This document shows positions 1 to 54,773 of a DNA stretch of 54,773 nucleotides, one piece after another. Numbering within the stretch: the stretch's first letter is position 1; the number at the start of each line of letters is the position of its first letter. The stretch spans positions 1-54,773 of the forward strand of contig JAGVOD010000112.1 of assembly GCA_020052935.1 (NCBI GenBank), given 5' to 3'. The DNA is from an archaeon (GTDB lineage: Archaea > Nanobdellota > Nanobdellia > Woesearchaeales > UBA11576). A program made the position numbers and the translations under genes. The notes beneath the pieces were generated by a model that made no database searches, was not told where the DNA came from, and saw only the letters and a program-made list of their open reading frames with translations.

Positions 1-111
1 TACTCGAACCACAATAATCACAGATAATCATTAAATTCACCTCAAAAAGAACCAAGACAGAGCTAATACTTAAAGATGACGATTATTTGACAACATCCTG
101 CAGAAGAAATA

Positions 112-119
112 TTTATAAA
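112..119 (+). promoter_or_regulatory. TATA-box-like element (TTTATAAA) for the 143-2938 gene
   Basis: TTTATAAA is centred about 27 nt upstream of the ATG at 143, with no Shine-Dalgarno in between. The same geometry recurs at several other genes here (leaderless-type archaeal promoter). Confidence 0.4.
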
Positions 120-142
120 CACTCTTTATCATCACACAGGTC

Positions 143-2938
143 ATGGCCGACGATGCCAGGAAAAAAGAGCTTTTAGCGCAGGAGATCTCGAAAGAGGAGC
201 TCGACATTCTAGAGAAAGATTTCGAGTACTGCAGGAAGCTTAAATCCAGGCATTTCGACAAGGACCTCCAGAAAGTCCTGGACGAAGTCAATGAAGTCCT
301 CAATTTCTTACAGACCCAGCACCTCATAGAGCTGAACCTTGAGAAATACTACATAGAGGGCGAGACAGACCCCAAAGCCCTGGAAGACAAGCTCAATGGA
401 CTGAGAAAGCTGCTCGTCTCGCTGTATCAGGACGAGATCGAAAAGGCGCTCGGCCAGATAGACATCACCATACTTCCGAAAAGGAAAAACCTCATCAAAG
501 AATATGTCGCGCAGCTAGGGCAGCATATCATCGATCCAGCAGCCATCGAGGACTGCGACAGACTGCTAATCGGCGGAGTAGGCAGGTGCCTTGAGATATG
601 CCGTGAGATAAAAGTCATAATCAGCCACAATAAGTCGGGCGAAAGGGAAAAGGTCAGGCAGGAGATCCAGGAGCTAAGGCCTAAGCTCAACAGCTTCATC
701 GAAATCCTCCTCAGACTCCTCAACCAGATAATGTATGTCGACAGCGTGATACAGCAGCTAAAGACAGAGGTATACGACATAGAGCACAACTTGATGAGAG
801 AGTTCGCATTGAGGCACCTCATCTGGCAGATGCTGGAAAACACCAAAGACAAAGGCTGGGTGCAGGTTGGTGTAAGCAGCTACACGCTATATGTGGTCTC
901 AGAAGCAGGCAAGCAGGACTTCCTGGCAACAAAACCTGGCGCGAACATCGGAAAGGAACCATTCGATGAAAATAAAGTCCGCTTGGGGAAAAACAAGGAC
1001 GGCGACCCAAGACCTCTCGCACTGAAGAAATTCTTCTTCAATGTCCAGCGCAAGCCAGACGATTTCCACACCAAGTTTTACGAAGAGCTCCCTCCAGACC
1101 TGAAGGCGCCGGAAAAGGCAGGTGATGCACAGCTCGAAGACCTTTACAGGAAGATGTTCTTCAACGAAGGCCAGCACTACATCGCATTCACAGACCATAA
1201 CGGCGCGTTCAACCCCTGCAAAGACGCAGAGGACTTCTTCATGAGGATACTTCCCTTATTGATGTTTGACAGATTCAAGGGAGAGAGCTTCGACAAGATG
1301 ATCAACTCGATCGTGGAGCCATTCTTCCTGGGGCTCAGCGAGAAGATGGAGTTCAGACATTACGATTCCGCAGGTGATACCTCGTGGAAGATAACGCAGA
1401 AGATACTGGAGCACCAGCGCACGCAAGGCGACATAACAGACCGAGACCAGAAGCAGATAAGCAGCTTCATGGAGCAGGGCTACGCCGCATTGAAATCTGC
1501 ACAGGAAGGAGTCATCTCACTACGGAAAGAGGGCATAAAGACGCCGAAATACTCGAACTTCGTAGACAGGCCATACCTCGTCCACCAGCTCATGATGGAC
1601 ATCCTCAGGCTCGCGATATTCTCAGAAGCAAGGGCGAAAGTCAATGAGCACAACACACTGATCTACACCGGAAGGGAGTCTGGCTTCGAAGGCAGCAACA
1701 CAGTCGCTGTGCATGGCTACAACAACTACATGAAATACCAGCGCATGCTGCAGGTCGTGGTGCCAAAGCTCGACGACGAGCTCAGGAACATCTTTGACCA
1801 TTTCGAGCACTTCAAGGGCTGGGTGATCATGGGACTCCATGATGCGGCCACGTACGACAGGGACAATGCTATCTCATTCGGCAGCCAGGGCAAGTATGGG
1901 AATAACAACAAGAAGGCCCATAAGCTGGTCGGAGGGTACGTCATCAGAGAACAGAAGATGCTGAAGAAGCTGTTCAACGTCGAAAATGATGACGGCGCAG
2001 TGCTGGAGATGATCAGCGGCGAGGACGGCAAGCTGGTCGAGAACGCCGAGAAGAAGGAGCTTGAGCTGCTCGCGACAATAGTCAGCAAGCACGACGAGGG
2101 CACTCTGTGGCTCGACCCGAGCAAGATAAGCGGCGACTCAAAGTTCAAGAAGCAGCTTGTGCTGATATCCTTGTCAGGCCTGGCAGACAATTCCGCAGGC
2201 ATAGGAATGGTCGATGAGCATGGCCATGTACATGTCGACCCTTGGGAAGAGAAAGGGTCATCCGTATTCGTCGTACCATCATGCAAACCTGGCGAATTGC
2301 CCAGCAATGGGGAGATTATGTTCGATATACTGGCAAAGCTGTCGAACGACCCCAAGTATTTCAAGACTCATGATGCTGAGTGGAAAAACATCCTCGCGAT
2401 AATCAAGATGAATGTCGAAGCATACCCTGAACGTGCAGTCAGAGACAAGCTGCTTAAGGGGCTTGCAGACAAGGAGTTCTCTGACAGATCGGCGACATCG
2501 ACAGCAGGCATACTCAATTGCGGCTATATGGAACTCGACAACAACAGCTATGACGGCAAGACGCTCAAGATGAAGATAGTCCTCGATAAGGAAATAATGG
2601 CCAAGCTCGGAAAGATATTCGGTGACAAAAAAAGGGCTAAATTCCTCTTCGACAGGCTCGGAAAGTTCAGCTCGGAGTATAGGCGGTCGCTGAAGAACCT
2701 CACCCCGCCAACTGAAGATAACGACGACTCGGCGCTCATACAGGACCTCAACTCAAAGAGGCTCATCGAGGTCTGGAACTGCAACGAGAAGGGGGAGAAG
2801 ATGGACACTGTCGGGCTGTCTGCAGAAATAGTCGAGGAGTCTGGTATAATGACGAAGAGCCTCATCGAGGACGCCTCCAAGCAGCTGCTGACAGACCTGC
2901 ATAAGTACCATGACGACAGGTACGAAAAGAAAGAATAA
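143..2938 (+). CDS. large hypothetical cytoplasmic protein, 931 aa, charged coiled-coil-like N-terminal third, no recognisable domain
   Basis: Single uninterrupted 2.8-kb ORF. All overlapping ORFs are short shadow frames. It has no TM segments and no catalytic motif I can name. Confidence 0.6.
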   Translation: MADDARKKELLAQEISKEELDILEKDFEYCRKLKSRHFDKDLQKVLDEVNEVLNFLQTQHLIELNLEKYYIEGETDPKALEDKLNGLRKLLVSLYQDEIEKALGQIDITILPKRKNLIKEYVAQLGQHIIDPAAIEDCDRLLIGGVGRCLEICREIKVIISHNKSGEREKVRQEIQELRPKLNSFIEILLRLLNQIMYVDSVIQQLKTEVYDIEHNLMREFALRHLIWQMLENTKDKGWVQVGVSSYTLYVVSEAGKQDFLATKPGANIGKEPFDENKVRLGKNKDGDPRPLALKKFFFNVQRKPDDFHTKFYEELPPDLKAPEKAGDAQLEDLYRKMFFNEGQHYIAFTDHNGAFNPCKDAEDFFMRILPLLMFDRFKGESFDKMINSIVEPFFLGLSEKMEFRHYDSAGDTSWKITQKILEHQRTQGDITDRDQKQISSFMEQGYAALKSAQEGVISLRKEGIKTPKYSNFVDRPYLVHQLMMDILRLAIFSEARAKVNEHNTLIYTGRESGFEGSNTVAVHGYNNYMKYQRMLQVVVPKLDDELRNIFDHFEHFKGWVIMGLHDAATYDRDNAISFGSQGKYGNNNKKAHKLVGGYVIREQKMLKKLFNVENDDGAVLEMISGEDGKLVENAEKKELELLATIVSKHDEGTLWLDPSKISGDSKFKKQLVLISLSGLADNSAGIGMVDEHGHVHVDPWEEKGSSVFVVPSCKPGELPSNGEIMFDILAKLSNDPKYFKTHDAEWKNILAIIKMNVEAYPERAVRDKLLKGLADKEFSDRSATSTAGILNCGYMELDNNSYDGKTLKMKIVLDKEIMAKLGKIFGDKKRAKFLFDRLGKFSSEYRRSLKNLTPPTEDNDDSALIQDLNSKRLIEVWNCNEKGEKMDTVGLSAEIVEESGIMTKSLIEDASKQLLTDLHKYHDDRYEKKE

Positions 2939-3039
2939 GACATTCTGGCTGCTTAATCCTCCTTGTTTCTGCTGATGTCGTGCAAATCCTATCAAAAACT
3001 ATTTAAAGGCGAGTTCTTTAAAAAGCCCTGAAAAAGAGG

Positions 3040-5130
3040 ATGCCTACGAAAATCTATAAGCGGGACGGTAGGCTCGTAAGGTTCGAGCCTGAGAAGATAT
3101 CTAACGCCATGCACAAGGCATTCTCTGATGTCTGTGTCGATGACTCAAAGATACTTGCTGAGCTGACCCGCAAAGCTGTCAAGGAGGCAGACAAGAAATT
3201 CTACCACAAGATGCCGCGTGTAGAGGATGTGCAGGACATCGTGGAACGCGTGCTGCTGAACGCAGGCTATGAAAGGACAGCCAAAGCATACATGGAATAC
3301 AGAAGGAAGCATGCAGACATACGCGATGCAAAGAAGTTCCTCGGGGTGGCGAGCGACTCGCTAAAGCTCAGCGTCAACGCGATACGCGTTCTGGAGCAAC
3401 GCTACCTGCTGAAGGATGACCACGGCAACGTGATAGAGACTCCTCAACAGATGTTCCACAGAGTCGCGAGGGAAGTGGCACGCGTTGAGGCGCGCTATGG
3501 AAAACGCGACCCTGAAGCCACTGAAGACAAGTTCTACAACATGATGTCAAGGCTCGAGTTCCTGCCTAATTCTCCTACTTTGATGAACGCGGGTACAAGG
3601 ATGGGCCAGCTGAGCGCATGCTTCGTGCTGCCTGTCGAGGACTCGATGGAAGGTATATTCAACACCCTCAAGCACATGGCATTGATACACCAGAGCGGAG
3701 GCGGGACTGGATTCTCATTTTCTCGGCTCAGACCTTCGGGAGACATGGTCGCGTCTACAAAATGCGCAGCATCAGGGCCAGTATCATTCATGAAGATATT
3801 CGACACGGCAACAGACGTGATAAAACAGGGAGGACGCAGGAGAGGCGCGAACATGGGCGTGCTTCGCGTAGACCACCCGGACATAATCAAGTTCATCACA
3901 GCAAAGAAAGATCCTGCACTGTTCCAGAACTTCAACCTCTCTGTCGCTGTGACTGACGAGTTCATGAAAGCAGCAGAGAAAGGCAAGGACTACGAGCTCC
4001 TGAACCCGCGGACAAACGCTGTCGCTGCGAAGATGAACGCAAAAGACGTGCTCAAGCTCATGGTCACGATGGCATGGAACAACGGAGACCCCGGCATCAT
4101 ATTCATCGACGAGGTGAACAGGCACAACCCGACACAGGCATACGGAGAGATAGAATCGACCAACCCTTGCGGAGAACAGCCCCTGCTGCCATACGAGTCA
4201 TGCAACCTCGGCTCTGTGAACCTGGCTAGATTTGTCACAGAGAAGAAAGAGATAGACTGGCACAGGCTGGAAAGGACGGTCAAGCTCGCGGTAAGGTTCC
4301 TCGATAATGTCATAGACGCAAACAACTTCCCGCTCCCAAAGATAGAAGAAGTCACGAAGGCGAACAGGAAGGTCGGATTGGGAGTGATGGGATTCGCAGA
4401 CGTGCTCATAAAGCTCGGAATAGCCTATGATTCTGACAAGGCCGTCAGATTTGCAGAGAAGACAATGAAGTTCATACACGACAAGGCGATTGAGGAAAGC
4501 CAGGAATTGGCGCGGGAGAGAGGCAGCTTCCCCAACTTCAAGAAAAGCACACTATCAAAGAAGCACCGCGTGATGAGGAACGCATCCCTTACCACTGTCG
4601 CGCCGACAGGCACGATAAGCATAATCGCAGGATGCTCGTCTGGAATAGAACCGCTTTTTGGGGTGAGCTTTGTCCGCAATGTCATGAGCGGAGCAGAACT
4701 GCTCGAGACCAATGCTGAGTTTGAAAAGACTGCAAGGCAGAAAGGATTCTACTCAAAAGAACTGCTGATGGAAGTCGCTCGGCAAGGCACCGTCCAGAAA
4801 GTAAATGGCGTGCCGAAAGATACTAAGCAGCTATTTGTGACTGCGCTGGACATAAAGCCAGAGTGGCACATCAAGATACAGGCAGCATTCCAAAGATATA
4901 CTGACAGCGCGGTGTCCAAGACCATAAACTTCCCGTCAACAGCGACGATTGACGACGTCGAGAAGGCGTACAAGCTCGCGTTCAAGCTCAAATGCAAAGG
5001 CATAACTGTCTACAGGTATGGCAGCAGGCCAGGCCAGGTATTGACATTCGGCGAAAAACCGAAAGAAAGATATCTGAGCGCGGACTCAGAGTACGCAGGA
5101 GGATGCCCGAGCACGGAATGTCCATTTTAG
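3040..5130 (+). CDS. nrdJ: adenosylcobalamin-dependent (class II) ribonucleotide reductase with N-terminal ATP-cone
   Basis: ATP-cone start KIYKRDGRLVRFEPEKISNAMHKAF. Class II active-site block TNPCGEQPLLPYESCNLGSVNL. C-terminal Cys pair GGCPSTECPF. 696 aa with no intein-sized insert. Confidence 0.9.
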   Translation: MPTKIYKRDGRLVRFEPEKISNAMHKAFSDVCVDDSKILAELTRKAVKEADKKFYHKMPRVEDVQDIVERVLLNAGYERTAKAYMEYRRKHADIRDAKKFLGVASDSLKLSVNAIRVLEQRYLLKDDHGNVIETPQQMFHRVAREVARVEARYGKRDPEATEDKFYNMMSRLEFLPNSPTLMNAGTRMGQLSACFVLPVEDSMEGIFNTLKHMALIHQSGGGTGFSFSRLRPSGDMVASTKCAASGPVSFMKIFDTATDVIKQGGRRRGANMGVLRVDHPDIIKFITAKKDPALFQNFNLSVAVTDEFMKAAEKGKDYELLNPRTNAVAAKMNAKDVLKLMVTMAWNNGDPGIIFIDEVNRHNPTQAYGEIESTNPCGEQPLLPYESCNLGSVNLARFVTEKKEIDWHRLERTVKLAVRFLDNVIDANNFPLPKIEEVTKANRKVGLGVMGFADVLIKLGIAYDSDKAVRFAEKTMKFIHDKAIEESQELARERGSFPNFKKSTLSKKHRVMRNASLTTVAPTGTISIIAGCSSGIEPLFGVSFVRNVMSGAELLETNAEFEKTARQKGFYSKELLMEVARQGTVQKVNGVPKDTKQLFVTALDIKPEWHIKIQAAFQRYTDSAVSKTINFPSTATIDDVEKAYKLAFKLKCKGITVYRYGSRPGQVLTFGEKPKERYLSADSEYAGGCPSTECPF

Positions 5131-5151
5131 TTCCAAATTGTTCAAGTTAAA

Positions 5152-5374
5152 GCAAAGCCACGACCGTCGTTGCCTCTTTAGCGCGTAACAACCACTATTT
5201 TAGTCACGGAAATTATTGGGATTTTTCAGTTTAACTTCGTAATAATATTCGCACGCGCGTGGCAACGAACGGAGCTTTTGCGACCACGGGGAGCATTTGA
5301 AATGCGAAGCATTTCTAATGTGCTCAGAAACCAGCAGGTTTCTGACACAAAAGCGAAGTAGGGCGTGGCTTTGC
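5152..5374 (-). repeat. scaffold element, subfamily 1, copy 1 (reverse orientation); candidate structured RNA or cis element
   Basis: Terminal helix GCAAAGCCACG (5152-5162) / CGTGGCTTTGC (5364-5374). The reverse complement carries the invariant CCCTACTTCGC (5353-5363) and the AT-rich core (about 5194-5250) shared with copies at 10816-10993 and 17616-17772. Confidence 0.75.
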
Positions 5375-5422
5375 GACAAAGTTGAGTCAGGCTTCGGCGC
5401 TGCTGGTGTAAAGGTGATCATC

Positions 5423-5947
5423 ATGAAAAAAACCGGATTCATACACGTACTGACTGGCAATGGTGGCGGGAAGACAACGTCTGCACTGGGCGTAGCGATG
5501 CGTAGCGTCGGACAGGGCCACCGCGTCGTGGTCGTGCAGTTCATGAAAGGACGCACAGACATCGGCGAAGTAAAGATACAGAAGAAGCTCGGCGGCGACT
5601 ACACAGTGTACCAGTTCGGCACAAAGAAATTCGTGAACCTGAAGAAACCATCGCAGCAAGATGTCGAGCTTGCCAATGAGGCATTGGGATTCGCGCGCGA
5701 GGAGATACTTGAGAAAAGCCCACCAGAACTGCTGATTCTCGACGAGATAAACCTTGCAGCAGCGATAGGGCTGATAGAGACGGACAAAGCCGTGGAAATG
5801 CTGCGCAAGGCACCGCGCGGAGTAGACATCTACCTCACAGGAAGACGAGCTCCAAAGGCTTTCATCAACATCGCAGACTACGTGACTGTGGTTGAGGACA
5901 AGAAAAGAGTCAGGCTGGTGTCTGCGAGAAGAGGGATAGATTACTAG
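5423..5947 (+). CDS. cobA: ATP:cob(I)alamin (corrinoid) adenosyltransferase, CobA/CobO/BtuR family
   Basis: MKKTGFIHVLTGNGGGKTTSALGVAMRSVGQGHRVVVVQFMKG matches the CobA P-loop and QFxKG block. I start at Met43 of the track ORF (5423) because the upstream 42 codons run through the repeat element. Confidence 0.85.
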   Translation: MKKTGFIHVLTGNGGGKTTSALGVAMRSVGQGHRVVVVQFMKGRTDIGEVKIQKKLGGDYTVYQFGTKKFVNLKKPSQQDVELANEALGFAREEILEKSPPELLILDEINLAAAIGLIETDKAVEMLRKAPRGVDIYLTGRRAPKAFINIADYVTVVEDKKRVRLVSARRGIDY

Positions 5948-6000
5948 AGGAAGAAAAGAAAAAAAGATCATTCATATAGGAACTTAGCATCTACGTATAA

Positions 6001-6287
6001 CTGCTCTATCATAAAAGGCGATACCTGACCATATGTGCCGACTTCCACCCTCTGAGCGTAGATATCGAGCACATCCTCCCCGAGCTTCTCCTGAAGCAGC
6101 AGCTGGCTAAGGAGAAGCCAGTCAGGTCACGACATTCAGCGGCATCAGGGGGATAAGAGAGTCATTGTACAAACTGCTGGAGGCTGAGGGCACAGAGCAC
6201 CACACATTCGGCTCTGCGAAAAAGTCCCTGATGATGGGCGATGCGTTCTGCGTCTCGTTCCACTCCTCACAGGACATGTTCACGTGA
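6001..6287 (+). pseudogene. frameshifted, truncated remnant of a TrmB-family regulator gene
   Basis: Frame 1 (6001-6156) gives ..VDIEHILPELLLKQQLAKEKPVRS.. and the -1 frame (6132-6287) gives TFSGIRGIRESLYKLLEAEGTEHHTFGSAKKSLMMGDAF. These parallel VYEGIKGAKAIWERLLEECKANDEWLVLGAPKSAELMGGYF of the intact TrmB at 51738-52481. The HTH N-terminus and the C-terminal third are missing. Confidence 0.45.
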
Positions 6288-6333
6288 GATTTATAAACAG
6301 CAGGTGATTTAGTATCCTTGAGGGTGAATCAGC

Positions 6334-7176
6334 ATGGATAACGGTAATGCGCTCGTTGTATTCCAAGGCAAGAAAATAAGGCGAAAATGGTTTAACGATG
6401 AGTGGTGGTTTTCTGTAGTTGACATAATATGGGCAGTAACACAGACAGACAGAGCCAGAAAGTATTGGTCTGACCTCAAAACAAGGCTTACTGAAGAGGG
6501 TTTTGAGTTGTCCGCAAAAATCGGACAACTGAAATTAGTATCTACTGATGGCAAATCCTACCTTACGGATTGCGTTAATACTAAGAATGCTTTCAGGATA
6601 ATCCAGTCTATTCCTTCAAAGAATGCAGAGCCATTCAAACAGTGGCTTGCGCAGGTAGGTTATGATAGGGTGCAGGAAATAGAAAACCCTGAACTTGCCC
6701 AAAAGCGGATGAAGGAGATTTACAAGGCGAAAGGATATTCTGACGAGTGGATTGAAAAACGAGTTAGGGGCATAGCCGTAAGGCAGGAGCTTACTGGTGA
6801 GTGGAACAAAAGGGGTGTGAAAGAGGACAGGGAGTATGCCATCCTAACGAATGAGATAAGCAAGGCGACATTTGGCAAGACTGTTGAGGAATACAAGAAC
6901 TTCAAGGGACTGAAAAAAGAGAACCTGCGAGACCATATGGATGACTTGGAGCTGATTTTCACAATGCTTGGTGAAGCATCCACAACAAGGATAGCAAAAG
7001 ATAAAGATGCTCGAGGGTTTGTTGAAAATAAGGGAGCTGCAAAGGAAGGAGGGACAGTTGCAGGAGTGGCAAGAAAAGAACTTGAACAGAGAAGCATCCG
7101 GAAAGTATCCACCCCAGAGAACTATCTTTCTCAACCTGAGAAGAAGAAACGGTTGGAAGATGCGCGTAAGAAGTAA
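6334..7176 (+). CDS. Bro-N domain protein with DinD-like (DNA-damage-inducible protein D / antirepressor-like) C-terminal region
   Basis: N-terminus FQGKKIRRKWFNDEWWFSVVDIIWAV is Bro-N-like. The C-terminal ENLRDHMDDLELIFTMLGEASTT block resembles DinD. The gene is visibly more AT-rich than its neighbours. Confidence 0.65.
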   Translation: MDNGNALVVFQGKKIRRKWFNDEWWFSVVDIIWAVTQTDRARKYWSDLKTRLTEEGFELSAKIGQLKLVSTDGKSYLTDCVNTKNAFRIIQSIPSKNAEPFKQWLAQVGYDRVQEIENPELAQKRMKEIYKAKGYSDEWIEKRVRGIAVRQELTGEWNKRGVKEDREYAILTNEISKATFGKTVEEYKNFKGLKKENLRDHMDDLELIFTMLGEASTTRIAKDKDARGFVENKGAAKEGGTVAGVARKELEQRSIRKVSTPENYLSQPEKKKRLEDARKK

Positions 7177-7254
7177 ATATGGATAACCCATAACATCTAT
7201 ATGCCCATTATGAATAATATTATCCAGAAATGGATAATTATGTGAGGATGATTC

Positions 7255-8088
7255 ATGAAGCCAACAACGCTACTTTTCGGCACTGCAGGCACGCCTATCG
7301 CATCCAAAGATAGAGGAAGCCTTGCTGGAGTCGAGACAGTGCATAACCTCGGGCTTTCGTGCATGGAGCTGGAGTTCGTACGCGGCGTGAGGATGTCACC
7401 TGAGCTCGCTAAGCAGGTCGGTGCTGCTGCTGAGAAGAATTCTGTGGTGCTGACTGCGCATGGCCCATACTACATCAACCTCAACTCCCTAGACAAGAAG
7501 ATAATCCAGGACAGCGTGAAAAGGATAATGGACACTGCACGCATCGCGAATATCGCTGGAGCGTATTCCATAACATTCCACGCAGCATACTTCATGGGAC
7601 AAGACCCTGTCAAGGTGTATGAAAGAGTCAAGGGCGAGATGAAGAAGATAGTTTCAGACCTGCAGGGTGAAGGTGTAAAGCTTTGGATACGGCCGGAGAC
7701 AACCGGGAAAGCCACGCAGCTGGGCAGCCTGAAAGAGACCATCAAACTTTCGCAGGATGTAGAACAAGTATTGCCGTGCGTGGATTTCGCGCACTTGCAT
7801 GCAAGAACCGGAAAGCTTAATACCTATCAAGAATTCTGCGACGTGTTGGCAGAGCTCGAAAAAGGCCTCGGCAGGAATGTGCTGGAGAACATGCACATAC
7901 ACATGTCAGGCATCGAATACTCTGCAAAAGGCGAGAGGAACCACCTTGAGCTGGAACACTCTGATTTCAGGTATAAAGAGCTGATGAAGGCATTCAAGGA
8001 CTACAAGATAAAGGGCGTAGTTATATCAGAAAGCCCAAACATAGAAAAAGACGCGTTGCTGATGAAGAAGGCTTATGAGAAATATTAG
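7255..8088 (+). CDS. nfo: endonuclease IV (AP endonuclease family 2, TIM barrel)
   Basis: Metal-ligand blocks TAHGPYYINL, ITFHAAYF, IRPETTGK, VDFAHLHA, MHIHMSGI and ISESP. GAGGA lies 6 nt upstream of the ATG. Confidence 0.8.
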   Translation: MKPTTLLFGTAGTPIASKDRGSLAGVETVHNLGLSCMELEFVRGVRMSPELAKQVGAAAEKNSVVLTAHGPYYINLNSLDKKIIQDSVKRIMDTARIANIAGAYSITFHAAYFMGQDPVKVYERVKGEMKKIVSDLQGEGVKLWIRPETTGKATQLGSLKETIKLSQDVEQVLPCVDFAHLHARTGKLNTYQEFCDVLAELEKGLGRNVLENMHIHMSGIEYSAKGERNHLELEHSDFRYKELMKAFKDYKIKGVVISESPNIEKDALLMKKAYEKY

Positions 8089-8096
8089 GTGACGTT

Positions 8097-8651
8097 TTGA
8101 AGAAGAAAGCTGCTGTGAAGAGAGTATTCACCCTTACCAACCTGCTCGCCGTATCTAGGATACCATTGGCAATCGCGGCAGTCATAGCATATCCTAACAT
8201 GCTCATTTTCTGCATATTTGTCGCGTTAGCGCTCTTCACTGACATCATCGACGGCCCTATAGCTCGAAGGACAGGCACTGTCTCGACACTAGGCGCGATT
8301 TTGGACGGCCTGTCTGACAAGCTGTTCTTCTTCATACTGCTATTGTTCTTGGTCATCCTAGCCAAACTCCAGGTCTGGCAGATGTTGCTGCTCATAATCC
8401 AGGACTTGTGGATGGCTGTGCTGGCTGTCTATGTTCTCCTGCATCCTCGCCGGCAGATGATAATAAGCAAAGTGCAGGCTAGGCCTCTTGGGAAGCTGAC
8501 CAGCATAGGCCAGTCAGCGGCTGTGTTCTGGCTCTACTTAGGATGGCCTTATTTCGTCTGCGTGCTATATCCAACTGTTGTGATGGCTGTGTTTGCTGCC
8601 GCGGATTACACCCTGTTCGTCAGGAAGCATCTTGCAGGGAAAGGGCAGTGA
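8097..8651 (+). CDS. CDP-alcohol phosphatidyltransferase family membrane protein (TTG start)
   Basis: Signature DIIDGPIARRTGTVSTLGAILDGLSDK (D-x2-DG-x2-AR...G-x3-D-x3-D). Several TM helices. AGGTGA lies 4 nt upstream of the TTG. Confidence 0.75.
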   Translation: MKKKAAVKRVFTLTNLLAVSRIPLAIAAVIAYPNMLIFCIFVALALFTDIIDGPIARRTGTVSTLGAILDGLSDKLFFFILLLFLVILAKLQVWQMLLLIIQDLWMAVLAVYVLLHPRRQMIISKVQARPLGKLTSIGQSAAVFWLYLGWPYFVCVLYPTVVMAVFAAADYTLFVRKHLAGKGQ

Positions 8652-8690
8652 AATTCAACAAAATCTTAGAAAGAGCATAACGACTTCTCT

Positions 8691-9572
8691 TCATTTAAGG
8701 CCGTGCCGCATGAACGTCTGATAGACCTTCCCGTTCGTGAGCCTTTCTTTGAGGTAATGCATCTCGTTCCTGAACTGCGACTTGATGAGTGCGCGAGCCG
8801 CCTTCTCCTTCTTGGAACGGTTTATGAAGGCGCCTTCTTTCCTGACGCTCATCAATGTCTTCAGGAGCAGGTTGTCCTCCTTGCCGACGATAAGGGCTTT
8901 TTCGTCCAGGATATCCTTGAACACAGAATCTATAGTATAGCCTCGCGTGAAAGTAAGGGCCTTGCCAAGCTCAAATGTCGAATGACCGTCAGAGCCGCCA
9001 GTCATGCTCTTGCCGATGCGCGAAGCCCAGTATACTGCCGCGAGGTTGAACTTCCTGAAGTTGAATGAATTCAGGCCTTCTACCAAGTCAAGCCTTTTCT
9101 GCAATCCTTCAGACATGCCTGTCTTCATCACTGAGAAAGGACCTGGAGCGTAAGGATGCGGAGCGCATAACACTGAGCTGTAATCCTCTGCAGCATCAAA
9201 AAGAGCTTTCGGGCTCAGCGTTGTGGAGAACGGATTCTTCATACTTGGCTTTAGCTTCTTGGTGAAAAACTCCTCTAAATCTCCCTTTGAGTAGAAATAT
9301 ACGAGCACGTGATTGCCGTTCCTGCAAGTGACTTCGATGCCTGGTATGATCAGGACGTCCTTTTTCTCCTTGAATGCGGCCTGTACACCCTTGATAGCAT
9401 TGTGGTCTGTGATGGCTAAGCCGATGCCTTTTCTTTTTGCTTTCTTGATGACTGCTGGGATGCGTGAAGATGCGTCCAGAGAATACTGCGTGTGGAAATG
9501 CATGTCCACACCAAGAAAACCTTCTTTAGCGAGCTTCTTTATCGGCGGCCTCTTGAATATTATGCTTCCCAT
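8691..9572 (-). CDS. PHP-domain metal-dependent phosphoesterase
   Basis: GVDMHFHTQYSLDASS and LAITDHNAIKG motifs typical of PHP (polymerase/histidinol phosphatase) domains. Confidence 0.75.
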   Translation of the reverse strand: MGSIIFKRPPIKKLAKEGFLGVDMHFHTQYSLDASSRIPAVIKKAKRKGIGLAITDHNAIKGVQAAFKEKKDVLIIPGIEVTCRNGNHVLVYFYSKGDLEEFFTKKLKPSMKNPFSTTLSPKALFDAAEDYSSVLCAPHPYAPGPFSVMKTGMSEGLQKRLDLVEGLNSFNFRKFNLAAVYWASRIGKSMTGGSDGHSTFELGKALTFTRGYTIDSVFKDILDEKALIVGKEDNLLLKTLMSVRKEGAFINRSKKEKAARALIKSQFRNEMHYLKERLTNGKVYQTFMRHGLK

Positions 9573-9595
9573 CTGGCCGAAAGCTAGATGCGAAT

Positions 9596-9603
9596 TATAT
9601 AAA
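9596..9603 (-). promoter_or_regulatory. TATA box (TTTATATA on minus strand) for the PHP gene
   Basis: The reverse complement of 9596-9603 is TTTATATA, 24-31 nt upstream of the ATG at 9572. Confidence 0.45.
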
Positions 9604-9746
9604 TCTATTTTTCTTACTGGTTAGTGGTTTTGAAATCTGCTTTATCTACACCGAAAAGTTTATAAGATTTCTTTGTTTGGGCTCATAACAGCTCCCAAAG
9701 CCACTTTGGCTGAGCTTTTAATCTAAAAAACAATAAAGGGGGAGAA

Positions 9747-10100
9747 ATGATGAAAAAGGTAAATATAGTACAAAAAGCAGGCAGTTGGGCCTTCATCATC
9801 GGTCTGATCCTCGCGATCATCGCAGGATTCTGGCCGATAGGACCTGTGATAACATCAGTCCTCATAATCTTAGGATTGATCGTGGGATTCCTGAACGTCA
9901 CAGGCAAAGAGACGAACAGCTTCCTGTTCTCAACACTGGTGCTGGTCGTAATGGCAAGCCAGGGCGGACAGCTGCTATCTGCAATACAATTCGTCGGACC
10001 GATGCTACAGAGCATCTTCACCTCTATGATGCTGTTCATAATACCAGCAGCAGTCGTAGTCGCGCTGAAGGCCATCTGGGCACTGGCAGAGACTGAATAA
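9747..10100 (+). CDS. small integral membrane protein (117 aa, about 4 TM), unknown function
   Basis: Hydrophobic ORF preceded by AGGGGGAG. A T-rich tract follows the stop. Confidence 0.6.
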   Translation: MMKKVNIVQKAGSWAFIIGLILAIIAGFWPIGPVITSVLIILGLIVGFLNVTGKETNSFLFSTLVLVVMASQGGQLLSAIQFVGPMLQSIFTSMMLFIIPAAVVVALKAIWALAETE

Positions 10101-10108
10101 GCAGAGAA

Positions 10109-10124
10109 TTTTTTTTAATTTTTT
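10109..10124 (+). terminator. oligo-T tract (T8 AA T6), likely archaeal terminator for the 9747-10100 gene
   Basis: TTTTTTTTAATTTTTT starts 9 nt after the stop codon, in the gap between convergent genes. Confidence 0.4.
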
Positions 10125-10140
10125 ACTTTCTTATTTTTCT

Positions 10141-10794
10141 TTAACGGCTTACACCAACACCGACACGGTTACAGAAATCTCTTATCTGGCATTGGCTGCA
10201 TAATGGGGAGATCGGCTTGCATATGTTCTGGCCCCAGGTGACTAACAGGTCGTTGTAGATGAGCCAGTATTTCCTGGGGAGCTTTGCACGCAGGGCGAAC
10301 TCGGTCTGCTCTGGATTCTTTGTCTTGACATATCCGAGGCGGTTACTTATGCGGTGGACGTGAGTATCAACCGCGACACCGTGCTTCTTGAAGCCTATCG
10401 TGACTACTATGTTGGCTGTCTTTCGTCCTACGCCGTGGAACTTCAACAGTTCATCGATGGTGTCAGGCACTTTTGAGTTGTAGTGCTCTAAGAGCTGCTT
10501 TGAGATGTCACGGATCCTCACTGCTTTTGTCTTGTAGAAACCCACAGGGTAGATGAGCGTCTCTATTCTCTTGACTGGCACAGCTGCGAGCTTCTTCGGA
10601 GTATCAGCCACTTTGAAAAGCCTGAACGAGGCTTTTGCTGTCGTGTCATCCTTGGTCCGGAGACTGAGAATGCAGGAGATAAGGACTCGGAACGGGTCGT
10701 TCCTCAACGCTATCTCGCTGACTATCGGCATGTGGAACTGCTTTATCTCACGCTTCAGAATGGGGATGATCTTGTCGATGTGGACGGGTTTCAT
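10141..10794 (-). CDS. nth: endonuclease III (HhH-GPD DNA glycosylase/AP lyase with 4Fe-4S cluster)
   Basis: HhH motif LLKFHGVGRKTANIVV and C-terminal cluster CKPISPLCSQCQIRDFC. Confidence 0.9.
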   Translation of the reverse strand: MKPVHIDKIIPILKREIKQFHMPIVSEIALRNDPFRVLISCILSLRTKDDTTAKASFRLFKVADTPKKLAAVPVKRIETLIYPVGFYKTKAVRIRDISKQLLEHYNSKVPDTIDELLKFHGVGRKTANIVVTIGFKKHGVAVDTHVHRISNRLGYVKTKNPEQTEFALRAKLPRKYWLIYNDLLVTWGQNICKPISPLCSQCQIRDFCNRVGVGVSR

Positions 10795-10815
10795 ATTGAC
10801 TCCTTAGTTCAGGCC

Positions 10816-10993
10816 GCAAAACCTCCACGCCCTACTTCGCTTTTTCTCGGCCTGGCCTCGAAAAAGCTCTGGTCGCCGCCGAGCCCGCCTAACTATTTTT
10901 TCCGAAGGTAATACGAAAAAATCCAATTATTTCCGTGACTAAAATTGCCGAATTAGCGGGCCAGGTTGGCGGCGACGGTCGTGGAGGTTTTGC
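10816..10993 (+). repeat. scaffold element, subfamily 1, copy 2
   Basis: Terminal helix GCAAAACCTCCACG (10816-10829) / CGTGGAGGTTTTGC (10980-10993). Also CCCTACTTCGC (10830-10840), hairpin GCTTTTTC...GAAAAAGC, GC helices GCCGCC..GCCCGC / GCGGGC..GGCGGC, and the conserved AT-rich core. Confidence 0.75.
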
Positions 10994-11048
10994 TTGTAAC
11001 ATTAATGTTTGTGGCGACGGTCACGATGCTGATTGGGCTTATACTCTT

Positions 11049-11645
11049 TTAACCAGGTATATTCCTCAGCTCTACAACATCATTATCAAAGAGGTTATCA
11101 TCCCTGGCAAAGCCTGAACGCACCTCGAGGACATACTTGGCAAGGCCAGCAGGCTCGTAGACAAGGCACTGCGGCGGGATGCAAGGATCTGCGGATTTCT
11201 CGATATGCGTGATGCGGCTCTTGCCGCTTATCCAGATTATATCTATAGGAAACTTCATGTCTTTCATCCACATGCGCTGCACACCTGGCTTTTCGAAGAC
11301 AAACAGCATGCCTGTGTCAGGAGGCAGAGAGGAATAATTGCCTAGCCCAATCTCCAGCTCATCCTGCGTTGTCGCGATGGTGAGATTCACGCAGACATCA
11401 TGCTTGAAACAAGCCTGAGGAGCGCCTTCAGCTTTCTTCGGAGCCTGGATAAAAGAGACTGCTGTAAGAATGATCATGACAATGATTGTGCCGACAACAA
11501 CCCTTATCGCAGTGCTGTGCTTATTCACCTTCTCCTTGAGACCTTGCTCCTGATTCTCGTCTGGATGCAATTTCTGCCTAAGATGCTCGACGTCCATGGC
11601 AGCCAAGATTACAAGAATATTTATTAATGTTTGGGTAGCCTTCAA
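11049..11645 (-). CDS. DUF192 (COG1430) domain protein with N-terminal membrane anchor
   Basis: GMLFVFEKPGVQRMWMKDMKFPIDIIWIS ... AKYVLEVRSGF matches the DUF192 pattern. The start codon is uncertain (internal Met possible). Confidence 0.7.
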   Translation of the reverse strand: MKATQTLINILVILAAMDVEHLRQKLHPDENQEQGLKEKVNKHSTAIRVVVGTIIVMIILTAVSFIQAPKKAEGAPQACFKHDVCVNLTIATTQDELEIGLGNYSSLPPDTGMLFVFEKPGVQRMWMKDMKFPIDIIWISGKSRITHIEKSADPCIPPQCLVYEPAGLAKYVLEVRSGFARDDNLFDNDVVELRNIPG

Positions 11646-11647
11646 CT

Positions 11648-12355
11648 CTACTTTACTATCCGTTCTAACTCTTGAGGGAGGTTGATAGAATAATCAGCAA
11701 ACCCCTCCTCGCCGCCAGCAGGGTGGCCCCACCTGACGAATATAGTCTTTGCGCCGACGGACCTTGCGCGCTCCAAGTCGCTGATCTTGTCGCCAAGAAC
11801 GTACTTTATTGACCCATGCTTCCTCAGGAGTCTCATGTCTTTGGCTTCATCCGCCCCGAGAACCGGCGGCTGGCCATATATGTAATCAAACTTCACCGGA
11901 ACCTTGGCAATCTCCAGCACGCCGGAAATGATGTCCTGCCTCACTCCAGAGACAATCGCGAGCTTGTAGCCAAGCTTCCTTATCCTCTGCAATTGCCTGA
12001 CGAGCCCCTCTGACACAATGTCCTTGCCGTGCTTCTTAGCAGCCAGGTACATGCCGATCTGGAAAAGGTTGGTGGCAATCTGGTTCTGGCACTGCTCGCC
12101 GCTGAGGCTGATGAAATCCAGGTCGTTCTCCCTGTAGCTGATCACCATGCCCTTGGTAATGCCTGTAAGCCTCTCGACAAACTCCCTGTTGACCTTATAT
12201 AACGATTCAGGGATTGCATGCTCTCCCTTGGTAGGCAGGCCCCTCTTCAGGATACTGGCCCTGAACTTGTTAGCTTCCTCAATCACTTCTGCTTTCACGA
12301 GGGTGCCTGCAAAATCCACCACCACGATGCCACTCACTTCAGCACCCCTGTCCAT
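11648..12355 (-). CDS. HAD-superfamily hydrolase with atypical motif I (DFAGT)
   Basis: Motif I is VVVDFAGTLV, with the second Asp replaced by Ala. Motif IV is GDKISDLERARSVGAKTIFV. Confidence 0.7.
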   Translation of the reverse strand: MDRGAEVSGIVVVDFAGTLVKAEVIEEANKFRASILKRGLPTKGEHAIPESLYKVNREFVERLTGITKGMVISYRENDLDFISLSGEQCQNQIATNLFQIGMYLAAKKHGKDIVSEGLVRQLQRIRKLGYKLAIVSGVRQDIISGVLEIAKVPVKFDYIYGQPPVLGADEAKDMRLLRKHGSIKYVLGDKISDLERARSVGAKTIFVRWGHPAGGEEGFADYSINLPQELERIVK

Positions 12356-12930
12356 ACAAGGACCATGAACACTGCGCCGATGACAGCGCCTGCCAGCAGC
12401 ATTATGATGCCCTGCTTCAGCATGCTATCTCTCGCTATCTTGCCTGCCAATGCCCCGAGCAGGAATATCATCACAGCGACAAGAGTGAGTGAAGCGTAGT
12501 AGGCAGACATTATTGCCAGCATGCCCAATGCCGAAAGGAAGAACGGAGTTATTATGACCAAAGAGACCAGCAGAGGGCTCAAGCCATCAACGATGCCGAT
12601 GATCCAGGCCATCTTCTCGCGCTTCCTCTTGAACGTGGTGTTCGAGAGGTCGTGCATCATGTGGGCTTCCAGTGTGCGTATGGACTTGCGGATCTCAGCG
12701 CGCTCAGCAGAGTACGCGCCCCAGATGCCAGAGACAGACATCGCTACCGCGGCACCGACGCTGGGCAGGATTATCAGCTTCGGGTCCATTATGCCGCTGA
12801 ACAGCTCTGCGAGGACGATGCCTAGAATTGTGAGGGCGCCATCAAAAGAATTGATCAGGACATACCTGCGGACTATCTCATGCTCGATAAGGATCTTCAG
12901 ATAGTCGCGAAGGCGCTTCTCCATGTTCAC
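12334..12930 (-). CDS. VIT1/CCC1-like (DUF125) membrane protein
   Basis: NSFDGALTILGIVLA block, an internal cytosolic helix region and a C-terminal TM bundle resembling the VIT family. This is a moderate-confidence family call. Confidence 0.55.
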   Translation of the reverse strand: MNMEKRLRDYLKILIEHEIVRRYVLINSFDGALTILGIVLAELFSGIMDPKLIILPSVGAAVAMSVSGIWGAYSAERAEIRKSIRTLEAHMMHDLSNTTFKRKREKMAWIIGIVDGLSPLLVSLVIITPFFLSALGMLAIMSAYYASLTLVAVMIFLLGALAGKIARDSMLKQGIIMLLAGAVIGAVFMVLVWTGVLK

Positions 12931-13256
12931 AACTGCTTGACATGCGGTATCTCTAGAGGCGTCAAAGTGCAGGGCTTCTTGCCGATGCAGACCTTATCAA
13001 CAGAATGGATGACCGCGCCAAAATCCTCAACAGTCTTCCTTATGACCTCAAAATTGAGAGCTTCCCCGACAAGGACGACCTTGACAGACTCGGTCTTCTC
13101 ATCCACAGCATAGACAGAGATGTCCGCGCTATCGATGCCGTTGGCTTCGCTTAAACTCTGGCCGAACTCGACTATGTTCGGCTTGTGCGGCTTAAGCACA
13201 TCAAGGACAAGGATACGTATCTTACGATTGATATCTTTCTTTGGCATGAAAAACAC
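12927..13256 (-). CDS. DUF211 (COG1888) archaeal protein
   Basis: IRILVLDVLKPHKPNIVEFGQSLSE ... VIHSVDKV matches the DUF211 pattern. It overlaps the VIT-like gene by 4 nt. Confidence 0.7.
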   Translation of the reverse strand: MFFMPKKDINRKIRILVLDVLKPHKPNIVEFGQSLSEANGIDSADISVYAVDEKTESVKVVLVGEALNFEVIRKTVEDFGAVIHSVDKVCIGKKPCTLTPLEIPHVKQL

Positions 13257-13317
13257 CTCTTTAGAGGCACAAGAATAGAGAGGGATTTTTAAATGTTATG
13301 ATGCGCTGCGCTGACAC

Positions 13318-13542
13318 GGTGGCAGGTTTTGTGCCTGAGCTCGCCTGCCTTGCAGGCTCGCTGGCGCCAGCTCGCGCCGCGTTGTCGTTGACGCGGACAT
13401 GGTTCCCCCCGGATGTCACACAAATCCCAGGGATTTGTGGGAACTCACGAATGCCAGGCATTCGAGAGTGGGCATCCCCCACCATGCCTGACAGTTTGAC
13501 GAAAGGCGCTCGCGACATTGGCGCCACCGGCACAAAACCCAC
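13318..13542. repeat. scaffold element, GC-rich subfamily 2 (copy c)
   Basis: Terminal helix GGTTTTGTGCC (13325-13335) / GGCACAAAACC (13529-13539). Side hairpin GCCTGC-CTT-GCAGGC. Inner helix GGCGCC/GGCGCC. The cargo is full of perfect triloop hairpins (CACAAATCC-CAG-GGATTTGTG, GGCAT..ATGCC). It abuts the stop codon of the gene at 13543. Confidence 0.65.
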
Positions 13543-14355
13543 TTAACCCGATGCGTCAAGCGTGTCCAGATACTGCCTGACCTGCCGCAGCCTTTCCAAA
13601 GGCTCTCTTGCGCCAGTTATATAGGAGCCTATGACAAGATTATCTGCGCCAGCCGCCACTATCTCAGGGATTGTCTTCTCATTGACACAGCCATCCACCT
13701 GGATTCTAATGCACTTATGGATACTCCTCACCGCCCTTATCTTTTCCGTGACTTCAGGCATGTATCGCTGGCCGTCACTGCCAGAGGAGACACCCATCAA
13801 AAGAATAGCGTCTGCGAAAGAGCCCAAGTCATCAGGAAGGTCAGCAAAGGAGGTGCGCGGCTCAAGAGCAAGCCCTGCCCTGAAACCACTCATCTTGATA
13901 TCCCGAAGCAATGACAGCACCTGCCTGCTGCACGCTTTGTCTGCTGCGCGCAGCTCTGCATCAAGCAAAGGATTGCCGGTGCTTACTGAAGAGAGGTCAT
14001 ATTCTTTGTTGTCATAAGGCCGCGACACCCAGTCCCTGTAAGCCTCCCTGTGGACAGTCACCTGTATCCTATGCCTATCCTCTTGCTTTGTAATCCTCTC
14101 AAGAACTGAAAAAGGCTCCTCAGGAGAGGCATCCATGAGATGGAAGTCCAGGTTTGCTACGCTGCCGAGCATATCCAGCAAATGGCCGAAATAACAATCC
14201 GGAAAAACGCTCTTACCACTTATAAAAGGCTCACGCATGGAATCGATGTGGACCCAGCCTAACCCTGCTGAGGCAAGCTCCTTGATCAGAGGAACATGAC
14301 TCTTGATTACGGGCCCGTACTCGAGGATCGATAAAGCGATTTCTACCTTGCGCAT
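13543..14355 (-). CDS. divergent ribulose-phosphate 3-epimerase-like TIM-barrel protein
   Basis: IALSILEYGP..AGLGWVHIDSM and IQVDGCVNEKTIPEIVAAGADNLVIGSYI resemble RPE N- and C-terminal blocks, but the catalytic region is divergent. Confidence 0.5.
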   Translation of the reverse strand: MRKVEIALSILEYGPVIKSHVPLIKELASAGLGWVHIDSMREPFISGKSVFPDCYFGHLLDMLGSVANLDFHLMDASPEEPFSVLERITKQEDRHRIQVTVHREAYRDWVSRPYDNKEYDLSSVSTGNPLLDAELRAADKACSRQVLSLLRDIKMSGFRAGLALEPRTSFADLPDDLGSFADAILLMGVSSGSDGQRYMPEVTEKIRAVRSIHKCIRIQVDGCVNEKTIPEIVAAGADNLVIGSYITGAREPLERLRQVRQYLDTLDASG

Positions 14356-14440
14356 GCAGCGGGTAAAGATGAACTGATATTAAAATATGTGGCGTAAAAA
14401 TCGCGAGGTTTAAAAACAAATGGGGATAAGTATGTAAAAA

Positions 14441-15461
14441 ATGAATAGAGACAGGGAAACCATGGCTGAAGTATATTACTACAAAGATGCAGAGACCATG
14501 TTTCTTGCTAAATTGGAATCAGAGATTAAGAATACGTTTACCGGCTGTAAGAAGATAGCGGTCAAGCTACACTTCGGAGAGCCAGGCAACAAGACAGCAT
14601 TCAAGCCAGAAGACATAGCGCCGATTGCTGCCGTATTGAAGAAGCTCGGCATTGAGTTCTTTCTTTATGACACTTCGGTATCGTATGACAGCCCGAGAAA
14701 CAACACCGAAGGCTACAAACATGTGGCGCTGGAAAAAGGCTGGGGAAAGATCGGCGAAGTGGTGATTGATGGGGGCTTTGTCAAAGTCAAGATGAAGAAC
14801 CTCACTCACGAAGTCGGCAAGCCGCTGGCTGACGCTGATGGCGTGCTTGTTGTGAGCCACTTCAAAGGCCATGTCTGCTGTGGGTTCGGCGGAGCCATAA
14901 AGAACCTTGGCATGGGCGCATTGTCACCTAAATCAAAGCAGGCCATACATGATGGCGGAAGGGTGAAATCATGATGGCGGAAGGGTGAAATACGTCGGCG
15001 GCTGCACGCAATGCAAAACCTGCGAAAAGGTCTGCCCGCTCAACGGCATAAAAGTCACAGACAAGCCCGAGTTCAACCTATGCTACGGCTGCTCGAACTG
15101 CGCCTACTTCTGCCCTGCAGGCGCGATAAAGCCGAATCTCGAATACTTCGACGTACTGCTCGCAGAAGGCGCGGGTGCTGCGCAGAGCAAGTTCAAGAGA
15201 CAGTATTATGTGACTTTCCTGAAGAATATAACCAAGGAATGCGATTGCGAATCAGACCCTAAAGGGATAATAGCTAAGGACAAAGGCGTGCTGCTGAGCA
15301 ATGACATCGTCGCCATAGACAAGGCTGCGTATGATGTCATAACGTCCAAAGGCACGGATGATGTATTCCTCAAGCACAACAAGAAGACAGGGCTTGAACA
15401 CGTGAAGGCTGCTGAGAAGATGGGGATGGGAAAATCAGCGTATATTCTTGTAGAGGGGTGA
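14441..15461 (+). pseudogene. DUF362/COG2768-type Fe-S protein gene split into two ORFs (14441-14974, 14985-15461) by a 22-bp tandem duplication
   Basis: The upstream ORF has KLHFGEPGN..LYDTSVSY..SHFKGHVCCGFGGAIKNLGMG. The downstream ORF has CTQCKTCEKVCP and CSNCAYFCP ferredoxin motifs. Deleting one 22-bp copy fuses them in frame (..AIHDGGRVKYVGGCTQC..). Confidence 0.6.
14948..14991 (+). repeat. perfect 22-bp tandem duplication CATGATGGCGGAAGGGTGAAAT x2
   Basis: 14948-14969 and 14970-14991 are identical. The length is not a multiple of 3. Confidence 0.95.
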
Positions 15462-15463
15462 GC

Positions 15464-16009
15464 ATGGCGAAGAAGAAACTATTGCTGCACACCTGCTGCG
15501 CGCCATGCAGCACGCACTGCGTCAAGGAACTGCTTGATGATTATGATGTGACTATGTATTTCTACAACCCCAACATACACCCATACGCAGAGTATGACAA
15601 GCGGCTGGAGAACGCGCTGAAAGTCGGCAAGGAGCTCGGTGTGCCTGTAATAGAAGCAGAGTACGACCCCGAAAGATGGGTGGAGCTCATCGCCGGATTC
15701 GAGGAAGAGCCAGAAGGCGGCAAACGATGCAGGATATGCTTCTCGATGAGGCTCGCCAGGACAGCGGAGTATGCTGCTGCGAATGGGTTTGATGCTTTTA
15801 CGACAACAATGACAATATCGCCGCATAAGGACGAGAAGACAATCAATGAGATTGGTGCAGAGCTTGCGAAGAAGCACAAAGTCGCGTGGGTGCATTCAGA
15901 CTTCAAGAAGAAAGACGGCTTCAAGAAATCAGGCGAGATTAGCAAGAAGATGGGATTGTACAGGCAGAATTATTGCGGGTGCTTCTATTCGGTGAGGACT
16001 GAACAATAG
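15464..16009 (+). CDS. queH: epoxyqueuosine reductase QueH (DUF208)
   Basis: LLLHTCCAPCS, YFYNPNIHP, RCRICFSMRL, FTTTMTISPHK and LYRQNYCGCFYS blocks. ATG 15464 lies 6 nt after GAGGGG. The track ORF starts at GTG 15458. Confidence 0.85.
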   Translation: MAKKKLLLHTCCAPCSTHCVKELLDDYDVTMYFYNPNIHPYAEYDKRLENALKVGKELGVPVIEAEYDPERWVELIAGFEEEPEGGKRCRICFSMRLARTAEYAAANGFDAFTTTMTISPHKDEKTINEIGAELAKKHKVAWVHSDFKKKDGFKKSGEISKKMGLYRQNYCGCFYSVRTEQ

Positions 16010-16064
16010 TCTCTGAAAAATCATGTTTTCTCGTCGGAAATCTTCCGGATTTTTGTAGGAAAGA

Positions 16065-16072
16065 TTTATTAA
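16065..16072 (+). promoter_or_regulatory. TATA-like box within shared promoter 14-mer AAGATTTATTAAGC
   Basis: TTTATTAA lies 24-31 nt upstream of ATG 16096. The identical 14-mer AAGATTTATTAAGC recurs at 18771-18784. Confidence 0.4.
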
Positions 16073-16095
16073 GCAGGAAAACATATTCTTATTTC

Positions 16096-16212
16096 ATGGA
16101 ATCCAAAACCAAGTTTGTGGGATTCATAACAGACCCGGCAGACCCCATAACACTACTGTTATACGCAGCAGTATTTGTGCTGGCCATAGTCTGGATGATC
16201 AAGGGAATATGA
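16096..16212 (+). CDS. possible 38-aa hydrophobic micro-protein (below the ORF-track cutoff)
   Basis: MESKTKFVGFITDPADPITLLLYAAVFVLAIVWMIKGI. It has leaderless spacing from the TATA-like box, and its stop overlaps the next start (ATATGATG). Confidence 0.3.
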   Translation: MESKTKFVGFITDPADPITLLLYAAVFVLAIVWMIKGI

Positions 16213-16517
16213 TGAGAAAGGAAACAACAGACTGGATGGTGGCAGTAAGCAAGATACTGTCATGGATACTCTCAATAATCGCAATATACTGGATATTGCT
16301 GAAGCTGACCAACCATAGCCCAACTACTGACCAAATCATGCTTGCTGTCCTAGGGATAATCGCGACAGGCATCTTTGCGATCATAGGCATCCTCATCAAG
16401 ATGACAGGAGACATTACCGACATCAAGGCTGATCTCCGGAATCACACAAGAGAGTGCGACAGAAGGTTCTATACGTTGGCAAGGGATTTCAAGAGGCACG
16501 CGGAGAAGGGCGGATAA
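16209..16517 (+). CDS. small membrane protein (102 aa, 2 TM), unknown function
   Basis: Two hydrophobic helices followed by a charged tail. It is coupled to the upstream micro-ORF. Confidence 0.5.
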   Translation: MMRKETTDWMVAVSKILSWILSIIAIYWILLKLTNHSPTTDQIMLAVLGIIATGIFAIIGILIKMTGDITDIKADLRNHTRECDRRFYTLARDFKRHAEKGG

Positions 16518-17519
16518 TCAGTTTGTGAATATCATCATCGCATCGCCAAAAGAATAGAACCTATATCTCTCTTTTACTGCAATCTCGTATGCGTGCATCA
16601 CGTTGTCGAGGCCGATGAGGGCTGCGATGAGCATGATCAATGTTGATTTCGGGAGATGGAAGTTCGTTATCATGATGTCTGGCTTCAGCTTCCACTTGTA
16701 GCCTGGATAGATGAATATGCTGGTCGACTTCTTTGCTGCGTGGATGATGCCCATGTCATCTGCTGCGGACTCGAGGCTGCGGAGAGAGGTTGTGCCGACG
16801 ACGATGAGGCGGCCTTTCCTGTTGTTGATTTTCTCTGCTGCTTCCTCTGTTATCTCGAACCATTCCTCATGCATCACGTGCTTCTCTATGTCTTCTGTCT
16901 TAACAGGAAGGAAAGTGCCGTAAGAGACATGCAATGTGACCTTGACTATCTCTACGCCGAGACGTTCTACGTCGCGCAGCAGTTCTGGAGTGAAGTGGAA
17001 GCCTGCTGTCGGCGCTGCGATGCTGCCTGACTTCTTCGCGAACACTGTCTGGTACTGCTCTCTACTCGCTTTCTTCTTGATGTAAGGCGGAAGAGGCATC
17101 TCGCCGATCTTCTGCAATGCTGCATCAAGGTCTTCTGTGTTGAACATCACTTCAAACAATCCGTCGCTGCCGCCTGTGACCTTGGCTTTGATATCGTTCG
17201 AGAATACGAACTCTGTGCCTGGCTTTATCTTGTTGGTCTTGATCATGCACTCGTACAACCTTGGTCCGAGCTTCTTCGAGACCAAGAATTCTGCAGGAGA
17301 GCCCGTTGTCTTCCTGCCTAAAAGCTTGACCGGCTCCACTTTCGTGTCGTTCAGGACAAGCACGTCGCCTTTCTTCAGATAAGATATGATATCTTTGAAG
17401 GTCTTGTGCTCAATCTTGCTTCCTTTTACAATCATAAGCCTGCTACTATCTCTTGGATCAGCAGGTTCTTGCGCAATCAGCTCCTTCGGAAGATGATAGT
17501 CGAACTGGGAAAGCTTCAT
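16518..17519 (-). CDS. queA: S-adenosylmethionine:tRNA ribosyltransferase-isomerase
   Basis: MKLSQFDYHLPKELIAQEPADPRDSSRLMIV start, PLPPYIK, AAPTAGFHFT, and full-length collinearity with the QueA family. Confidence 0.9.
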   Translation of the reverse strand: MKLSQFDYHLPKELIAQEPADPRDSSRLMIVKGSKIEHKTFKDIISYLKKGDVLVLNDTKVEPVKLLGRKTTGSPAEFLVSKKLGPRLYECMIKTNKIKPGTEFVFSNDIKAKVTGGSDGLFEVMFNTEDLDAALQKIGEMPLPPYIKKKASREQYQTVFAKKSGSIAAPTAGFHFTPELLRDVERLGVEIVKVTLHVSYGTFLPVKTEDIEKHVMHEEWFEITEEAAEKINNRKGRLIVVGTTSLRSLESAADDMGIIHAAKKSTSIFIYPGYKWKLKPDIMITNFHLPKSTLIMLIAALIGLDNVMHAYEIAVKERYRFYSFGDAMMIFTN

Positions 17520-17566
17520 GTACCAAAGAAATCGGCGAGATGTTTATAATACTTTTCAGAGATTCC

Positions 17567-17796
17567 GCAGTGCCACGCCATGCTACGCTTTGCTTCGCAA
17601 AACCGAGGCCTGGCCGCAAAGCCACGCCCTACTTCGCTCGCCAAGCGAGCTCTCGTGCCGCCACGCCCGCATGAATATTTTTTACGAAGTTAATCCAAAA
17701 AATTCCAATTATTTCAGTTACTAAATTTGCCGCAATAGCGGGCTGATTAGGCGGCAACGGTCGTGGCTTTGCTCGAGTTATTGGCGGTGGCACTGC
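17567..17796 (+). repeat. scaffold element, subfamily 1, copy 3 (core 17616-17772 plus an extra outer stem)
   Basis: Core helix GCAAAGCCACG (17616-17626) / CGTGGCTTTGC (17762-17772). Also CCCTACTTCGC (17627-17637), hairpin GCTCGC-CAA-GCGAGC and the AT-rich core. Outer stem GCAGTGCCACGCCA (17567-17580) / TGGCGGTGGCACTGC (17782-17796). Confidence 0.75.
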
Positions 17797-17825
17797 TCTA
17801 ATTGAATCAGCTAAACAGAAAACCT

Positions 17826-18155
17826 TCAGAGAAGCCTGTCCTCAGGGACAAAGTTGCCTGAGCCGCAGTTCGGGCAGAGATTTATCGGGAAATCCTTCTT
17901 CCTGGAGAAGTGGAACTTGCAGTCATAGCAGTAATACTTCGCCTTCTGCATGGCCATGGCCTGCCTGCGCCTGAACTCAAGCTCAGCATCCTCTGACTTG
18001 CGCTTGGTATGGCAGGGGGAACAGAAGACCTGAGAGCCGTCTGTCATCATCAATGCTTCAGGGAACTCAAAACCGCACCTAGAACATGAGCGCATAGGCT
18101 CTGGAATCTCCTCTTCCCTGTTGAATATCCCTTTAAACCAGTCACCGAGCCCCAT
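17826..18155 (-). CDS. double zinc-ribbon protein (109 aa), unknown function
   Basis: Two CxxC...CxxC pairs (CSRCG..CSPCH and CYDCK..CPNCG). Confidence 0.6.
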   Translation of the reverse strand: MGLGDWFKGIFNREEEIPEPMRSCSRCGFEFPEALMMTDGSQVFCSPCHTKRKSEDAELEFRRRQAMAMQKAKYYCYDCKFHFSRKKDFPINLCPNCGSGNFVPEDRLL

Positions 18156-18231
18156 TATGTCAATAACGTGATAGAACTTATTTATAAATTTTTGGTGGAG
18201 TATTTATATGGAATTAAGACGTTTAAATAGA

Positions 18232-18693
18232 CTAAATCCGCCTTCTCGACTCGTGGAAAAGGGCGTAGCTGGTCTCGGTACGCTTGATACCAGGGACTTT
18301 CCTTATCTTGTCCAGGACCAACGTGCTGAGCGTCCTTATGCTCTCAAGCCTGATCTTCAGGATCAAGTCAAACCTGCCTGTGACAAAAGAGACATCCTCC
18401 ACCTCAGGGATCTTCCATATGATCTTTGACAGGCTCTCGGTGTTGAGGCCGGCCTTCTCCATCTCATTCATGTCGTATGTCATAAGGATATAGACGACGA
18501 CATCCCTGTGGACTGTCTTATAATCGACGTCAATCGTATACGCCCTGATGACCTTGTTGTCCTCAAGCCTCTTCAGCCTGTTGTGCACTGTCGTGACAGG
18601 GATGCCTGTCTGCTTAGAGAGCTGATACGTCGAGAGACGGCTGTTCTTGTTCAGCGTCTGCAGGATCCTGAGGTCTTTGTCATCCAAATCCAT
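18232..18693 (-). CDS. Lrp/AsnC family transcriptional regulator
   Basis: MDLDDKDLRILQTLNKNSRLSTYQLSKQTGIPVTTVHNRLKRLEDNKVI HTH plus a RAM-like C-terminus. I start at Met35 of the track ORF (18693). Confidence 0.85.
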   Translation of the reverse strand: MDLDDKDLRILQTLNKNSRLSTYQLSKQTGIPVTTVHNRLKRLEDNKVIRAYTIDVDYKTVHRDVVVYILMTYDMNEMEKAGLNTESLSKIIWKIPEVEDVSFVTGRFDLILKIRLESIRTLSTLVLDKIRKVPGIKRTETSYALFHESRRRI

Positions 18694-18899
18694 GCTAATT
18701 ATGGAATATTTATTCCAAAATATATAAATTTTGTGATTATAATTGAATGATTGTGTCATGGGGCTGGAAAAAGATTTATTAAGCTTGGAAACCATATGAT
18801 TGTGTTGAGGGAAGATTCCGAAAAAAGATGTCTTGCGCAGCAGCCAGGCCAGGCTGCCAAAAGACCACTAAGTCTATACTTGATGTGATGTAGTCCAAG

Positions 18900-19724
18900 A
18901 TGGATAACCAGACACTAAAAGACGGACTTGCAACATTCAACCTTTCTAAGACAGAGGCAGAACTCGTCCACGAACTCCTCAACAGAGGGACTACACGCAT
19001 AGGCACGCTCATCAAGGCATGCAACAAGCACCGCGGCACAGTCTACAACTGCATGAACCAGCTCATAGCGAAAGGCTTCGTGTCAGTATCCCCTGCTGGC
19101 GGCGCAACCCACTACTCTATAAACGAAGATGCATTCTTGGGAGTGATAGAACAGCACAGGCACAAGATAGATAGCATGGCCCAGTGCGTCCAGGAGATAA
19201 GGAAGATCAAGCAGCTCACAGATACCATGGCCCAGAAGCCAGATACGCCGCTGAGGATGAGCTACGGTCCGCAGTCATTCAAGAACTTCTTCACACGCCT
19301 GCTCAACGAGAATGCAGCAAAAGACGCGACCTACCTGACGTACTGCAACGGCGGCGAGATAAGCAGGTCATTCGGAGACGACTACTACAAGTTCACGCAG
19401 GACCTGAAGACGCAGCTCGGCTCTGACTCCCGGATACTGCTGAATGCAGAGACGAGGACGCAGCCTTACTCCAAATACATACGAGGCAACATAAAATGGG
19501 TGAGGGGAGTGCGCTTCCCGAGCCAATGCTTTGTCCACAACAAGAAATACTACATGGTGGATTGGTCATCACAGCCTATGGTCGTCATAGAGATAGAGAG
19601 CAAGGAGATGGCAGCTTCGCAGCAAGAGTTCTTTGATTCGCTATGGAAGAACAAGGCTATATCTGCAGAAGAGAGGCAGGAGATGGGCGGTGTCGTCGCG
19701 GTGTGCGATGACAAAACTTTATAA
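18900..19724 (+). CDS. TrmB-like transcriptional regulator (divergent)
   Basis: N-terminal wHTH LSKTEAELVHELLNRGTTRIGTLIKACNKHRGTVYNCMNQLIAKGFV. It is divergent from the Lrp gene. Confidence 0.55.
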   Translation: MDNQTLKDGLATFNLSKTEAELVHELLNRGTTRIGTLIKACNKHRGTVYNCMNQLIAKGFVSVSPAGGATHYSINEDAFLGVIEQHRHKIDSMAQCVQEIRKIKQLTDTMAQKPDTPLRMSYGPQSFKNFFTRLLNENAAKDATYLTYCNGGEISRSFGDDYYKFTQDLKTQLGSDSRILLNAETRTQPYSKYIRGNIKWVRGVRFPSQCFVHNKKYYMVDWSSQPMVVIEIESKEMAASQQEFFDSLWKNKAISAEERQEMGGVVAVCDDKTL

Positions 19725-19766
19725 CCGCATCACGCTTTAACATCCACGATTACGGGAGGTGGGAGC

Positions 19767-22700
19767 TTGACAAAAATGAAACTAGCTTTAGCTATATCCA
19801 TACTGGTCTTTCTTTTTGCCATCATGGCGTTCTCTGCTTCTGCGACAGAACAGCGTGATCAATACCAGACGACCAGCACCAACGAGGTCGGCATAGAGTA
19901 CGGCAAGTACGCCAAGCAGTCGTTCGTCGCAGGGCTGGACGGCACGCTGACAAAAGTCCTACTCAAGCTCAGATGGAATGCTCCTGCAACCTGCGCCGCG
20001 GCATATGGATCAGGTTCGAGCTTCTGCAAGATAAAGGTCTATATCCAGGACAGCTCGGAGAGCAGCATCGGAACGAGGGCAGAGTACGACGCTAGCTATA
20101 TGGTAAGCTCTTCAGCCTGGTATGAATTCAGGCCTACAGGAGTGACTTTGGAGAGCGGCAGGACCTACTGGATACACGTCCAGACAGACTACCGCGACTC
20201 GACAGGCGGGGGCCTGAAATGGGGAGTAACTTCAAGCGACCTATACTCCCGAGGCGGATACAAGAGATATGATGGCGGAGTCATATCAAGCTCCTACGAC
20301 ACTGCATTCGAGACCTATATCGACGTGCCATCATGCACCACGACAGCTGGCTGGAAATGCAAGACAGACACACAACGCGGATACCAGAACTCTGACTGTA
20401 CATGGAGCAGCGTGACGAGCTGTGCTACTGGCCAGACATGCAGCGGAGCAGGAGTATGTGCTGCGCCTCTGCCGAACATGGATCTCGAGAGAGTGTACAC
20501 GACACCTGACACAGGAATAAGGCAAGGCACCTCAGTCATGTTCGTGGCTCAGTCGCAGAACAACGGCGTGACAGGATACTTCAAGACCACTTTCCAGCTC
20601 TACAACCCCTCAGGCACGCTGATGGCAAGCAACCCATACATCAGCAGGGCAGACGCAGGGACAGAGCCAAGCACCTACTGGACATACACAATACCCTCAT
20701 CGTGGGCTGATGGAAGATACACGTTTACAGCCACAATCACCAACTGCTCCTCACCAAGCACCTGCCAGCGCAGCATGATATTCAACGTCGGGACCGTGAC
20801 ATGCACAGCTAGCACAAGATGCGACGGCAGCTACCTCGTCACGACGAACACAGACTGCACAGAGACAAGGACACTATGCGTATCAGGATGCTCTTCAGGA
20901 AGATGCAGCGGACCTGATGTCTACATCTATGCATTCACGTTGCAGAATACATCTTATCGTGAACAATACAGCTATCTCCCTGGCGCAAGGATGATATTCA
21001 CTCCGTCGATAAAGAGCAGGAACGGCGTGTCAGGCAGCTATAATGCCTACTACAAGATCTATCAAGGCAGCACAGTCGTGGCGAGCAACTCAGCATCGAG
21101 GACTGCGCCCGCGATTGGCGGAGGCGACAATCCCTCTTGGACACACACCATACCCACAACCTGGTCAGGGACATACACAGCAGAGATGAAGGTAGACCAA
21201 TGCACCAGCGGGTGCAGCTGGAACAGGACATTCACCGTCGGAACGCCGTGCACGGACGCGGACGGCGACGGTTACTTCACAAGCTGCACACCTCTTGACT
21301 GCAACGACGCCAACCGGAACATCAATCCAGGAGCTGTGGAGGTGTGCGGCAATACCGTGGATGAGAACTGCGACGGGTCAGCGCCAGCATGCGTGCCGAC
21401 TGCGGCAAATTTCTCGCTGCTGAGCGTCTCGACGAAACTGGCGAGCGGCGTAGCAAAGACTACCTTCCTCACAACAGACAGGATCATGCTCGTCGACAGG
21501 ATACAGAACTACGGAGCGGCAGGAAACTACACCTGCTACTTCGATGTCTATAACTCTTCTGGAACGAATGTCTGGCCTACGACAAGCACCGCGTATCGGG
21601 CTCCGGGAAGCGCAGTAGATGTCTTCGCGCTCTTCGAGATACCTGATGAATGGAGAGGCACATACACCTTCACAGGCAGAGTGACGCCATGCAGTCCTAG
21701 CACCAACTGCCAGAAGTCCACGACATTCGTGGTGAACAGGGGGTGCATCGCCCAATACACCTGCCAGAACCTGACGCACAGGGCTTATCAGAACACAGAC
21801 TGCAGCATCTCTTGGCCGACGGCCTGCACCGCAGGAAGGGCGTGCAGCGCAGGGACCTGCGTCGCATGCACAGCATCGATGTGCGGAGCCAACGCAAGAT
21901 GCTCGACAACAGGACCTGGATGCCTGTGCAACGCGAACTACGCCAACGCCGACGGGAACTGGTCGAATGGGTGCGAGGTCAATCTGCTCACAGATACAGC
22001 TAACTGCGGAAGGGTCGGCAACGTGTGTGGACCTTTCCAGAGATGCACTTCCGGAACCTGTACAGACCTGTGCACACCATCGATGTGCGGGGCGAACGCA
22101 GGATGCTCTGGAGGAGGATGCGCGTGCAATGCGGATTATGCTAATGTTGACGGAATCTGGGATAATGGGTGTGAGATTGATCTCATGAGCAACCCTGACA
22201 ACTGTGGAACCACAGGCAATGCATGCTCTAGCGATGAGAGGTGCGTCTCAGGGGTTTGTGAAATCATGGACTTCAGCTCTATGATGGGTAAAGGAATAAT
22301 CATGGACCCTATATTCTTCGAGGAGATCGTCACCGCGCTCACAGCAGCAGGCAGAGTGAATATGTATTTCTTTGAAAACGAAAGCGAAAGGGATGCTGAG
22401 ACCCTTGCTGGTGCAGTTGCCGTGTCCCTGAAGAATGATTCATTAGACCTTGCAGAAATAGCAAGTGACGTATCTGACTTCTTAGGATACCCCATCGACA
22501 TTGCTGTCCACAACGACTTGATCGGCGACCACTTCTTCATGCAGGCGGTCCGGAGCGGTGAATATGCGATAATAGAGATTGACGGCCCGACCGATTTCAT
22601 CTTCGTGACTGACAAGAGGGCTGGCGCAAGTATTGCCGAAGCAGAGGGGTTGGCGGGAAATGCCAACAAGGTGTTGACTGCGGGCAATTACATTGCTTCG

Positions 22701-24242
22701 GGAGCGTTTGCAGTGCTTTTTGCATGGGATCACACATCTGGAGGGGGAGATGTGGATGTGCCCAAATTCGCGGTATACGCAGGGGCTAATTTCCTTGCAT
22801 ATGGGGTGCTGCCTCACATGGCTGTAGCACAGTTCATCAAGGTCACCAAGGATTTTGCTTTCGCGGTAGTAGGCCTAGACCCTAGCCAGATAACCTGTGA
22901 CATAACCTCGTTGAACCCTGCGGACCAAGCAGTCTGCACGTTCTGGCTCGCTAACGGCGTGATAGACACACTGACGGATGCTGAGTTACTGGCAGACACC
23001 ATCGATGGCGAATGTGGTATAATGAATGGCCAATTTCCTGTGTGCGTCGAAGGGATAGGCCAAGGCCTCCAGCTATTCTCGCACCCAATCCCCTTGATAA
23101 ACGACGTAACCTACACCATCAGCGGAGACAGGGCCAGGTTCACAGTGGATATCGAGGACTACAACCTCTTCGATGCGCCATTCGACAGCATATGGGTCGG
23201 AGCGACGATAGAGTGCGAAGGCTCTGAAGGATGCAACTATGACCTGCCACCGCAGGCGACGACGTTCAGCTTCAAAGAGCAGAAGGAGATGGTCTTCGAC
23301 TGGGACATACCTGAGACGTTCCTGCGCGAGAGGAACGTCACATTCGTCGTTAAGGTGTGGTACAACTGCCTCGAATGCACTAGCGATGCGCGCGATATGT
23401 ATGAGGCTGCATGTATGGGAGATGGCGTCACCCCAGATGTCATCATGTGTGACTACCTCACCAGATGCACTGCATCAGCGCTCTATACACAATGCAACCC
23501 TTCGGACGACAACGCCTATCGTTGTTACGGAGATAATCTTGACCAGATGCACTATGCATTGGCTGTCGAGAAGGTTGGGTTCAGGGTGCGCAATGAAGTA
23601 CCTATAATAAACAATGTGAGATGCGACTCCCCGACGCTTCTCGGCGTGGACTGCCCTAGCACCATCAACCTCAACGCAGGCGACAGGCTCGTGATGACAC
23701 TATACGCGAACGACATAGACGGAGACCACCTCGAGACCTCTTCAGCAGGCAGCGTCGGAACGACAAAAGAATGCACGAGCGCAGAAGGCTATGATGCCAT
23801 ATGCGACTTCACCCTGCAGACAGACGAGAGCATGGCTGGCGAGCAATGGCTAAGGCTCAATGTGATGGATGGATACAACCTTACTTCGCGCATCTACACC
23901 ATAAATGTCCTTGGTACGACACCACCCACGCCACCCGCACCCACCTACAACATAACACTGGTAGCGCCTACTGCTGGAGCATCGCTCGTGTATGGCACGC
24001 AGACATTCAGGTGGAACCAGGTCAGCGGCGTGACATATTACTACCTGAACCTGTACAACGCTGTGACAGGAGCATACTATTCCAGCATGCCTACTGCGGC
24101 ATCGACGTACTGCTCCGGCGGATTGTGCCAGAGAGCATATGCGCCTGCAAGAGGAAGCTATCTCTGGAACGTCACAGACGCAGGATGGTGGACGACCGGC
24201 GTGAGAAGATGGTCAGAGACGAGAAGGTTCAGTATTGTATAA
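19767..24242 (+). CDS. giant secreted/surface Cys-rich protein (1491 aa) with signal peptide and internal repeats
   Basis: Signal-like KLALAISILVFLFAIMAFSASA, with GGAGGTG 6 nt before TTG 19767 (alternative ATG at 19776). It has three CARDB-like modules of about 110 aa, a Cys/Asp metal-binding-type motif (CTDADGDGYF..CNDANRNINPGAVEVCGNTVDENCDG), and two tandem Cys-rich units of about 68 aa. Confidence 0.8.
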   Translation: MTKMKLALAISILVFLFAIMAFSASATEQRDQYQTTSTNEVGIEYGKYAKQSFVAGLDGTLTKVLLKLRWNAPATCAAAYGSGSSFCKIKVYIQDSSESSIGTRAEYDASYMVSSSAWYEFRPTGVTLESGRTYWIHVQTDYRDSTGGGLKWGVTSSDLYSRGGYKRYDGGVISSSYDTAFETYIDVPSCTTTAGWKCKTDTQRGYQNSDCTWSSVTSCATGQTCSGAGVCAAPLPNMDLERVYTTPDTGIRQGTSVMFVAQSQNNGVTGYFKTTFQLYNPSGTLMASNPYISRADAGTEPSTYWTYTIPSSWADGRYTFTATITNCSSPSTCQRSMIFNVGTVTCTASTRCDGSYLVTTNTDCTETRTLCVSGCSSGRCSGPDVYIYAFTLQNTSYREQYSYLPGARMIFTPSIKSRNGVSGSYNAYYKIYQGSTVVASNSASRTAPAIGGGDNPSWTHTIPTTWSGTYTAEMKVDQCTSGCSWNRTFTVGTPCTDADGDGYFTSCTPLDCNDANRNINPGAVEVCGNTVDENCDGSAPACVPTAANFSLLSVSTKLASGVAKTTFLTTDRIMLVDRIQNYGAAGNYTCYFDVYNSSGTNVWPTTSTAYRAPGSAVDVFALFEIPDEWRGTYTFTGRVTPCSPSTNCQKSTTFVVNRGCIAQYTCQNLTHRAYQNTDCSISWPTACTAGRACSAGTCVACTASMCGANARCSTTGPGCLCNANYANADGNWSNGCEVNLLTDTANCGRVGNVCGPFQRCTSGTCTDLCTPSMCGANAGCSGGGCACNADYANVDGIWDNGCEIDLMSNPDNCGTTGNACSSDERCVSGVCEIMDFSSMMGKGIIMDPIFFEEIVTALTAAGRVNMYFFENESERDAETLAGAVAVSLKNDSLDLAEIASDVSDFLGYPIDIAVHNDLIGDHFFMQAVRSGEYAIIEIDGPTDFIFVTDKRAGASIAEAEGLAGNANKVLTAGNYIASGAFAVLFAWDHTSGGGDVDVPKFAVYAGANFLAYGVLPHMAVAQFIKVTKDFAFAVVGLDPSQITCDITSLNPADQAVCTFWLANGVIDTLTDAELLADTIDGECGIMNGQFPVCVEGIGQGLQLFSHPIPLINDVTYTISGDRARFTVDIEDYNLFDAPFDSIWVGATIECEGSEGCNYDLPPQATTFSFKEQKEMVFDWDIPETFLRERNVTFVVKVWYNCLECTSDARDMYEAACMGDGVTPDVIMCDYLTRCTASALYTQCNPSDDNAYRCYGDNLDQMHYALAVEKVGFRVRNEVPIINNVRCDSPTLLGVDCPSTINLNAGDRLVMTLYANDIDGDHLETSSAGSVGTTKECTSAEGYDAICDFTLQTDESMAGEQWLRLNVMDGYNLTSRIYTINVLGTTPPTPPAPTYNITLVAPTAGASLVYGTQTFRWNQVSGVTYYYLNLYNAVTGAYYSSMPTAASTYCSGGLCQRAYAPARGSYLWNVTDAGWWTTGVRRWSETRRFSIV

Positions 24243-24259
24243 TCTTTTTATTAAATAAG

Positions 24260-24365
24260 TACGGCAGCCGGGACATTCGTGCTTTAAGCATTTCGAACCC
24301 GGGCACCCACCTTGGGAGGGTGAGATCCTTTAGCGCGCATAAGCGGACCGCTAGATGACTGCCGT
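24260..24365 (-). tRNA. tRNA-Gly (anticodon CCC) with two BHB-framed introns (17 nt in the D-loop at 20/21, 18 nt in the T-loop at 59/60); no encoded CCA
   Basis: The minus strand reads ACGGCAG UC AUCU AGCGGU [CCGCUUAUGCGCGCUAA] A GGAU C UCACC CUCCCAA GGUGG GUGC CCGGG UUCGAA [AUGCUUAAAGCACGAAUG] U CCCGG CUGCCGU A. After removing the inserts it is a 71-nt cloverleaf with U8, A14, G15-C48, G18G19, A21, U33, G53-C61 and T-loop UUCGAAU. Confidence 0.85.
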
Positions 24366-24447
24366 ATATTGCTGTTTCTATGTTCAGGGCCGTCTTAAAT
24401 AGTTTTTGGTCAAAATATTTAAAAGCGAGCTTGTCTAGCTTGCATCT

Positions 24448-25404
24448 ATGGCAGATGTACTACCCGGCATCAGGTATGTGATGCAAAACGCGGAACATGT
24501 GAGGATAAATGAGGATAAGATCAAGGAGTTCTGCAGCAAACTCGACCACAAGCATATAAAACACTGGATGACAGAAGCACCATTCGACCTGTCAAAGTTG
24601 AGCAATGATGATAAGCTGAACTTCTTGTTCATATTCAATTCAATAAGCTTCTCTTACTGGGGCAAGCCTAAATGGGCTATCGAATACGCGGACCAGCAAC
24701 TCGACGGGTCTTGGGCGATGATTGCATGCTTAGGCCGAGCCTTCGAGACAAATGCTGCAATGTTCAACCCGGAACATCTCGAGAAAATCCCTAAAGAAGA
24801 GTTCGCGCAGATACTTAAGGGAAACATCGAGATCCCTCTGCTCGAAGAGAGATGGAAGATCCTCAAGCAAGCAGCAGCCATACTCAATGACAGATTCGAA
24901 GGAGAGTTCAAGAATGTGATTGCACTGGCGAACGGAGACGCCCAAAAGCTGCTGGACCTGATAATAAACAATTTCCCTACATTTGAGGATGTGCGAATCT
25001 ACAAAGGCAAGAACATCCACTTCTACAAACGCGCTCAGCTGCTCGTCTCTGACATCTACCAGGCATTCAAAGGGAAGGGATATGGCAGATTGAAGAATAT
25101 AGACAAGCTGACAGCATGTGCAGACTACAAACTGCCCAAGATATTAAGACGGCTCGGCATCCTAGAATATGACACTCAACTTGCTAGTAAGATAGAGTCA
25201 AAAACACCACTGCCAGAAGGAAGTCCAGAGGAAGTCGAGATAAGGGCTGCGACGATATGGGCGACAGAGCTTATCAAGGAAGGACTGAAGAGCAAGCTGC
25301 CTCATGTCGATTCTATCCACATAAACGATCATCTGTGGCTCCTGAGCCAGAACAAGTCGCCTGATGACAAACCATATCACAGGACACGGACCACTTCTTA
25401 CTAG
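24448..25404 (+). CDS. DUF2419 / QNG1-like queuosine salvage protein (queuosine 5'-phosphate N-glycosylase/hydrolase family)
   Basis: FYKRAQLLVSDIYQAFKGKGYG..IDKLTACADYKLPKILRRLGILEY..PEGSPEEVEIRAATIWA closely parallels the conserved core of the DUF2419/C9orf64 family. A TATA-like ATATTTAAAA lies 28 nt upstream. Confidence 0.75.
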   Translation: MADVLPGIRYVMQNAEHVRINEDKIKEFCSKLDHKHIKHWMTEAPFDLSKLSNDDKLNFLFIFNSISFSYWGKPKWAIEYADQQLDGSWAMIACLGRAFETNAAMFNPEHLEKIPKEEFAQILKGNIEIPLLEERWKILKQAAAILNDRFEGEFKNVIALANGDAQKLLDLIINNFPTFEDVRIYKGKNIHFYKRAQLLVSDIYQAFKGKGYGRLKNIDKLTACADYKLPKILRRLGILEYDTQLASKIESKTPLPEGSPEEVEIRAATIWATELIKEGLKSKLPHVDSIHINDHLWLLSQNKSPDDKPYHRTRTTSY

Positions 25405-25484
25405 CGTCAGAGCCTGATTTAACCTGCTGTCTTCTTAAAAAGGTTGCGGAATGTATAAAAGAGCATTGAAGCTGCTTGACAAAT

Positions 25485-26666
25485 ATGGCAGCGCCTCAAG
25501 TTACACCACGCACAGACCCTTCCGAGATGCCAAGGACTTCTGAGGTAGTCCCGTTCCCATCACCGCACCTCGACAAGCAGAGACTTGCATGCCTGATAAT
25601 GGCGGGTTATGACCCTGCGAACAAGCGGATGATAAAGGCGGTTGACGGTAAATATTACGTCAAGCAGCAGGTGCCAATACACGACCGGCCGCTGCTAGAA
25701 CATGTCATAGACGCTGCACTGGGCGCCGAACGCGTGGCGCAGGTATACGTCGTAGGGGACGCGCAGTTCGTAGACACGCTCATAGAAAAGCAGCCTAAAT
25801 TCCAAAAAGGCAGGATATTCGCCGAGCCGCAGGAAGAAAGCTCGCCTGACGGCAAACGCAAAGCTAACCTCATAGACAACCTGAAGCACGGCATAGAGCA
25901 ATGCATAGAGCCATACAACAGCGACAGGCAGGAGAAAGGCGCAGTCCTCGACGACAGGGTGCTGATCCTTACTTCTGACACGCCATTCATATCAGGAAGG
26001 GACATAGACAAGTTCATCAATGAGGCGAGCAAGGCAGATGTGGTGATGAGCGCGACAGACGGCGACGCATATGTGCAGATGGTCGAGAAGCTCGGCATCA
26101 GCATAGACCCCGCGATGACAAAGATCGCGATGTTCCCCATCGGCACAAGGATGGTGCGGCCCAACAACATGTTCTTGCTCAGATACCAGAAGCTCACGCC
26201 AGAGCTCTACCAGCTGTTCCAGAACATATACGACGCGAGGTACGTAGTCGACTGGGCTGGAGGGCTTAAAGTAAGGAAGATATTGAAGCTCCTCAGGGAG
26301 GAGAACAGGATAATACAGGAATACGGCAGGAGCATCGGCGCAGAGTTCACAGTGAGAAGGGGAGTTGCGAACGAATATGGCATGATCGCAGCGTTCTGCC
26401 TTTCATACATAGTCAACAGGATAAACGACAAGATACGTGGCAAGATAGGAGTGCCGCTGATACCTAACATACCTCGCTACACCATGGTCTCCAGACGCGA
26501 CTTCAGGACAGTCGCTCGCCAGCTGCTGGGCAACAGGGTGAGCATGGAACTCTACGTCTCAGGACTTGTAGGGCCGATGCTGGACCTCGACGTGCAGGCG
26601 ATGTACGACCTGCTCGCGAAAGATGATTTCAAGAACTTCAAGAGGATACGCGCCTACCTGGACTGA
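25485..26666 (+). CDS. MobA-like NTP-transferase fold protein with long unknown C-terminal extension
   Basis: LACLIMAGYDP and VLILTSDTPFISGRDIDKFI resemble nucleotidyltransferase (GT-A) motifs. I chose ATG 25485 (TATA-like TGTATAAAA about 28 nt upstream) over the track TTG at 25476. Confidence 0.4.
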   Translation: MAAPQVTPRTDPSEMPRTSEVVPFPSPHLDKQRLACLIMAGYDPANKRMIKAVDGKYYVKQQVPIHDRPLLEHVIDAALGAERVAQVYVVGDAQFVDTLIEKQPKFQKGRIFAEPQEESSPDGKRKANLIDNLKHGIEQCIEPYNSDRQEKGAVLDDRVLILTSDTPFISGRDIDKFINEASKADVVMSATDGDAYVQMVEKLGISIDPAMTKIAMFPIGTRMVRPNNMFLLRYQKLTPELYQLFQNIYDARYVVDWAGGLKVRKILKLLREENRIIQEYGRSIGAEFTVRRGVANEYGMIAAFCLSYIVNRINDKIRGKIGVPLIPNIPRYTMVSRRDFRTVARQLLGNRVSMELYVSGLVGPMLDLDVQAMYDLLAKDDFKNFKRIRAYLD

Positions 26667-27179
26667 TCACCAGACAAAAGGCACAAGCCTCTTCGTCTTC
26701 TTCATGTAACTCTTGTATTCTTTGCCGAACTCTTTGAGAAGGAACGCTTCTTCTATGTGTATGCGGTAGATGCCGACAGGCACTAGCAGGACCAAGGTCG
26801 CGACAATACCTGCGATGCTCTGCAAGGCCATACAGATACCGACTATCAGCATCAACAATCCAGTGTACATCGGATGCCTGATGTAACTGTGTATGCCTGT
26901 CGTGACGAGCCTGTGGCCCGGGACGCGCTTCACCTCGAGCGTGAACTGCTTCCCGAGGTTGATGTAACCTGCAGTCCTGACTGCGAATCCGACGATGAAT
27001 ATGAAAGTCCCTGACAAGAAAGCGACCAGATCCAACTTTGGCTGGCGGATGAAAAGCTCTGCCATGACGGCCAAGATTATCAGAGCAACTGCCAGGAATA
27101 TCAACGGTAATGTCTTCCTGTCAGCAGACTTCCCGCTGGCGAAACCTAACGCAGATATAAAACCTGATCCTGGGCCCAT
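26667..27179 (-). CDS. isoprenylcysteine carboxyl methyltransferase (ICMT)/phospholipid methyltransferase family membrane protein
   Basis: RLVTTGIHSYIRHPMYTGLLMLIVG signature and multiple TM helices. Confidence 0.8.
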   Translation of the reverse strand: MGPGSGFISALGFASGKSADRKTLPLIFLAVALIILAVMAELFIRQPKLDLVAFLSGTFIFIVGFAVRTAGYINLGKQFTLEVKRVPGHRLVTTGIHSYIRHPMYTGLLMLIVGICMALQSIAGIVATLVLLVPVGIYRIHIEEAFLLKEFGKEYKSYMKKTKRLVPFVW

Positions 27180-27214
27180 GAGCTCCCGGAAAAAGAACGA
27201 GTTAAAAAAGCTTA

Positions 27215-27580
27215 CTAAATGACCAGCTCGTCATACATATCTTCTTCGGCATCGATCCGAGCTTGCTCTTCAGGGCTGATAGAGAGGTAAGCATCATGTA
27301 TCTTCTCGACTATCCCCGCAACTTCAGGATTGCGCAGCATCTCCTGGTCCACATCAAAGCGGTCGCCATAAGCAGTGCCTATGTGCTTGCCATTGTACCA
27401 AGCGTACAGCATATCCGGCTCTGCACCGCGCCTCAGGCTGCGTTTATCAGGCTTCATGTCCAAGCCTTCGACATGAATGCTCTGGAGAGTGAATGCTTGC
27501 TGCCTTGTCAAAGGCGATGAGGGCCTCTCCAATCTCTCAATTATACTATCAAGTAACTTCCACATCTTGAACTCCAACAC
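27215..27580 (-). CDS. hypothetical protein (121 aa), acidic C-terminus
   Basis: ORF tightly packed between neighbours on the same strand. No family recognised. Confidence 0.5.
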   Translation of the reverse strand: MLEFKMWKLLDSIIERLERPSSPLTRQQAFTLQSIHVEGLDMKPDKRSLRRGAEPDMLYAWYNGKHIGTAYGDRFDVDQEMLRNPEVAGIVEKIHDAYLSISPEEQARIDAEEDMYDELVI

Positions 27581-27586
27581 ACCCTT

Positions 27587-27778
27587 TTAGAATCTAGTCC
27601 TTATCTTGAACTTGCTGCCTTCGGCAATAGCCTCGACAAGATACTTCTTCAGCTTGTTCTTCTTGGCCCAATCCTGGGCAGAAGCTTCTGTCTTGAAGGC
27701 ACGCGGCTTCTCAGGCGCCTTGGCGCCAGGCTTAGGCCTCTTCTTCACAAGCCTTTTTGAAAAATAAATCGATCCCAT
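27587..27778 (-). CDS. small basic hypothetical protein (63 aa from ATG 27778)
   Basis: Lys/Arg-rich MGSIYFSKRLVKKRPKPGAKAPEKPRAFK... TTTATATA lies 27-33 nt upstream. Confidence 0.45.
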   Translation of the reverse strand: MGSIYFSKRLVKKRPKPGAKAPEKPRAFKTEASAQDWAKKNKLKKYLVEAIAEGSKFKIRTRF

Positions 27779-27803
27779 AGAGAACACAGCGGATTATAGG
27801 TTG

Positions 27804-27811
27804 TATATAAA
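27804..27811 (-). promoter_or_regulatory. TATA box (TTTATATA on minus strand)
   Basis: The reverse complement of 27804-27811 is TTTATATA, about 30 nt upstream of ATG 27778. Confidence 0.45.
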
Positions 27812-27828
27812 TCTATTTCAAAAAAGGA

Positions 27829-27912
27829 TTACTCCTCTTCCTCCTCTTCAGTATCATCAGATTCGAAAGGGTCGTCGAAGTCGGCAGGCCCTTTATCATC
27901 AAAAATGCCCAT
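27829..27912 (-). CDS. possible 27-aa highly acidic micro-protein immediately downstream of the histone gene
   Basis: MGIFDDKGPADFDDPFESDDTEEEEEE. GGAGGT lies 7 nt upstream of its ATG, and it starts 17 nt after the histone stop. It is below the ORF-track length cutoff. Confidence 0.35.
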   Translation of the reverse strand: MGIFDDKGPADFDDPFESDDTEEEEEE

Positions 27913-27928
27913 CTAAATACCTCCAGGT

Positions 27929-28141
27929 CTAGTATTTGGCTGCCAGCTTAATATCATCTGCCTTGACAGTGACGCGGCCGGAATGCGTCGAAAGCTTGAC
28001 TGCGCGCTCAGCGATCTCCGTGGCAATCTCCTCGACCACATCTTTCAACGCGGACTTGGCCTTGTCAGAAGCGCGTTCAGCGCCGCAATTCTTCAATATC
28101 TTTTCCATAGCAGCGAGCGGAAGCAATTTTTCAGTCACCAT
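27929..28141 (-). CDS. archaeal histone (HMf/HMfB-like histone fold), 70 aa
   Basis: LPLAAMEKILKNCGAERASDKAKSALKDVVEEIATEIAERAVKLSTHSGRVTVKADDIKLA aligns along its whole length with the HMfB pattern (AGAERVSDDA..RHAGRKTIKAEDIELA). Confidence 0.9.
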   Translation of the reverse strand: MVTEKLLPLAAMEKILKNCGAERASDKAKSALKDVVEEIATEIAERAVKLSTHSGRVTVKADDIKLAAKY

Positions 28142-28427
28142 TTCATTCCCTCCAGATTTGATTGCGATTGACCAAAACTACCAAAATAAACGTTAGTGGG
28201 ATAGGTAAACAAGGGTTATTTTTAATATTTTCGGTTTTAGAGGGCGATTTTGGGCTAGAACGGCTGGATAAGGCAAATAAAGGCTTCTGACATGGTAGGC
28301 CTCTTTAATCTAATCTTGGCATCGGAAATGCACCAAAACCTTTAAAAACAACAATCAACACTGGAACAGCATATGGGGAAAGAGGTGAAGAAAGTTCTAG
28401 GTAATCGTAGATATGTGGCTATCTTCG

Positions 28428-28637
28428 GCGCTGGTGAAAATCTCTCCTTCGGAGGTTGCCGCCAGGCTTCGCTTGTCGATACTTTCTCAGATATGCGTCA
28501 TCCCCGTAGGGGGTACTTAGAAACCTTCGGTTTCTGGTACCTCGCTCGCTACGCTCGGAGGCATCCCCCTGCCGCATGCGAAGATTATCGCAAAGGGTCG
28601 CTACGCTTAAAGGCGGCAACACAATTTTCACCAGCGC
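28428..28637. repeat. scaffold element, GC-rich subfamily 2 (copy b), in the leader/promoter region of the channel operon
   Basis: Terminal helix GCGCTGGTGAAAAT (28428-28441) / ATTTTCACCAGCGC (28624-28637). Side hairpin CTCC-TTC-GGAG. Inner helix TTGCCGCC (28456-28463) / GGCGGCAA (28612-28619). The cargo shares GCCAGGCTTCGCT, CCCCGTAGGGGG and CAAAGGGTCGCT with copy a at 36227-36389. Confidence 0.7.
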
Positions 28638-28654
28638 TGCTGCGAGGTATTTAG

Positions 28655-29722
28655 ATGGACGAGTCAATTAGGAGACTGCTGGGGATAAGGAAGAAGACAT
28701 CATGGATGTATGATGCGTGGTACTCGGTACGCAAGATATTCTCGCTCAAATTCCTGATCATCCTTTTGATACTGCTTGTGCTCCTGACATCAATGCTGGC
28801 GTTCGCAAGATATGAATTCATAGTAGAGGCGGATGCCATGGAACGGCTGAACGCCGAGAACATGAGCCCATACACTGCAGCATTCTTCTGGCTGGTAGTC
28901 ACGCTGGCGACAGGATACGAAGAGACGCCACTCACCAATGTGGGGAAGTCCCTCAACCTGTTCATAATCCTGATGAGCGTCGTCGCAGTGGCCGCGTTGA
29001 TATCACAGATAACCAGCATGCTGCTGTCAGCAAACCTCAAGAACATGTTCGGCATGGCAGGCACCAAAGACAAGATAGACTGCATAATCTGCGGATGGAA
29101 CCCGATATCAGAATCAGCTTTCAATGAGATAAAGAAGCCCGGAGTGAAGATAGTCATCGTCGACAAGCAGAACAGGCCAGACCTCGCAAAGGCGAAAGGC
29201 GCGTATTTCATCGCAGGAGACCCGACCAACCCAGACATACTCAGGCGAGCCAACATAACGAACGCAAAGAGCATAATACTCGCGATGGAGGAAGACTCTG
29301 AAGTCCTGCTCGCGATACACGTCATACGCGAGCTCAACCCCTGGGTGAACATAGTCGCCAAGATAAACAACCACGAACACGTCAAGATAGCCGAGTCTGC
29401 TGGCGCAGACCAGGTCGTATCCCCACCATCCATCGGCGGAAGGCTCCTCTCGATGGTCACCGAAGAGCAGTCGGTCGTCGAGTGGGTCATACACGCGACA
29501 TCAAGCGAGAAAGGCACCCAGCTGATAGAGTATGACGTCCTGAAAGACTCGCCATTCGCCAACAAGACAGTGGGAGAGACCAGGAAGGCCCTGGGCAACA
29601 AGGCCAAGATAATCGGCATCGACACAGCAGAAGGTCTCGAGAAGATACCTGGCGACGAGATGAAGATAGAGGCAGGCAACAAGCTCATAATGATGGTAGA
29701 CACCAAGAGGTTCAGGCTATGA
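28655..29722 (+). CDS. 2TM potassium-channel-like protein with C-terminal RCK (TrkA-N/TrkA-C) domain; non-canonical filter TGYEE
   Basis: TM1, then the pore region AAFFWLVVTLATGYEETPLTNVGK, then TM2. This is followed by IICGWNPISESAFNEIKKPGVKIVIVD (Rossmann) and a TrkA-C-like end. GAGGT lies 6 nt upstream of the ATG. Confidence 0.8.
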   Translation: MDESIRRLLGIRKKTSWMYDAWYSVRKIFSLKFLIILLILLVLLTSMLAFARYEFIVEADAMERLNAENMSPYTAAFFWLVVTLATGYEETPLTNVGKSLNLFIILMSVVAVAALISQITSMLLSANLKNMFGMAGTKDKIDCIICGWNPISESAFNEIKKPGVKIVIVDKQNRPDLAKAKGAYFIAGDPTNPDILRRANITNAKSIILAMEEDSEVLLAIHVIRELNPWVNIVAKINNHEHVKIAESAGADQVVSPPSIGGRLLSMVTEEQSVVEWVIHATSSEKGTQLIEYDVLKDSPFANKTVGETRKALGNKAKIIGIDTAEGLEKIPGDEMKIEAGNKLIMMVDTKRFRL

Positions 29723-31785
29723 ACACAAAGCAGCTGCTGATGATCACAGGGATAATGCTGCTTTCAGCGCTGGTGACCGGATACCACGGCAGCGTGAGCT
29801 GGACCAATGCGATACTCATCTCTTCATTACTCGCGTTCCTCATCAAGTTCGGCCTCGCATTGTGGATATACATGCTCAACCCGTCCGCGAACGTCAACAG
29901 GACATTCGCGATAGTATTCACAGGACAGGCAGTGTGGGACCTCGGAAAGTTCGTCATGTGGCTCACCAACGACGCGAGCCACGCGCTGATATGGGCGAAG
30001 ATATCATACTCAGGATACATAATATCCGTATTCTTCCTGCTCAGCTTTGTCTGGGCATACCTCAAGAAGAAGAACTATTTCACGACGGTCCAGGGCAGGA
30101 TAGTCCTCTACACGCCGATGGTGTTCATGCTCGCGGCACTGTGGGCAGGCAACGGCGTCATATCAGGATTGATACCCCCTGATGCCTTGCACTTCGGCTT
30201 CGGCATCGAGCTGTGGGACTACACCTACGGCCCTGTGTACAGCTACTTCTTCATGTGGTTCCAGATAATACCGTTCATCTACGCATTCATACTATTCGTG
30301 TTCAAGTACTTCCACACACAGGCAGAGGACAAGAAGAAGCAGATATTCTACCTGATGCTGGGAAGCGCATTCCCGATAATGCTGGGGATACCGACGGGCG
30401 TATTGCTGCCTGCGATGGGCACATACCTGCCGCCCCACAACAACGTCCTGTCCCTCATCATGTCAGTCTTCATAGCAGTGGGCATAATAAAATACAAGTT
30501 CCTCTCGATACAGCCGATAGGAGAGAGGATCGTGCCTGGAAGGAAGCTTGAGCACGAGCTCGCGAAGAGGTACAGGATGGAGCCTGGCCACAGCTACTTC
30601 ATAAAGCACGAGAAGTCGAGCGAGATAGCATACGGCGTCCTTTTGACGCATCTCTACCAGAGGAAGTACGGCCTCATAATCACCGCGCACAACCCTGCGA
30701 AGATAAGGCACGAGCACGGCATCGAGACGACCCCGGTCATCTGGATGACAGACACAGAGACAGAGCACCTATCCGTCGACCCTATAGACATCGAGCAGAT
30801 ACATGAGACGATAAAGAAATTCATCGAGAAGGTGCCGAACGCATTCGTGCTCATCGACGGCATAGACTACCTGCTCATGCACAACAACTTCGCGAAGATA
30901 CTCCACTTCATAAAACAGGTCAAGGGCATGATGACAAAGAGCGACGACTGCCTCATAGTCCCGAAAGGCTCGCTCGTGCTCGACCCCAAGCAGCAGAAAC
31001 TGCTCGAGGCAGAATTCTTGGTCTTGCCCAAGGCCGCTGCTGAGGCCAAAGAGGCAGAGAAGACGGCAAGAGGGATGAAGAGGAACAACTACATAATACT
31101 TGGCCACAACCCGCTCGCGCAGTCCATAATAAGCGAGTTCGAGAAACGCAGCATCAAGCCAGTTGTCGTCGAGAAACAAGATGTGCTGGTGCACTACCCG
31201 AAAGGCGTGGTTGATATAGTCAAAGGAGACCCGCTCAGCAGCAAAGTCCTGATACACGCAGGCATATGCAAGCCAAACACGGTAGTGCTCGTCACGCTGG
31301 AAGACGACTCTGACATCATACTCTGCATAAACAAGATAAGGCAGATATCAGACTGCGCCAAGATAATCACCAACATAAACAACCAGAACTTCATATCAAT
31401 AGCCCTGAAGGCAGGCGCAGACAACGTAATACCTTCCTCGTCGATAGGAGGAAGATTGATATCACTTGCCCTGAGCTCGCCAGACATAGTACGGTGGGTG
31501 ATGGACGCCACCACGCTCGCCGCGACCGATCTCGAGCTGTGCGAGTTCGTCGTCGACACCAAGTCAAGGATTGTAGGGAAGACAGTCGAGCAGGTCGACA
31601 GGCACATGGGCAAGTCCGCGAACATAATAGCAGTAAAGACAGTCGAAGGGCTGAGGCAGATACCTGACGACGACTACGTGCTCAAAGAAGGCGACAGGCT
31701 CGTGCTCATAGTCAACATGGAAGCGTTGCCGAAAGGGAAAGAGATGGCAGAGAGAGTCGGGAAGCTGGTGAAGCAAAAGTATTGA
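29719..31785 (+). CDS. 7TM (HisKA_7TM-like) - DUF835 - RCK (TrkA-N/TrkA-C) fusion protein
   Basis: Seven N-terminal TM helices. DUF835 pattern GHSYFIKHEKS..YGLIITAHNPAKIRHEHGIETTPVIWMTD..AFVLIDGIDYLLMHNNFAKILHFIKQV. The C-terminal NYIILGHNPLAQSIISEF..GADNVIPSSSIGGRL is paralogous to the RCK of the upstream channel. The start overlaps the upstream stop by 4 nt (ATGA). Confidence 0.75.
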   Translation: MNTKQLLMITGIMLLSALVTGYHGSVSWTNAILISSLLAFLIKFGLALWIYMLNPSANVNRTFAIVFTGQAVWDLGKFVMWLTNDASHALIWAKISYSGYIISVFFLLSFVWAYLKKKNYFTTVQGRIVLYTPMVFMLAALWAGNGVISGLIPPDALHFGFGIELWDYTYGPVYSYFFMWFQIIPFIYAFILFVFKYFHTQAEDKKKQIFYLMLGSAFPIMLGIPTGVLLPAMGTYLPPHNNVLSLIMSVFIAVGIIKYKFLSIQPIGERIVPGRKLEHELAKRYRMEPGHSYFIKHEKSSEIAYGVLLTHLYQRKYGLIITAHNPAKIRHEHGIETTPVIWMTDTETEHLSVDPIDIEQIHETIKKFIEKVPNAFVLIDGIDYLLMHNNFAKILHFIKQVKGMMTKSDDCLIVPKGSLVLDPKQQKLLEAEFLVLPKAAAEAKEAEKTARGMKRNNYIILGHNPLAQSIISEFEKRSIKPVVVEKQDVLVHYPKGVVDIVKGDPLSSKVLIHAGICKPNTVVLVTLEDDSDIILCINKIRQISDCAKIITNINNQNFISIALKAGADNVIPSSSIGGRLISLALSSPDIVRWVMDATTLAATDLELCEFVVDTKSRIVGKTVEQVDRHMGKSANIIAVKTVEGLRQIPDDDYVLKEGDRLVLIVNMEALPKGKEMAERVGKLVKQKY

Positions 31786-31791
31786 CTGCTT

Positions 31792-31911
31792 CTATTTGCT
31801 TATCAGGTAGATATACCACAAGAACAACAACAAAAGAGTTAGCATAAGAAAAGACAGAATCTGATAAATGATGTTGAGTTTTCTCCAGATGCCTGTGATT
31901 GCTGAGACCAT
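31792..31911 (-). CDS. possible 39-aa hydrophobic micro-protein downstream of the ABC permease
   Basis: MVSAITGIWRKLNIIYQILSFLMLTLLLLFLWYIYLISK. Its ATG lies 6 nt after the permease stop. No further support. Confidence 0.25.
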   Translation of the reverse strand: MVSAITGIWRKLNIIYQILSFLMLTLLLLFLWYIYLISK

Positions 31912-31916
31912 AACAT

Positions 31917-33803
31917 TCACTTCAGCGTCGGCTTCTTCCTTATCATGATGACTGCGAGCAGGTAGAACACAAGAATCATGCTGGCCATTATTATCAGCTT
32001 GGTCATGTCAAGGCCTGTGTGGTATATCGTTATCTTCTCTAACAACGAGACATTCAGAGTCAGAGGTAGATACTGCGAAGCGATGCGGAAAGCCTTGCTC
32101 ATCAACTCTGGAGGAGAGAACGCGCCGCTGAGGAACATCAGCGGGAAGCCTATGACGAGGCAGGTGAGTAGCGAGGTGTTCTCTGACTTCGAGAACGAGC
32201 CGATAAAGACGCCGATAGAGATGTAGACCAGAGAAGCGACTATGAAGACGAGGAAAAGATCAACGCCGAGGGCCATCGGGACCTTGAAGACAATCGCAGC
32301 TATGAGCATCGACAGCACAGTCATGATGCCGAGCAGCAGCAGGTAGAGCATCTTCTCAAAGACGTAGAAGAACATGCTTATCGGAGAGAGGAATATCCTC
32401 GCCATCGTGCCGCCCCTGCGCTCATTGACAATCAGCGACGATGAGATGAACAATGTGATGAACAGCAGTATTATAGAGATGAGGGCAGGAAGCCTGTAGA
32501 ATATCTCCAGCTGGCCTTTGAAGACTGCTTTCTCGTCGACTCTGACGGGTCTTAGGATTGTGGAAGGATCCTTCTTGGTATAATCATCCAGGACATCGAT
32601 AGTCTGGTTGAGCTCATCAGTCACGCGCACGATGTCGCTGAGGAAGGTGTTTATGGATGCATTCAACTCAATCATCGACTGGCTTATGTTGCGCGTCTTG
32701 TCCTCGAGGAACAACAGGTCATTGCGCAGCATTGAGATGCTCTGCCTAAGCCTTGCATTGTCTGCTGAGCCTGAAGATGCTGTCTGAGAGAGCTTTGCGA
32801 GGCTGTCATTGACTAAGCTCGACCTGGCGTTGAGCTGGGCGATTGCGCTGTTCAGCTCTGACTGATAGTCTGAAAGGTTGCCTGCCTGTGTCTCGAGCTC
32901 ATCTGCAGCGTCATCTGTACGGTCAAGGACTGCGCACAACGGGCTCGCAGTGGCTAACGGGATAAGGCTCGCGTCGCTGCAAAGGTCGCTACGCAGCATG
33001 GCTGCGTTGGACCTGTATTCTGTTATCGCTATTGATATGTCTGGCGTGGAAGTGATGAGCGGCAGCGACGGCGTCTCGGATACATTCGCGAAGCCAGAAT
33101 CTATCTCTGCAAGCTGATTGTCCATCACATCAAGATAATACACGACTTCATTCACAGACTGCTGGTGCGCGGCGAAGTCTATCTTGGAAAGCTCTGAGTT
33201 GAGGATGTTGAGCCTGTCACGCAGCTCAATCGCGACTGGCTTGGCCATCTCTAGGTTCTTGACAAGGAAACGCAGGTTCTCGTTCAGCTCCTTGAGCTGT
33301 TTCCACGCTTCCAGTATGAATGCAGTGCTCATCTTCTCGTTTATGTCAGCGACATAGGCCCTGACTGCGTTAGAAGTGACTACTGCAGTGGTCTGCTTGG
33401 AGTTGTCTATGAAAAGCTTCATCTCCACGCCGCGGCCCTCCACCAAGTCCTGCCTGAAATTCTTTGGTATGACCACGCCTCCGCGGAACTCCCCTGAAGA
33501 CACTTTGTCAGCTACGAGAGAGTCACAGTCCTTGGAGAATATCGTCGTAGCGAAGATGTCAGACTCAAGGTCAAAGCCCTTGCCGTCCATGTCGCACACC
33601 GCAAGCTTGACACCTCTTATCGTGTCAGCGACATCAGAGAAGTAAAATATGTTGATGAGTATCGAAAGTATGAGGAATGGAGTAAGGACTACAAGGATGA
33701 GGCTCTTCCTGTCCCTAAGGAAAAGCCTGACGTCGTTCAGAAGCATCGTGTCGAGCTTCTGGAACTGCAGCCTAACGCTTCTCAACAGCCCTTTTGAATG
33801 CAT
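31917..33803 (-). CDS. ABC-2 type transporter permease with large extracytoplasmic coiled-coil loop (YhgE/Pip-like architecture)
   Basis: N-terminal TM, a helical ectodomain of about 380 aa, and a C-terminal bundle of 5 TM. It overlaps the upstream ATPase gene. Confidence 0.7.
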   Translation of the reverse strand: MHSKGLLRSVRLQFQKLDTMLLNDVRLFLRDRKSLILVVLTPFLILSILINIFYFSDVADTIRGVKLAVCDMDGKGFDLESDIFATTIFSKDCDSLVADKVSSGEFRGGVVIPKNFRQDLVEGRGVEMKLFIDNSKQTTAVVTSNAVRAYVADINEKMSTAFILEAWKQLKELNENLRFLVKNLEMAKPVAIELRDRLNILNSELSKIDFAAHQQSVNEVVYYLDVMDNQLAEIDSGFANVSETPSLPLITSTPDISIAITEYRSNAAMLRSDLCSDASLIPLATASPLCAVLDRTDDAADELETQAGNLSDYQSELNSAIAQLNARSSLVNDSLAKLSQTASSGSADNARLRQSISMLRNDLLFLEDKTRNISQSMIELNASINTFLSDIVRVTDELNQTIDVLDDYTKKDPSTILRPVRVDEKAVFKGQLEIFYRLPALISIILLFITLFISSSLIVNERRGGTMARIFLSPISMFFYVFEKMLYLLLLGIMTVLSMLIAAIVFKVPMALGVDLFLVFIVASLVYISIGVFIGSFSKSENTSLLTCLVIGFPLMFLSGAFSPPELMSKAFRIASQYLPLTLNVSLLEKITIYHTGLDMTKLIIMASMILVFYLLAVIMIRKKPTLK

Positions 33804-34485
33804 TCTCTATGTTCCTCTCATGGTATTTCGACTTAAGATTCTTGGGCGTGCCTTCAAATATGACACTGCCCTTGTCCATGACTATGATACGGTCTGAAAG
33901 ATGCTCTGTCTCGATGAGATTATGAGTGACCAACAGTATTGTGGTGCCTTTCTTCTTCACTTCTTCGACGACTTCCCAAAGCGTGACTCTCGACATAGGA
34001 TCTACGCCAGCTTCTGGCTCGTCTAGAATCAGGATCCTCGGGTCATGCATCATCGCGATGGCCATGTTCAATCTGCGCTTCATACCTCCGCTGAGGTCTT
34101 TCGCCAATGTATTGCGCTTGTGGTCCAGCTTCAGCAGCTTCAGAAGCTCGTCTGCCTTGCTCTTCGCCTCGCTGCGTTCTACATCATTCAGGTTGCCGAA
34201 GTAGATAAGATTCTCTATAAGCTTGAGGTTGCCATAGAAACTGTCTTCCTGCGGAGCCCAGCCGATTACCCTCGAGCGGTCCTTCTGCTTCATAGGCCTG
34301 CCTGCGTAATTGACACTGCCAGAAGTCTCAGACTGGAAACCGACTATTATCTTTATCACAGTGGTCTTGCCGCAGCCATTCGTGCCTAGAAGAGAGACAA
34401 GCTCACCTTCCTTCAGGTCGAAAGAGACTCCATGAAGCGCAGTAAAGTCGCCGAACTTCTTGGTTATGTTTTTGACTTCGAGCAT
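33772..34485 (-). CDS. ABC transporter ATP-binding protein
   Basis: Walker A GTNGCGKTT, signature LSGGMKRRL and Walker B ILILDEP. I start at Met19 (34485) because the upstream codons lie in the repeat element. Confidence 0.9.
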   Translation of the reverse strand: MLEVKNITKKFGDFTALHGVSFDLKEGELVSLLGTNGCGKTTVIKIIVGFQSETSGSVNYAGRPMKQKDRSRVIGWAPQEDSFYGNLKLIENLIYFGNLNDVERSEAKSKADELLKLLKLDHKRNTLAKDLSGGMKRRLNMAIAMMHDPRILILDEPEAGVDPMSRVTLWEVVEEVKKKGTTILLVTHNLIETEHLSDRIIVMDKGSVIFEGTPKNLKSKYHERNIENAFKRAVEKR

Positions 34486-34508
34486 GGTGTATCCTATTCT
34501 CATTTTTT

Positions 34509-34645
34509 GCAGCGACAAAACCTGACTCGACTCGCTCACTGCCTTCGCGAGTCTCGTGATGCCAAGCGCTGCGTAACCAGTCGTGTCGAACAGTTCGACA
34601 TTTGCATTCAGCAGCGCAAACTGGCATCACCGGTTTTGTCGCTGC
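34509..34645. repeat. scaffold element, GC-rich subfamily 2 (copy d), rod-like
   Basis: Terminal helix GCAGCGACAAAACC (34509-34522) / GGTTTTGTCGCTGC (34632-34645). Side hairpin GACTCGC..GCGAGTC. Inner helices GTGATGCC/GGCATCAC and GCGCTGC/GCAGCGC. Apical hairpin GTCGAA-CAG-TTCGAC. Confidence 0.7.
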
Positions 34646-34659
34646 TGGTGATAATAAAA

Positions 34660-35571
34660 TTACATCGCCTTCAGTCTTCTTATCCTCTCGTCGATGTCAG
34701 GATGCGTAGCGAACATGCTCGCGACAAAGCTCTTCGTCTTCCTGAAAGGCGTCGAGATGAACAAGTGAGCAGTGGCTTTGTTCGCGTTATCTACTAAGGG
34801 GTCGGGGTCCTTCTTTATCTTTTCCAAGGCTGAAGCCAAGCCTGGAGGATAGCGTGTGAGAAGAGCGCCGTTCGCGTCTGCGAGGAACTCGCGCTTGCGC
34901 GAGATCGCCAGCTTTATCAGCTGGGCGATGAACGGAGCGAGTATCGCGAGAACGATGCCGACGACTATCAATATAAGACCCAACTGGCCCATGTCTTTCC
35001 TATCATCAGACCTGTGTCCGCCGAAGATGAAACTCCTGAGCATGAAGTCAGACATCAGCGTGACTATCCCCACCAGGACTGCAGCCAGCATCATCATCCT
35101 GATGTCAAAGTTCTTGATGTGCGACATCTCATGCGCGACAACGCCCTCGAGCTCCTGCCTGTTCAGGACATTCATCAATCCTGTGGTGACTGTTATCGAC
35201 GCGTGCTCAGGGTCGCGGCCTGTAGCGAACGCATTCAAGGCAGAGTCGTCTATCACGTAGCACTTCGGCACAGGAATGTTCGCTGCCAGCGAAAGGCCTT
35301 CAACAGTGTGATAAAGATGAGGATATTCCTTCTTCGTAACAGGCTTGGCGCCGCTCATGCTGAGAATCATCTTGTCGCCGGAATAATACGCGATGAGGCC
35401 ATAGATGATGCCTATTATCAGAGCTATGGCAAGGCCAAGATACATTGAGCCTAGGAAGATGCCGAACAGCGCGCCAAGGACACCGATAAGTACTATGAAG
35501 AATATGAACAGGAGCCAAGACTTGATCTTGTTGGCCCTTACACTCTCAAATATGTTGATGTGAGATGCCAT
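34660..35571 (-). CDS. htpX: HtpX-family M48 zinc metalloprotease
   Basis: HEMSHIKNFD zinc motif, EFLADANGALLT, and four TM helices. Confidence 0.9.
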   Translation of the reverse strand: MASHINIFESVRANKIKSWLLFIFFIVLIGVLGALFGIFLGSMYLGLAIALIIGIIYGLIAYYSGDKMILSMSGAKPVTKKEYPHLYHTVEGLSLAANIPVPKCYVIDDSALNAFATGRDPEHASITVTTGLMNVLNRQELEGVVAHEMSHIKNFDIRMMMLAAVLVGIVTLMSDFMLRSFIFGGHRSDDRKDMGQLGLILIVVGIVLAILAPFIAQLIKLAISRKREFLADANGALLTRYPPGLASALEKIKKDPDPLVDNANKATAHLFISTPFRKTKSFVASMFATHPDIDERIRRLKAM

Positions 35572-35601
35572 TTTTTAATAAAAAAGAGAAAATAAAAAAA
35601 T

Positions 35602-36159
35602 TCAGTCGAACTTGACCTTGACGACCTTCTTCTCCTCTGCAGAGGCCTCGAAAGACTCCTTCTGCGTGAAGTGGAACCAGCCTGCAAAGACATTGTTCGG
35701 GAAGACCTGGATCTTGTTGTTGAACTCCATCACCAAGTCGTTGTAGAGCTGCCTTGCATAAGATATCTTGTTCTCAGTGCCTGTCAGCTCTTCCTGCAGC
35801 TGCATGAAGTTCTCATTCGCCTTGAGCTGAGGATAATTCTCAGAGACCGCGAACAAGGTCTTCAAGGTATCAGTCATCATGTTCGATGCCTTGGCCTTCT
35901 CCTTCATCGAACCTGCGTCCATGAAAGCAGTCCTTGCCTTGGTGACGTCTGTCAAGACGCCTTTCTCATGCTTCATGTAGCCCTTCACAGACTCAATCAG
36001 GTTCGGGATAAGGTCCGCGCGCCTCTTGAGCTGCACATCTATCTGCGCCCAGGCATTCTTCACCTGGTTGTTCAGCCTGATGACACTGTTGTACAGAACT
36101 ATCAAGAACAGTATCAGGACTGCTGCTATAATGCCTATAATAAGTCCTAATGCCATCAA
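35602..36159 (-). CDS. lemA: LemA family protein
   Basis: N-terminal TM plus NSVIRLNNQVKNAWAQIDVQLKRRADLIPNLIESVKGY. It sits in the classic LemA-HtpX gene pair. Confidence 0.9.
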   Translation of the reverse strand: MMALGLIIGIIAAVLILFLIVLYNSVIRLNNQVKNAWAQIDVQLKRRADLIPNLIESVKGYMKHEKGVLTDVTKARTAFMDAGSMKEKAKASNMMTDTLKTLFAVSENYPQLKANENFMQLQEELTGTENKISYARQLYNDLVMEFNNKIQVFPNNVFAGWFHFTQKESFEASAEEKKVVKVKFD

Positions 36160-36226
36160 AACACCCCCATGTTATTATGATTTAAAAACAGATGTGGTAT
36201 TTATTTATAAAGCTTGTGGAACAGAT

Positions 36227-36389
36227 GGCTCTGTCCCAAGACTCGCTTCGCTCGGGCAGCGCCAGGTTCGGCTAAGTGATTATTCTGCTGAAAGCCCTGT
36301 CCCCCCGTAGGGGGCGACCCCCGACGACGGGCGCTATGTCATTGTAGAAAAGCCTCACAAAGGGCGCTGCCTCCTCTTGGGACAGAGCC
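36227..36389. mobile_element. MITE-like scaffold element (subfamily 2, copy a): 15-bp perfect TIR plus 9-bp flanking direct repeat
   Basis: TIR GGCTCTGTCCCAAGA (36227-36241) / TCTTGGGACAGAGCC (36375-36389). GGAACAGAT sits immediately outside both ends (36218-36226 and 36390-36398). Inner helix GGCAGCGCC (36255-36263) / GGCGCTGCC (36363-36371). Confidence 0.7.
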
Positions 36390-36481
36390 GGAACAGATGC
36401 TGCCAAGAAAACCGCCACAGCCACCTTGGTGCTCAGCAAGAAGTAGATAGGTATTTAAACAATAATTGTTTGGATAGGACT

Positions 36482-36946
36482 ATGAGAAAAAAGCATCTGT
36501 TTTTGGGTGTCATGATTGTCCTGGCCGTTCTCATAATTTCAGTCATTTACATCTTCAGTTCTCAGCAGAATCCTCAGCCGCAACTGGTTGATGGAGACTT
36601 ATCCGTCAGATTAGATATCCATGACAGCCTGCCAAAATCAATCCTTATCCAAAACGACGGGACCGTGACATTCACAGAAGGCGGAAAGACAGAACAGGCA
36701 ACGATCCCCGCAGAGGAAGCCGTATCACTGAAGCAGTCTATCCAGGAAAGCGATTTCTTCTCCCTGGATGAGAGATACGAAGGCTCGGGCTGCTGCGACT
36801 TCGTCGCCCACACTATCATTGTGACAATAGGAAACACCAACCATTCGGTCTATTGCTATAACGGATGTCCTGCAGAGTTCGATATGATCAAGGACAGGAT
36901 AGAAAACGCCTGGCCCAAAAAGATAGAATACTCGGGATTCTCATGA
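36482..36946 (+). CDS. membrane-anchored hypothetical protein (154 aa)
   Basis: MRKKHLFLGVMIVLAVLIISVIYIF anchor. I start at Met36 of the track ORF because the upstream codons lie in the MITE region. Confidence 0.5.
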   Translation: MRKKHLFLGVMIVLAVLIISVIYIFSSQQNPQPQLVDGDLSVRLDIHDSLPKSILIQNDGTVTFTEGGKTEQATIPAEEAVSLKQSIQESDFFSLDERYEGSGCCDFVAHTIIVTIGNTNHSVYCYNGCPAEFDMIKDRIENAWPKKIEYSGFS

Positions 36947-38982
36947 TCCAATATAAACTGCCAATCAAAAAGGAAAATGCTGCTGAAGACACAGAACAGC
37001 AGATGAAGAAGGCTGTGAACGGCGAGGTAGTGATTGTCGCGGTCTTCCTTGTCCTGGCAACTATTGCCTCTGTGTACTTCCAGAGGAGCCCGATGAGGAT
37101 ATTCCTCTTTTTCCTCCTGAACCTTGCTATATCTCTGGTGCTTGTACTATCAGGCTACGGCCTCGAGAAGTTCAGGGTTTTAAGGTTGCAGCGCTGGGCC
37201 GAGGAGAAAAGCACGCTCGTCGCGACGCTGAAGGTTTTCTTCAGCTACATCCTTGCCATCATTGGCGCGCTTGTCTGGCTGGCGATTTTAACAGGGTTCG
37301 TAGGGCTCCAGTTTTACATGGCATGGCATGCCCGCACTGAGATAAGGATTGACTCGCTCAGCACGTATTCCGCGATGCCTACGGAACTGCTGACCATAAG
37401 AGGAGCAGGGCTTGCTGCAGAACCTTCTGACAGATATATAATCGTGAGGTTTTTTGATGATGCTGGCTATGATGTCGTTGTGCTTGTGCCAGGATCAGAA
37501 AAATCTGTTGCGAAAGTGTCTGTCCCACTGTACATCGACCCCAAGACAGGAGCGATCCGCTCCGGCATGGTAAATGTCCAGGTCATACGCTACTCATCCA
37601 AATATGAGAATGCATCGAATATAGTCCAAGGGTTCGAGATACAGGACCTGCCTGCTCTGGACTGGCCTGCAGGCACAATCACCCTTGAATACATCACGAA
37701 GCTGTCAGAAGCTATCGATTCCACCATAAAGAAAATCGACACTGTAAATTCACAGGTTAAGTTCTCAACATCAGACCTACGTAACGTCCTTAAAAAGCAG
37801 AAGTCCCTGATGACCACCATGAAATCGCAGGTGAGCGGCATCATGCAGGACCCTGCCAAGTCATACGCCCTCGGGGAGTTCAGGGGACTCGCGCTCAACC
37901 TCGACAAGGATAGCCTGGCGGTCTCAGACAGGCTGATAGCTGCGTATGTTTCACAGATGTCCAACTCCGGCCAGACAGGGAATGAGGCTCTTCTGTCAGG
38001 CACTGACATGATTTCGCACGGGATGAGGACAGGCCTGAGGATGCTGGCAGAGAGCGAGATAGCAACGATGGTATCTGCATATGACGCCCCTGAGCTGGTT
38101 GTAAGCAACCAGGTCGATCGCATGATAACAAGCATAGGAGAAGGCATCAAGGCAAATAGCGAATCTATGAAGAGCTTAGGCGGGAACATGATGGCCACGG
38201 CAACTTTCATCGCATTATTTCCAGGAGGCCAGGCTCCGGCAATCGCATTAGCAAGCCTTGGCGCCACTATGTACTTCACAGGCCTTACTGCACACACAGG
38301 CATCATTGCTGCAATCCACACTTCAGTAGACGGACTTATCAGGAAGGATCCCCAGTTCACCCAGACAAGAAATGATGTCAATGAATATGTGGGAGAAGTG
38401 TTCTTCAATGGAATCGGCGCAGCAGCCACAACTCTCCCGCCAGAGAGGATCAACGTGCCTGCGAGTCTAATGATCGATTCCGTATCCCTGGTCAAATCAG
38501 GCATGGACGCTCTAGGCAATTTCAACAAGAACGCACAGGAGTCTCTCGGCCAGGGAAGACCTGACGACACTTCAGATCAAGCACCTGCTCAGACCCAGGG
38601 AGACACTGCGAGCCAGGAGAAGCCAGGCTATAACCTCCTGATGGTCGGCGTGGAAGGAGAAGGAGCAATAACAAGCGACCCTGCAGGCATAACGTGCAGG
38701 GGAGACTGCACAGAATACTATCCTGAAAACTCGTTGGTAACGCTCTACACCTATCCTAACGCAGGATACGAATTCACGGGCTGGAGAGGGGCGTGCTCAG
38801 GAAAAGGTGACTGCACCGTGAAGATGCTCAAGGACTGGTCTATCATCGGCACCTTCACCAAGAAAGCCTGCCCCGCGGGTGCCGTGATGTGCGGCAGCAG
38901 CTGCTGCGGACCGGGATACACCTGCTGCAATACGAAATGCACCATAGGGACATGGGACTGCGACTCAATCGCAGGCATCTAA
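36943..38982 (+). CDS. large membrane protein (679 aa) with C-terminal InlB-B-repeat-like beta domain and Cys-rich tail
   Basis: ATGA start/stop overlap with the upstream gene. N-terminal TM helices. The C-terminal LMVGVEGEGAITSDPAGITCRGDCTEYYPENSLVTLYTYPNAGYEFTGWRGACSG matches the divergent InlB B-repeat pattern and is followed by CGSSCCGPGYTCCNTKC. Confidence 0.65.
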   Translation: MIQYKLPIKKENAAEDTEQQMKKAVNGEVVIVAVFLVLATIASVYFQRSPMRIFLFFLLNLAISLVLVLSGYGLEKFRVLRLQRWAEEKSTLVATLKVFFSYILAIIGALVWLAILTGFVGLQFYMAWHARTEIRIDSLSTYSAMPTELLTIRGAGLAAEPSDRYIIVRFFDDAGYDVVVLVPGSEKSVAKVSVPLYIDPKTGAIRSGMVNVQVIRYSSKYENASNIVQGFEIQDLPALDWPAGTITLEYITKLSEAIDSTIKKIDTVNSQVKFSTSDLRNVLKKQKSLMTTMKSQVSGIMQDPAKSYALGEFRGLALNLDKDSLAVSDRLIAAYVSQMSNSGQTGNEALLSGTDMISHGMRTGLRMLAESEIATMVSAYDAPELVVSNQVDRMITSIGEGIKANSESMKSLGGNMMATATFIALFPGGQAPAIALASLGATMYFTGLTAHTGIIAAIHTSVDGLIRKDPQFTQTRNDVNEYVGEVFFNGIGAAATTLPPERINVPASLMIDSVSLVKSGMDALGNFNKNAQESLGQGRPDDTSDQAPAQTQGDTASQEKPGYNLLMVGVEGEGAITSDPAGITCRGDCTEYYPENSLVTLYTYPNAGYEFTGWRGACSGKGDCTVKMLKDWSIIGTFTKKACPAGAVMCGSSCCGPGYTCCNTKCTIGTWDCDSIAGI

Positions 38983-39011
38983 ATGAACTGAAGGCTGGTG
39001 CTGACCAGATG

Positions 39012-39461
39012 TCATCCGTTGAACTGCTCAGAGAAATAGAGCTTCTCGCTTCTTTTGCATATCCCCCAGCAATAATTCACAGAAGAATAGCAGCAGTCAA
39101 AGGTGTATTTCTCTATCCCATAACAATCGCAGTATATATCTTTTGACGCGCCGACATCCCCAAGGCTGTAGTCCGCGATTTTTGGTATCAGGAAATAGAC
39201 CAGCACCACTGCAACAATCACTATCATCAGCACCTTCTTGTCCTTGAGATTGGATACTATCAGGCACCCTGCGACGTAAGCGAACGCCAGATTAAGAAGC
39301 ACTGAAACAGAAAGCGTCTCCATGCTGAAGAAAGGCCAGGCCATGATGCTCTTGCTGAACAGAGGGAAGAACCAGAGGAAGATGGCGAAAGCGACAGCGA
39401 CCAATACCTTTATCTTATCAGGCATGAACAAGTCGCGGAATCTTTTGCTCTTGGGTTTCAT
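39012..39461 (-). CDS. membrane protein with Cys-rich C-terminus (149 aa from Met61; track ORF extends to 39641)
   Basis: Three TM helices, then CDCYGIEKYTFDCCYSSVNYCWGIC. The long form would share a CATG with the divergent PIN gene start, so the shorter start is preferred. Confidence 0.5.
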   Translation of the reverse strand: MKPKSKRFRDLFMPDKIKVLVAVAFAIFLWFFPLFSKSIMAWPFFSMETLSVSVLLNLAFAYVAGCLIVSNLKDKKVLMIVIVAVVLVYFLIPKIADYSLGDVGASKDIYCDCYGIEKYTFDCCYSSVNYCWGICKRSEKLYFSEQFNG

Positions 39462-39639
39462 TTTGAGCAAGTGCTGATTGCTGACTTTATAAATGTTTTT
39501 GACACTATTCAATAGCAGGCCAGCGTCTTCTGGGTCAAGCTGTCTTCCAATAAATCTTCCTCTTCCAAACTCTGTTCGGAAACCTTCCGGTTTTCTCGAC
39601 GACAAACTTATTAAGCGGCGATGATTATCATATCCGGGC

Positions 39640-40056
39640 ATGAACGAAAGATATTACTTGGACACTGCATTATGGGTTGATATCTGCGAAGACAGAACAG
39701 GATACTGCGGCGAGGACCTTGGAGAGTCTCCACTAAAACTCCTCATCATACTGAAAACCAAAAAACATAGGTTAGTAATCACGGATGTCCTGGTGCGGGA
39801 ACTCGAGAGCACATATTCTACGGAAGAGCTGAATGGGATATTCGCACCATTTGAGGATATTCTGGATAGAATCCGCGTCACGAAGGAACAGATGGAAGAG
39901 GCCAAAAAGCTGGCCAAAGACCTTGATGTCCCTCCAGGGGACGCTTTGCACGCAATAATCGCGCGTGACAGCAAGCTCGTGCTGGTCGCCAGAGACAACC
40001 ACTTCAGGAAATTGAGAAGCATTTCAGAATACTACACGCCCGAAGAACTCATTTAA
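39640..40056 (+). CDS. PIN-domain (VapC-like) nuclease
   Basis: Acidic residues sit in PIN positions (YYLDT.., VLVRELES, GDALHAIIARDSKLVLVARDNHF). Confidence 0.7.
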   Translation: MNERYYLDTALWVDICEDRTGYCGEDLGESPLKLLIILKTKKHRLVITDVLVRELESTYSTEELNGIFAPFEDILDRIRVTKEQMEEAKKLAKDLDVPPGDALHAIIARDSKLVLVARDNHFRKLRSISEYYTPEELI

Positions 40057-40315
40057 GTTTTCTGTCAAATTCTTCGAAGACTTTCTGCCTTATCTCCTCA
40101 AGCTCCTTGTCGGTCGTCTGCCTGCCTTTCCTCAAAGACCCCTTTAGATGGGCAAGTTCAGACATCGCCTGCTTAAGCTTGACTGTATCTACTTTCTCCC
40201 TAAGCGCCGTCCTGATGAACTCTGTCCTGTTCTGGAAGCCAGCACTCTTCGCTACGTTGTCAACTTCTTTGATGAACTTGTCATCTGCCTTGAATGTGAT
40301 TAGCTCGGTTGCCAT
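40049..40315 (-). CDS. ribbon-helix-helix (CopG/Arc/MetJ-like) DNA-binding protein
   Basis: ITFKADDKFIKEVDNVAKSAGFQNRTEFIRTALREKV is an RHH pattern. Its 3' end overlaps the PIN gene 3' end by 8 nt (convergent). Confidence 0.65.
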   Translation of the reverse strand: MATELITFKADDKFIKEVDNVAKSAGFQNRTEFIRTALREKVDTVKLKQAMSELAHLKGSLRKGRQTTDKELEEIRQKVFEEFDRKLK

Positions 40316-40321
40316 ATTAAC

Positions 40322-40335
40322 AGTGTATATACACT
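40322..40335. promoter_or_regulatory. perfect 14-bp palindrome AGTGTATATACACT between TATA box and RHH start (candidate operator)
   Basis: The palindrome lies 7-20 nt upstream of ATG 40315. TTTATATA (reverse complement of 40341-40348) lies just upstream of it. Confidence 0.45.
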
Positions 40336-40357
40336 AGAAATATATAAATGTTTCTTT

Positions 40358-41488
40358 TCAGAACGCAGTGATGGTGCGCTGGCTCCAGCCATTGACCTTT
40401 ATGAAAGGGTCTGCGCGGTGAAGGATGGCACCTGCTTCGTGCAGCTGTTCGCGTTTGAGATTGGGTGTGCTCTTCCTCAGCTCCACTATTTTCTGCGCTG
40501 TCTTCGGGCCGATGCCTGGAACTCTGAGAAGTTCTTCTTTTGTCGCGCTGCTGACATCTATCGGCTGGGTGAGGAATTTCTTTGCATGGATTGTCTTTGG
40601 GTCTTCGTTAGGCAGCATGCCGTTGTCATTCAGGATCTCTTTTATCTCATTGAACTCGTAGCCATACTTGCGATAGAGCCAATCGACATTGTACAACCTG
40701 TGGGCGCGCCACTTCGGCGCTGCTTCACGCGCTTCGAACGGAGTGCTGCTGATAGGGTTGAACGGAGAGTAATACATCCTGTGCAAATCCATGTTGTCAT
40801 ACTCCCAGCGCATCATGTTCAGCACTTCCGCGTCTGTTTCGCCTGCAGCGCCGACGACTAACTGTGTCGATTGTCCTGATGGAGGAGACATGCCTTTTAT
40901 CCACGCTTGCCTACGGAGGATATCTGACTTGAATGTCTTTATGCTGGTGAATTCGTTTATACGCTGAGCGCTCGTGGCTTCGATATTGATGGACATCCTC
41001 GTCGCGTATCTTCTCGCCTCCCTTACTTTGTCGTAGCTGACGCCTGGCAAGACCTTGAAGTGGATGTAGCCTTTGAAGTTGTATTTCTGGCGGACTAACT
41101 TGACTGTCTCCAGCATCTTGTCTGTGGTGAAGTCAGCATCCTTCACTATCCCTGAGCTGATGAAAAGCCCTTCGATGTCGTGGTTCTTGTGGAGATGCAT
41201 GAACACCTTTGCTAATTCATCTGGCTCGTACATGAACTTTGCATTCTGCTTGGTGCATCTTGTAGAGTTCTGGCAATAATTGCAGTCATGCGTGCAGGAA
41301 TTAGTCATCAAGGTCTTGAATATCTTGACTGTCTTGCCATCTGTGATGTGAGAAGTATATATTCCTCCGAGCGTAGCTTGCTGGATGGCATCCTCTGTGT
41401 ATTTCTCCCTGGCTTTCTGGGTCGTGCACTCGCACGCCAAGTCAAAACGGCCTGCATCGCTCAAGTGGCGGACTTTATTGAGATCCAT
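40358..41488 (-). CDS. radical SAM protein of the putative DNA modification/repair family, with C-terminal helix-hairpin-helix
   Basis: CTHDCNYCQN cluster motif and C-terminal LLRVPGIGPKTAQKIVELRK HhH. Overall length and order are as in the TIGR03916-type family. Confidence 0.75.
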   Translation of the reverse strand: MDLNKVRHLSDAGRFDLACECTTQKAREKYTEDAIQQATLGGIYTSHITDGKTVKIFKTLMTNSCTHDCNYCQNSTRCTKQNAKFMYEPDELAKVFMHLHKNHDIEGLFISSGIVKDADFTTDKMLETVKLVRQKYNFKGYIHFKVLPGVSYDKVREARRYATRMSINIEATSAQRINEFTSIKTFKSDILRRQAWIKGMSPPSGQSTQLVVGAAGETDAEVLNMMRWEYDNMDLHRMYYSPFNPISSTPFEAREAAPKWRAHRLYNVDWLYRKYGYEFNEIKEILNDNGMLPNEDPKTIHAKKFLTQPIDVSSATKEELLRVPGIGPKTAQKIVELRKSTPNLKREQLHEAGAILHRADPFIKVNGWSQRTITAF

Positions 41489-41560
41489 ATATAGAATACT
41501 GACTTTGAGGGTTTAAATAGCTCATCCGAGAATGTCTAGTGGGGAGTGGAAGAAAACTGT

Positions 41561-41701
41561 CTAAGAAGAGGATTTCTGCCTGTGCAGCTTCATAGGATAT
41601 ACCCTGCCGTGCTTGATGTCATCCAATGAGCGGAGCAGAGACTTTATAGTGTCTATCTCCTGGCGGAGTTCTGCTTTCAGTTGTTTTTCAGTCTTATGCA
41701 T
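41561..41701 (-). CDS. possible 46-aa coiled-coil micro-protein (candidate antitoxin-like partner)
   Basis: MHKTEKQLKAELRQEIDTIKSLLRSLDDIKHGRVYPMKLHRQKSSS. It overlaps the preceding micro-ORF and is below the track cutoff. Confidence 0.25.
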   Translation of the reverse strand: MHKTEKQLKAELRQEIDTIKSLLRSLDDIKHGRVYPMKLHRQKSSS

Positions 41702-41823
41702 CTTACCCTCGGAAGCTTCTGCTCATCTGCAAGCTCGTCCCACCTGTTTTGGAGTTCGGCCTTCAGCTTATCCCTTTCTTTTTTCAGGTTTCGCAGTTCT
41801 TTGTCCATATCTTCAATCATCAT
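41677..41823 (-). CDS. possible 48-aa coiled-coil micro-protein overlapping the RelE-like gene 3' end
   Basis: MMIEDMDKELRNLKKERDKLKAELQNRWDELADEQKLPRVRCIRLKNN. Its start overlaps the toxin gene end by 11 nt. Confidence 0.25.
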   Translation of the reverse strand: MMIEDMDKELRNLKKERDKLKAELQNRWDELADEQKLPRVRCIRLKNN

Positions 41824-42157
41824 TCTCACCAAACTTATAAATTTTTCCCAACAAGTATGATGCCGCGCCGAAACGCTTTATGCGTTCCCTGATTCCGCGA
41901 ATCTTGTCCTGCTGGTCTTTCTTTCCGGAAGTGCCCACGAAAAGCACCATGACCTTGGCTTCTAGTATGACAAAGTAAGCGCGGTAGCCACAGTTCTTCA
42001 GTTCCCTGAAAAAGCGGCTTCCTAATGTTTTTCCGACGGCAAACGGGTTCTCCTCTACTCTTTTGAACTGTTTCCTGAACCTTGCCCGCATCTCTTTCGG
42101 CAGCTTGCTGAACTCTTTCTTGAAGTCGGCAGTCTCTACAATCAAAAACTTTTTCAT
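41813..42157 (-). CDS. RelE/ParE-family toxin-like protein
   Basis: FKKEFSKLPKEMRARFRKQFKRVEENPF..GYRAYFVILEAKVMVLFVGTSGKKDQ fits the RelE/StbE fold pattern. No upstream antitoxin ORF is present. Confidence 0.7.
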   Translation of the reverse strand: MKKFLIVETADFKKEFSKLPKEMRARFRKQFKRVEENPFAVGKTLGSRFFRELKNCGYRAYFVILEAKVMVLFVGTSGKKDQQDKIRGIRERIKRFGAASYLLGKIYKFGENDD

Positions 42158-42271
42158 GTAACAGTATGATGTTTCTTGGTAAATTAAAATCTCCTGAGAA
42201 AAACCCGGAACGCTTGCGATGGAACCAGAAAGTCATACAAAATTTCCGGAAGATTTTCGAGTTCAGGATGT

Positions 42272-42294
42272 TTTTTCGCAAGACTTGCGAAAAA
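42272..42294. promoter_or_regulatory. perfect 23-bp palindrome TTTTTCGCAAG-A-CTTGCGAAAAA
   Basis: It lies between the histone stop (42357) and the RelE-like start (42157), flanked by two TCCGGAAGATTT sites. It could be a terminator hairpin or an operator. Confidence 0.4.
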
Positions 42295-42356
42295 TCCGGA
42301 AGATTTACCGGAGAAGTTACGGATAAATCAAAACAACAGAATAGAGAAATAAAAAA

Positions 42357-42572
42357 TTATTTCGCAGCGAGCTTGATGTCCTCGTCCTGCACTGTCTTCC
42401 TGCCAGCGTGCTTCGATATTCTCGCGGCCTGAGTGCCGATGTCTTCTGCGATCTCCTTCAGCACATCAGAGAATGCTACTTTAGCTTCCTCGCTCACGCG
42501 CTGTGCGCCGGCATTCTTCAGTATTCGCTCTGCAATAGCAAGCGGAATCACATGTTCTCTTGTCTTAGACAT
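42357..42572 (-). CDS. archaeal histone (HMf-like), 71 aa, second paralog
   Basis: IPLAIAERILKNAGAQRVSEEAKVAFSDVLKEIAEDIGTQAARISKHAGRKTVQDEDIKLA. Confidence 0.9.
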   Translation of the reverse strand: MSKTREHVIPLAIAERILKNAGAQRVSEEAKVAFSDVLKEIAEDIGTQAARISKHAGRKTVQDEDIKLAAK

Positions 42573-42837
42573 TTTATCAACCTCCAGTCAATATGAATAT
42601 CGCCTTTTGGCAGGTTCGAGTATTTAATATTTGCGGTTTTTTAGGGCTGAATCGCACTAAGAAGGCGATTTGGCTTGGGAGAAGGGGTTTTAGGGCGATT
42701 CTTGCATTGGATAGGACTATTAGTGCGATTTTGGTCGGGCGGAGGATTTTGTATTTTTCGATGTGCTTAGCAATCCTTCGGAAGTTTTACGAGAAATAAG
42801 AAAAAATACGAAAAGATTTCGATGAAAGCGGAAATAA

Positions 42838-44019
42838 TCAGTTGTTGCTGATATATTCCGCTTGAGAAGGACTTATCACTGTGCAGCTCGTGTAAACATC
42901 GCTGACTGTGGTCCCGTTGTTATAATGCTCGTGTGCTGCACGCTCATCAGCTGTCAGTGCATTGATTGCTCCGTCTATGCATGCAGGATCCAGGTCAACA
43001 ATATACTCCGGATCAGCGCTAGAAGCTGGCTTGCGAGAATCATCAAACAAACCATGACCGCACGCAGTTGCGACCGCATCCACTGAAATTTCAGGAAGTA
43101 ACAACGGTACATTACTGCCTTCCGCGCAAGTAAGAACCAAGGTTGAACGATGAGTGTCCACAGGAACTGTAAACTCGTAAGCAGGACCGGTAACTCCGCC
43201 AGCAGTACATGTAACGCTGTAAGTATGAAGTCCGACATCACTTGCCTCAAGCAATCTGGTGGTAATTATCCCGCCATCGTTAAATATTCTAGCACCCTCT
43301 GGTCCGCCAGTCAAGGAAAAAGAGTCGGCAGGGTCTGAACAAGTACAGTTTATGCCTAGACTATTGCCAATATTAGCACTCCAAACATCATCACAATTTG
43401 CTGTCGGACCAGTCACACCCGCATCAAAAACATAATCCGCACTTCCGTCAACACTGTGTTCTGTGCCTTCGGAATCTGTGCCTGTCACTGTGACTCTAGC
43501 CTCAATGCCCGCACCGTCAGGGACACCTGTCAGATCAACCGTTGTTGAAGTGTAAGAATCAAAAGGAACACCAGTCTGAGCGTCAGTGCCGAGCACAACG
43601 TCATCAGAAGCGTTACCAGGAGTTGCGTTATCACTCACAACCTCATAAGAGACATCCAAGCCACCAGCAGCAGCCGCAGCGCAATCAGCATCAGCAGCAC
43701 ACGCAGCAGGAACAGCAGGAGTCTGCAAACCAACCTCAAGATCCGAACCAGTAACAGTCGAACCATCAGCAGGACTCATATTATCAGAAACACTATAACC
43801 AGAAGGTATAGGATTAATGGGATCATTAGGATTAGGACCTGGGCCGCATGCAGCAACACCTAAACCAAGCAAAAGCGCACCATAAACAGCAACACGCTTC
43901 CACAAAGAAGGCCTTGTAACAGGCGCCTTAGCAACCTTAACCTCAAGAGAATCATAAACAGGCACAGGTGTCATAGAGACATGTGCAGGAAGATTTGCGG
44001 TATCAATCGTGTATTCCAT
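42838..44019 (-). CDS. secreted or lipid-anchored surface protein (393 aa), unknown function
   Basis: TM/signal LWKRVAVYGALLLGLGVAAC (lipobox-like), then a Pro/Asn linker and Thr/Asp/Gly-rich beta-type sequence with paired Cys. Confidence 0.6.
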   Translation of the reverse strand: MEYTIDTANLPAHVSMTPVPVYDSLEVKVAKAPVTRPSLWKRVAVYGALLLGLGVAACGPGPNPNDPINPIPSGYSVSDNMSPADGSTVTGSDLEVGLQTPAVPAACAADADCAAAAAGGLDVSYEVVSDNATPGNASDDVVLGTDAQTGVPFDSYTSTTVDLTGVPDGAGIEARVTVTGTDSEGTEHSVDGSADYVFDAGVTGPTANCDDVWSANIGNSLGINCTCSDPADSFSLTGGPEGARIFNDGGIITTRLLEASDVGLHTYSVTCTAGGVTGPAYEFTVPVDTHRSTLVLTCAEGSNVPLLLPEISVDAVATACGHGLFDDSRKPASSADPEYIVDLDPACIDGAINALTADERAAHEHYNNGTTVSDVYTSCTVISPSQAEYISNN

Positions 44020-44149
44020 CTTTGAGTGTCACCTTCAAAAAAGCTTCAGCCTAAACAGGCAGATAAATGACTCATATATAAACCTTTCATTTGTAGTTAC
44101 TTTGAAGTGGTCGTAATTGGTATTGTTTTCAAATATGGTATGCTAACAA

Positions 44150-44236
44150 GCTCTGTCTGGAGACATCCCTCCCGCAGCATATCCATCCAGCGTAAAACGC
44201 TTGCAAAATCAGGCGTGCCCACTTCCCGGACAGAGC
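44150..44236. repeat. short inverted-repeat element, possibly a decayed relative of the 36227-36389 MITE
   Basis: GCTCTGTC (44150-44157) / GACAGAGC (44229-44236), the same core as the TIR GGCTCTGTCC. Internal hairpin AGCG-TAAAA-CGCT. Confidence 0.4.
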
Positions 44237-44282
44237 CTAGCCAAGAATAATATTTAAATAGCGAAATGCCTAATGCCCTATC

Positions 44283-45398
44283 ATGGAACACAGGATCGAG
44301 GCAATCGATTACCTAAGAGGACTTGCCATACTTCTTGTCATAATAATACACATAATCGCAATACAGGACATAACATCCACAGACTACACCAACTCCGAGC
44401 TGCTGTTCAACCTCAGGAACCTATTCCAGTTCTGCGTCATCACGCTGGTCGTATGCTCGGGATTCTCACTCTACATAGCCAACAAAGACCTGAAGCTGAG
44501 GCCAAAAGAACTGCTCGTGTTCTACAACAAGAGGCTGAAGAGGCTGCTCCTTCCGTACTGGCTCTTCCTGCTGTTCTTCATCGCAGTGCACTACCTGCTA
44601 AGACTTGCGACTGGTGTGCAGCTTGAGAACATATCCCTGAAGTACCTCACAGAGTCCATCCTTTTCATCGGCGGGATAAGCGGGTTGAGGTTCCTGATAG
44701 CTGCGATGGTCATGCTGACATTGCTGTTCCCGTTCCTCAAGGCGCTGTACGACAGGTTCAACAAACTTACGCTTTTCACGGTGCTGACGCTGGCCTACAT
44801 CGCGACCGTAGCAGTCTTCAGATACCTCCCCATCGACATCTGGACAGCAGAGTGGCAGTCACTAGGAGTCATCCAGGTCATAAATTTCTCGCTCTGCTTT
44901 GTGCTGGGATGGAGCATCGCATACATGCTCGGGTTCATGATAGAAAAGTACTACAAAGACCTATCGTCCATAAAAAGGGAGATACAGCTCACTGCGCTGT
45001 TCATAGTGCTCTTCGTCGCAGCGAGGATAGCATTAGACCTGCTCCACACCAGCAACGGGATGGTGCTCAACAAGTACCCTCCCTCACCATACTACCTGTC
45101 TTATGGCATCATGATGACATTCGCCCTTCTGACGTTGTTCTTCAGGTACAAGCACTTCATGCACAAGATCACGAAACACTTCTTTGATTTCTTCAGCACC
45201 AACTCCTACTGGCTGTTCCTGTACAGCGCCCTGACGATAAGCATAATATCGCCGATAGTCCGGGAGACAAGGATAGGCAACATCTACATCCGCTTCTTTG
45301 TCGACGTCGTGCTGAACCTCGTGGGCGTAGTGCTGCTGGTATTGCTGCAGAAGAAACTGATCAAGGCAGAGATGAGCTTCGAGAAGCATCACTTCTGA
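44283..45398 (+). CDS. acyltransferase family 3 (OafA/YrhL-like) membrane protein
   Basis: IEAIDYLRGLAILLVIIIHI start and about 10 TM helices. Confidence 0.75.
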   Translation: MEHRIEAIDYLRGLAILLVIIIHIIAIQDITSTDYTNSELLFNLRNLFQFCVITLVVCSGFSLYIANKDLKLRPKELLVFYNKRLKRLLLPYWLFLLFFIAVHYLLRLATGVQLENISLKYLTESILFIGGISGLRFLIAAMVMLTLLFPFLKALYDRFNKLTLFTVLTLAYIATVAVFRYLPIDIWTAEWQSLGVIQVINFSLCFVLGWSIAYMLGFMIEKYYKDLSSIKREIQLTALFIVLFVAARIALDLLHTSNGMVLNKYPPSPYYLSYGIMMTFALLTLFFRYKHFMHKITKHFFDFFSTNSYWLFLYSALTISIISPIVRETRIGNIYIRFFVDVVLNLVGVVLLVLLQKKLIKAEMSFEKHHF

Positions 45399-45408
45399 GG
45401 ATGAGATA

Positions 45409-45636
45409 ATGGAACTGAAACCAGGAAAATACCAACACTTCAAGGGAAAGATGTATGAAGTGGTTGGCGTCGCGCGGCACAGCGAGACAATGGAAGAGCT
45501 CGTCGTCTATCGCGCACTGTACGACTCGCCAGAATTCGGCAAGAACGCTATGTGGGTGAGGCCGAAGAAGATGTTCCTCGAAGAAGTGGAGCATCAGGGG
45601 AAGAAGGTGAAGAGGTTCAGGTATGTTGACAAATAA
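45409..45636 (+). CDS. DUF1653 domain protein
   Basis: GKYQHFKGKMYEVVGVARHSETMEELVVYRALY..MWVRPKKMF is the DUF1653 pattern. Confidence 0.8.
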   Translation: MELKPGKYQHFKGKMYEVVGVARHSETMEELVVYRALYDSPEFGKNAMWVRPKKMFLEEVEHQGKKVKRFRYVDK

Positions 45637-45639
45637 GAA

Positions 45640-46317
45640 TCATCTTTTCTTGACTTCCTTGACGACCTGTTCAATTATCATATCAAAACTTTCCTTTCCT
45701 AACTTCTTCCGCGCCTTGTGAGGATCACTTGTCAGAATACCTTTGTATGGATTAGGCAATCTAGACATAGATACTAATCTTTTATTCACCTGCATCAGCA
45801 GGCTCGTCTCCATCTTGCCAGCGTGGTCCATGCCACAAGGAAAGCCCTTGCCATGAAAAACAAGGATTTTCATCCCTCTCACACCTACCTTTGCCAGTTT
45901 TGTTATCACTCTTATCTGGGCGGAACCTGCATGAGCAGAGACAATGACCAGTTTCCTAAAGCCCTGCAATGCGATGTTCTGCGCTATCGAATTCACCAGA
46001 TGGTAAAACTGCTTTTCTTTCAGGAAATAAATACTGCCTGGCAGGACCTTGCCTGCGCGGGCATCCATGCCATGAAACACCTTTTTCCCGATTCTGTGCT
46101 CCCTGTCAGTCCCGAAGTACAGGGAAGGAATGACGCAACCACCAGTCTTCTTGCAAGACGCCAAGCAGAGAGCGTAAGACTCGAACGCATCAGTGCCGAA
46201 AGGCAGGTGCTTCTCGTGCCACTCCAATGTGCCGAGCGGAAGATATACTATGCCTGATGATTTGATAACAGTCTTTAGCTCGTCAGGATGAAGCTCCTCA
46301 AATTTCATTGATGTCAT
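45640..46317 (-). CDS. creatininase-family amidohydrolase
   Basis: VYLPLGTLEWHEKHLPFGTDAFESYAL and a later SAHAGSAQ block typical of the creatininase/ArfB-like fold. Confidence 0.75.
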   Translation of the reverse strand: MTSMKFEELHPDELKTVIKSSGIVYLPLGTLEWHEKHLPFGTDAFESYALCLASCKKTGGCVIPSLYFGTDREHRIGKKVFHGMDARAGKVLPGSIYFLKEKQFYHLVNSIAQNIALQGFRKLVIVSAHAGSAQIRVITKLAKVGVRGMKILVFHGKGFPCGMDHAGKMETSLLMQVNKRLVSMSRLPNPYKGILTSDPHKARKKLGKESFDMIIEQVVKEVKKR

Positions 46318-46478
46318 GCAGCATTCAACACTGTCGAAATATAAAAAGGTTTGCAGAAAATGATACTTAGAGGTAGCTCATCAGGTGCTGGAATGCATCA
46401 GCCCGTTACGGCGAGCTGGCGGCCAAGGTGCGGCGTTCGCCTGCTACGCAGGCTCAACCACACGAACTCAGCAACTGC

Positions 46479-46859
46479 TTACAGATAAGTCATCAGGTGC
46501 TGGAACGCATTCACGAGTCCGTCCCATCTAACCGCAGCTATTCCAAGCAAGTTGAGCGCGAATACCAGCGCAGCGAGCGCTACTCCCTCAAGCAGCCAGG
46601 TGAGAAAAGCGCGTATTATCCCTATCCTGAACGCGAACATGTACATTGCCATGAGTGCGATTGCAACAACAAGCGGTCCGATGACTCCGAACACCATTGA
46701 CAGGAGCAATGTCACAACCACCGCAGCGACTTTTATCAGCAGAGCACGCATGAGCGTCACCCTGCCGCCCAGCAGCTTGACTATTATATAGAGCGGAAAT
46801 ATGCCAAGAATGAAGATAAGAGCGATAAGCCAGAGCAATCCAGTAGCATCCATAGTCAT
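46479..46859 (-). CDS. small polytopic membrane protein, paralog A (126 aa)
   Basis: Collinear similarity to the adjacent 113-aa protein (LPLYIIVKLLGGRVTL.. vs LPLYLAVRVLGGEATF..). Confidence 0.6.
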   Translation of the reverse strand: MTMDATGLLWLIALIFILGIFPLYIIVKLLGGRVTLMRALLIKVAAVVVTLLLSMVFGVIGPLVVAIALMAMYMFAFRIGIIRAFLTWLLEGVALAALVFALNLLGIAAVRWDGLVNAFQHLMTYL

Positions 46860-46918
46860 ACCCCTAAGAAAAGCAGCATCTGATATTATTTAAACGTTTG
46901 CCTGCAGAATCCTCGTAA

Positions 46919-47260
46919 TCACGCAAGGCCGCCTATAGCAACTATACCGAGATAGCTCACAAGGAACAAAAGCACACCCATGAACACCGCTTCCAGCACC
47001 CAGGCGATTATCGACCTGATGAAGCTGAGCTCGAATATGAGCTTGTAGACAAAGAGCATGAGCACCCCCGCTATCAGCGCGCCTATTAGGTTCAGGAACA
47101 CTGTCAGGATCGCAGCAACCACCGCGCCCACTATCTTGACTATTATCACCTTCAGGAATGTCGCCTCCCCGCCAAGAACGCGCACTGCCAGGTATAGCGG
47201 AAGCGTCCCTATGAGAAAGATTGCGATGATGATGAGCAGGAGCACAAGAGCTATTCCCAT
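46919..47260 (-). CDS. small polytopic membrane protein, paralog B (113 aa)
   Basis: Tandem paralog of 46479-46859. Confidence 0.6.
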   Translation of the reverse strand: MGIALVLLLIIIAIFLIGTLPLYLAVRVLGGEATFLKVIIVKIVGAVVAAILTVFLNLIGALIAGVLMLFVYKLIFELSFIRSIIAWVLEAVFMGVLLFLVSYLGIVAIGGLA

Positions 47261-47285
47261 GATGTGCCACTAAACACTGTCTGTT

Positions 47286-48947
47286 TTAATACTTTTCGAA
47301 TATCCTGTTCAGCTCCCTTGCGTTGATCACTTTGCTGAGGTCATGCTTCTTCTTCGAGATGAAGAATGGGAACTGTATATCGCCGCCTATGCCGCCATGC
47401 GCCCCGACATGGTCTGTGAAAGACACAGCCACGCCATCAGCATAGTTGCCGAACAGCACAAGGTCGCCGACAAACTTCAACCTGTTGAAATCGCGGAGTT
47501 GTTCGACAAGCACAGATTCTTCCCCATACGCCTTAAGGAAGTGCTTGCCCTGCTTTATGATATCCTTTTCTTTGATGATGAGCTTCCCGCCCTTGCCGAA
47601 CAGGATGATAGCGTCTTTTTCCTTGGCCATCACTATTCCTATCCCCCTGTTCCTCACCAGCTTGTCCACAAGGCCCGGATGCCTCTTCTCTATCGGGGAG
47701 AAGTCTATCCTATCCTGCGAAAAGTTGAAGTAAACATTTGCCAACGAGCATGAGTCAGACACGAATATCTGCTCCTTGTCCTTCCAGACGAACTCGTGCT
47801 GATTAGGCTTAAACGCGCGCAGCATGCCCTTCACAAACAACCTGCCAGCCCACCTCAGCGGCGCAGAGACATAGTCGAGGAATGCAAGGGATTTCTTCAT
47901 CGCGATGCTGATAAGGGAAAGCCTTCCTTCGAATGTGCTGGAAAGCCCGAAACTAGGCACTTTGGCACAGCGCTCTATGAACTCAGAAAGCTTCATGCTG
48001 TTCAACACCCTGAAAGGCACACAATCCACCTGGCCATGGTCTGAGATTATGTAGATGTCATAATCATCTCCCGCGCTGTTCACTATCCTCTGTATCCTCC
48101 TGTCCAAAGCACGCACCATCAGGTATGCAGAGACAGAATTCGGCCCGCGGAAATGCGCGATGTCATCGTAATTTATGTAGTTCGTGTAGATGCGTGGCAC
48201 TCCCCTCTTGATGTCAATCACCGAGCCTAATGTTATGATCTCCGCGAGGACAGAATTCATCAGCAGCCTCCTGAACGGGATCCAGAACCTGAATATCCCC
48301 TTCTTCCTACTGAACAGCTTCATGAAAGGATAGCCCAGGACGCTGAATAACTCTATCACCAGCTCAGCGAGGGAATAATACAGAACACGAGAAGCAGAGA
48401 ACGGGTCCAATAGCAGGAAAAGCCAGAGTGTGCTCTCTTTTATCCTCCTGAAATGCTTGTCCTTGGTCATCGTGCTCATCGTGAATATGGAATGCGAAGC
48501 GCTGCCTGAGAAATGGTTCGAGTAAGAAGCGCCGTCATGCAGTATCCCTCTCTTCCCTGCGAAGAACCTCTTCTCCATGTACTTGACGTCATTAGGATTG
48601 CCGAAACTCAACTGCCTCTTGCCTCTCTTATCGACAAAACGGAAACCGGGCAGCATAGAATTGTCCCCATACATTATGCCTGCCTGGACAGCAGGCGTGC
48701 TGGTCGGGATGCCGCAGTTATAACGCTGAAGATGATAGCCTTCTTTCTCTATCAGACGGTTGATGAACTTGCACGAGCCGCCCTGCAGGAACCTCTCCAG
48801 TATTGAATGCGGCAATGAGTCTATCTGTATGATGATGAACTTCCTCTTCGCAGGGCGAGCTTTGCTGAGATCGAGCCTCTTGATTACCGACTCGTACTTC
48901 CTGTCAGAAAGAGTCTTGTGCCCCCCTTTTCCAGATGCCATGTTCAC
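47286..48947 (-). CDS. alkaline-phosphatase-superfamily protein (phosphodiesterase/nucleotide pyrophosphatase-like)
   Basis: FIIIQIDSLPHSIL, GIPTSTPAVQAGIMYG, YIISDHGQ and HVGAHGG blocks. The start (GTG 48947 or ATG 48941) is coupled to the upstream GTPase stop. Confidence 0.6.
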   Translation of the reverse strand: MNMASGKGGHKTLSDRKYESVIKRLDLSKARPAKRKFIIIQIDSLPHSILERFLQGGSCKFINRLIEKEGYHLQRYNCGIPTSTPAVQAGIMYGDNSMLPGFRFVDKRGKRQLSFGNPNDVKYMEKRFFAGKRGILHDGASYSNHFSGSASHSIFTMSTMTKDKHFRRIKESTLWLFLLLDPFSASRVLYYSLAELVIELFSVLGYPFMKLFSRKKGIFRFWIPFRRLLMNSVLAEIITLGSVIDIKRGVPRIYTNYINYDDIAHFRGPNSVSAYLMVRALDRRIQRIVNSAGDDYDIYIISDHGQVDCVPFRVLNSMKLSEFIERCAKVPSFGLSSTFEGRLSLISIAMKKSLAFLDYVSAPLRWAGRLFVKGMLRAFKPNQHEFVWKDKEQIFVSDSCSLANVYFNFSQDRIDFSPIEKRHPGLVDKLVRNRGIGIVMAKEKDAIILFGKGGKLIIKEKDIIKQGKHFLKAYGEESVLVEQLRDFNRLKFVGDLVLFGNYADGVAVSFTDHVGAHGGIGGDIQFPFFISKKKHDLSKVINARELNRIFEKY

Positions 48948-49675
48948 TTACGGATCTTCCCCTCCTGCCAATCTTTCAGCACCCTCCTCGCTGCCGCATA
49001 AGTGTCTGGCAGGCCCCCCTTCTTAAGGTAGTGCATCTTCAGGGCGATGCTGTCCAAAACATTCTCTGCATCATCATGCTTGACACCATAATACCCCTCT
49101 ATCACTTCAGGGAACTGCCCGATGATCTCTATCGCAGCCAGCTCGGGGTCCTTGATGTTGGAAAATGTCTTTGCAGAAGTGATGGCATGCTTCACCTCAT
49201 CCTTCTCCTGGTACGGGAAGACGCCGGGAGTGTCTAGGAGGTACATCCTCTGGTTGATCTTGATGAGCTGGATCCCGTGGGTGTGACCTGAGATTGAGGA
49301 GGTAGAGGCTGAAGCTCTGCCTTTCAGAGCATTTATGACAGAGGACTTGCCGGTGTTCGGGTATCCTAAGACTCCTACCTTGAATCCCTCTTTAGGCGCG
49401 TGCTTCATTATCTCAGAACGCAGGAAACTAGTACCGAGATGGTCCTTGGCGGACATGAACACACAAGGCGTGAGAAGCTTCTTAGCCTTGTCCATCTTCT
49501 CCTTGTCGACCAGGTCGCACTTATTGATGACATAGATGAGTGTCTTGCCTGTACGCCTTACCTTGTCCTCTATCTCGATGTTCCTTGTTTCATCTATCGT
49601 CCTTGCGTCCAGCACTTCAAGAAGTATGTTCGCTTCCTTAATCACATCATTGACGAGTCTCCAATAGTTGCTCAT
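48944..49675 (-). CDS. circularly permuted YlqF/RbgA-type ribosome-biogenesis GTPase
   Basis: G4 NKCDL precedes G1 GYPNTGKSSVIN and G3 DTPG. Confidence 0.8.
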   Translation of the reverse strand: MSNYWRLVNDVIKEANILLEVLDARTIDETRNIEIEDKVRRTGKTLIYVINKCDLVDKEKMDKAKKLLTPCVFMSAKDHLGTSFLRSEIMKHAPKEGFKVGVLGYPNTGKSSVINALKGRASASTSSISGHTHGIQLIKINQRMYLLDTPGVFPYQEKDEVKHAITSAKTFSNIKDPELAAIEIIGQFPEVIEGYYGVKHDDAENVLDSIALKMHYLKKGGLPDTYAAARRVLKDWQEGKIRK

Positions 49676-49684
49676 GAGTATGCC

Positions 49685-51052
49685 TTAATGTTTCTTGATT
49701 TTCTCTTTTGAATCACTGACTTCCCAGTAGCCGCCCTTGTCGGGACCTATCCTTTCTATCATCCCTTTTTCTTTTAACTTTTCGATGTGTTTCTGGACGG
49801 CTGAAGGATATATGCCTAGTTTTTTTGCCAAGTCCTGACGGGAAATGTTTGGCGTTTCAGAGATGACTGCCAAAATCTCCCTTTGCCTTTCAGTAAGTAC
49901 CTGACCACCTTTCTGACCACCTTTCTGACCACCCTCTTCAGTGATGTTTTCTGGGACTTTCCTGTGGAACAGGACCCTGAACCAGTCTGAGCCTATCTCA
50001 AAATCAATAGGAATGTCCTGTTCAGAACAGAGCCGTTTCATCCGGTTTATCCCTGAACCGACATTTTCCACGAGATTCAGACGATAGACCATATCCATGA
50101 TGACCGGGTTCCTAGCAAGGCTTATCTTACCGAGTTCTTTCTTGTCAAATAGAAGGTTTCCAGGATTGGACACTTCCACGCGGTCAATAAATATGTCAAT
50201 CTGCACACGGCCTTGTGAGAAGTAGTCCCGATGAACCATCGCGTTGATTATTGCCTCCCTTAACGCATCTTCTGGCAGTTCAAGCACGTTTGTACGCTCT
50301 CTGCCTTTTATTATGAAGTTGGTGTTCAGTTTTGAAAGCACGTAGTTGTACGCATTTTCGTAGTTGGATAAGAAATCCGCGTCAAACTCTTTCTTGTCAA
50401 GGATGTCTATCCTTTTGTTGCCTTTGTACAGCACACAGACGACTGACGAGTTCATGAAGAACTTGGTCACCCTGTGGCAGAAGAACAAGACCCCTGCATT
50501 GCTCATCTTGTCCTGAACAAGAAGATTGAGATTCTTCAGTATGTGCTCTCGCGGCAGTTCCTTCGGTATCTTGGTCTTCTCCACGAAACGCGCGAATTTA
50601 CCATCATCGAAATCAGAGTCCATATCAAAACTGCTGTTTGCCTTCCTGTCAAAGAATATCTGGTTCTCTTTCTGGAAGAAAGTCCTGATTTCATCTCTCT
50701 TCAGCTGTTGCGAGTTGGCCCCAATCCTTATGTAGAAGTGGCCGTTGATTGCGTACGGCTTGTCTTTACCTTCAGGGACATGCACAACAACCAGGTTGCC
50801 GATGCTCTCGACATATACTGCTAATGAAGGCTCCATGTTCCTTGCGATGTCCTGGATCCGCGAACAGTCAGAATTATTAGGCTTAAACCCTACAATATCT
50901 CCATCGTCTTTCACACCTAATATGACCTTGCCGCCAGAGGCATTCGCAAAAGCACAGAATGTCTTGCCTATATCTCCGTTCATACGCTCTTTTAGCTCAA
51001 GAGTGTAGCCCTCACCGCTTCTTACCAATTCGATAGCATCTTCCTTGTTCAT
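49685..51052 (-). CDS. AlbA_2 (Schlafen-like) domain protein with RecG-C/HATPase_c_4-like region and C-terminal wHTH
   Basis: GEGYTLELKERMNGDIGKTFCAFANASGGKVILGVKDDGDIVG (AlbA_2), REAIINAMVHRDY..VENVGSGINRM, and a C-terminal LTERQREILAVISE..VQKHIEKLKEKGMI wHTH. Confidence 0.8.
   Translation of the reverse strand: MNKEDAIELVRSGEGYTLELKERMNGDIGKTFCAFANASGGKVILGVKDDGDIVGFKPNNSDCSRIQDIARNMEPSLAVYVESIGNLVVVHVPEGKDKPYAINGHFYIRIGANSQQLKRDEIRTFFQKENQIFFDRKANSSFDMDSDFDDGKFARFVEKTKIPKELPREHILKNLNLLVQDKMSNAGVLFFCHRVTKFFMNSSVVCVLYKGNKRIDILDKKEFDADFLSNYENAYNYVLSKLNTNFIIKGRERTNVLELPEDALREAIINAMVHRDYFSQGRVQIDIFIDRVEVSNPGNLLFDKKELGKISLARNPVIMDMVYRLNLVENVGSGINRMKRLCSEQDIPIDFEIGSDWFRVLFHRKVPENITEEGGQKGGQKGGQVLTERQREILAVISETPNISRQDLAKKLGIYPSAVQKHIEKLKEKGMIERIGPDKGGYWEVSDSKEKIKKH
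49901..49934 (-). repeat. 12-bp in-frame tandem repeat (about 2.8 units) encoding GGQKGGQKGGQ linker
   Basis: CTGACCACCTTT CTGACCACCTTT CTGACCACCC on the plus strand. Confidence 0.9.
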
Positions 51053-51167
51053 TTTCCTTCAAAACCTGCTGTTGGCAGGATTATTCATTATGGATAGGCC
51101 AAGCCAACGATGATGGAAAAGAAAAGCGTGCTTATAAATGTTGTTGGTGCTGCTGCGTTGCTTTCCC

Positions 51168-51626
51168 CTACTCACAGTCACATGGAACCTTCGATATCGA
51201 ACCTCTTCCGCAGGGTGCATAAGGCTGCATGTACAATTCTGTCGTATGCGGTTCGCAGCAGGGAGGCGGGCTATCCTGCGCAAGATATCCTACTATCTGC
51301 TCACTTCTGCGGTCGAAGCATATTCCATAAGTTCCATTACCGTATGCGCCGAAGTAGGGGACAAGGCGCGGTTTGTATATTTCTTGGGCATAAGAATAAC
51401 CCGTAGATCTACAGTTGTCAATACATTCATCAATGGCTCTGTCTCTTTCTGCATCTTCTGCCGCTGCCCGGTCTCTCGCTTGTCGATTCATCTCATATGT
51501 TGTTGTTGCTGCCGCTGCTCCTGTCCCCATAGGGCCTGCTGCAGCGGCGCGATCCCCACCAATTCCGACAACAATTGACATAATCGCGCTTGCCACGAGG
51601 GGCAACAACCGTGTGTTTTTGCTCAT
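51168..51626 (-). CDS. small secreted Cys-rich hypothetical protein (152 aa)
   Basis: Signal-like N-terminus, an Ala-rich low-complexity stretch, and 7 Cys in the C-terminal half. Confidence 0.45.
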   Translation of the reverse strand: MSKNTRLLPLVASAIMSIVVGIGGDRAAAAGPMGTGAAAATTTYEMNRQARDRAAAEDAERDRAIDECIDNCRSTGYSYAQEIYKPRLVPYFGAYGNGTYGICFDRRSEQIVGYLAQDSPPPCCEPHTTELYMQPYAPCGRGSISKVPCDCE

Positions 51627-51737
51627 AATATTTCCTCCTTGTATCTCTGGAGAATCAATGTAGCTATTTAAGTATTTGTTGATTATTGATATACAACAAT
51701 AATAAGATTTAAATATGGGGATTGATTATCTGGCGTC

Positions 51738-52481
51738 ATGGATGCAGAACAGCTCATCAGACTGGGACTTCTCGAAAGCGAGGCAAAGGTATATCTTGCG
51801 CTGGTGAAGCTCGGACAGAGCCTTGCAGGCAAGATAGCCAAAGAGACGAGGCTAAACAGGGTGTCTGTCTATAAAGCCCTGCAGACGCTTAAAGAAAAAG
51901 GCCTGGTCTCGTACGTAATCAAGGCTAACAGGCAGGAATACTGCGCAGCAAGCCCCAATGCAGTGCAGAAGATGATAGAGGAGAAGCAGAAAGAGCTGGA
52001 AGAAGTCAAAAGGCAGCTTCCAACGCTCCAGCAGATGTTCAACTCAACGAAAAAGAAAGTCGAGACGAATGTCTATGAAGGAATAAAGGGCGCAAAGGCA
52101 ATATGGGAGAGGCTGCTTGAGGAATGCAAAGCAAATGATGAGTGGCTCGTCCTCGGAGCGCCGAAAAGCGCAGAACTCATGGGCGGATACTTCAAGGATT
52201 TCAATGACAGACGGGCAAAGAAGAAAGTGGCGATGCGGATAATATACAACAAGGACGCGACAGGACTCATCAATATAAGGAAACAACAGCCGCTCACAAA
52301 AGTAATGGTCATGCCTGCAGAATACATAACTCCCACGTCATTAGAAGTTGTGAGGGACAACGCATTGCTCGTCATGTACAAGCCAGAGATAGTCATAATC
52401 CACATGAAAAGCGCAGAAGTCACGAAATCATTCGAGGCATACTTCAACATCCTCTGGAAGATAGCTGAAGCACCAAAATGA
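51738..52481 (+). CDS. TrmB family transcriptional regulator
   Basis: LIRLGLLESEAKVYLALVKLGQSLAGKIAKETRLNRVSVYKALQTLKEKGLV wHTH plus a TrmB C-terminal domain. Confidence 0.8.
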   Translation: MDAEQLIRLGLLESEAKVYLALVKLGQSLAGKIAKETRLNRVSVYKALQTLKEKGLVSYVIKANRQEYCAASPNAVQKMIEEKQKELEEVKRQLPTLQQMFNSTKKKVETNVYEGIKGAKAIWERLLEECKANDEWLVLGAPKSAELMGGYFKDFNDRRAKKKVAMRIIYNKDATGLINIRKQQPLTKVMVMPAEYITPTSLEVVRDNALLVMYKPEIVIIHMKSAEVTKSFEAYFNILWKIAEAPK

Positions 52482-53492
52482 TCATGTGCTGAACTGCTGC
52501 TTGATGACTGATACTAATCCCGCTTCATCCTCTGCCTTCGCTATCTCACGGCGCTTGCCTGTCGCGTCACGGATGTCCTTGCAGAACCACATCGCATGCT
52601 GCTTCAGCTCGGTGAAGCGCTTTATCTTCTGCACCTTGTTGTACAATGCTATGAATTCAAGGATGAGCTTTCCTCGTTCAGCCTCTGTGAGCCTCGGAAG
52701 GAGCTTCTTGTGGTCTAAGAACTCATTGCACTTCCTGAAAAGCACAGGATTGCCCATCGCAGCGCGGCCAATCATCACGAAATCACAGCCTGTCTGGTCG
52801 AGCATCTTCCTCGCATCCTCTGGCTCGCGCACATCGCCGTTGCCTATCACAGGGATATTGACCTTATCCTTGACCTGCTTTATCGCAACCCAATTAGCTT
52901 TGCCTGCGTACTGCTGGTCCTTGGTGCGTCCGTGGACAGTTATTGCTGCAGCGCCGGCATCCTCTATGATCTTCGCCTGCTGCGTGTGGTTAAGGGACTG
53001 GGAATCCCAGCCGATACGGATCTTCGCTGTCACTGGCTTGTTTGTAGCTGACGCAACTGCATTGATTATCTTGGACATGCCCTCAGGATGCTTTGAGAAG
53101 TAAGCGCCCATCTTCTGGCCGAGGACGTCAGCGTCTGGACAGCCGAAGTTCAGGTCGATGATGTCTGCGTACTCTTCTATGTACTGCAACGACTCGACCA
53201 CTATCTTCGGGTCGCGGCCGATTATCTGCACTGCCAGCGGACGTTCATCCTTGATGAAATCTATCATGGTGTCGCGGTTCCTCTCACCTTTCACAAGGCC
53301 CATGCTGTGTATCATCTGAGAAAAGACAAGGCCTGCGCCGTATTCATGGCACATCAGCCTGAAAGCGGTGCAATTGACACCGAGAAGCGGAGCTAGCATC
53401 AGCTGGTTCGCGAGCTTGACATTGCCTATCTTGAGAGTATTCCCCTTCATACGTCCTATGCTGCATGTGGACTTAATAAATCTTTTCGGCAA
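52482..53492 (-). CDS. dus: tRNA-dihydrouridine synthase
   Basis: LMLAPLLGVNCTAFRLMCHEYGAGL, IDLNFGCPDADV and ITVHGRT blocks. The likely start is Met15 (53450). Confidence 0.85.
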   Translation of the reverse strand: MPKRFIKSTCSIGRMKGNTLKIGNVKLANQLMLAPLLGVNCTAFRLMCHEYGAGLVFSQMIHSMGLVKGERNRDTMIDFIKDERPLAVQIIGRDPKIVVESLQYIEEYADIIDLNFGCPDADVLGQKMGAYFSKHPEGMSKIINAVASATNKPVTAKIRIGWDSQSLNHTQQAKIIEDAGAAAITVHGRTKDQQYAGKANWVAIKQVKDKVNIPVIGNGDVREPEDARKMLDQTGCDFVMIGRAAMGNPVLFRKCNEFLDHKKLLPRLTEAERGKLILEFIALYNKVQKIKRFTELKQHAMWFCKDIRDATGKRREIAKAEDEAGLVSVIKQQFST

Positions 53493-54364
53493 CCATACTC
53501 ACTAAGAAACCTCTTCAAGGCCGCCAAAGCAATGTCTGCTGCAGGCGCATCACTGCTGTATATCTTGACCTTCAACGCGCCACCAAAGAAAAGATTGTCA
53601 CCCTGCCTGTCAGGAGGGAATATCAGCAGGGTATCATCGTCAAAATGCTCAAAATGAAAATCGTAAAGCCCCCTCACTTCCCTGGTCGCGCAGTCACGCA
53701 GCACAGCAACACCTGCGTTCAGGTCATCCTTGGCCTTGACCTCTGCAAGAGCCTCGATGAAAGCAGCCCGGGAATAGTCATGCCCGACACGGTCGACATC
53801 ACGGCACAAGAGATAGAAAAGCATATATTTCATATCGTCAGCCAGCAATGCCCAGGGGGATATCCTAGGGTCTGGATTATCCTTGATATGGTCGCAATAA
53901 GCATGACGCATGATGACATCGATGGTGTGGCTGCGCAAAGCCTGAGATTCCGGCTCTGAAGCAATCCTCTTGTAAAGGTCCAAGAACGCCCTGCTGGCAG
54001 CCTTGTGACGCTCTATGTTGGCCACGTTGTCGGTAGAATTCTCGTCGATGACCAGTGAAGAGCCTTCCTCGATACCCAACCCTTTTATCGTGCTGACCTG
54101 GCGGACCTTATCCAGCTCCTCATGCCACCTTTCGTGCGCACGGACATCGATGCTGTCCCGGACTATCAATATGCCGCTGTCCTCGCTGTAGGCGCCGGAT
54201 GAGTCTGCATAGTAGACATGCCTCTCCTTGTGGAGCGCTTCGATGAGCATCTCCCTCAGGCTGGCGACTACAGCATCTTCTCCCTCTAAATCTATCTCAG
54301 TAGAAAGAGGCTGCCTCCAACCTCTACAGGCATAAACTACATTAATCAACATCTCTCTGAACAC
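53456..54364 (-). CDS. hypothetical protein (302 aa), no recognisable domain
   Basis: Long ORF coupled to the dus start. No family recognised. Confidence 0.55.
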   Translation of the reverse strand: MFREMLINVVYACRGWRQPLSTEIDLEGEDAVVASLREMLIEALHKERHVYYADSSGAYSEDSGILIVRDSIDVRAHERWHEELDKVRQVSTIKGLGIEEGSSLVIDENSTDNVANIERHKAASRAFLDLYKRIASEPESQALRSHTIDVIMRHAYCDHIKDNPDPRISPWALLADDMKYMLFYLLCRDVDRVGHDYSRAAFIEALAEVKAKDDLNAGVAVLRDCATREVRGLYDFHFEHFDDDTLLIFPPDRQGDNLFFGGALKVKIYSSDAPAADIALAALKRFLSEYGCRKDLLSPHAA

Positions 54365-54411
54365 CTATATGAAAATGAATAGAAACAATTAGTTAAAAAA
54401 GGTTTCTATTC

Positions 54412-54624
54412 TCACTCCCGCATCGCTATCAGATACGCGATTGCTATGAGCATGCCCAGGATGAACAGCAAAGTCATCGTGTTGAGCATAAGGAACAGGT
54501 TCTCCTGCCTGCCGCTCACATATGATAATAGAATACCTATGATATAGGCCAGGAACATTATCCACACTGCCTTGTCTATCCACCACACCTTCTTGTTTGA
54601 GACCTTCATGATGCCAACCTCCAC
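54412..54624 (-). CDS. small membrane protein (70 aa, 2 TM)
   Basis: Hydrophobic ORF. The alternative overlapping frame is not hydrophobic or coherent. Confidence 0.4.
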   Translation of the reverse strand: MEVGIMKVSNKKVWWIDKAVWIMFLAYIIGILLSYVSGRQENLFLMLNTMTLLFILGMLIAIAYLIAMRE

Positions 54625-54773
54625 GACACGAGAGGTGGAGAGGGGTATTTATTTGTTGCGGGGAGGTTTAAAAATTGTTTAGTACCGATTTCAGTTAACA
54701 CTTTTGGCGGGTATTTAAATAGGGTCTTGTATGTCTGTTTTTCTTGTGGAGGAGATGTTTTATGATGTACAAA

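Follow-up and report, generated by a model that had tools for sequence, protein, structure and literature searches.

Several described systems come close to the repeat family reported here. A MITE-Tracker census found about 105 MITEs per Mb in a Woesearchaeal genome (PMC11602168). In bacteria, the REP unit is a single hairpin of 20-40 nt that carries a terminal GTAG/CGTC tag and is mobilised by RAYT (PMC3733652). REP/BIME and GTAG/CGTC repeats are GC-rich extragenic palindromes that are often transcribed in operons (PMC3733652), occur in mosaic or nested arrangements, insert into other palindromes, and have proposed roles in mRNA 3′-end protection and termination. The ERIC/IRU, Correia (CREE/NEMIS), RUP and BOX elements, also bacterial, are imperfect palindromes of ~100-200 bp in transcribed intergenic regions, form size variants via internal insertions at fixed points, and can serve as sources of terminators, promoters or processing sites. 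PATEs, which are known in archaea, and other hairpin transposons of the IS200/IS605 type depend on DNA hairpins and have no outer-end inverted repeat or duplication. Integron attC sites keep their structure while their sequence varies, fold as single-stranded DNA, and are intergenic with a preferred orientation.

The family described here (family 1), found in a 54.8-kb stretch of archaeal DNA (the window, analysed over its whole length), has features of each of these. Like MITEs, which measure less than ~500 bp, it is short, non-coding, multi-copy and intergenic, is present or absent between related genomes, and has terminal inverted repeats of 11-15 bp (P1 of 11-14 bp in family 1, 14-15 bp in sister elements); a target-site duplication of 10 bp is present in one sister element, and the element density in the window, ~130 per Mb, may be set beside the census figure. 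However, family-1 copies themselves are without target-site duplication and without a known cognate transposase, the interior consists of nested palindromes with covarying sequences, and the termini are common to families with unrelated interiors. The likeness to REP/BIME covers all the features listed above, and CGTC-type REPs likewise have no identifiable transposase, but the family-1 unit is a branched palindrome of 157-223 nt (a three-way junction) in an archaeal host, its GTAG occurs only within the junction on the complementary strand (GAAGTAGGG), between the arms and not at the outer end, and no RAYT was seen in the window. The ERIC, Correia, RUP and BOX elements have no sequence in common with family 1, which is known from sequence alone, and Correia elements carry TA duplications together with IHF or promoter motifs. 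PATEs, which the c2 insertion (Table 1) resembles at its outer ends, differ in that distinct subterminal hairpins stand at either end and a conserved target of 4-5 nt lies 5′ of the left end; in family 1 the ends pair with each other, and neither a TnpA/TnpB gene nor a conserved target was shown. Finally, attC sites carry R''-L''/L'-R' sites with a GTTRRRY core and stand in arrays of cassettes beside an integrase. No such R''/R' core was seen in the sequences read here, array and integrase are both absent, housekeeping genes on both strands surround the copies, and the central region is conserved instead of variable.

Family-1 copies in the window and in sediment metagenomes

The host is a Woesearchaeota/Nanoarchaeota archaeon, where the nearest named homologues and 18 kb of synteny are found. 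Family 1 comprises ten copies of 157-223 bp, three in the window (c1, c2 and c3; Table 1) and seven from sediment metagenome contigs, and a nested layout of P1, P2, P3a/P3b and AT-rich core is common to all ten. On re-reading, the three window copies were exactly as given in the preliminary description, with every stem it had named, including P1 GCAAAGCCACG/CGTGGCTTTGC, the paired 3-bp insertion in P1 of c2, the compensatory changes of c1 (P3a from CGCCGCC to CGTTGCC, P3b from GCCCGC to GCGCGT) and both additional hairpins in P2 of c1. As it had also stated, 1-nt indels break any common reading frame; insertions disrupt such a frame as well, and the copies have no conserved coding frame. An unpaired core segment of ~30 nt, with the pattern CCAATTATTTC.GTGACTAA..T, is conserved without explanation, and the AT core carries T-runs of 4-7 on both strands.

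Table 1 Positions of the family-1 copies, their parts and related features in the window (strand in brackets; parts of c1 as read on the minus strand)
Feature	Position	Description and setting
Copy c1	5152-5374 (-)	between class II RNR (3040-5130+) and CobO (5423-5947+)
c1 P1	5364-5374/5152-5162	
c1 junction	5355-5363	CCCTACTTC
c1 P2	5348-5354/5274-5280	
c1 P3a	5261-5267/5168-5174	
c1 P3b	5253-5258/5181-5186	
c1 mini-hairpin	5234-5240	ACGAAGT
c1 core	5192-5220	conserved, unpaired
Two-hairpin module	5294-5347 (-)	54 nt, in c1 P2 loop; TGTC-hairpin-TGAGCACATTAGAAA-hairpin-AAATG
DUF192 stop to EndoIII start spacer	10795-11048	254 nt
Copy c2	10816-10993 (+)	
c2 P1	10816-10829/10980-10993	
c2 junction	10830-10838	
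c2 P2	10839-10846/10860-10867	
c2 P3a	10871-10880/10968-10977	
c2 P3b	10883-10888/10956-10961	
c2 mini-hairpin	10902-10908	CCGAAGG
c2 core	10922-10950	
Sister element, family-2 type	13318-13545 (-)	G-run core on minus strand; directly after stop of upstream gene (13543-14355-), ahead of DUF211 promoter
Outer shell around c3, family-2 type	17567-17796 (-)	P1 GCAGTGCCAC, 17567-17576/17787-17796
Copy c3	17616-17772 (+)	
c3 P1	17616-17626/17762-17772	
c3 junction	17627-17635	
c3 P2	17636-17650	GCTCGC-CAA-GCGAGC
c3 P3a	17655-17662/17750-17758	
c3 P3b	17665-17670/17738-17743	
c3 mini-hairpin	17684-17690	
c3 core	17704-17732	
Sister element	28428-28637 (-)	14-bp perfect closing stem and small CTCC-TTC-GGAG hairpin around family-2 core; divergent spacer of histone gene and K+ channel gene
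Sister element	34509-34645 (+)	14-bp perfect P1, no AT core; between two co-directional minus-strand genes
Sister element	36228-36389 (-)	14-15-bp terminal inverted repeat; family-2-like G-run core

The 16-mer CCACGCCCTACTTCGC occurs exactly three times against 0.22 expected, and a core 23-mer three times against 0 expected. A repeat search paired the window copies over 88-110 nt at 72-81% identity, whereas the whole set of ten, spread over at least seven unrelated loci, is 72-86% identical over ~170 nt, unpaired segments included. Because copies within the genome are 72-81% identical, nothing points to very recent movement. The invariance of CCCTACTTCGC among the metagenome copies is a product of the search pattern used to find them, which selected for it. 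The family had been presented as undescribed, which further searches bear out: nhmmer with the family-1 alignment returned only the ten known copies, Rfam gave zero matches to the whole window at gathering score and, for individual elements at E<=5-10, zero except one 15-nt chance match, and BLAST against phages and plasmids gave none. Among viral contigs a 17-mer had 0 matches and a module 16-mer had eight, all chance. The exact 17-mer had 40 matches in GTDB representative genomes, all single ones in unrelated bacteria and judged to be chance since no other element part lay alongside.

Covariation and strand symmetry of the stems

In the alignment of the ten copies (A2), 99.2% of the 381 stem cells are paired, and P1 is perfect in every copy. 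Twelve pairs are changed on both sides and none on one side only, a level reached by 0 of 500 shuffles; the compensatory changes noted earlier are real. All stem variation leads from one Watson-Crick pair to another with zero G:U intermediates. Single copies fold far better than shuffles on either strand (RNA z -6.0 and -7.9; DNA z -4.0 vs -4.7), and the G:U share of predicted pairs across 20 elements is 6.1% on one strand vs 6.4% on the other. With variation free of wobble and strands that fold equally, the use of these changes as a sign of an RNA scaffold is not supported. The hairpins close on 3-nt loops (GAA/TTC/CAA triloops with a C:G closing pair), and the elements contain GCGNAGC mini-hairpins; both are known for exceptional stability as DNA hairpins (PMC13037366). 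A core helix (T-run/A-run) and an alternative P3c pairing were considered as strand indicators, proved weak and inconsistent, and no strand was assigned from them.

We propose that arm complementarity is maintained at the DNA level, either through single-stranded or cruciform hairpins that would be needed for mobilisation, through intra-strand template switching in which one arm would be copied from the other, or both. Template switching can create hairpins and yield compensatory changes in a single step (PMC8794818), and maintenance at the DNA level would account for changes that are all double, Watson-Crick and strand-symmetric. Since DNA palindromes can give perfect "compensatory" covariation, covariation alone is no evidence of a functional RNA.

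Insertion sites, nesting and sister elements

Each of the window copies c1, c2 and c3 corresponds to an empty site in relatives, which represents insertion polymorphism. DUF192 and EndoIII overlap (ATGA) or are separated by up to ~12 nt in eight loci from seven related sources (L110, L122, L123/L124, L125, L126, L128, L129 and L130), so the long spacer between these genes in the window is specific to its lineage. It consists of c2 with flanks of 21 and 55 nt, which include a partial second element and the EndoIII ribosome-binding site AAGGAG. The RNR-CobO spacer, occupied by c1 in the window, measures 12 nt in L130 and 21 nt in L129, and the Zn-ribbon-to-QueA spacer is only 82 nt long, promoter included, in L130 and holds an intact family-2 element in L126, one and the same spacer carrying different element families in different relatives. 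These comparisons show that family 1 has been gained at intergenic sites, and lost or replaced at such sites too, among them a translationally coupled gene junction.

Homology between the c2 flanks and the closest copy (L079) reaches only ~10 nt past P1, and the outer ends of the c2 insertion have no clear inverted repeat or duplication. A decayed 9-bp duplication (TGGTTAAAA / GGAGTCAAT against TGAGTAAAA at the empty site) is identical at four of nine positions and is not claimed. Direct repeats of >=6 nt are absent beside P1 in every family-1 copy, and the shared 5′ flank is loose (CWGGYC in 5/8 copies). Pfam/NCBIfam searches and gene tables yielded no transposase or RAYT-like gene in the window or the fetched relatives, and the window's unknown proteins bear no transposase signature in Pfam or NCBIfam. 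The preliminary description had named a linked transposase with matching inverted repeats as the mark of an ordinary MITE, on which the evidence is divided: one sister element carries a target-site duplication of 10 bp, but no transposase was recognised in the 54.8 kb.

Four other GC-rich elements have perfect closing stems of 11-15 bp and the P1-P2-P3 order that had been claimed for them; sister families altogether are without the AT core. The element at 34509-34645 matches family 1 in its P2, with a TC...TC-framed loop and a TCGT linker, and the family-2 core at 28428-28637 reads GGGGGATGCC...CCCCCTACGGGGATG on the minus strand. A perfect 10-bp direct repeat, GGAACAGATG, lies on either side of the element at 36228-36389 (at 36218-36227 and 36390-36399) and is a target-site duplication. 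Copy c3 is nested in an older element of the second family, the interior of which has been replaced by c3 and half a middle helix (GCAAAACCGAGGCC, 17597-17610). The two-hairpin module of c1 is missing from the L053 copy at the equivalent CobO-proximal site, and a second copy of it lies in the AT core of L041 with different covarying stems; nested and composite copies were found at unrelated loci. Family 1 belongs to a wider superfamily of a Woesearchaeota sub-clade with the shared termini GCA..GCCAC / GTGGC..TGC. Stems of >=13 bp mark four elements in the window (7-8 elements counting the repeat family) and three in 18 kb of L110; L125, L128, L129 and L130 have zero such elements, and L126 has no such stem, its three recognised elements having stems of 11-12 bp.

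Mobile palindrome, transcript signal or DNA site

Family 1 is best read as a previously undescribed, new member of the MITE/REP/ERIC kind. We consider it probable that it is a lineage-specific, multi-copy, non-coding palindromic DNA repeat, MITE/REP-like, and not a dedicated RNA gene; among the options offered in the preliminary description, a REP/BIME/Correia-like element or mobile hairpin fits best. The most likely mobiliser would be a trans-acting transposase encoded outside the window. The 10-bp duplication of the sister element is of the staggered-cut transposase type; family 1 shows none. Copies c1 and c2 and the 34509 element lie inside operons and are therefore expected to be co-transcribed, in which case they would form a very stable three-way junction (~-77 to -82 kcal/mol). 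Likely side effects, modelled on bacterial REP/BIME, ERIC and Correia elements, would be a block or stabiliser at the 3′ end of the upstream message and an insulator ahead of the downstream gene, although any RNA-level role of family 1 is putative and unproven.

A fairly unlikely alternative is that the element is a cis-acting structured RNA, a 3′-UTR stabiliser, terminator or operon insulator that spread because it is useful, with a three-way junction selected on the mRNA-sense strand, i.e. the complement of the orientation in which the elements were first described. The rule that they face one way relative to transcription holds in 5/5 co-directional cases in the window, as originally stated, but drops to 7 to 2 in the wider sample, with L041 and L110:9791-9972 in the opposite sense. 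Element direction changes along with that of the local genes, the distance from a stop codon to the start of the element is usually 0-55 nt, c2 and 34509 lie inside operons and so are transcribed, the folds are very stable, and the would-be mRNA strand has purine-rich junctions (GAAGUAGGG) and GA...GA frames around the P2 loops; the consistent orientation in the window and the purine-rich strand are a hint of transcript-level selection. Against this stand 381 stem cells without G:U pairs or one-sided changes, the lack of strand asymmetry in fold energy or G:U content, copies between divergent (L053, L077, 28428, 36228) and convergent (L088) genes, the location of the core's GCGAAGC mini-hairpin on the other strand, and close relatives' genes that work without elements at the same sites. 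The same absence of wobble, the equal folding and G:U content of the strands and the empty sites in close relatives weigh against the "genuine ncRNA" first entertained. Although the compact closed architecture, the conserved unpaired segments and the want of a conserved coding frame would suit an independent small non-coding RNA gene with its own promoter, closed by P1, there is no promoter room upstream on either strand, P1 begins 21 nt away from the start codon of EndoIII when read in the original orientation, the TATTATAAAC-type promoter box is missing from the element and Rfam holds no relative, which makes such a gene distinctly improbable. A cobalamin riboswitch was considered because the c1 spacer separates a B12-dependent RNR from CobO, and was rejected since Rfam gives no match and the same element precedes unrelated genes.

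The AT-rich core between GC clamps could instead form a regulatory or architectural site in DNA, whether a protein-binding site, a bidirectional oligo-T terminator and promoter cassette, or a region that melts or extrudes easily. The conserved unpaired core, its T-runs on both strands and the new EndoIII ribosome-binding site brought by c2 are in keeping with this proposal, which we nevertheless judge improbable: the core is without the canonical BRE/TATA motif of this lineage, sister families do without an AT core, and the sites are dispensable in relatives. The lineage's promoter box of TATTATAAAC type precedes QueA in the window, L126 and L128, and QueA, DUF211 and L076 each have a promoter of their own downstream of the element, ahead of the start codon; a promoter in the AT core, which has no such box, was rejected on these grounds. 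If the hairpins were not mobile and had formed where they stand, through template-switch mutation of intergenic DNA, a documented mechanism (PMC8794818), one would expect the perfect stems, loops of minimal size and compensatory differences at multiple positions that are seen between copies at equivalent sites. However, this has almost no chance of explaining ten copies, 72-86% identical, at seven or more unrelated loci, and an independent in-place origin of family 1 is refuted by dispersed homologous copies that include the unpaired segments; template switching can only be a maintenance mechanism at most, never the origin of copies. More speculatively, and in our view unlikely, the superfamily may be a new hairpin-based mobile system of DPANN, or its three-way junction an exapted RNA module that separates or stabilises cistrons. 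In the former case, modular palindromes with GCA..GCCAC ends would insert preferentially into each other's loops or interiors like "Russian dolls". Template switching would preserve their perfect complementarity, and their mobilisation would lack the classical signature of inverted repeats and duplication.

DPANN genomes are very small and streamlined, yet about one structured palindromic element per 7 kb occurs here, and one of these has come to separate even a pair of translationally coupled genes; the consequence is a fast turnover of selfish DNA in this lineage. A role in transcripts, should the elements have one, would make them the first described case of REP/ERIC-like operon punctuation among DPANN archaea. 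The repeats also fragment metagenome assemblies, as contig L113 ends inside a family-1 copy and most copies were recovered from contigs of 1.6-5 kb. In the window, the elements give rise to spurious ORF calls, e.g. at 5200-5562, 13261-13542 and 28373-28654.

Architecture and covariation of family 1

The preliminary description laid out three copies of an element, here family 1 (c1, c2 and c3; Table), and direct reading and full-length alignment agree with that layout; the stems and compensatory changes it listed are all present, and the coordinates of the parts were located. Repeat searches of the window aligned 10875-10984 with 17657-17766 at 81% identity, and 5151-5245, in inverse orientation, with both other copies at 72-75%. 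The 16-mer CCACGCCCTACTTCGC has three exact occurrences in the window (0.22 expected), as does a core 23-mer (0 expected). In an alignment of ten copies, the order is P1 (11-14 bp), junction CCCTACTTC, P2 hairpin, linker CTCT(C/G)GT, P3a (9-10 bp), P3b (6 bp) and an AT-rich core, followed by P3b', P3a', GT and P1'. The P2 loop is framed by invariant TC...TC, and the core holds a mini-hairpin (N-CGAAG-N') and ~30 nt of conserved unpaired sequence.

The stem covariation of family 1 is real. RNAalifold returns the named layout from this alignment, in which 99.2% of 381 stem cells are paired and 12 of the 41 pairs have changed on both sides, with no pair varying on one side only. The observed pairing and covariation values were reached by none of 500 shuffles, and sliding the structure by 1-3 columns lowers the paired fraction to 32-51%.

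Searching GTDB representative genomes with the invariant 17-mer returned only isolated matches, 40 in number and all chance occurrences in unrelated bacteria. A scan of JGI metagenomes yielded 69 matches, with the whole element present in seven (L041, L053, L076, L077, L079, L088 and L089, contigs Ga0315274/5 and Ga0315294/7), and nhmmer with the ten-copy alignment found no additional family-1 copy among the retrieved contigs.

Coordinates of elements, neighbouring genes and other features (window positions unless another contig is named)
Feature	Position	Strand	Context
Family 1, c1	5152-5374	-	class II ribonucleotide reductase (RNR) 3040-5130 (+); CobO 5423-5947 (+)
Family 1, c2	10816-10993	+	DUF192 gene 11049-11645 (-); endonuclease III (EndoIII) 10141-10794 (-)
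Family 1, c3	17616-17772	+	Zn-ribbon ORF 17826-18155 (-); QueA 16518-17519 (-)
54-nt module	5294-5347	-	P2 loop of c1
54-nt module, L041	about 1340-1395	-	AT core
Family 2	13318-13545	-	
Family 2	28428-28637	-	
Family 2	36228-36389	-	10-bp direct repeat, 36218-36399
Family 2, c3 shell	17567-17796		around c3
Family 2, L110	9791-9972; 14533-14666; 17010-17145		
Family 2, L126	2074-2202		
Further AACAGATG copies	36188-36195; about 36494-36504 (inverted)		near 36228-36389 element
Queuosine/dihydrouridine synthase loci	15458-16009; 16518-17519; 24448-25404; 52482-53492		
70-aa ORF	27929-28141	-	reads as archaeal histone (includes AAMEKILKNCGAERASDKAKSALKDVVEEIA)
Overlapping ORF	27936-28196	+	spurious
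ORF calls across elements	5200-5562; 13261-13542; 28373-28654		likely artefacts
RNR, L110	6446-9673		1075 aa
Variable islet	5948-7176		Bro-N domain protein 6334-7176
Variable islet, L110	10605-11697		NTP_transf_2/HEPN pair
1491-aa ORF	19767-24242		38-nt repeat, 21867-21904 and 22071-22108
ORFs of 931, 393 and 302 aa	143-2938; 42838-44019; 53456-54364		

Insertion sites and a second family

Comparison with related contigs shows that the family-1 copies are insertions. The DUF192 stop overlaps the EndoIII start in L110 (ATGA), the pair is likewise abutting or overlapping in L122 (EndoIII 90% identical), L123/L124 (88%), L125 (84%), L126/L127 (82%), L128, L129 and L130, and in the window they are separated by 254 nt. 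Within this spacer lie c2, flanking stretches of 21 and 55 nt, part of a second element (CATCGTGACCGTCGCCAC) and a new ribosome-binding site (AAGGAG); no clear inverted repeat or duplication could be shown at the spacer's outer ends. Between RNR and CobO there are 12 nt in L130, 21 nt in L129, a family-2 element in L110, a third variant in L126 and family 1 in the window; L053 and L113, a contig ending within its copy, likewise carry family 1 just upstream of CobO in the position and orientation of c1. In L130 the Zn-ribbon-to-QueA spacer comprises 82 nt with only the promoter; in L126 it is occupied by an intact family-2 element, and in the window by a family-2 outer shell whose interior is replaced by c3. 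The composite of c3, its middle helix and a portion of the outer shell is found again at an unrelated locus in L077/L089 (RNase HII/pilin), with a different part deleted. A 54-nt two-hairpin module interrupts the P2 loop of c1; it is absent from the corresponding L053 copy and lies elsewhere in the L041 copy (Table). Its linkers are conserved (GTGTC/TGAGCACATTAGAAA/AAATG), its stems covary, and it resembles a small mobile unit in its own right.

The GC-rich sister elements at 13318, 28428, 34509 and 36227 have the P1-P2-P3 order ascribed to them, with perfect closing stems of 11-15 bp (14-mers expected by chance in the window, about 0.06); the window contains seven to eight elements when the repeat family is counted. 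Family 2 shares a core, GGGGGAUGCCCC-AUCC-GGGGAAUG, in which a G-run, a C-run and a second G-run might pair into alternative hairpins. Its distribution is wider than that of family 1, and one and the same spacer carries it in the window and in L126. Common to both families are the 5' terminus GCA..GCCAC(C/G) and the 3' terminus AGCGRAG...GGC-GUGGC..UGC (mRNA-sense strand). Stems of at least 13 bp occur in four elements of the 54.8-kb window and three in 18 kb of L110, in none of the three recognised elements of L126 (11-12 bp), and nowhere in L125, L128, L129 and L130 (~53 kb in all); these differing counts therefore indicate expansion in one sub-clade. The perfect 10-bp direct repeat flanking 36228-36389, GGAACAGATG, has a score matched in 0.2% of random placements with generous offsets allowed and is the signature of a staggered-cut transposase; no other element of the superfamily, family-1 copies included, has a clear target-site duplication.

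Nature of the element

Family 1 is a structured repeat with several dispersed copies; these are insertions, show nesting and differ in presence between relatives. We consider it probably a palindromic repeat of the MITE/REP/ERIC kind, non-autonomous and specific to this lineage. It resembles MITEs in being small and multi-copy, with terminal inverted repeats and polymorphic insertions, but lacks their target duplication; a REP is ruled out by the unit size and the missing terminal GTAG/CGTC tag, and the element is not an attC site. Mobilisation may proceed through an unseen transposase, and pairing of the arms would be kept at the DNA level by a hairpin or cruciform requirement and/or by template switching, which during replication is a documented route to hairpins and to several 'compensatory' changes at once (PMC8794818). 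Where co-transcribed, the element would fold into a stable three-way junction, with blocking of 3' exonucleases or insulation of cistrons as possible effects. Hairpin birth purely in situ is highly improbable and, for family 1, is refuted by homologous copies at dispersed loci.

Neither strand of the element is singled out by its fold or G:U content. The two strands of c2 fold at -76.7 (z -6.0) and -81.8 kcal/mol (z -7.9), and those of c3, folded as DNA, at z -4.0 and -4.7. Predicted G:U pairs amount to 6.1% and 6.4% on the two strands of 20 elements, versus 12.3% in shuffles, and are located in the weak core, outside the conserved stems, where none of 381 cells is G:U and all 24 changed cells pass from one Watson-Crick pair to another. 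Hairpin loops are of 3 nt (GAA, TTC, CAA, AAA) with a C:G closing pair, and the recurrent motif GCGNAGC (GCGAAGC, GCGTAGC) is a classic extraordinarily stable DNA mini-hairpin (PMC13037366). Fold symmetry, absent stem G:U, triloops and this motif are what DNA palindromes show. An independent ncRNA gene and a regulatory or architectural site in the DNA are both improbable readings of the element. We regard a cis-element acting at the RNA level as unlikely; on the would-be mRNA strand, the junction strands and the frames of the P2 loops are rich in purines (GAAGUAGGG, AGAG, GA...GA), a weak hint of transcript-level constraint.

The strand on which c1, c2 and c3 were described is antisense to the flanking genes in all three cases, with the P1/CCCTACTTCGC/P2 end directed towards the downstream gene's start. 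In co-directional contexts, c1, c2, c3, 13318, 34509, L076 and L079 share one polarity relative to transcription, and L041 and L110:9791-9972 are exceptions; the proposed orientation rule stands for the five co-directional window elements, and at 7:2 overall it is suggestive and not significant. Other copies lie between divergent (L053, L077/L089, 28428, 36227, L110:17010) or convergent genes (L088, L110:14536). Many copies begin 0-55 nt past a stop codon, and the recognisable downstream promoters (QueA, DUF211, L076) lie between element and gene.

A published census reported MITEs at very high density in a Woesearchaeal genome (PMC11602168), so the phenomenon in general is already known. No description of family 1, its architecture or its nesting was found in the literature searched, and no Rfam family corresponds to the element.

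Host and other features of the contigs

CobO and EndoIII have their closest named homologues in Candidatus Woesearchaeota/Nanoarchaeota MAGs (66-84% amino-acid identity), the window is syntenic at ~3-18 kb with L110, L126 (GCA_016929255.1), L129 and L130, and its genes include those for TrmB/AsnC regulators, DUF835 and an archaeal histone, all of which identifies the host as a DPANN archaeon. Bacterial-type queuosine genes occur in this archaeon (QueH, QueA and a queuosine-salvage protein), together with a dihydrouridine synthase, and the QueA/QueH arrangement is kept in L126, L128, L129 and L130. The RNR of L110 contains a LAGLIDADG intein, and those of the window (696 aa), L126 and L130 have none. 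The CobO-to-AP endonuclease interval is a variable islet (Table), empty in L126 and L130. The three ORFs of 931, 393 and 302 aa had no Pfam or NCBIfam match, and the 1491-aa ORF carries a MopE-like metal-binding motif and an internal repeat. Around 41.5-44.3 kb, GC content is lower and short ORFs are many.

Follow-up and report, generated by a model that had tools for sequence, protein, structure and literature searches.

A tRNA-Gly(CCC) gene, probably interrupted by two bulge-helix-bulge introns in the D-loop and the T-loop, in a Woesearchaeota-like archaeon

Results

Genomic setting of the locus

The DNA analysed here, which we refer to as the window, is a stretch of 54,773 nt (assembly GCA_020052935.1, contig JAGVOD010000112.1). 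In a 205-nt gap between the end of a gene encoding a 1491-aa protein (24242, plus strand) and the start of a queuosine-salvage gene (24448, plus strand), the minus strand carries a sequence that reads as a tRNA-Gly(CCC) gene once two inserts are taken out (Table 1). A JGI metagenome contig of independent origin carries an identical locus.

The products of the window, which has a GC content of about 50%, include an archaeal histone, regulators of the TrmB and Lrp types and a DUF835/7TM protein. The homologues of its QueA protein with 60-90% identity are labelled Woesearchaeota or Nanoarchaeota. Moreover, the region at 3-18 kb, with the gene order RNR, CobA, AP endonuclease 2, CDP-alcohol transferase, PHP, EndoIII, DUF192, VIT1, QueH and QueA, is largely collinear with L030, a contig of a MAG labelled Candidatus Woesearchaeota (GCA_016929255.1). 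Based on the archaeal genes, the QueA homologues and the collinearity with L030, we therefore assign the host to a Woesearchaeota-like DPANN archaeon. The homologues of the queuosine-salvage protein show at most 65% identity and are split between DPANN archaea and CPR bacteria, which makes this protein unfit for synteny or fine taxonomy; hence, QueA was used.

Table 1. Positions of the tRNA-Gly(CCC) gene, its parts and its putative flanking signals in the window
Feature	Position	Strand	Remarks
Complete tRNA-Gly(CCC) gene	24260..24365	-	106-nt precursor body, 71 nt when spliced; CCA not encoded; called by ARAGORN only with both inserts out
Exon 1 (tRNA positions 1-20)	24347..24365	-	acceptor 5' strand ACGGCAG, U8 C9, D-stem 5' strand AUCU, D-loop AGCGGU
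Intron 1, CCGCUUAUGCGCGCUAA	24330..24346	-	17 nt, D-loop position 20/21, strict hBHBh'
Exon 2 (positions 21-59)	24292..24329	-	A21, D-stem 3' strand, anticodon arm, 4-nt variable region, T-stem 5' strand, T-loop UUCGAA
Anticodon CCC (positions 34-36)	24314..24316	-	in loop CUCCCAA
Intron 2, AUGCUUAAAGCACGAAUG	24274..24291	-	18 nt, T-loop position 59/60, strict hBHBh'
Exon 3 (positions 60-73)	24260..24273	-	U60, T-stem 3' strand CCCGG, acceptor 3' strand CUGCCGU, discriminator A73
Putative promoter	24394..24407	-	BRE-like AAAAAC, then TATA-like TATTTAAG; -42 to -29 from tRNA position 1
Weak T-rich stretch TTATTT	24253..24258	-	possible transcription stop, just 3' of A73

Both inserts form a strict bulge-helix-bulge motif

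Read on the minus strand from 24365 to 24260, the gene consists of the segments ACGGCAG UC AUCU AGCG GUC CGC UUAU GCG CGCU AAA GGAU C, followed by UCACC CUCCCAA GGUGG GUGC CCGGG UUCG AAA UGCU UAA AGCA CGAA UGU CCCGG CUGCCGU A. In the bulge-helix-bulge (BHB) motif of intron 1, the outer helix h is the D-stem (AUCU/GGAU), the central helix H is AGCG/CGCU, the bulges are GUC and AAA, and the inner helix h' (CGC/GCG) closes a UUAU loop. The motif of intron 2 is built on the T-stem, which serves as helix h (CCGGG/CCCGG); helix H is UUCG/CGAA, the bulges are AAA and UGU, and helix h' (UGCU/AGCA) closes a UAA loop. All pairs of H and h' in both motifs are Watson-Crick pairs. Each insert accordingly has the complete hBHBh' architecture, with two 3-nt bulges on opposite strands, a 4-bp helix between them, and an outer and an inner helix. 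A first-pass annotation, made from the letters alone, had given the sequence and coordinates of the locus and of both inserts, and the helices, bulges and loops on the D-arm and the T-arm, exactly as we find them. It had also spoken of non-canonical BHB introns, which holds for their positions but not for their motifs, as these are strict and canonical.

Cutting after the second nucleotide of each 3-nt bulge yields the D-loop AGCGGUA, the T-loop UUCGAAU and a 71-nt product, and the insertion sites 20/21 and 59/60 therefore follow from these restored loops. The restored D-loop carries A14, G15, G18, G19, U20 and A21. In the spliced 71-mer all 21 stem pairs are intact, as are the conserved nucleotides U8, A14, G18 G19, U33, U54 U55 C56 and A58. 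In archaea and eukaryotes, the glycine identity set comprises C35 and C36 of the anticodon, the pairs C2:G71 and G3:C70, and the discriminator A73. All of these can be read from the spliced sequence, as can the CUCCCAA anticodon loop that had been noted together with them at first reading, and each member of the identity set is invariant across 10 orthologues (see below). A less common trait is the pair A1:U72, which replaces the usual G1:C72 in the whole clade. With its three exons in collinear order and next to one another in a stretch of 106 nt, the gene is neither split nor permuted.

The minimum free energy (MFE) fold of the 106-mer (-43.8 kcal/mol, z = -3.2) has the H helices, the bulges and the h' hairpins of both motifs. 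The full double-BHB cloverleaf comes to -37.2 kcal/mol; the gap of 6.6 kcal/mol to the MFE is due to the weak D-stem, which the MFE fold leaves out.

Detection of the gene and tests against chance

ARAGORN, applied to the unspliced DNA, found no tRNA anywhere in the 54.8-kb window, and Rfam gave no match at gathering thresholds in the window and none at E ≤ 10 in the region 24150-24480. As the introns interrupt the gene, the lack of a match on unspliced DNA is not evidence against a tRNA. Given the 71-mer spliced in silico, with or without flanks, ARAGORN called tRNA-Gly(CCC). The Rfam tRNA model (RF00005) scored the intronless orthologues at 59 bits versus a cutoff of 29, and this covariance score is used here as a proxy for the window's own spliced 71-mer.

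The intron-bearing orthologues behave in the same way when they are presented unspliced. ARAGORN missed 6 of 7 and called only L016, in which the intron is at 37/38, and RF00005 missed every intron-bearing gene on which it was run (those of the window, L016, L019, L023, L027 and L029). Thus, the expectation of the first-pass annotation that default finders can miss such a gene was borne out, and ARAGORN, one of the checks that it had named, calls tRNA-Gly(CCC) on the spliced form and not on the locus itself.

Loosely defined BHB candidates number 718 on the plus strand and 1052 on the minus strand, versus about 600-720 per strand in shuffled sequences; as the loose motif is common in shuffles too, its presence alone proves nothing. 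In an excision scan, each BHB candidate singly and each pair of nearby candidates was removed on both strands, and ARAGORN was run on every construct. Across the whole window one tRNA was obtained from 4437 constructs, and this was the product of the reported pair. Eight dinucleotide shuffles of the window gave no tRNA from 10,261 constructs. As a separate observation, loose BHB motifs are about 1.5 times commoner on the minus strand than on the plus strand or in shuffles, with no single hotspot; this excess is possibly an effect of composition or skew.

Orthologues differ in intron content

An exact-pattern scan with the middle exon, covering one genome per species, identified seven loci in Woesearchaeota, Nanobdellati and similarly labelled MAGs, several of which are intronless and have the unusual A1:U72 acceptor in common. 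A gapped pattern run on metagenomes gave only four loci, none of them with a D-loop intron. A tblastn search with the window ORFs against the first tRNA-matched loci (L002-L012) found no genes in common; these loci served for comparison of the tRNA and gave no synteny. Orthologue contigs were reached through the QueA homologues with 60-90% identity, QueA being encoded 7 kb from the tRNA in the window. On the fetched contigs, the orthologous tRNA-Gly(CCC) was recovered in a queA / zinc-ribbon / histone neighbourhood matching that of the window. The contigs L013-L015 (QueA 90% identity) and L022 end before the tRNA position, and the comparison consequently does not extend to the closest relatives.

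The intron content of the orthologues is listed in Table 2. Every orthologue spliced form analysed is 71 nt long and is called tRNA-Gly(CCC) by ARAGORN. The intronless relatives L008/L010 and L017 read AGCGGTA and TTCGAATCCCGG exactly across both predicted junctions, so that the claim that splicing restores a 71-nt tRNA-Gly(CCC) agrees with both the ARAGORN call and natural intronless sequences.

Table 2. Intron content of the window gene and related loci
Locus	Introns
Window	D-loop 17 nt + T-loop 18 nt
L017/L018	no introns
L019/L020	D-loop 19 nt + T-loop 23 nt
L029	D-loop 41 nt
L027/L028	T-loop 80 nt
L023	37/38 (18 nt) + T-loop 42 nt
L016	37/38 (90 nt)
L032	T-loop 30 nt, relaxed motif
L004/L009	59/60, 13 nt
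L003, about 2094-2310 (complement)	59/60 insert of ~108 nt

Site 20/21 is also occupied in L019 and L029, and site 59/60 in L019, L023, L027, L004/L009, L032 and L003. The two sites proposed at first reading are thus places at which orthologues carry introns of different sequence with mostly preserved pairing. In the T-loop intron, the window has the inner helix UGCU/AGCA, from which that of L019 (AGCC/GGCU) differs by two pairs changed on both sides; L023 has ACU/AGU. In L027, the exon change G57A is matched by a C-to-U change in the intron strand of the central helix H. The inner helix of the D-loop intron is CGC/GCG in both the window and L019, and CCA/UGG in L029. Some motifs of the relatives are relaxed: L004 is without an inner helix, L019 and L029 have one central-helix mismatch each, and the central helix of L032 is partial. 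Intron lengths range from 13 to about 108 nt among the orthologues, with the BHB core kept and the pairing mostly kept.

The exons behave differently. Exon 1 is identical or near-identical to that of the orthologues in a 10-sequence spliced alignment, in which the cloverleaf is 98.6% paired. Compensatory changes on both sides are seen at five pairs, among them 5:68 and 6:67 of the acceptor, by which exon 1 is connected to exon 3. In 500 shuffles no result as high was obtained, and slid registers drop to 23-44% paired. In summary, the spliced sequences form an archaeal tRNA-Gly cloverleaf with conserved tertiary nucleotides and covariation, and the exons are conserved while the introns vary in presence, length and sequence with their pairing mostly kept. 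At least six configurations occur in the clade: none, 20/21, 59/60, 20/21 + 59/60, 37/38, and 37/38 + 59/60. Judged from these sequences, the introns are evolutionarily labile, with none, one or two present at the three recurrent sites 20/21, 37/38 and 59/60.

Two cases deserve separate mention. L025/L026 and L030/L031 have an intronless tRNA-Gly(CCC) with the acceptor stem GCGCCAG on the opposite strand, and its orthology to the window gene is uncertain. In the Woesearchaeota tRNA-Gly(CCC) of L003, the T-stem is followed by CCGGTCC, which has lost its pairing with ACGGCAG, the 5' strand of the acceptor; this copy may be decayed, part of a split gene, or the result of an assembly problem.

Putative flanking expression signals

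The motif AAAC(T)TTTTAAG/T is present in L019, L017, L016 and L023 at the same upstream distance as the putative promoter of the window gene, and the BRE/TATA-like motif is thus kept in the five closest orthologues, the window counted among them. The T-rich stretch downstream of the gene faces, in convergent orientation, the end of the 1491-aa gene (24242), and the orthologues have clearer T-runs at their ends. The promoter motif, the T-rich stretch and the lack of an encoded CCA would fit an archaeal tRNA gene that is expressed.

Discussion

Interpretation and proposed maturation

In our interpretation, the locus is a tRNA-Gly(CCC) gene that functions in a Woesearchaeota-like DPANN archaeon and is interrupted by two protein-spliced introns of the EndA type, and from the sequence evidence we put the probability of this reading at about 0.9. 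The substrate geometry, the exact junctions, the conservation pattern and the covariation can be seen directly in the aligned sequences. Cleavage, ligation and expression of the precursor are what we infer from them.

Transcription would start from the BRE/TATA promoter about 30-40 nt upstream and would give a transcript made up of the 106-nt body with a short leader and trailer. In this precursor, the D-arm and the T-arm would each be extended by a 4-bp helix, in which the exon loop nucleotides AGCG and UUCG pair with the 3' parts of the introns, CGCU and CGAA, respectively. The extension helix lies between two 3-nt bulges and is topped by a short intron hairpin, an arrangement that is visible in the sequence and would present a strict BHB substrate. 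EndA would then cleave after the second nucleotide of each bulge, an RtcB-type ligase would join the three exons, and the ends of the spliced RNA would be processed. The predicted product is a 71-nt tRNA with the D-loop AGCGGUA, the T-loop UUCGAAU, the anticodon CCC, A1:U72, C2:G71, G3:C70 and A73, all of which appear in the spliced sequence. As no CCA is encoded, it would be added post-transcriptionally.

A Pfam scan of the 45 window ORFs found no tRNA-intron endonuclease (EndA) and no RtcB. Since both motifs are strict, the gene alone does not force a broad-specificity EndA, contrary to what the first-pass annotation took the intron positions to imply. An enzyme of this kind in the lineage is nevertheless plausible, as it would fit the relaxed motifs of the relatives L004, L019, L029 and L032 and the literature on DPANN archaea (PMC5829648). 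An alpha4-type EndA with an L3 loop has been reported for DPANN lineages, and several of the lineages with L3-loop EndAs show more tRNA gene disruption (PMC5829648).

Alternative explanations

The locus could be a decaying or silent tRNA pseudogene whose inserts are never removed, with GGG codons being read by another tRNA. According to the wobble rules, tRNA-Gly(UCC) can read GGG, which makes tRNA-Gly(CCC) dispensable in principle; as it is not strictly essential, purifying selection on it could be relaxed. Decay may also occur within the gene family, L003 having a T-loop insert together with a 3' acceptor strand that does not pair. However, in the window gene neither the 21 stem pairs nor the conserved loop nucleotides show any damage after excision, and both inserts are perfect BHB substrates placed for exact excision. 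Random insertion would not be expected to make two exact hBHBh' motifs, in line with the failure of the shuffles to yield a tRNA (0/10,261). Moreover, L019 retains both introns with changes that largely preserve pairing, and the promoter motif is conserved, and we consequently regard a pseudogene as unlikely. It is also conceivable that the tRNA is functional and that its inserts are not removed by EndA, being either retained as arm expansions or eliminated by another route. The absence of an EndA gene among the window ORFs and the reduced state of DPANN genomes would fit such a scenario, but retained inserts would destroy the contact between the D-loop and the T-loop (G18 G19 with U55 C56), and the architecture of the inserts is exactly that of an EndA substrate. 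To our knowledge, EndA is encoded by all known archaea. Intron-containing tRNAs have been listed in all known Archaea (PMC4033280). In addition, the variation in length from 13 to about 108 nt around a preserved BHB core is the pattern of a sequence that is excised, and on these grounds the scenario appears very unlikely to us.

At first sight, the locus also resembles a generic inverted-repeat element (MITE-like or a regulatory hairpin), in which case its tRNA-like fold would be a coincidence. Its 8-bp terminal repeat TACGGCAG/CTGCCGTA is superficially like the 14-15-bp repeats of three intergenic elements of the window (see below). This repeat, however, corresponds to the acceptor stem plus N-1:A73, the locus lacks a target-site duplication and any flanking direct repeat, and the 3' exon sequence occurs only once in the window. 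Furthermore, the interior becomes a complete cloverleaf after excision, the syntenic orthologues are ordinary tRNA genes that score 59 bits with RF00005, and there is no sequence similarity to the other elements of the window. We hold that such an origin of the fold is extremely improbable.

Comparison with known systems

Multi-intron tRNAs whose BHB introns lie at non-canonical positions are well known from Crenarchaeota, most of all Thermoproteales, and from N. equitans, M. kandleri, K. cryptofilum and ARMAN-1/2 (PMC4033280). In agreement with the statement of the first-pass annotation that introns of the 20/21 and 59/60 type occur in some archaea, M. kandleri tRNA-Glu has been described with a D-loop intron at 20b/21, and ARMAN-2 tRNA-Cys with one at 59/60 (PMC5829648).

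The genes of Thermoproteales (Pyrobaculum, Caldivirga and Thermofilum), studied with SPLITS and tRNAscan-SE 2.0 (PMC4033280; PMC8450103), resemble the window gene in several respects: they have short protein-spliced introns outside the anticodon loop, their BHB is formed from exon loop nucleotides and the intron, they are invisible to standard finders, and their intron content differs between orthologues of related genomes. They differ in their host, a crenarchaeon instead of a Woesearchaeota-like DPANN archaeon, and in their motifs, which are relaxed, whereas both motifs of the window gene are strict hBHBh'. The pre-tRNA-Cys(GCA) of ARMAN-2 (Ca. Micrarchaeum), a substrate of the epsilon2 EndA (PMC3239211; PMC5829648), also belongs to a DPANN archaeon and is interrupted at 59/60 by a short intron that pairs with T-loop nucleotides. 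Its motif, however, is a relaxed hBH that needs a broad-specificity enzyme, in contrast to the strict hBHBh' in the T-loop of the window gene, and the isotypes are different. Like the window gene, Methanopyrus kandleri pre-tRNA-Glu(UUC) (PMC5829648) has two introns, of which the D-loop one is located immediately before position 21. In that case, the D-loop motif is a relaxed HBh' and the partner is a canonical 37/38 intron, as opposed to a 59/60 partner and two strict motifs in the window gene. Finally, canonical archaeal 37/38 introns have the same motif geometry and the same cut positions in the bulges, and presumably depend on the same enzymes. Introns of this type are present in the orthologues L016 and L023, whereas the window gene has an uninterrupted anticodon loop and carries its introns in the D-loop and the T-loop.

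Genes of this kind have thus been described before in other archaea, and the current picture of archaeal tRNA splicing is unchanged. The window gene is a useful annotation case within established biology, and the orthologue series is a modest bonus. With respect to annotation, the locus indicates that a needed isoacceptor can be present and yet be hidden from ARAGORN and the Rfam model by two tiny introns. For the training of the BHB models in tRNAscan-SE 2.0, introns from Crenarchaeota/Euryarchaeota and Thaumarchaeota were used (PMC8450103). Incomplete tRNA sets for which a manual search is needed have been reported (PMC5829648). The sets of DPANN genomes assembled from metagenomes are often described as incomplete, and the locus is a concrete case of a hidden gene. 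For enzymology, two strict BHB motifs in the D- and T-loops would offer a clean natural substrate for the question whether position-independent cleavage requires the alpha4-type EndA with an L3 loop. In evolutionary terms, near relatives within the clade have alleles with and without an intron at three recurrent sites, and reviews have asked for such snapshots of intron gain and loss (PMC4033280).

Duplications of the 3' exon and the origin of the introns

In L029 (2312-2389) and L032 (about 5610-5710), a second copy of the 14-nt 3' exon TCCCGGCTGCCGTA (positions 60-73) lies 50-69 nt downstream of the tRNA. The repeated segment is exactly the 3' exon as set by the 59/60 site, the spacers that separate the copies in the two loci are mutually homologous, and the second copy is followed by a T-run terminator. 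The duplication was also considered as a large 59/60 intron and rejected, as no H helix or bulge geometry fits by eye. An integration (att) scar and an intermediate of intron gain are two possible readings of the duplication.

Seen more broadly, the clade may provide a before/after series of BHB intron gain and loss, in which the 59/60 introns would derive from integration or duplication events bounded at position 60, for example an att-site scar that later became a BHB. We offer this only as a tentative idea, with the odds somewhat against it. Viral contigs searched for the 3' part of the tRNA gave no match, so the integration idea is without direct support.

Other features of the window

Three strongly folding intergenic elements (36227-36389, 34509-34645 and 17616-17772) are 137-163 nt long, including terminal inverted repeats of 14-15 bp, and have MFEs of -59 to -82 kcal/mol; none has an Rfam match. 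The complementarity of the repeat pair is 93% in 17616-17772 and perfect in the other two. The three elements have a GAGCGAAGCGAG-like internal motif in common, and the direct repeat GGAACAGATG stands on either side of the element at 36227-36389, with the appearance of a target-site duplication (MITE-like).

The window contains a set of bacterial-type queuosine genes, encoding QueH, QueA and a queuosine-salvage protein (PF10343), plus a gene for a Dus-family dihydrouridine synthase (15458-16009, plus strand; 16518-17519, minus strand; 24448-25404, plus strand; 52482-53492, minus strand). Among Woesearchaeota/Nanoarchaeota MAGs, relatives of QueA with 60-90% identity occur widely. The tRNA is separated from the Zn-ribbon/queA region by a block of about 6 kb (18232-24242) that encodes Lrp/AsnC, TrmB and the 1491-aa protein, in which a MopE metal-binding motif is present. 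L023 and L032 also have the Lrp-MopE portion, with no TrmB annotated there. In L016, L017 and L019 the block is absent, and the tRNA is located directly upstream of the Zn-ribbon gene.

Finally, a gene for a Bro-N domain protein (6334-7176, plus strand) is located between cobA and the AP-endonuclease-2 gene, a position at which the collinear contigs L022 and L030 have no gene, which suggests a lineage-specific insertion that is possibly virus-derived.

What the first reader, a model, noticed from the sequence alone, without database searches (positions are those of the whole stretch)
28655..31785. K-channel with degenerate selectivity filter co-translated with a 7TM-DUF835-RCK protein
Gene 1 is an MthK-like 2TM channel with a tethered RCK domain. 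Its filter reads TLATGYEETP instead of T(V/I)GYGD, so one residue is missing and the second Gly is replaced by Glu. This predicts altered or lost K+ selectivity.

Gene 2 overlaps gene 1 by ATGA. It fuses a 7TM sensor-type domain, a DUF835 domain (archaeal, function unknown) and a second RCK module paralogous to that of the channel.

In MthK-type channels the gating ring needs extra soluble RCK subunits. Here the extra RCK may instead be supplied by a membrane sensor protein, which would give a two-component sensor-gated channel. I do not know of a described 7TM-DUF835-RCK partner system.
Basis: partly seen in the sequence, partly recalled or inferred. Interest (0 to 1): 0.65.

Follow-up and report, generated by a model that had tools for sequence, protein, structure and literature searches.

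The report
Archaeal channel paired with membrane-sensor RCK partner
In tiny uncultured Woesearchaeota archaea, an MthK-like ion channel gene is always followed by a gene for a seven-helix membrane sensor carrying a sister copy of the channel's regulatory domain. This suggests a two-protein sensor-gated channel, and this genome's lineage has in addition rebuilt the pore that normally selects potassium.

Summary
Gene 1 (28655-29722) is an MthK-like 2TM channel with one RCK domain. Gene 2 (29719-31785) is HisKA_7TM + DUF835 (inactivated KaiC) + RCK, and the two genes overlap by ATGA.

- **Pair conservation.** The pair is present in every related locus examined with room for the neighbour (about 40 loci, roughly 30 non-redundant, 38-77% identity). 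The genes are almost always overlapping or 1-34 nt apart, while the flanking genes change.
- **RCK paralogy.** The two RCK domains are sister paralogs (35% identity). They form two clades that diversified in parallel.
- **Fusion is rare.** The 7TM-DUF835-RCK fusion is confined to this family. The wider family is 7TM-DUF835 without RCK.
- **Filter is derived.** Most orthologs, in the same synteny, carry canonical TVGYGD. One well-supported clade (11 clusters, including the window) has a loop two residues shorter, x-[G/E/W]-Y-x-E-x-P.
- **Pore remodelling.** It came in one burst confined to the pore module (stem 0.54 vs 0.00 substitutions/site in the RCK part). Constraint was normal afterwards.

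The best reading is a hetero-octameric gating ring, four channel RCKs plus four sensor RCKs, with changed ion selectivity in this clade. The ring and the selectivity change are inferred, not shown. I found no published description.

The parts
28334..28414 (+). Conserved promoter and leader-start block: AAAACCTTTAAAAA, about 22 nt, then ATGGGRAAAGAGGTGGA
   Evidence: blastn and inspection find it upstream of the channel gene in L007, L008, L009, L011, L012, L015 and L016. Only the first ~6 codons of the ORF that starts there are conserved.
28644..28648 (+). GAGGT, a Shine-Dalgarno-like motif 6 nt before the gene 1 ATG
   Evidence: A similar motif precedes the channel start in 11 of 20 loci.
28655..29722 (+). 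Gene 1: MthK-like 2TM pore plus one RCK domain, 355 aa
   Evidence: MthK 5.4e-29; best fold match is full-length MthK, E 6e-23.
28745..28822 (+). TM1 (residues 31-56)
   Evidence: Helix in AF2 model m3791ab80a1ef.
28868..28912 (+). Pore helix (residues 72-86)
   Evidence: Aligns to the MthK pore helix.
28901..28930 (+). Remodelled selectivity-filter loop TLATGYEETP (residues 83-92), two residues shorter than TVGYGD-type loops
   Evidence: A clade-wide feature.
28937..29050 (+). TM2 and linker helix (residues 95-132). The gating-hinge Gly of canonical orthologs and MthK G83 is Ser108 here
29045..29047 (+). Met131 codon, one residue before the position aligned to the MthK internal start M107
   Evidence: No SD-like motif upstream. 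Deep family members have Phe or Leu (TTC/TTA) at this position.
29084..29701 (+). Channel RCK domain (TrkA_N 144-257, crossover helices, TrkA_C 290-349)
   Evidence: MthK Ca2+ ligands D184/E210/E212 align to A/K/N.
29707..29711 (+). GAGGT inside the 3' end of gene 1, 7 nt before the gene 2 ATG
   Evidence: An SD-like AGAGGTT / GGAGG motif sits at the same place in many loci.
29719..29722 (+). ATGA start/stop overlap (translational coupling)
   Evidence: ATGA overlap in 12 of 27 intact junctions listed (including a few near-duplicate loci). The others range from -17 to +34 nt.
29719..31785 (+). Gene 2: 7TM-DUF835-RCK membrane protein, 688 aa
29794..30516 (+). Seven-helix sensor domain (HisKA_7TM). 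It is preceded by an N-terminal hydrophobic helix (res 3-20)
   Evidence: Pfam 1.8e-20. Seven helices between 26 and 259, plus a beta hairpin at 148-170, in model m22ad5418c170. Many invariant polar and aromatic residues.
30649..31017 (+). DUF835, an inactivated KaiC/RecA-like domain. No Walker A GK[ST]. The Walker-B-like LIDG (D380) is invariant
   Evidence: Pfam 1.5e-25. Alternating beta/alpha pattern. iKaiC assignment from PMC5847659. Weak FlaH hit.
31030..31074 (+). Helical linker from DUF835 to RCK (residues 438-452)
31090..31728 (+). Partner RCK domain (TrkA_N 458-571, TrkA_C 609-670), sister paralog of the channel RCK

Best explanation
This is a conserved, translationally coupled two-gene module of Woesearchaeota (DPANN archaea).

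**The two proteins**
- Gene 1 makes the pore: a tetrameric 2TM MthK-type channel with one tethered RCK domain per subunit.
- Gene 2 makes a membrane sensor: seven helices, then an inactivated KaiC-like domain, then an RCK domain. That RCK arose by duplication of the channel's RCK.

**Proposed mechanism (inferred)**
- Four sensor RCKs take the places that soluble RCK subunits occupy in MthK. Together with the four channel RCKs they form a 4+4 hetero-octameric gating ring.
- A signal sensed by the 7TM domain would pass through the iKaiC domain to the ring, and from the ring to the pore gate.
- The layout would resemble a 'split BK' channel, or Kir6/SUR.

**This window's lineage**
- The pore module of the orthologous channel was rebuilt in a single evolutionary burst. 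The filter loop is two residues shorter, GYG became GY[E/V/A], and a new Asn/Asp appears at the top of TM2.
- After that burst the pore was conserved again.
- The channel here therefore most likely conducts with changed selectivity (non-selective cations or divalents) rather than being K+-selective or dead.

**Shown:** the architecture, the conservation of the pair, the coupling, the paralogy, and the single origin and burst of pore change.

**Inferred:** the hetero-ring, the direction of signalling and the ion selectivity.
For: **Pair conservation**
- The channel gene lies directly upstream of the 7TM-DUF835-RCK gene in L001-L023, L086-L091, L092 and 13 of 13 metagenome loci with upstream sequence.
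- This holds at 38-77% identity while the flanking genes differ.
- No unpaired member of either clade was found.

**Coupling**
- Junctions of intact gene pairs run from -17 to +34 nt and 12 are ATGA overlaps. An SD-like GAGGT sits in the 3' end of gene 1.

**Paralogy**
- The two RCKs are 35% identical, E 1e-41, closer than either is to MthK.
- In the ML tree the gene 1 RCKs and gene 2 RCKs are each one clade (100/100).
- Together with the unpaired Woesearchaeota channel L024, whose place among the three is unresolved, they form a clade (95/87) that excludes the other RCKs sampled.
- Their inner topologies are parallel.

**Need for eight RCKs**
- MthK needs eight RCKs, four of them soluble and made from internal Met107 (PMC2151542).
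- Here the Met next to that position has no SD-like motif upstream. It is Phe or Leu (TTC/TTA) in deep paired members.

**Precedent**
- An octameric ring built from two different subunits has been solved: TM1088A:TM1088B, PDB 3l4b.

**Rarity of the fusion**
- Among 1.84 billion representatives, the RCK fusion occurs only in this family (about 10 clusters).
- 7TM-DUF835 alone is common (59 + 22 of the top 150).
- DUF835 is an output domain elsewhere.

**Filter**
- The degenerate-filter proteins form one clade (100/99) nested among TVGYGD orthologs, in the same synteny.
- Stem branch: 0.54 substitutions/site for the pore partition against 0.000 for RCK. Node-to-tip length afterwards equals that of the sister clade, 0.89 vs 0.86.
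- The RCK-channel CASTOR, which has a non-GYG filter, is a Ca2+ channel (PMC6697748).
Against: - No physical or modelled evidence exists for a gene 1-gene 2 RCK contact.
- Co-diversification and adjacency would also be expected of two proteins that merely work in the same pathway.
- In an MthK-type ring the non-tethered RCKs form the membrane-distal layer. The sensor's RCK would have to reach there through DUF835 and a ~15-residue helix. This is plausible but untested.
- Met131 is conserved in the nearer clade, so an internal start cannot be excluded.
- Within the altered clade the first filter Gly is itself variable (G/E/W) and the hinge Gly is lost in some members. That could instead mean a non-conducting pore.
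Confidence: 0.5

Rival explanations
1. Gene 2 is a self-contained receptor. Its RCK forms homo-dimers or its own ring and regulates the 7TM/iKaiC part, or is regulated by it. It shares an operon with the channel only because both serve the same physiology, for example responding to the same cytoplasmic ligand. There is no mixed ring.
For: - RCK/TrkA domains are appended to many unrelated membrane proteins. NCBIfam hits to KefB/C, YbaL and TrkA illustrate this.
- 7TM-DUF835 proteins work without any RCK or channel in most archaea.
- The charge-swapped pair R310/D323 (gene 1) versus D627/R640 (gene 2) can be read as an intrachain swap that says nothing about hetero-contacts.
Against: - The RCK fusion exists only where the channel gene is adjacent.
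- The appended RCK is the sister paralog of that very channel's RCK.
- Start/stop overlap argues for equimolar production.
- The channel lacks a conserved way to make its own second RCK.
Confidence: 0.25
2. The channel completes its ring as MthK does, with soluble RCK made from an internal start at Met131/Met134. Gene 2 is then an accessory subunit that contacts the complex in some other way, or not at all.
For: Met131 lies one residue from the MthK M107-equivalent position. It is conserved in the nearer clade as S/N-M-F-G.
Against: - No SD-like motif lies upstream of this codon in 18 of 20 loci. Such motifs are frequent before the real starts.
- Deep members of the paired family have Phe or Leu encoded by TTC/TTA, which cannot initiate.
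Confidence: 0.12
3. In the window's clade the pore no longer conducts. The 2TM module survives only as a tetramerisation and membrane anchor for an RCK ring, which now serves signalling through gene 2.
For: - Loss of the second filter Gly. The first Gly is variable (G/E/W), and a Trp at that position occurs in P0072.
- The hinge Gly is replaced by Ser or Asn in some members.
- Conservation of the pore module is lower than in the sister clade.
Against: - After the burst the pore module evolves no faster than in canonical relatives (0.89 vs 0.86).
- The pore helix is 66% conserved. New clade-specific residues are fixed: FFW, Y-x-E-x-P, and L-[D/N]-L in TM2. This fits a new function better than decay.
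Confidence: 0.2
4. The odd filter is a sequencing or assembly artefact, or gene 1 is a pseudogene.
For: Two related loci carry single in-frame stop codons in the channel gene: L001 (absent from its near-duplicate L002) and L005.
Against: - The window ORF is intact.
- The same two-gap filter is found in 11 clusters from independent samples, with 52-84% identity and intact ORFs and partners.
Confidence: 0.01

Closest known systems
MthK (Methanothermobacter Ca2+-gated K+ channel; PDB 1lnq, 6oly)
   Same: - 2TM pore followed by a single RCK (TrkA_N + TrkA_C).
- Best sequence hit (5.4e-29) and best fold hit (6e-23).
- CGW motif in place of GxGxxG.
- An eight-RCK ring is expected.
   Different: - The filter is two residues shorter and lacks the second Gly.
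- Ca2+ ligands D184/E210/E212 are A/K/N.
- No conserved internal start.
- A dedicated adjacent gene encodes a membrane-anchored paralogous RCK.
BK/Slo1 and GsuK (channels with two different RCKs per subunit)
   Same: The gating ring would be made of two diverged RCK paralogs in 4+4 arrangement. A peripheral transmembrane sensor would sit beside a central pore. GsuK is the top fold hit of gene 2.
   Different: Here the second RCK and the sensor helices are on a separate polypeptide. The sensor is a HisKA_7TM domain, not a voltage sensor. An iKaiC domain is interposed. The tandem-RCK GsuK-like proteins are a separate duplication.
TM1088A:TM1088B two-subunit octameric RCK ring (PDB 3l4b) and KtrA/TrkA rings
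   Same: Precedent for a ring built from two gene products encoded side by side.
   Different: Those subunits are soluble and serve TrkH/KtrB-type transporters. Neither carries a membrane sensor.
7TM-DUF835 archaeal receptors and REC-DUF835 response regulators (Galperin et al. 2018, PMC5847659)
   Same: The same HisKA_7TM + DUF835 (iKaiC) core. This is the commonest architecture among relatives of gene 2.
   Different: The C-terminal RCK is added only in the Woesearchaeota family and always sits next to an RCK channel.
CASTOR/POLLUX/DMI1, NaK and CNG channels (K-channel folds with non-GYG filters)
   Same: The tetrameric P-loop pore has lost the canonical filter. CASTOR also has an RCK ring and is Ca2+-selective (PMC6697748). 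Like CNG, the loop is two residues shorter and carries Glu followed by Thr-Pro (from memory of the CNG TIGETPPP motif).
   Different: The motif x-G-Y-[E/V/A]-E-x-P matches none of their filters (NaK TVGDG, CNG TIGET, CASTOR ADAGNHA; all three from memory). The change arose independently inside a TVGYGD family.
KATP (Kir6 + SUR)
   Same: Functional analogy only: four 2TM pore subunits plus four large membrane regulatory subunits that carry P-loop-fold domains.
   Different: No homology of the partner. In KATP the coupling is not through RCK domains.

Membership tests
MthK-type RCK-gated K+ channels | 2TM P-loop pore domain | tested here: met
   Ion_trans_2 25.0 bits against a 22.5 cut-off. TM1, pore helix and TM2 are present in the AF2 model. 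Full-length MthK is the best fold match.
MthK-type RCK-gated K+ channels | Canonical T-V/I-G-Y-G-D selectivity filter | tested here: not met
   The window has T-L-A-T-G-Y-E-E-T-P with two gaps against MthK and against orthologs. Orthologs outside the clade do meet this feature.
MthK-type RCK-gated K+ channels | C-terminal RCK domain (TrkA_N + TrkA_C) | tested here: met
   TrkA_N 1.2e-25. TrkA_C 8e-6, but at 26.1 bits it is just under the 27-bit cut-off. Aligned to the MthK RCK over residues 142-307.
MthK-type RCK-gated K+ channels | Ca2+ site D184/E210/E212 | tested here: not met
   These residues align to Ala, Lys and Asn in gene 1. In gene 2 the last two positions, taken from the gene 1/gene 2 alignments, are Thr and Asn. 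D184 was not mapped in gene 2.
MthK-type RCK-gated K+ channels | Soluble RCK made from an internal Met (M107) | tested here: inconclusive
   Met131 is adjacent to the equivalent position. It has no SD-like motif upstream and is not conserved in deep members.
7TM-DUF835 (iKaiC) archaeal receptors | HisKA_7TM domain followed by DUF835 | tested here: met
   PF16927 1.8e-20 and PF05763 1.5e-25, both above cut-off. 81 of the top 150 representatives share this core.
7TM-DUF835 (iKaiC) archaeal receptors | Degenerate P-loop (no Walker A Lys/Ser-Thr) | tested here: met
   The segment after strand 292-295 reads HEKSSEIAYG, with no GK[ST]. The Walker-B-like D380 is invariant. These are sequence readings only. 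There is no biochemical test.
Hetero-octameric RCK gating rings (BK, GsuK, TM1088A/B) | Two distinct RCK types contacting each other in one ring | not testable with these tools
   Only monomer prediction was offered. The indirect support is sister paralogy, coupling and strict co-occurrence.
NaK / CNG-type non-selective cation channels | Filter TVGDG (NaK) or T-I-G-E-T-P (CNG) | tested here: not met
   The motif in the clade is [T/A/V]-[G/E/W]-Y-[E/V/A]-E-x-P. It shares only the shorter loop and the Glu with CNG. The family motifs are from memory.

The most novel reading that the evidence does not exclude
A receptor-operated ion channel built as a 4+4 complex of two membrane proteins. A 7TM-iKaiC sensor would gate an MthK-type pore by contributing half of its RCK ring. 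In the window's clade the pore would have switched from K+ to another cation selectivity. It would be a split, prokaryotic counterpart of BK or KATP architecture, found in genome-reduced DPANN archaea.
Probability: 0.3. Interest if true: 0.8.

Novelty: new variant of a known kind. Interest (0 to 1): 0.6.

Why it matters
RCK-gated channels are the structural model for BK channels and for prokaryotic K+ homeostasis. In every known case the second set of RCK domains is soluble or lies in the same chain.

A membrane receptor that supplies them would be a new way to couple an extracellular or membrane signal to a pore. It would also give the widespread but uncharacterised 7TM-DUF835 receptors their first concrete output.

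The family also offers a natural experiment on selectivity filters. Close orthologs in the same gene context carry either TVGYGD or a rebuilt, shorter filter. Swapping these short segments could show what the new filter conducts.

For DPANN biology, it marks a conserved signalling module in very small genomes.

Tried and rejected
- **Rfam scan of the whole window:** no hits. The structured-looking leader at 28428-28637 is not a known RNA family, and blastn does not find it in orthologous loci.
- **Fold search with the gene 2 model:** dominated by the RCK domain (GsuK, MthK). It gave no independent fold assignment for DUF835 or the 7TM part.
- **Charge-swapped columns between the two RCK families**: considered as evidence for a hetero-interface. 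Set aside, because the best pair (R310/D323 vs D627/R640) can equally be an intrachain salt bridge that swapped.
- **Mirror-tree or coevolution statistics:** not attempted. There are about 30 pairs, and linked genes co-diversify anyway.
- **Paralog hypothesis** (degenerate-filter copy kept beside a canonical copy): not supported for this locus. Canonical and altered genes occupy the same synteny, histone | channel | partner | ABC2 | ABC ATPase. A canonical copy elsewhere in the genome could not be checked.
- **Literature:** searches for DUF835/PF05763/iKaiC/HisKA_7TM and for Woesearchaeota + potassium channel found no description of this pair.
Full report
**1. What is in the sequence**

Two same-strand ORFs lie at 28655..29722 (355 aa) and 29719..31785 (688 aa). 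They share the four bases ATGA.

Pfam scores:

| Gene | Domain | Score | Residues |
|---|---|---|---|
| 1 | Ion_trans_2 | 25.0 bits (cut-off 22.5) | 44-123 |
| 1 | TrkA_N | 1.2e-25 | 144-257 |
| 1 | TrkA_C | 8e-6 | 290-349 |
| 2 | HisKA_7TM | 1.8e-20 | 37-266 |
| 2 | DUF835 | 1.5e-25 | 311-433 |
| 2 | TrkA_N | 2.2e-13 | 458-571 |
| 2 | TrkA_C | 3.4e-10 | 609-670 |

- The closest solved structure to gene 1 is MthK, by sequence (5.4e-29) and by fold (6e-23 over ~320 columns).
- The AF2 model of gene 1 shows TM1 (31-56), the pore helix (72-86), a short loop and TM2 (95-132), followed by a Rossmann-type RCK.
- The model of gene 2 (mean pLDDT 77) has an N-terminal hydrophobic helix and seven membrane helices (26-259) with a beta hairpin. 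Then come an alternating beta/alpha domain (292-436), a helical linker (438-452) and an RCK domain.
- Homolog names place the organism among Woesearchaeota / Nanoarchaeota (DPANN). An earlier follow-up on the same genome reached the same view.

**2. The filter**

TLATGYEETP is encoded at 28901-28930. Both HMMER against MthK and MAFFT against 47 relatives place two single-residue gaps:

- MthK: VTIATvGYGDySP
- Window: VTLAT-GYEE-TP

The loop between the pore-helix Trp and the conserved Pro is therefore two residues shorter. The second Gly is Glu and the Asp is Glu.

MthK Ca2+ ligands D184, E210 and E212 align to Ala, Lys and Asn. The classical Ca2+ site is absent.

**3. The filter is a derived trait of one clade, not of the system**

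- Of the relatives with 39-84% identity, most carry canonical T-[TA]-[VIT]-G-Y-G-[DE].
- Eleven 90%-identity clusters, including the window, carry [T/A/V]-[G/E/W]-Y-[E/V/A]-E-x-P with the same two gaps. Two more such loci turned up in the metagenome scan.
- In an ML tree these eleven form one clade (100/99 support, 100% of bootstrap trees) nested among canonical channels.
- Canonical loci (L006-L014) and altered loci (window, L086-L088) share the same neighbourhood: histone | channel | partner | ABC-2 permease | ABC ATPase. They are orthologs at one locus, not an old paralog pair.
- With the topology fixed, the stem of the altered clade is 0.54 substitutions/site for the pore partition (residues 25-125). 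For the RCK partition (141-355) it is 0.000.
- After the stem, node-to-tip lengths equal those of the canonical sister group: pore 0.89 vs 0.86, RCK 0.35 vs 0.33.
- Per-region identities tell the same story. Between-clade identity collapses in TM1, turret, pore helix, filter and TM2, but not in the RCK.

So the whole pore module was rebuilt once and then held under ordinary constraint. New clade-specific residues were fixed: FFW in the pore helix, Y-x-E-x-P, and L-[D/N]-L at the top of TM2. That pattern fits a change of function better than decay.

What the new pore conducts is not known. CASTOR, another RCK-ring channel with a non-GYG filter, turned out to be Ca2+-selective (PMC6697748). That shows such shifts happen.

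**4. The pair is conserved without exception**

The 7TM-DUF835-RCK gene lies directly downstream of the channel gene in:

- all of L001-L023
- L086-L091
- L092
- 13 of 13 metagenome loci that have upstream sequence

Some loci are duplicates of one organism, so about 30 are non-redundant. Identity to the window falls to 38-40% and the flanking genes change completely. Ten further pairs sit on contigs of identical length in the two homolog tables.

Where both genes are intact, junctions run from -17 to +34 nt. Twelve are ATGA overlaps, and most of the rest are 1-2 nt apart. The last codons of the channel (…K-R-F…) usually spell an SD-like AGAGGTT 7-10 nt before the partner's ATG. This is translational coupling and implies roughly equimolar synthesis.

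The one related channel without a partner (L024) lies outside the paired clade on a long branch.

**5. The partner's RCK is the channel RCK's sister**

- The two RCKs in the window are 35% identical over 209 residues (E 1e-41). Each is closer to the other than to MthK.
- In an ML tree of RCK domains, the gene 1 RCKs and the gene 2 RCKs are each monophyletic (100/100).
- Together with the unpaired Woesearchaeota channel L024, whose place among the three is unresolved, they form a clade (95/87). It excludes the haloarchaeal, bacterial and GsuK-like tandem RCKs.
- Their inner branching is parallel: L017+L018, L019+L022, L086+L088, L006+L008.
- The gene 2 RCK stem is long (0.9). That is expected if a duplicate specialised.

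**6. How rare the fusion is**

An exhaustive HMMER search of 1.84 billion representatives gave 3451 hits. Full 7TM-DUF835-RCK proteins come only from this family, about ten 50%-identity clusters including fragments. The rest of the top 150 are 7TM-DUF835 (59), 7TM-DUF835-DUF835 (22+), DUF835 alone, or RCK proteins.

DUF835 has been classed as an inactivated KaiC (iKaiC) domain and acts as an output domain of archaeal response regulators (PMC5847659). In gene 2 the Walker A is missing (HEKSSEIAYG), while a Walker-B-like LIDG with an invariant Asp is kept.

I found no paper that describes the RCK fusion or its pairing with a channel.

**7. Mechanism**

MthK's gate is driven by a ring of eight RCKs. 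Four are tethered and four are soluble copies made from internal Met107 (PMC2151542).

In this family the Met nearest that position (Met131) has no SD-like motif upstream. In deep paired members it is Phe or Leu, encoded by TTC/TTA. The family therefore has no conserved way to make soluble RCK.

A coupled gene that supplies a sister RCK in 1:1 amounts is the simplest source of the missing four. A two-subunit octameric RCK ring has been solved (TM1088A:TM1088B, 3l4b). BK and GsuK build their rings from two diverged RCKs.

I therefore favour a 4+4 ring in which the sensor's RCKs form the second layer. The DUF835 domain and the 438-452 helix would span the height of the first layer.

- **Shown:** architecture, coupling, paralogy, strict co-occurrence.
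- **Inferred:** physical contact, geometry, direction of signalling, the stimulus.

Rivals are given with odds in their own sections of this report: an independent receptor with its own RCK dimers, an MthK-like internal start, a non-conducting pore, and an artefact.

**8. Limits**

- Only monomer models could be made.
- The genome could not be searched for other K+ systems.
- No sequencing runs could be consulted.
- Taxon labels such as 'uncultured Methanosarcinales archaeon' on several MAG contigs are at odds with their Woesearchaeota-like synteny and sequence. I treat them as unreliable.

**9. Verdict**

The pair is conserved and no GYG appears on re-alignment. The central claim of a mixed ring remains inference.

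The new points are these:
- The module is a clade-wide, invariantly paired invention of Woesearchaeota.
- The partner's RCK arose from the channel's own.
- The odd filter marks a single, pore-wide remodelling event in one sublineage.

I rate it a new variant of a known kind, of solid interest to channel and archaeal-signalling specialists.

Noticed in passing
window 28334-28414; also L007, L008, L009, L011, L012, L015, L016 upstream of the channel gene: A conserved block: AAAACCTTTAAAAA (TATA-like), about 22 nt, then ATGGGRAAAGAGGTGGA. Only the first ~6 codons (MGKEVE/K) of the ORF that starts there are conserved. ORF length (20-124 aa) and the distance to the channel ATG (30-390 nt) vary. It may be a leaderless upstream ORF or a conserved 5' leader start for the operon.
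   Followed up: partly
blastn does not find it in any orthologous locus, so it looks like a lineage-specific insertion into the operon leader. Rfam gives no match.
   Followed up: partly
L001 4711-4713 vs L002; L005 4780-4782: Single in-frame stop codons in the channel gene. In L001, TCA becomes TAA inside the invariant SPPSIGGRLL motif, and this is the only difference from its near-duplicate locus L002. In L005, a TAG sits just before the near-invariant Trp of V-x-W. These are sequencing errors, rare alleles or incipient pseudogenes.
   Followed up: partly
gene 1 residues 276, 310, 323 vs gene 2 residues 592, 627, 640: Three charge-swapped alignment columns between the two RCK families. R310/D323 in the channel corresponds to D627/R640 in the partner. 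This is either a swapped intrachain salt bridge or complementary hetero-interface charges.
   Followed up: no
L024 4041-5867: The only related Woesearchaeota channel without the partner gene has a canonical TVGYGD filter. It lies directly after a RadB/KaiC-like ATPase gene with an intact GPSGTGKTT Walker A.
   Followed up: no
L008, L009, L012, L013, L017, L019, L020, L023 (record titles): Contigs titled 'uncultured Methanosarcinales archaeon' carry the same histone-channel-partner-ABC synteny, with 80-87% identical histone and ABC proteins, as contigs titled Woesearchaeota. The titles look like misassigned taxonomy.
   Followed up: no
L099 (contig Ga0209142_1000002, 922230 bases): A canonical-filter pair lies on a 922-kb contig, close to a whole DPANN genome. 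It would be a good place to census all K+ transport genes alongside the pair.
   Followed up: no

Follow-up and report, generated by a model that had tools for sequence, protein, structure and literature searches.

A probable IS5-family MITE with a conserved folded core at the edge of the lemA promoter in a Woesearchaeal genome

The closest described relatives of the element presented here are the IS903 group within the IS5 family and the MITEs that derive from IS5-family elements, which it resembles in its 9-bp target duplication, its GGC termini and its inverted ends of about 15–18 bp. In these groups a single DDE (PF01609) transposase gene fills an element of about 0.9–1.2 kb, as it does in the partner elements discussed below, and IS5-family MITEs are, like ours, short gene-less derivatives that share only the ends. 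Correia elements of Neisseria are about 100–160 bp long, have inverted ends and are present in hundreds of intergenic copies near promoters; their conserved interior contains a functional site, they duplicate a TA and act largely at the RNA level, and we know of no link to an IS5-type parent. Insertion a set number of base pairs away from a landmark, with no damage to the gene, is displayed by Ty3 at RNA polymerase III start sites and by Tn7, via TnsD, at attTn7, and for both it has been shown experimentally that dedicated targeting proteins or contacts between the integrase and a factor are involved. The abundance of MITEs in archaea has been surveyed in a 2024 census, in which a Woesearchaeal genome is among the richest, with 105 per Mb (PMC11602168). 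For IS903, a target preference of WTTYA-N9-TRAAW is listed in Table 1 of PMC2577343, citing Hu and Derbyshire.

The window analysed here, a stretch of 54,773 nt from an archaeon of the order Woesearchaeales, contains a segment that we regard, with a probability of roughly nine in ten, as a non-autonomous MITE inserted by an IS5-family DDE transposase at the edge of the lemA promoter. The segment, its neighbours and a relative elsewhere in the window have the following features.

35602–36156, minus strand: lemA, whose promoter edge is the insertion target (PF04011; ATG at 36156)
36200–36217, minus strand: lemA promoter, with the TATA box (36200–36211) and a 6-nt BRE-like spacer (36212–36217) abutting the duplication
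36218–36226, unstranded: left copy of the 9-bp target-site duplication, GGAACAGAT (sequence inspection)
36227–36241, plus strand: left terminal inverted repeat GGCTCTGTCCCAAGA, the 5′ arm of closing helix P1, with a GGC terminus
36245–36251, plus strand: small hairpin P2 (GC-TTC-GC), confined to the 5′ side (fold)
36255–36263, plus strand: 5′ arm of helix P3, GGCAGCGCC (inverted-repeat search)
36294–36301, plus strand: 5′ arm of helix P4, which closes the tip (fold and covariance model)
36303–36322, plus strand: invariant 20-nt tip motif CCCCGTAGGGGGCGACCCCC, in which GGGGG (36310–36314) pairs with CCCCC (36318–36322)
36323–36332, plus strand: 3′ arm of helix P4
36363–36371, plus strand: 3′ arm of helix P3, GGCGCTGCC
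36375–36389, plus strand: right terminal inverted repeat, the 3′ arm of P1 (inverted-repeat search)
36390–36398, unstranded: right copy of the 9-bp target-site duplication, GGAACAGAT
36452–36946, plus strand: divergent neighbour gene (ATG at 36482), with its own TATA-like box at 36452–36459, 54 nt from the right duplication
28454–28621, plus strand: core of the 28428 relative (element 28428–28637), with ends GGCGCTGGTGAAAAT and no duplication

The terminal inverted repeats are complementary at 15/15 positions, with 133 nt between the arms, and the element thus spans 163 bp (36227–36389). The flanking repeats agree at 9/9, and the 15-bp perfect inverted repeats and 9-bp direct repeat that the earlier note had reported at 36218–36398 are confirmed at exact coordinates. 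Including the G with which the left end begins would lengthen the direct repeat to 10 nt, an ordinary boundary ambiguity. No second site for the GGCTCTGTCCCAAGA 15-mer was found in the window at up to two mismatches. At 163 bp, and with only spurious ORFs overlapping it, the segment is short (below about 500 bp) and non-coding, as is characteristic of MITEs.

According to the mechanism that we propose, an IS with matching GGC...GTCCCAA-type ends would supply an IS5-family DDE transposase in trans, and the enzyme would bind both 15-bp inverted ends of the element. The target would be cut with a 9-bp stagger and the element joined in, after which gap repair would leave the two copies of GGAACAGAT. 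The choice of target was not random, the duplicated 9-mer being 6 bp upstream of the lemA TATA box, a position used at many promoters by the family as well as by the parent IS. The transposase that moved the window copy was probably of this kind, and the landmark may be the BRE/TATA sequence itself or proteins that occupy it. Both the intact ends and the exact duplication point to a recent, probably cut-and-paste, move.

The insertion lies in the divergent spacer between lemA and the gene starting at 36482, the gene neighbours being those named previously. Reading outward from the left end, the duplication is followed by ACAAGC and then by TTTATAAATAAA, which together form the lemA promoter with its BRE-like spacer, so that the insertion point is 6 bp upstream of the TATA box. 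The TATA-like TTTATTTATAAA had been placed at 36201–36212 but actually occupies 36200–36211, one base further left. The promoter sequence is conserved in the same-genus relatives L032, L033 and L034, and nine relatives contain no family copy within 1.5 kb of lemA, their far flank not being syntenic. Since the same promoter sequence occurs in same-genus genomes with no family copy within 1.5 kb, the TATA box is native to lemA. The promoter having pre-existed, it was not created by the element, and the suggestion of the earlier note that the insertion may have re-wired a promoter is unsupported. In the same-genus genome of L033 (G011), a different hairpin element (arms GGCCAGCACCACCACGC / GCGGTGGTGGTGCTGGC), which is without the tip motif, occupies roughly the same promoter edge as the window element, some 30 nt upstream of the TATA box of the lemA orthologue.

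The window element belongs to a large family. In the 1.64-Mb genome, which is assembled in 117 contigs, 47 related places were detected by BLAST, 90 matches by a profile built from five full-length copies, and 130 matches by a covariance model of the internal core (E ≤ 0.01), and the 20-nt tip motif, CCCCGTAGGGGGCNNCCCCC, occurs 81–92 times as against 0 for a reversed control. When each copy was anchored on the motif and its ends were set at the farthest 13-nt helix containing no more than one mismatch, 34 end-bearing copies of 155–172 bp were obtained. No pair among these is more than 90% identical (median 52%); the copy nearest to the window element is about 72–77% identical to it, and no near-identical sibling was found in the genome. 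For a census of duplications, the 9-mers on either side of the ends were compared, allowing offsets of 2 nt. In 7 of the 34 copies they match at 8/9 positions or better (mean 0.4%, maximum 6% with permuted partners), a 50-fold excess over chance at the level of the family, and matches of at least 7/9 are present in 15 (3.8% expected by permutation). Wider offsets disclosed no extra repeats, and none at variable distances from the ends. The earlier note had regarded the element as non-autonomous and put in by a transposase, and had proposed a genome-wide count of copies and duplication lengths; the count (130 cores and 34 end-bearing copies, of which 7 have a 9-bp repeat of at least 8/9) shows the enrichment in 9-bp repeats and, together with the IS5-family IS with similar ends described below, upholds that view.

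About half of the end-bearing copies have no recognisable duplication, although their helices are 97–99% intact. Intact helices in copies mostly devoid of a clean duplication are not what simple neutral decay after insertion predicts, and the pattern points to selection in place, to loss of flanks by recombination between copies, or to sampling bias. The 28428 relative in the window is clearly homologous, as had been claimed: it scores 86.8 bits with the covariance model (E 4.5e-15), its ends differ and it has no flanking repeat. For roughly 40 core copies of other lengths, mostly about 130 nt, the search detected no IS-type ends, and they show no enrichment in duplications. Hence the notion that the whole population of such elements is linked to mobility applies to the class of about 163 bp with IS-type ends, but not to these other cores. 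Examples of the ~130-nt copies are C106:2334-2452 and C97:11068-11185, and some are nested in a second, outer copy of the closing helix (e.g. on C18, C36 and C87).

A candidate source of transposase is indicated by the ends of contigs. An IS5-family IS is present in three copies in the genome, each broken across contig ends (C11/C15, C35/C110 and C68/C89): three contigs stop 98 nt inside its left end, which reads GGCTCAGTAGAAAGTA followed by a leader and an ATG, and three others stop 98–99 nt inside its right end, which carries the last residues of the transposase frame. When the six unique flanks are matched with one another, they form three perfect 9-bp duplications, TATAATTCA, GAAGTCATC and CTCCTTTGA. 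This IS has GGC termini of the same type as the MITE, and its interior is missing from the assembly, so that only the N- and C-terminal parts of the transposase frame are assembled. Its ends match those of the window element at only 10/17 positions, and it is therefore probably not the cognate element. A fourth IS-like end, on C64, has its first 10 nt in common with the window element. The Pfam search of this genome for PF01609 (DDE_Tnp_1) was negative, as explained by the missing IS interiors, and a complete cognate transposase, with GGCTCTGTCC-type ends, was not found. The statement that no transposase is encoded in the window is thus correct for the window itself, but contig ends elsewhere in the genome carry IS ends, including the start and the end of a transposase frame. 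The window also terminates in repeats: positions 1–97 and 54676–54773 lie inside 97–98-nt repeats, each common to three other contig ends (C13, C64 and C77, and C23, C63 and C79, respectively), and these belong to the termini of two additional multi-copy elements at which the assembly was interrupted. On the left side of the window, a TATA-like box (112–119) begins 15 nt from the repeat boundary.

PF01609 is present in 105 of the 301 genomes of the order, and two of these relatives contain complete elements with ends of the same subtype as the window MITE and its siblings: a 908-bp IS (L058) with ends GGGTCTGTCCCAAATCT, which match the window element at 15/18 positions, and an 889-bp IS (L065) with ends GGCTGCGTCCTGAATCT, both flanked by a duplication of 8/9. 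Each encodes a DDE transposase of about 272 aa, matching PF01609 at 76.5 and 71.7 bits. The search for an autonomous IS that the earlier note had envisaged has accordingly yielded complete elements in relatives and IS ends in this genome, but no complete transposase in the latter; exact scans of a collection of genome contigs for the two IS ends gave no match. The identical 20-nt end was found on different interiors in two metagenome contigs, one of which (L073) has an 8/9 duplication. The best NCBIfam match of the two transposases is the IS5-family model NF033579, at 118–131 bits and thus below the cut-off of 140, and among annotated elements they come closest to IS5-like ones of haloarchaea, with about 30% identity. 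In tblastn, 72,556 plasmids yielded matches in 133 records, none of them above 60% identity; the best matches are haloarchaeal elements, and there is no enterobacterial genus among the ten commonest. In a group comparison, no inverted ends were found around a haloarchaeal ISHma13 copy. In L058 (156-977), the transposase frame runs through the right inverted repeat to a stop codon inside the flanking duplicated target, and the last residues of the protein consequently depend on the insertion site.

The position of the copies relative to promoters follows a general geometry. A TATA-like box lies 13–21 nt outward of an end in 24 of the 34 end-bearing copies (26/68 flanks), as compared with 4.7% for random positions outside long ORFs. 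Behind 25 of the 26 boxes there is an outward ORF, with a start codon mostly 28–45 nt after the box. The profile of the outward flanks is A-rich at positions 10–13 and T/A-rich at positions 16–22. The IS shares this setting, in that a TATA box occurs at +16 from the right end in all three copies in this genome; in another genome (G255), two of the four flanks of an IS with unrelated ends have the same TATA spacing, and one perfect 9-bp duplication is present. On C35/C110, the order is TATA, 6 nt, GAAGTCATC, IS, GAAGTCATC, MITE, (T)AAGTCATC, and the last 330 nt of C35 together with the end of C110 contain three copies of (G/T)AAGTCATC beside one promoter. Since the IS is located in a 9-mer already duplicated by the MITE, two independent insertions must have used the same nine bases. 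The core itself is oriented at random relative to the promoter side (10 vs 12).

Elements could come to lie near promoters through survivorship in short spacers, but a peak of one to two bases and the re-used target are not readily accounted for in this way. The IS903 flank motif as listed in PMC2577343 was considered as a full explanation of the targeting and rejected, the window site agreeing at 2/5 positions on the promoter side and 0/5 on the other; the A-rich positions outside the duplication resemble the motif, in the form given there, only loosely. An explanation that we would give about an even chance has two linked parts: that the IS5-family transposases of the order read the BRE/TATA sequence or bound TBP–TFB, parents and MITEs alike landing with the duplication 6 bp upstream of TATA, and that the hairpin core with its tip motif is a selected DNA-level module rather than filler. 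At the DNA level the core would, for example, join both ends of the 163-bp element or bind a factor. If true, insertion at promoter edges would constitute a safe-harbour strategy not described for archaea.

The folded core was analysed in an alignment of 30 copies, in which P1, formed by the inverted ends, has 14 bp, P3 has 9 bp and P4 has 8 bp, and a G/C helix makes up the tip. In this alignment 95.8% of the paired cells are complementary, vs 74.3% in shuffles and 41–50% when the partner is slid, and double changes occur in 27 of the 35 pairs. The left and right arms of P1 covary across the 30 copies, and in P3 99.3% of cells are paired, with double changes in 7/9 pairs. The P2 stem is GCC/GGC, GCT/AGC or AC/GT in other copies. 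Folding gives a z-score of −4.1. Co-evolution of the ends with their transposases would account for covariation in P1, but that in P3 and P4 is not explained in this way; the design of the element includes both the internal helices, which covary, and the invariant motif at the tip. G–U pairs are found in only 10 of 1048 cells and are balanced by A–C mismatches, so that the constraint is strand-symmetric, as for a DNA hairpin or palindrome, and a strand-specific RNA is unsupported. When minimum free energies were compared between the strands, the one opposite the motif came out slightly ahead; this result was set aside because counts on the fixed structure show no G–U bias.

In the 28428 copy a 51-nt insertion is accommodated in the loop of the tip, which identifies GGGGG/CCCCC as the tip helix; the CCCCGTA upstream in the tip motif is conserved as well. 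A canonical triple helix at the tip was also considered. A C+·G–C triplex needs a parallel third strand, and reasoning from the geometry (C-tract, G-tract and C-tract in this order, linked by loops of 3 nt), the G tract is antiparallel to each of the C tracts, which rules out the canonical parallel form. The motif may not be confined to MITEs. A 1207-bp IS with ends GGCTTCATCCATTAAT in G255 (L055:1226-2432) and its 81%-identical relative in G101 (L105:1501-2705) have a conserved hairpin between the stop codon of the transposase and the end of the element. The 20-mer of the G255 hairpin equals the variant of the motif that two of the MITE copies here possess, that of G101 deviates from it at two positions, and the adjoining stem displays compensatory changes between the two genomes. 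In these IS the covariance model aligns only P4 and the tip, at a marginal 22.4 bits (E 0.025) and 18.8 bits (E 0.14), and a sequence-only profile of the core aligned just the 20-nt motif of the complete IS (E 0.23). The presence of the family core inside these IS is therefore best treated as a lead.

The motif is present in 92 copies here vs 0–1 in three same-genus genomes and is patchy across the order (46 of about 280 genomes); a search of about 120 genomes from the remaining orders of the class did not detect it. Such a patchy distribution fits a mobile element. The empty site, defined as AAGCTTGTGGAACAGAT joined directly to GCTGCCAAG with a single 9-mer and no element, was sought as the earlier note had proposed, and none was found among the relatives, sequencing runs and metagenome contigs searched. 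A DNA search of 40 relatives recovered lemA at about 73% identity, with a far flank that is not syntenic. The element sequence was detected in 8 DNA runs, with small shares, and in no RNA run; four runs yielded only relatives' contigs, with about 88–95% likeness over lemA, which stop short of the element ends and contain no joints. One contig encodes an identical LemA protein but extends only 24 nt upstream of the gene, no record was found for the protein of the neighbour gene (ATG at 36482), and the left junction had no exact match when metagenome contigs were scanned for it.

Other readings of the segment may be weighed against insertion by an IS5-family transposase. The strong covariation (95.8% of cells paired, double changes in 27/35 pairs), the folding z-score of −4.1, the invariance of the 20-nt motif and a TATA box about 15 nt from the start of the element would all suit a structured non-coding RNA gene, in which the inverted repeat would be the closing helix, the TATA box at 36200–36211 would drive transcription rightwards, and the 9-bp repeat would be incidental. 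We nevertheless consider such a gene very unlikely: the scarcity of G–U pairs (10/1048 cells), balanced by A–C, favours neither strand, the core is oriented at random to the adjacent promoter (10 vs 12), and the TATA box is that of lemA, conserved in relatives without the element. Moreover, flanking duplications are enriched, the ends are common to insertion sequences, and 92 motif copies here contrast with 0–1 in same-genus genomes. In Rfam no match was obtained at gathering thresholds, and only chance-level matches at E up to 10.

Even less credence is due to a hairpin repeat of the REP/BIME or IS200/IS605-derived (PATE) type, spread as folded ssDNA by an HUH (Y1) transposase, despite the rod-like, Watson–Crick-only fold, which is what a DNA hairpin would show, and despite the ~40 core copies, mostly of ~130 nt, in which neither IS-type ends nor an enrichment in duplications could be found. 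HUH elements make no duplication, whereas the window copy and its class have 9-bp duplications and GGC-type ends common to DDE-transposase elements, and Y1_Tnp (PF01797) was not found in this 85%-complete genome. That the 9-bp repeat is a local coincidence beside an inverted repeat would be in keeping with a third occurrence of GGAACAGAT in the window (at 39885, unrelated, with 0.48 expected) and with the half of the family that has no recognisable flanking repeat. Its probability is close to negligible, since a 9/9 match at both exact boundaries has a chance of 4^-9, or about 4e-6 per element by arithmetic, the family shows a 50-fold excess of matches of at least 8/9, perfect 9-bp duplications flank three IS copies here and one in G255, and widening the offsets did not reveal repeats at variable distances from the ends. 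A MITE inserted by an IS5-family transposase thus remains the reading that we prefer.

Taken alone, the window copy is an ordinary, well-preserved MITE insertion of a known kind. The family as a whole carries more weight. Non-coding DNA is scarce in this symbiont-type genome of 1.6 Mb, with about 93 kb outside long ORFs, and about 130 cores of about 120 nt take up a considerable part of it; the family also breaks the assembly at the parent elements, and the distance between its insertions and TATA boxes is fixed. Should the transposase actively direct this targeting, the family would provide an archaeal example of promoter-guided integration and would help in understanding how highly compact genomes can retain mobile DNA while their genes stay intact. 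Annotators of DPANN genomes should mask these elements before they call small RNAs or regulatory motifs. In the literature searched, neither this family nor any targeting of promoter edges in archaea was found to be described.

Compared with the known systems, the kind of element is familiar, and it is the near base-precise aim at promoters and the conserved folded core that are unusual. Because the transposases score below the family cut-off and their best matches are haloarchaeal proteins of about 30% identity, the putative membership of the IS903 group rests on the hallmarks (9-bp duplication and GGC termini) rather than on transposase phylogeny, and the partner IS, at 889–908 bp, are shorter than those of the group. 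IS903 prefers targets with symmetric A/T-rich flanks around the 9 bp (PMC2577343, Table 1), whereas here the landmark is one-sided and at a fixed distance from an archaeal TATA box. REP/BIME elements and PATEs are likewise abundant intergenic hairpins with stems kept complementary, but they differ in having no target duplication, no DDE-type ends and an HUH transposase as partner. Correia elements are similar in size, inverted ends and many copies, but the present family duplicates 9 bp and gave no signal at the level of RNA. With Ty3 and Tn7 the family shares insertion at a fixed distance that spares the gene, which in their case is known from experiment and here from geometry only.
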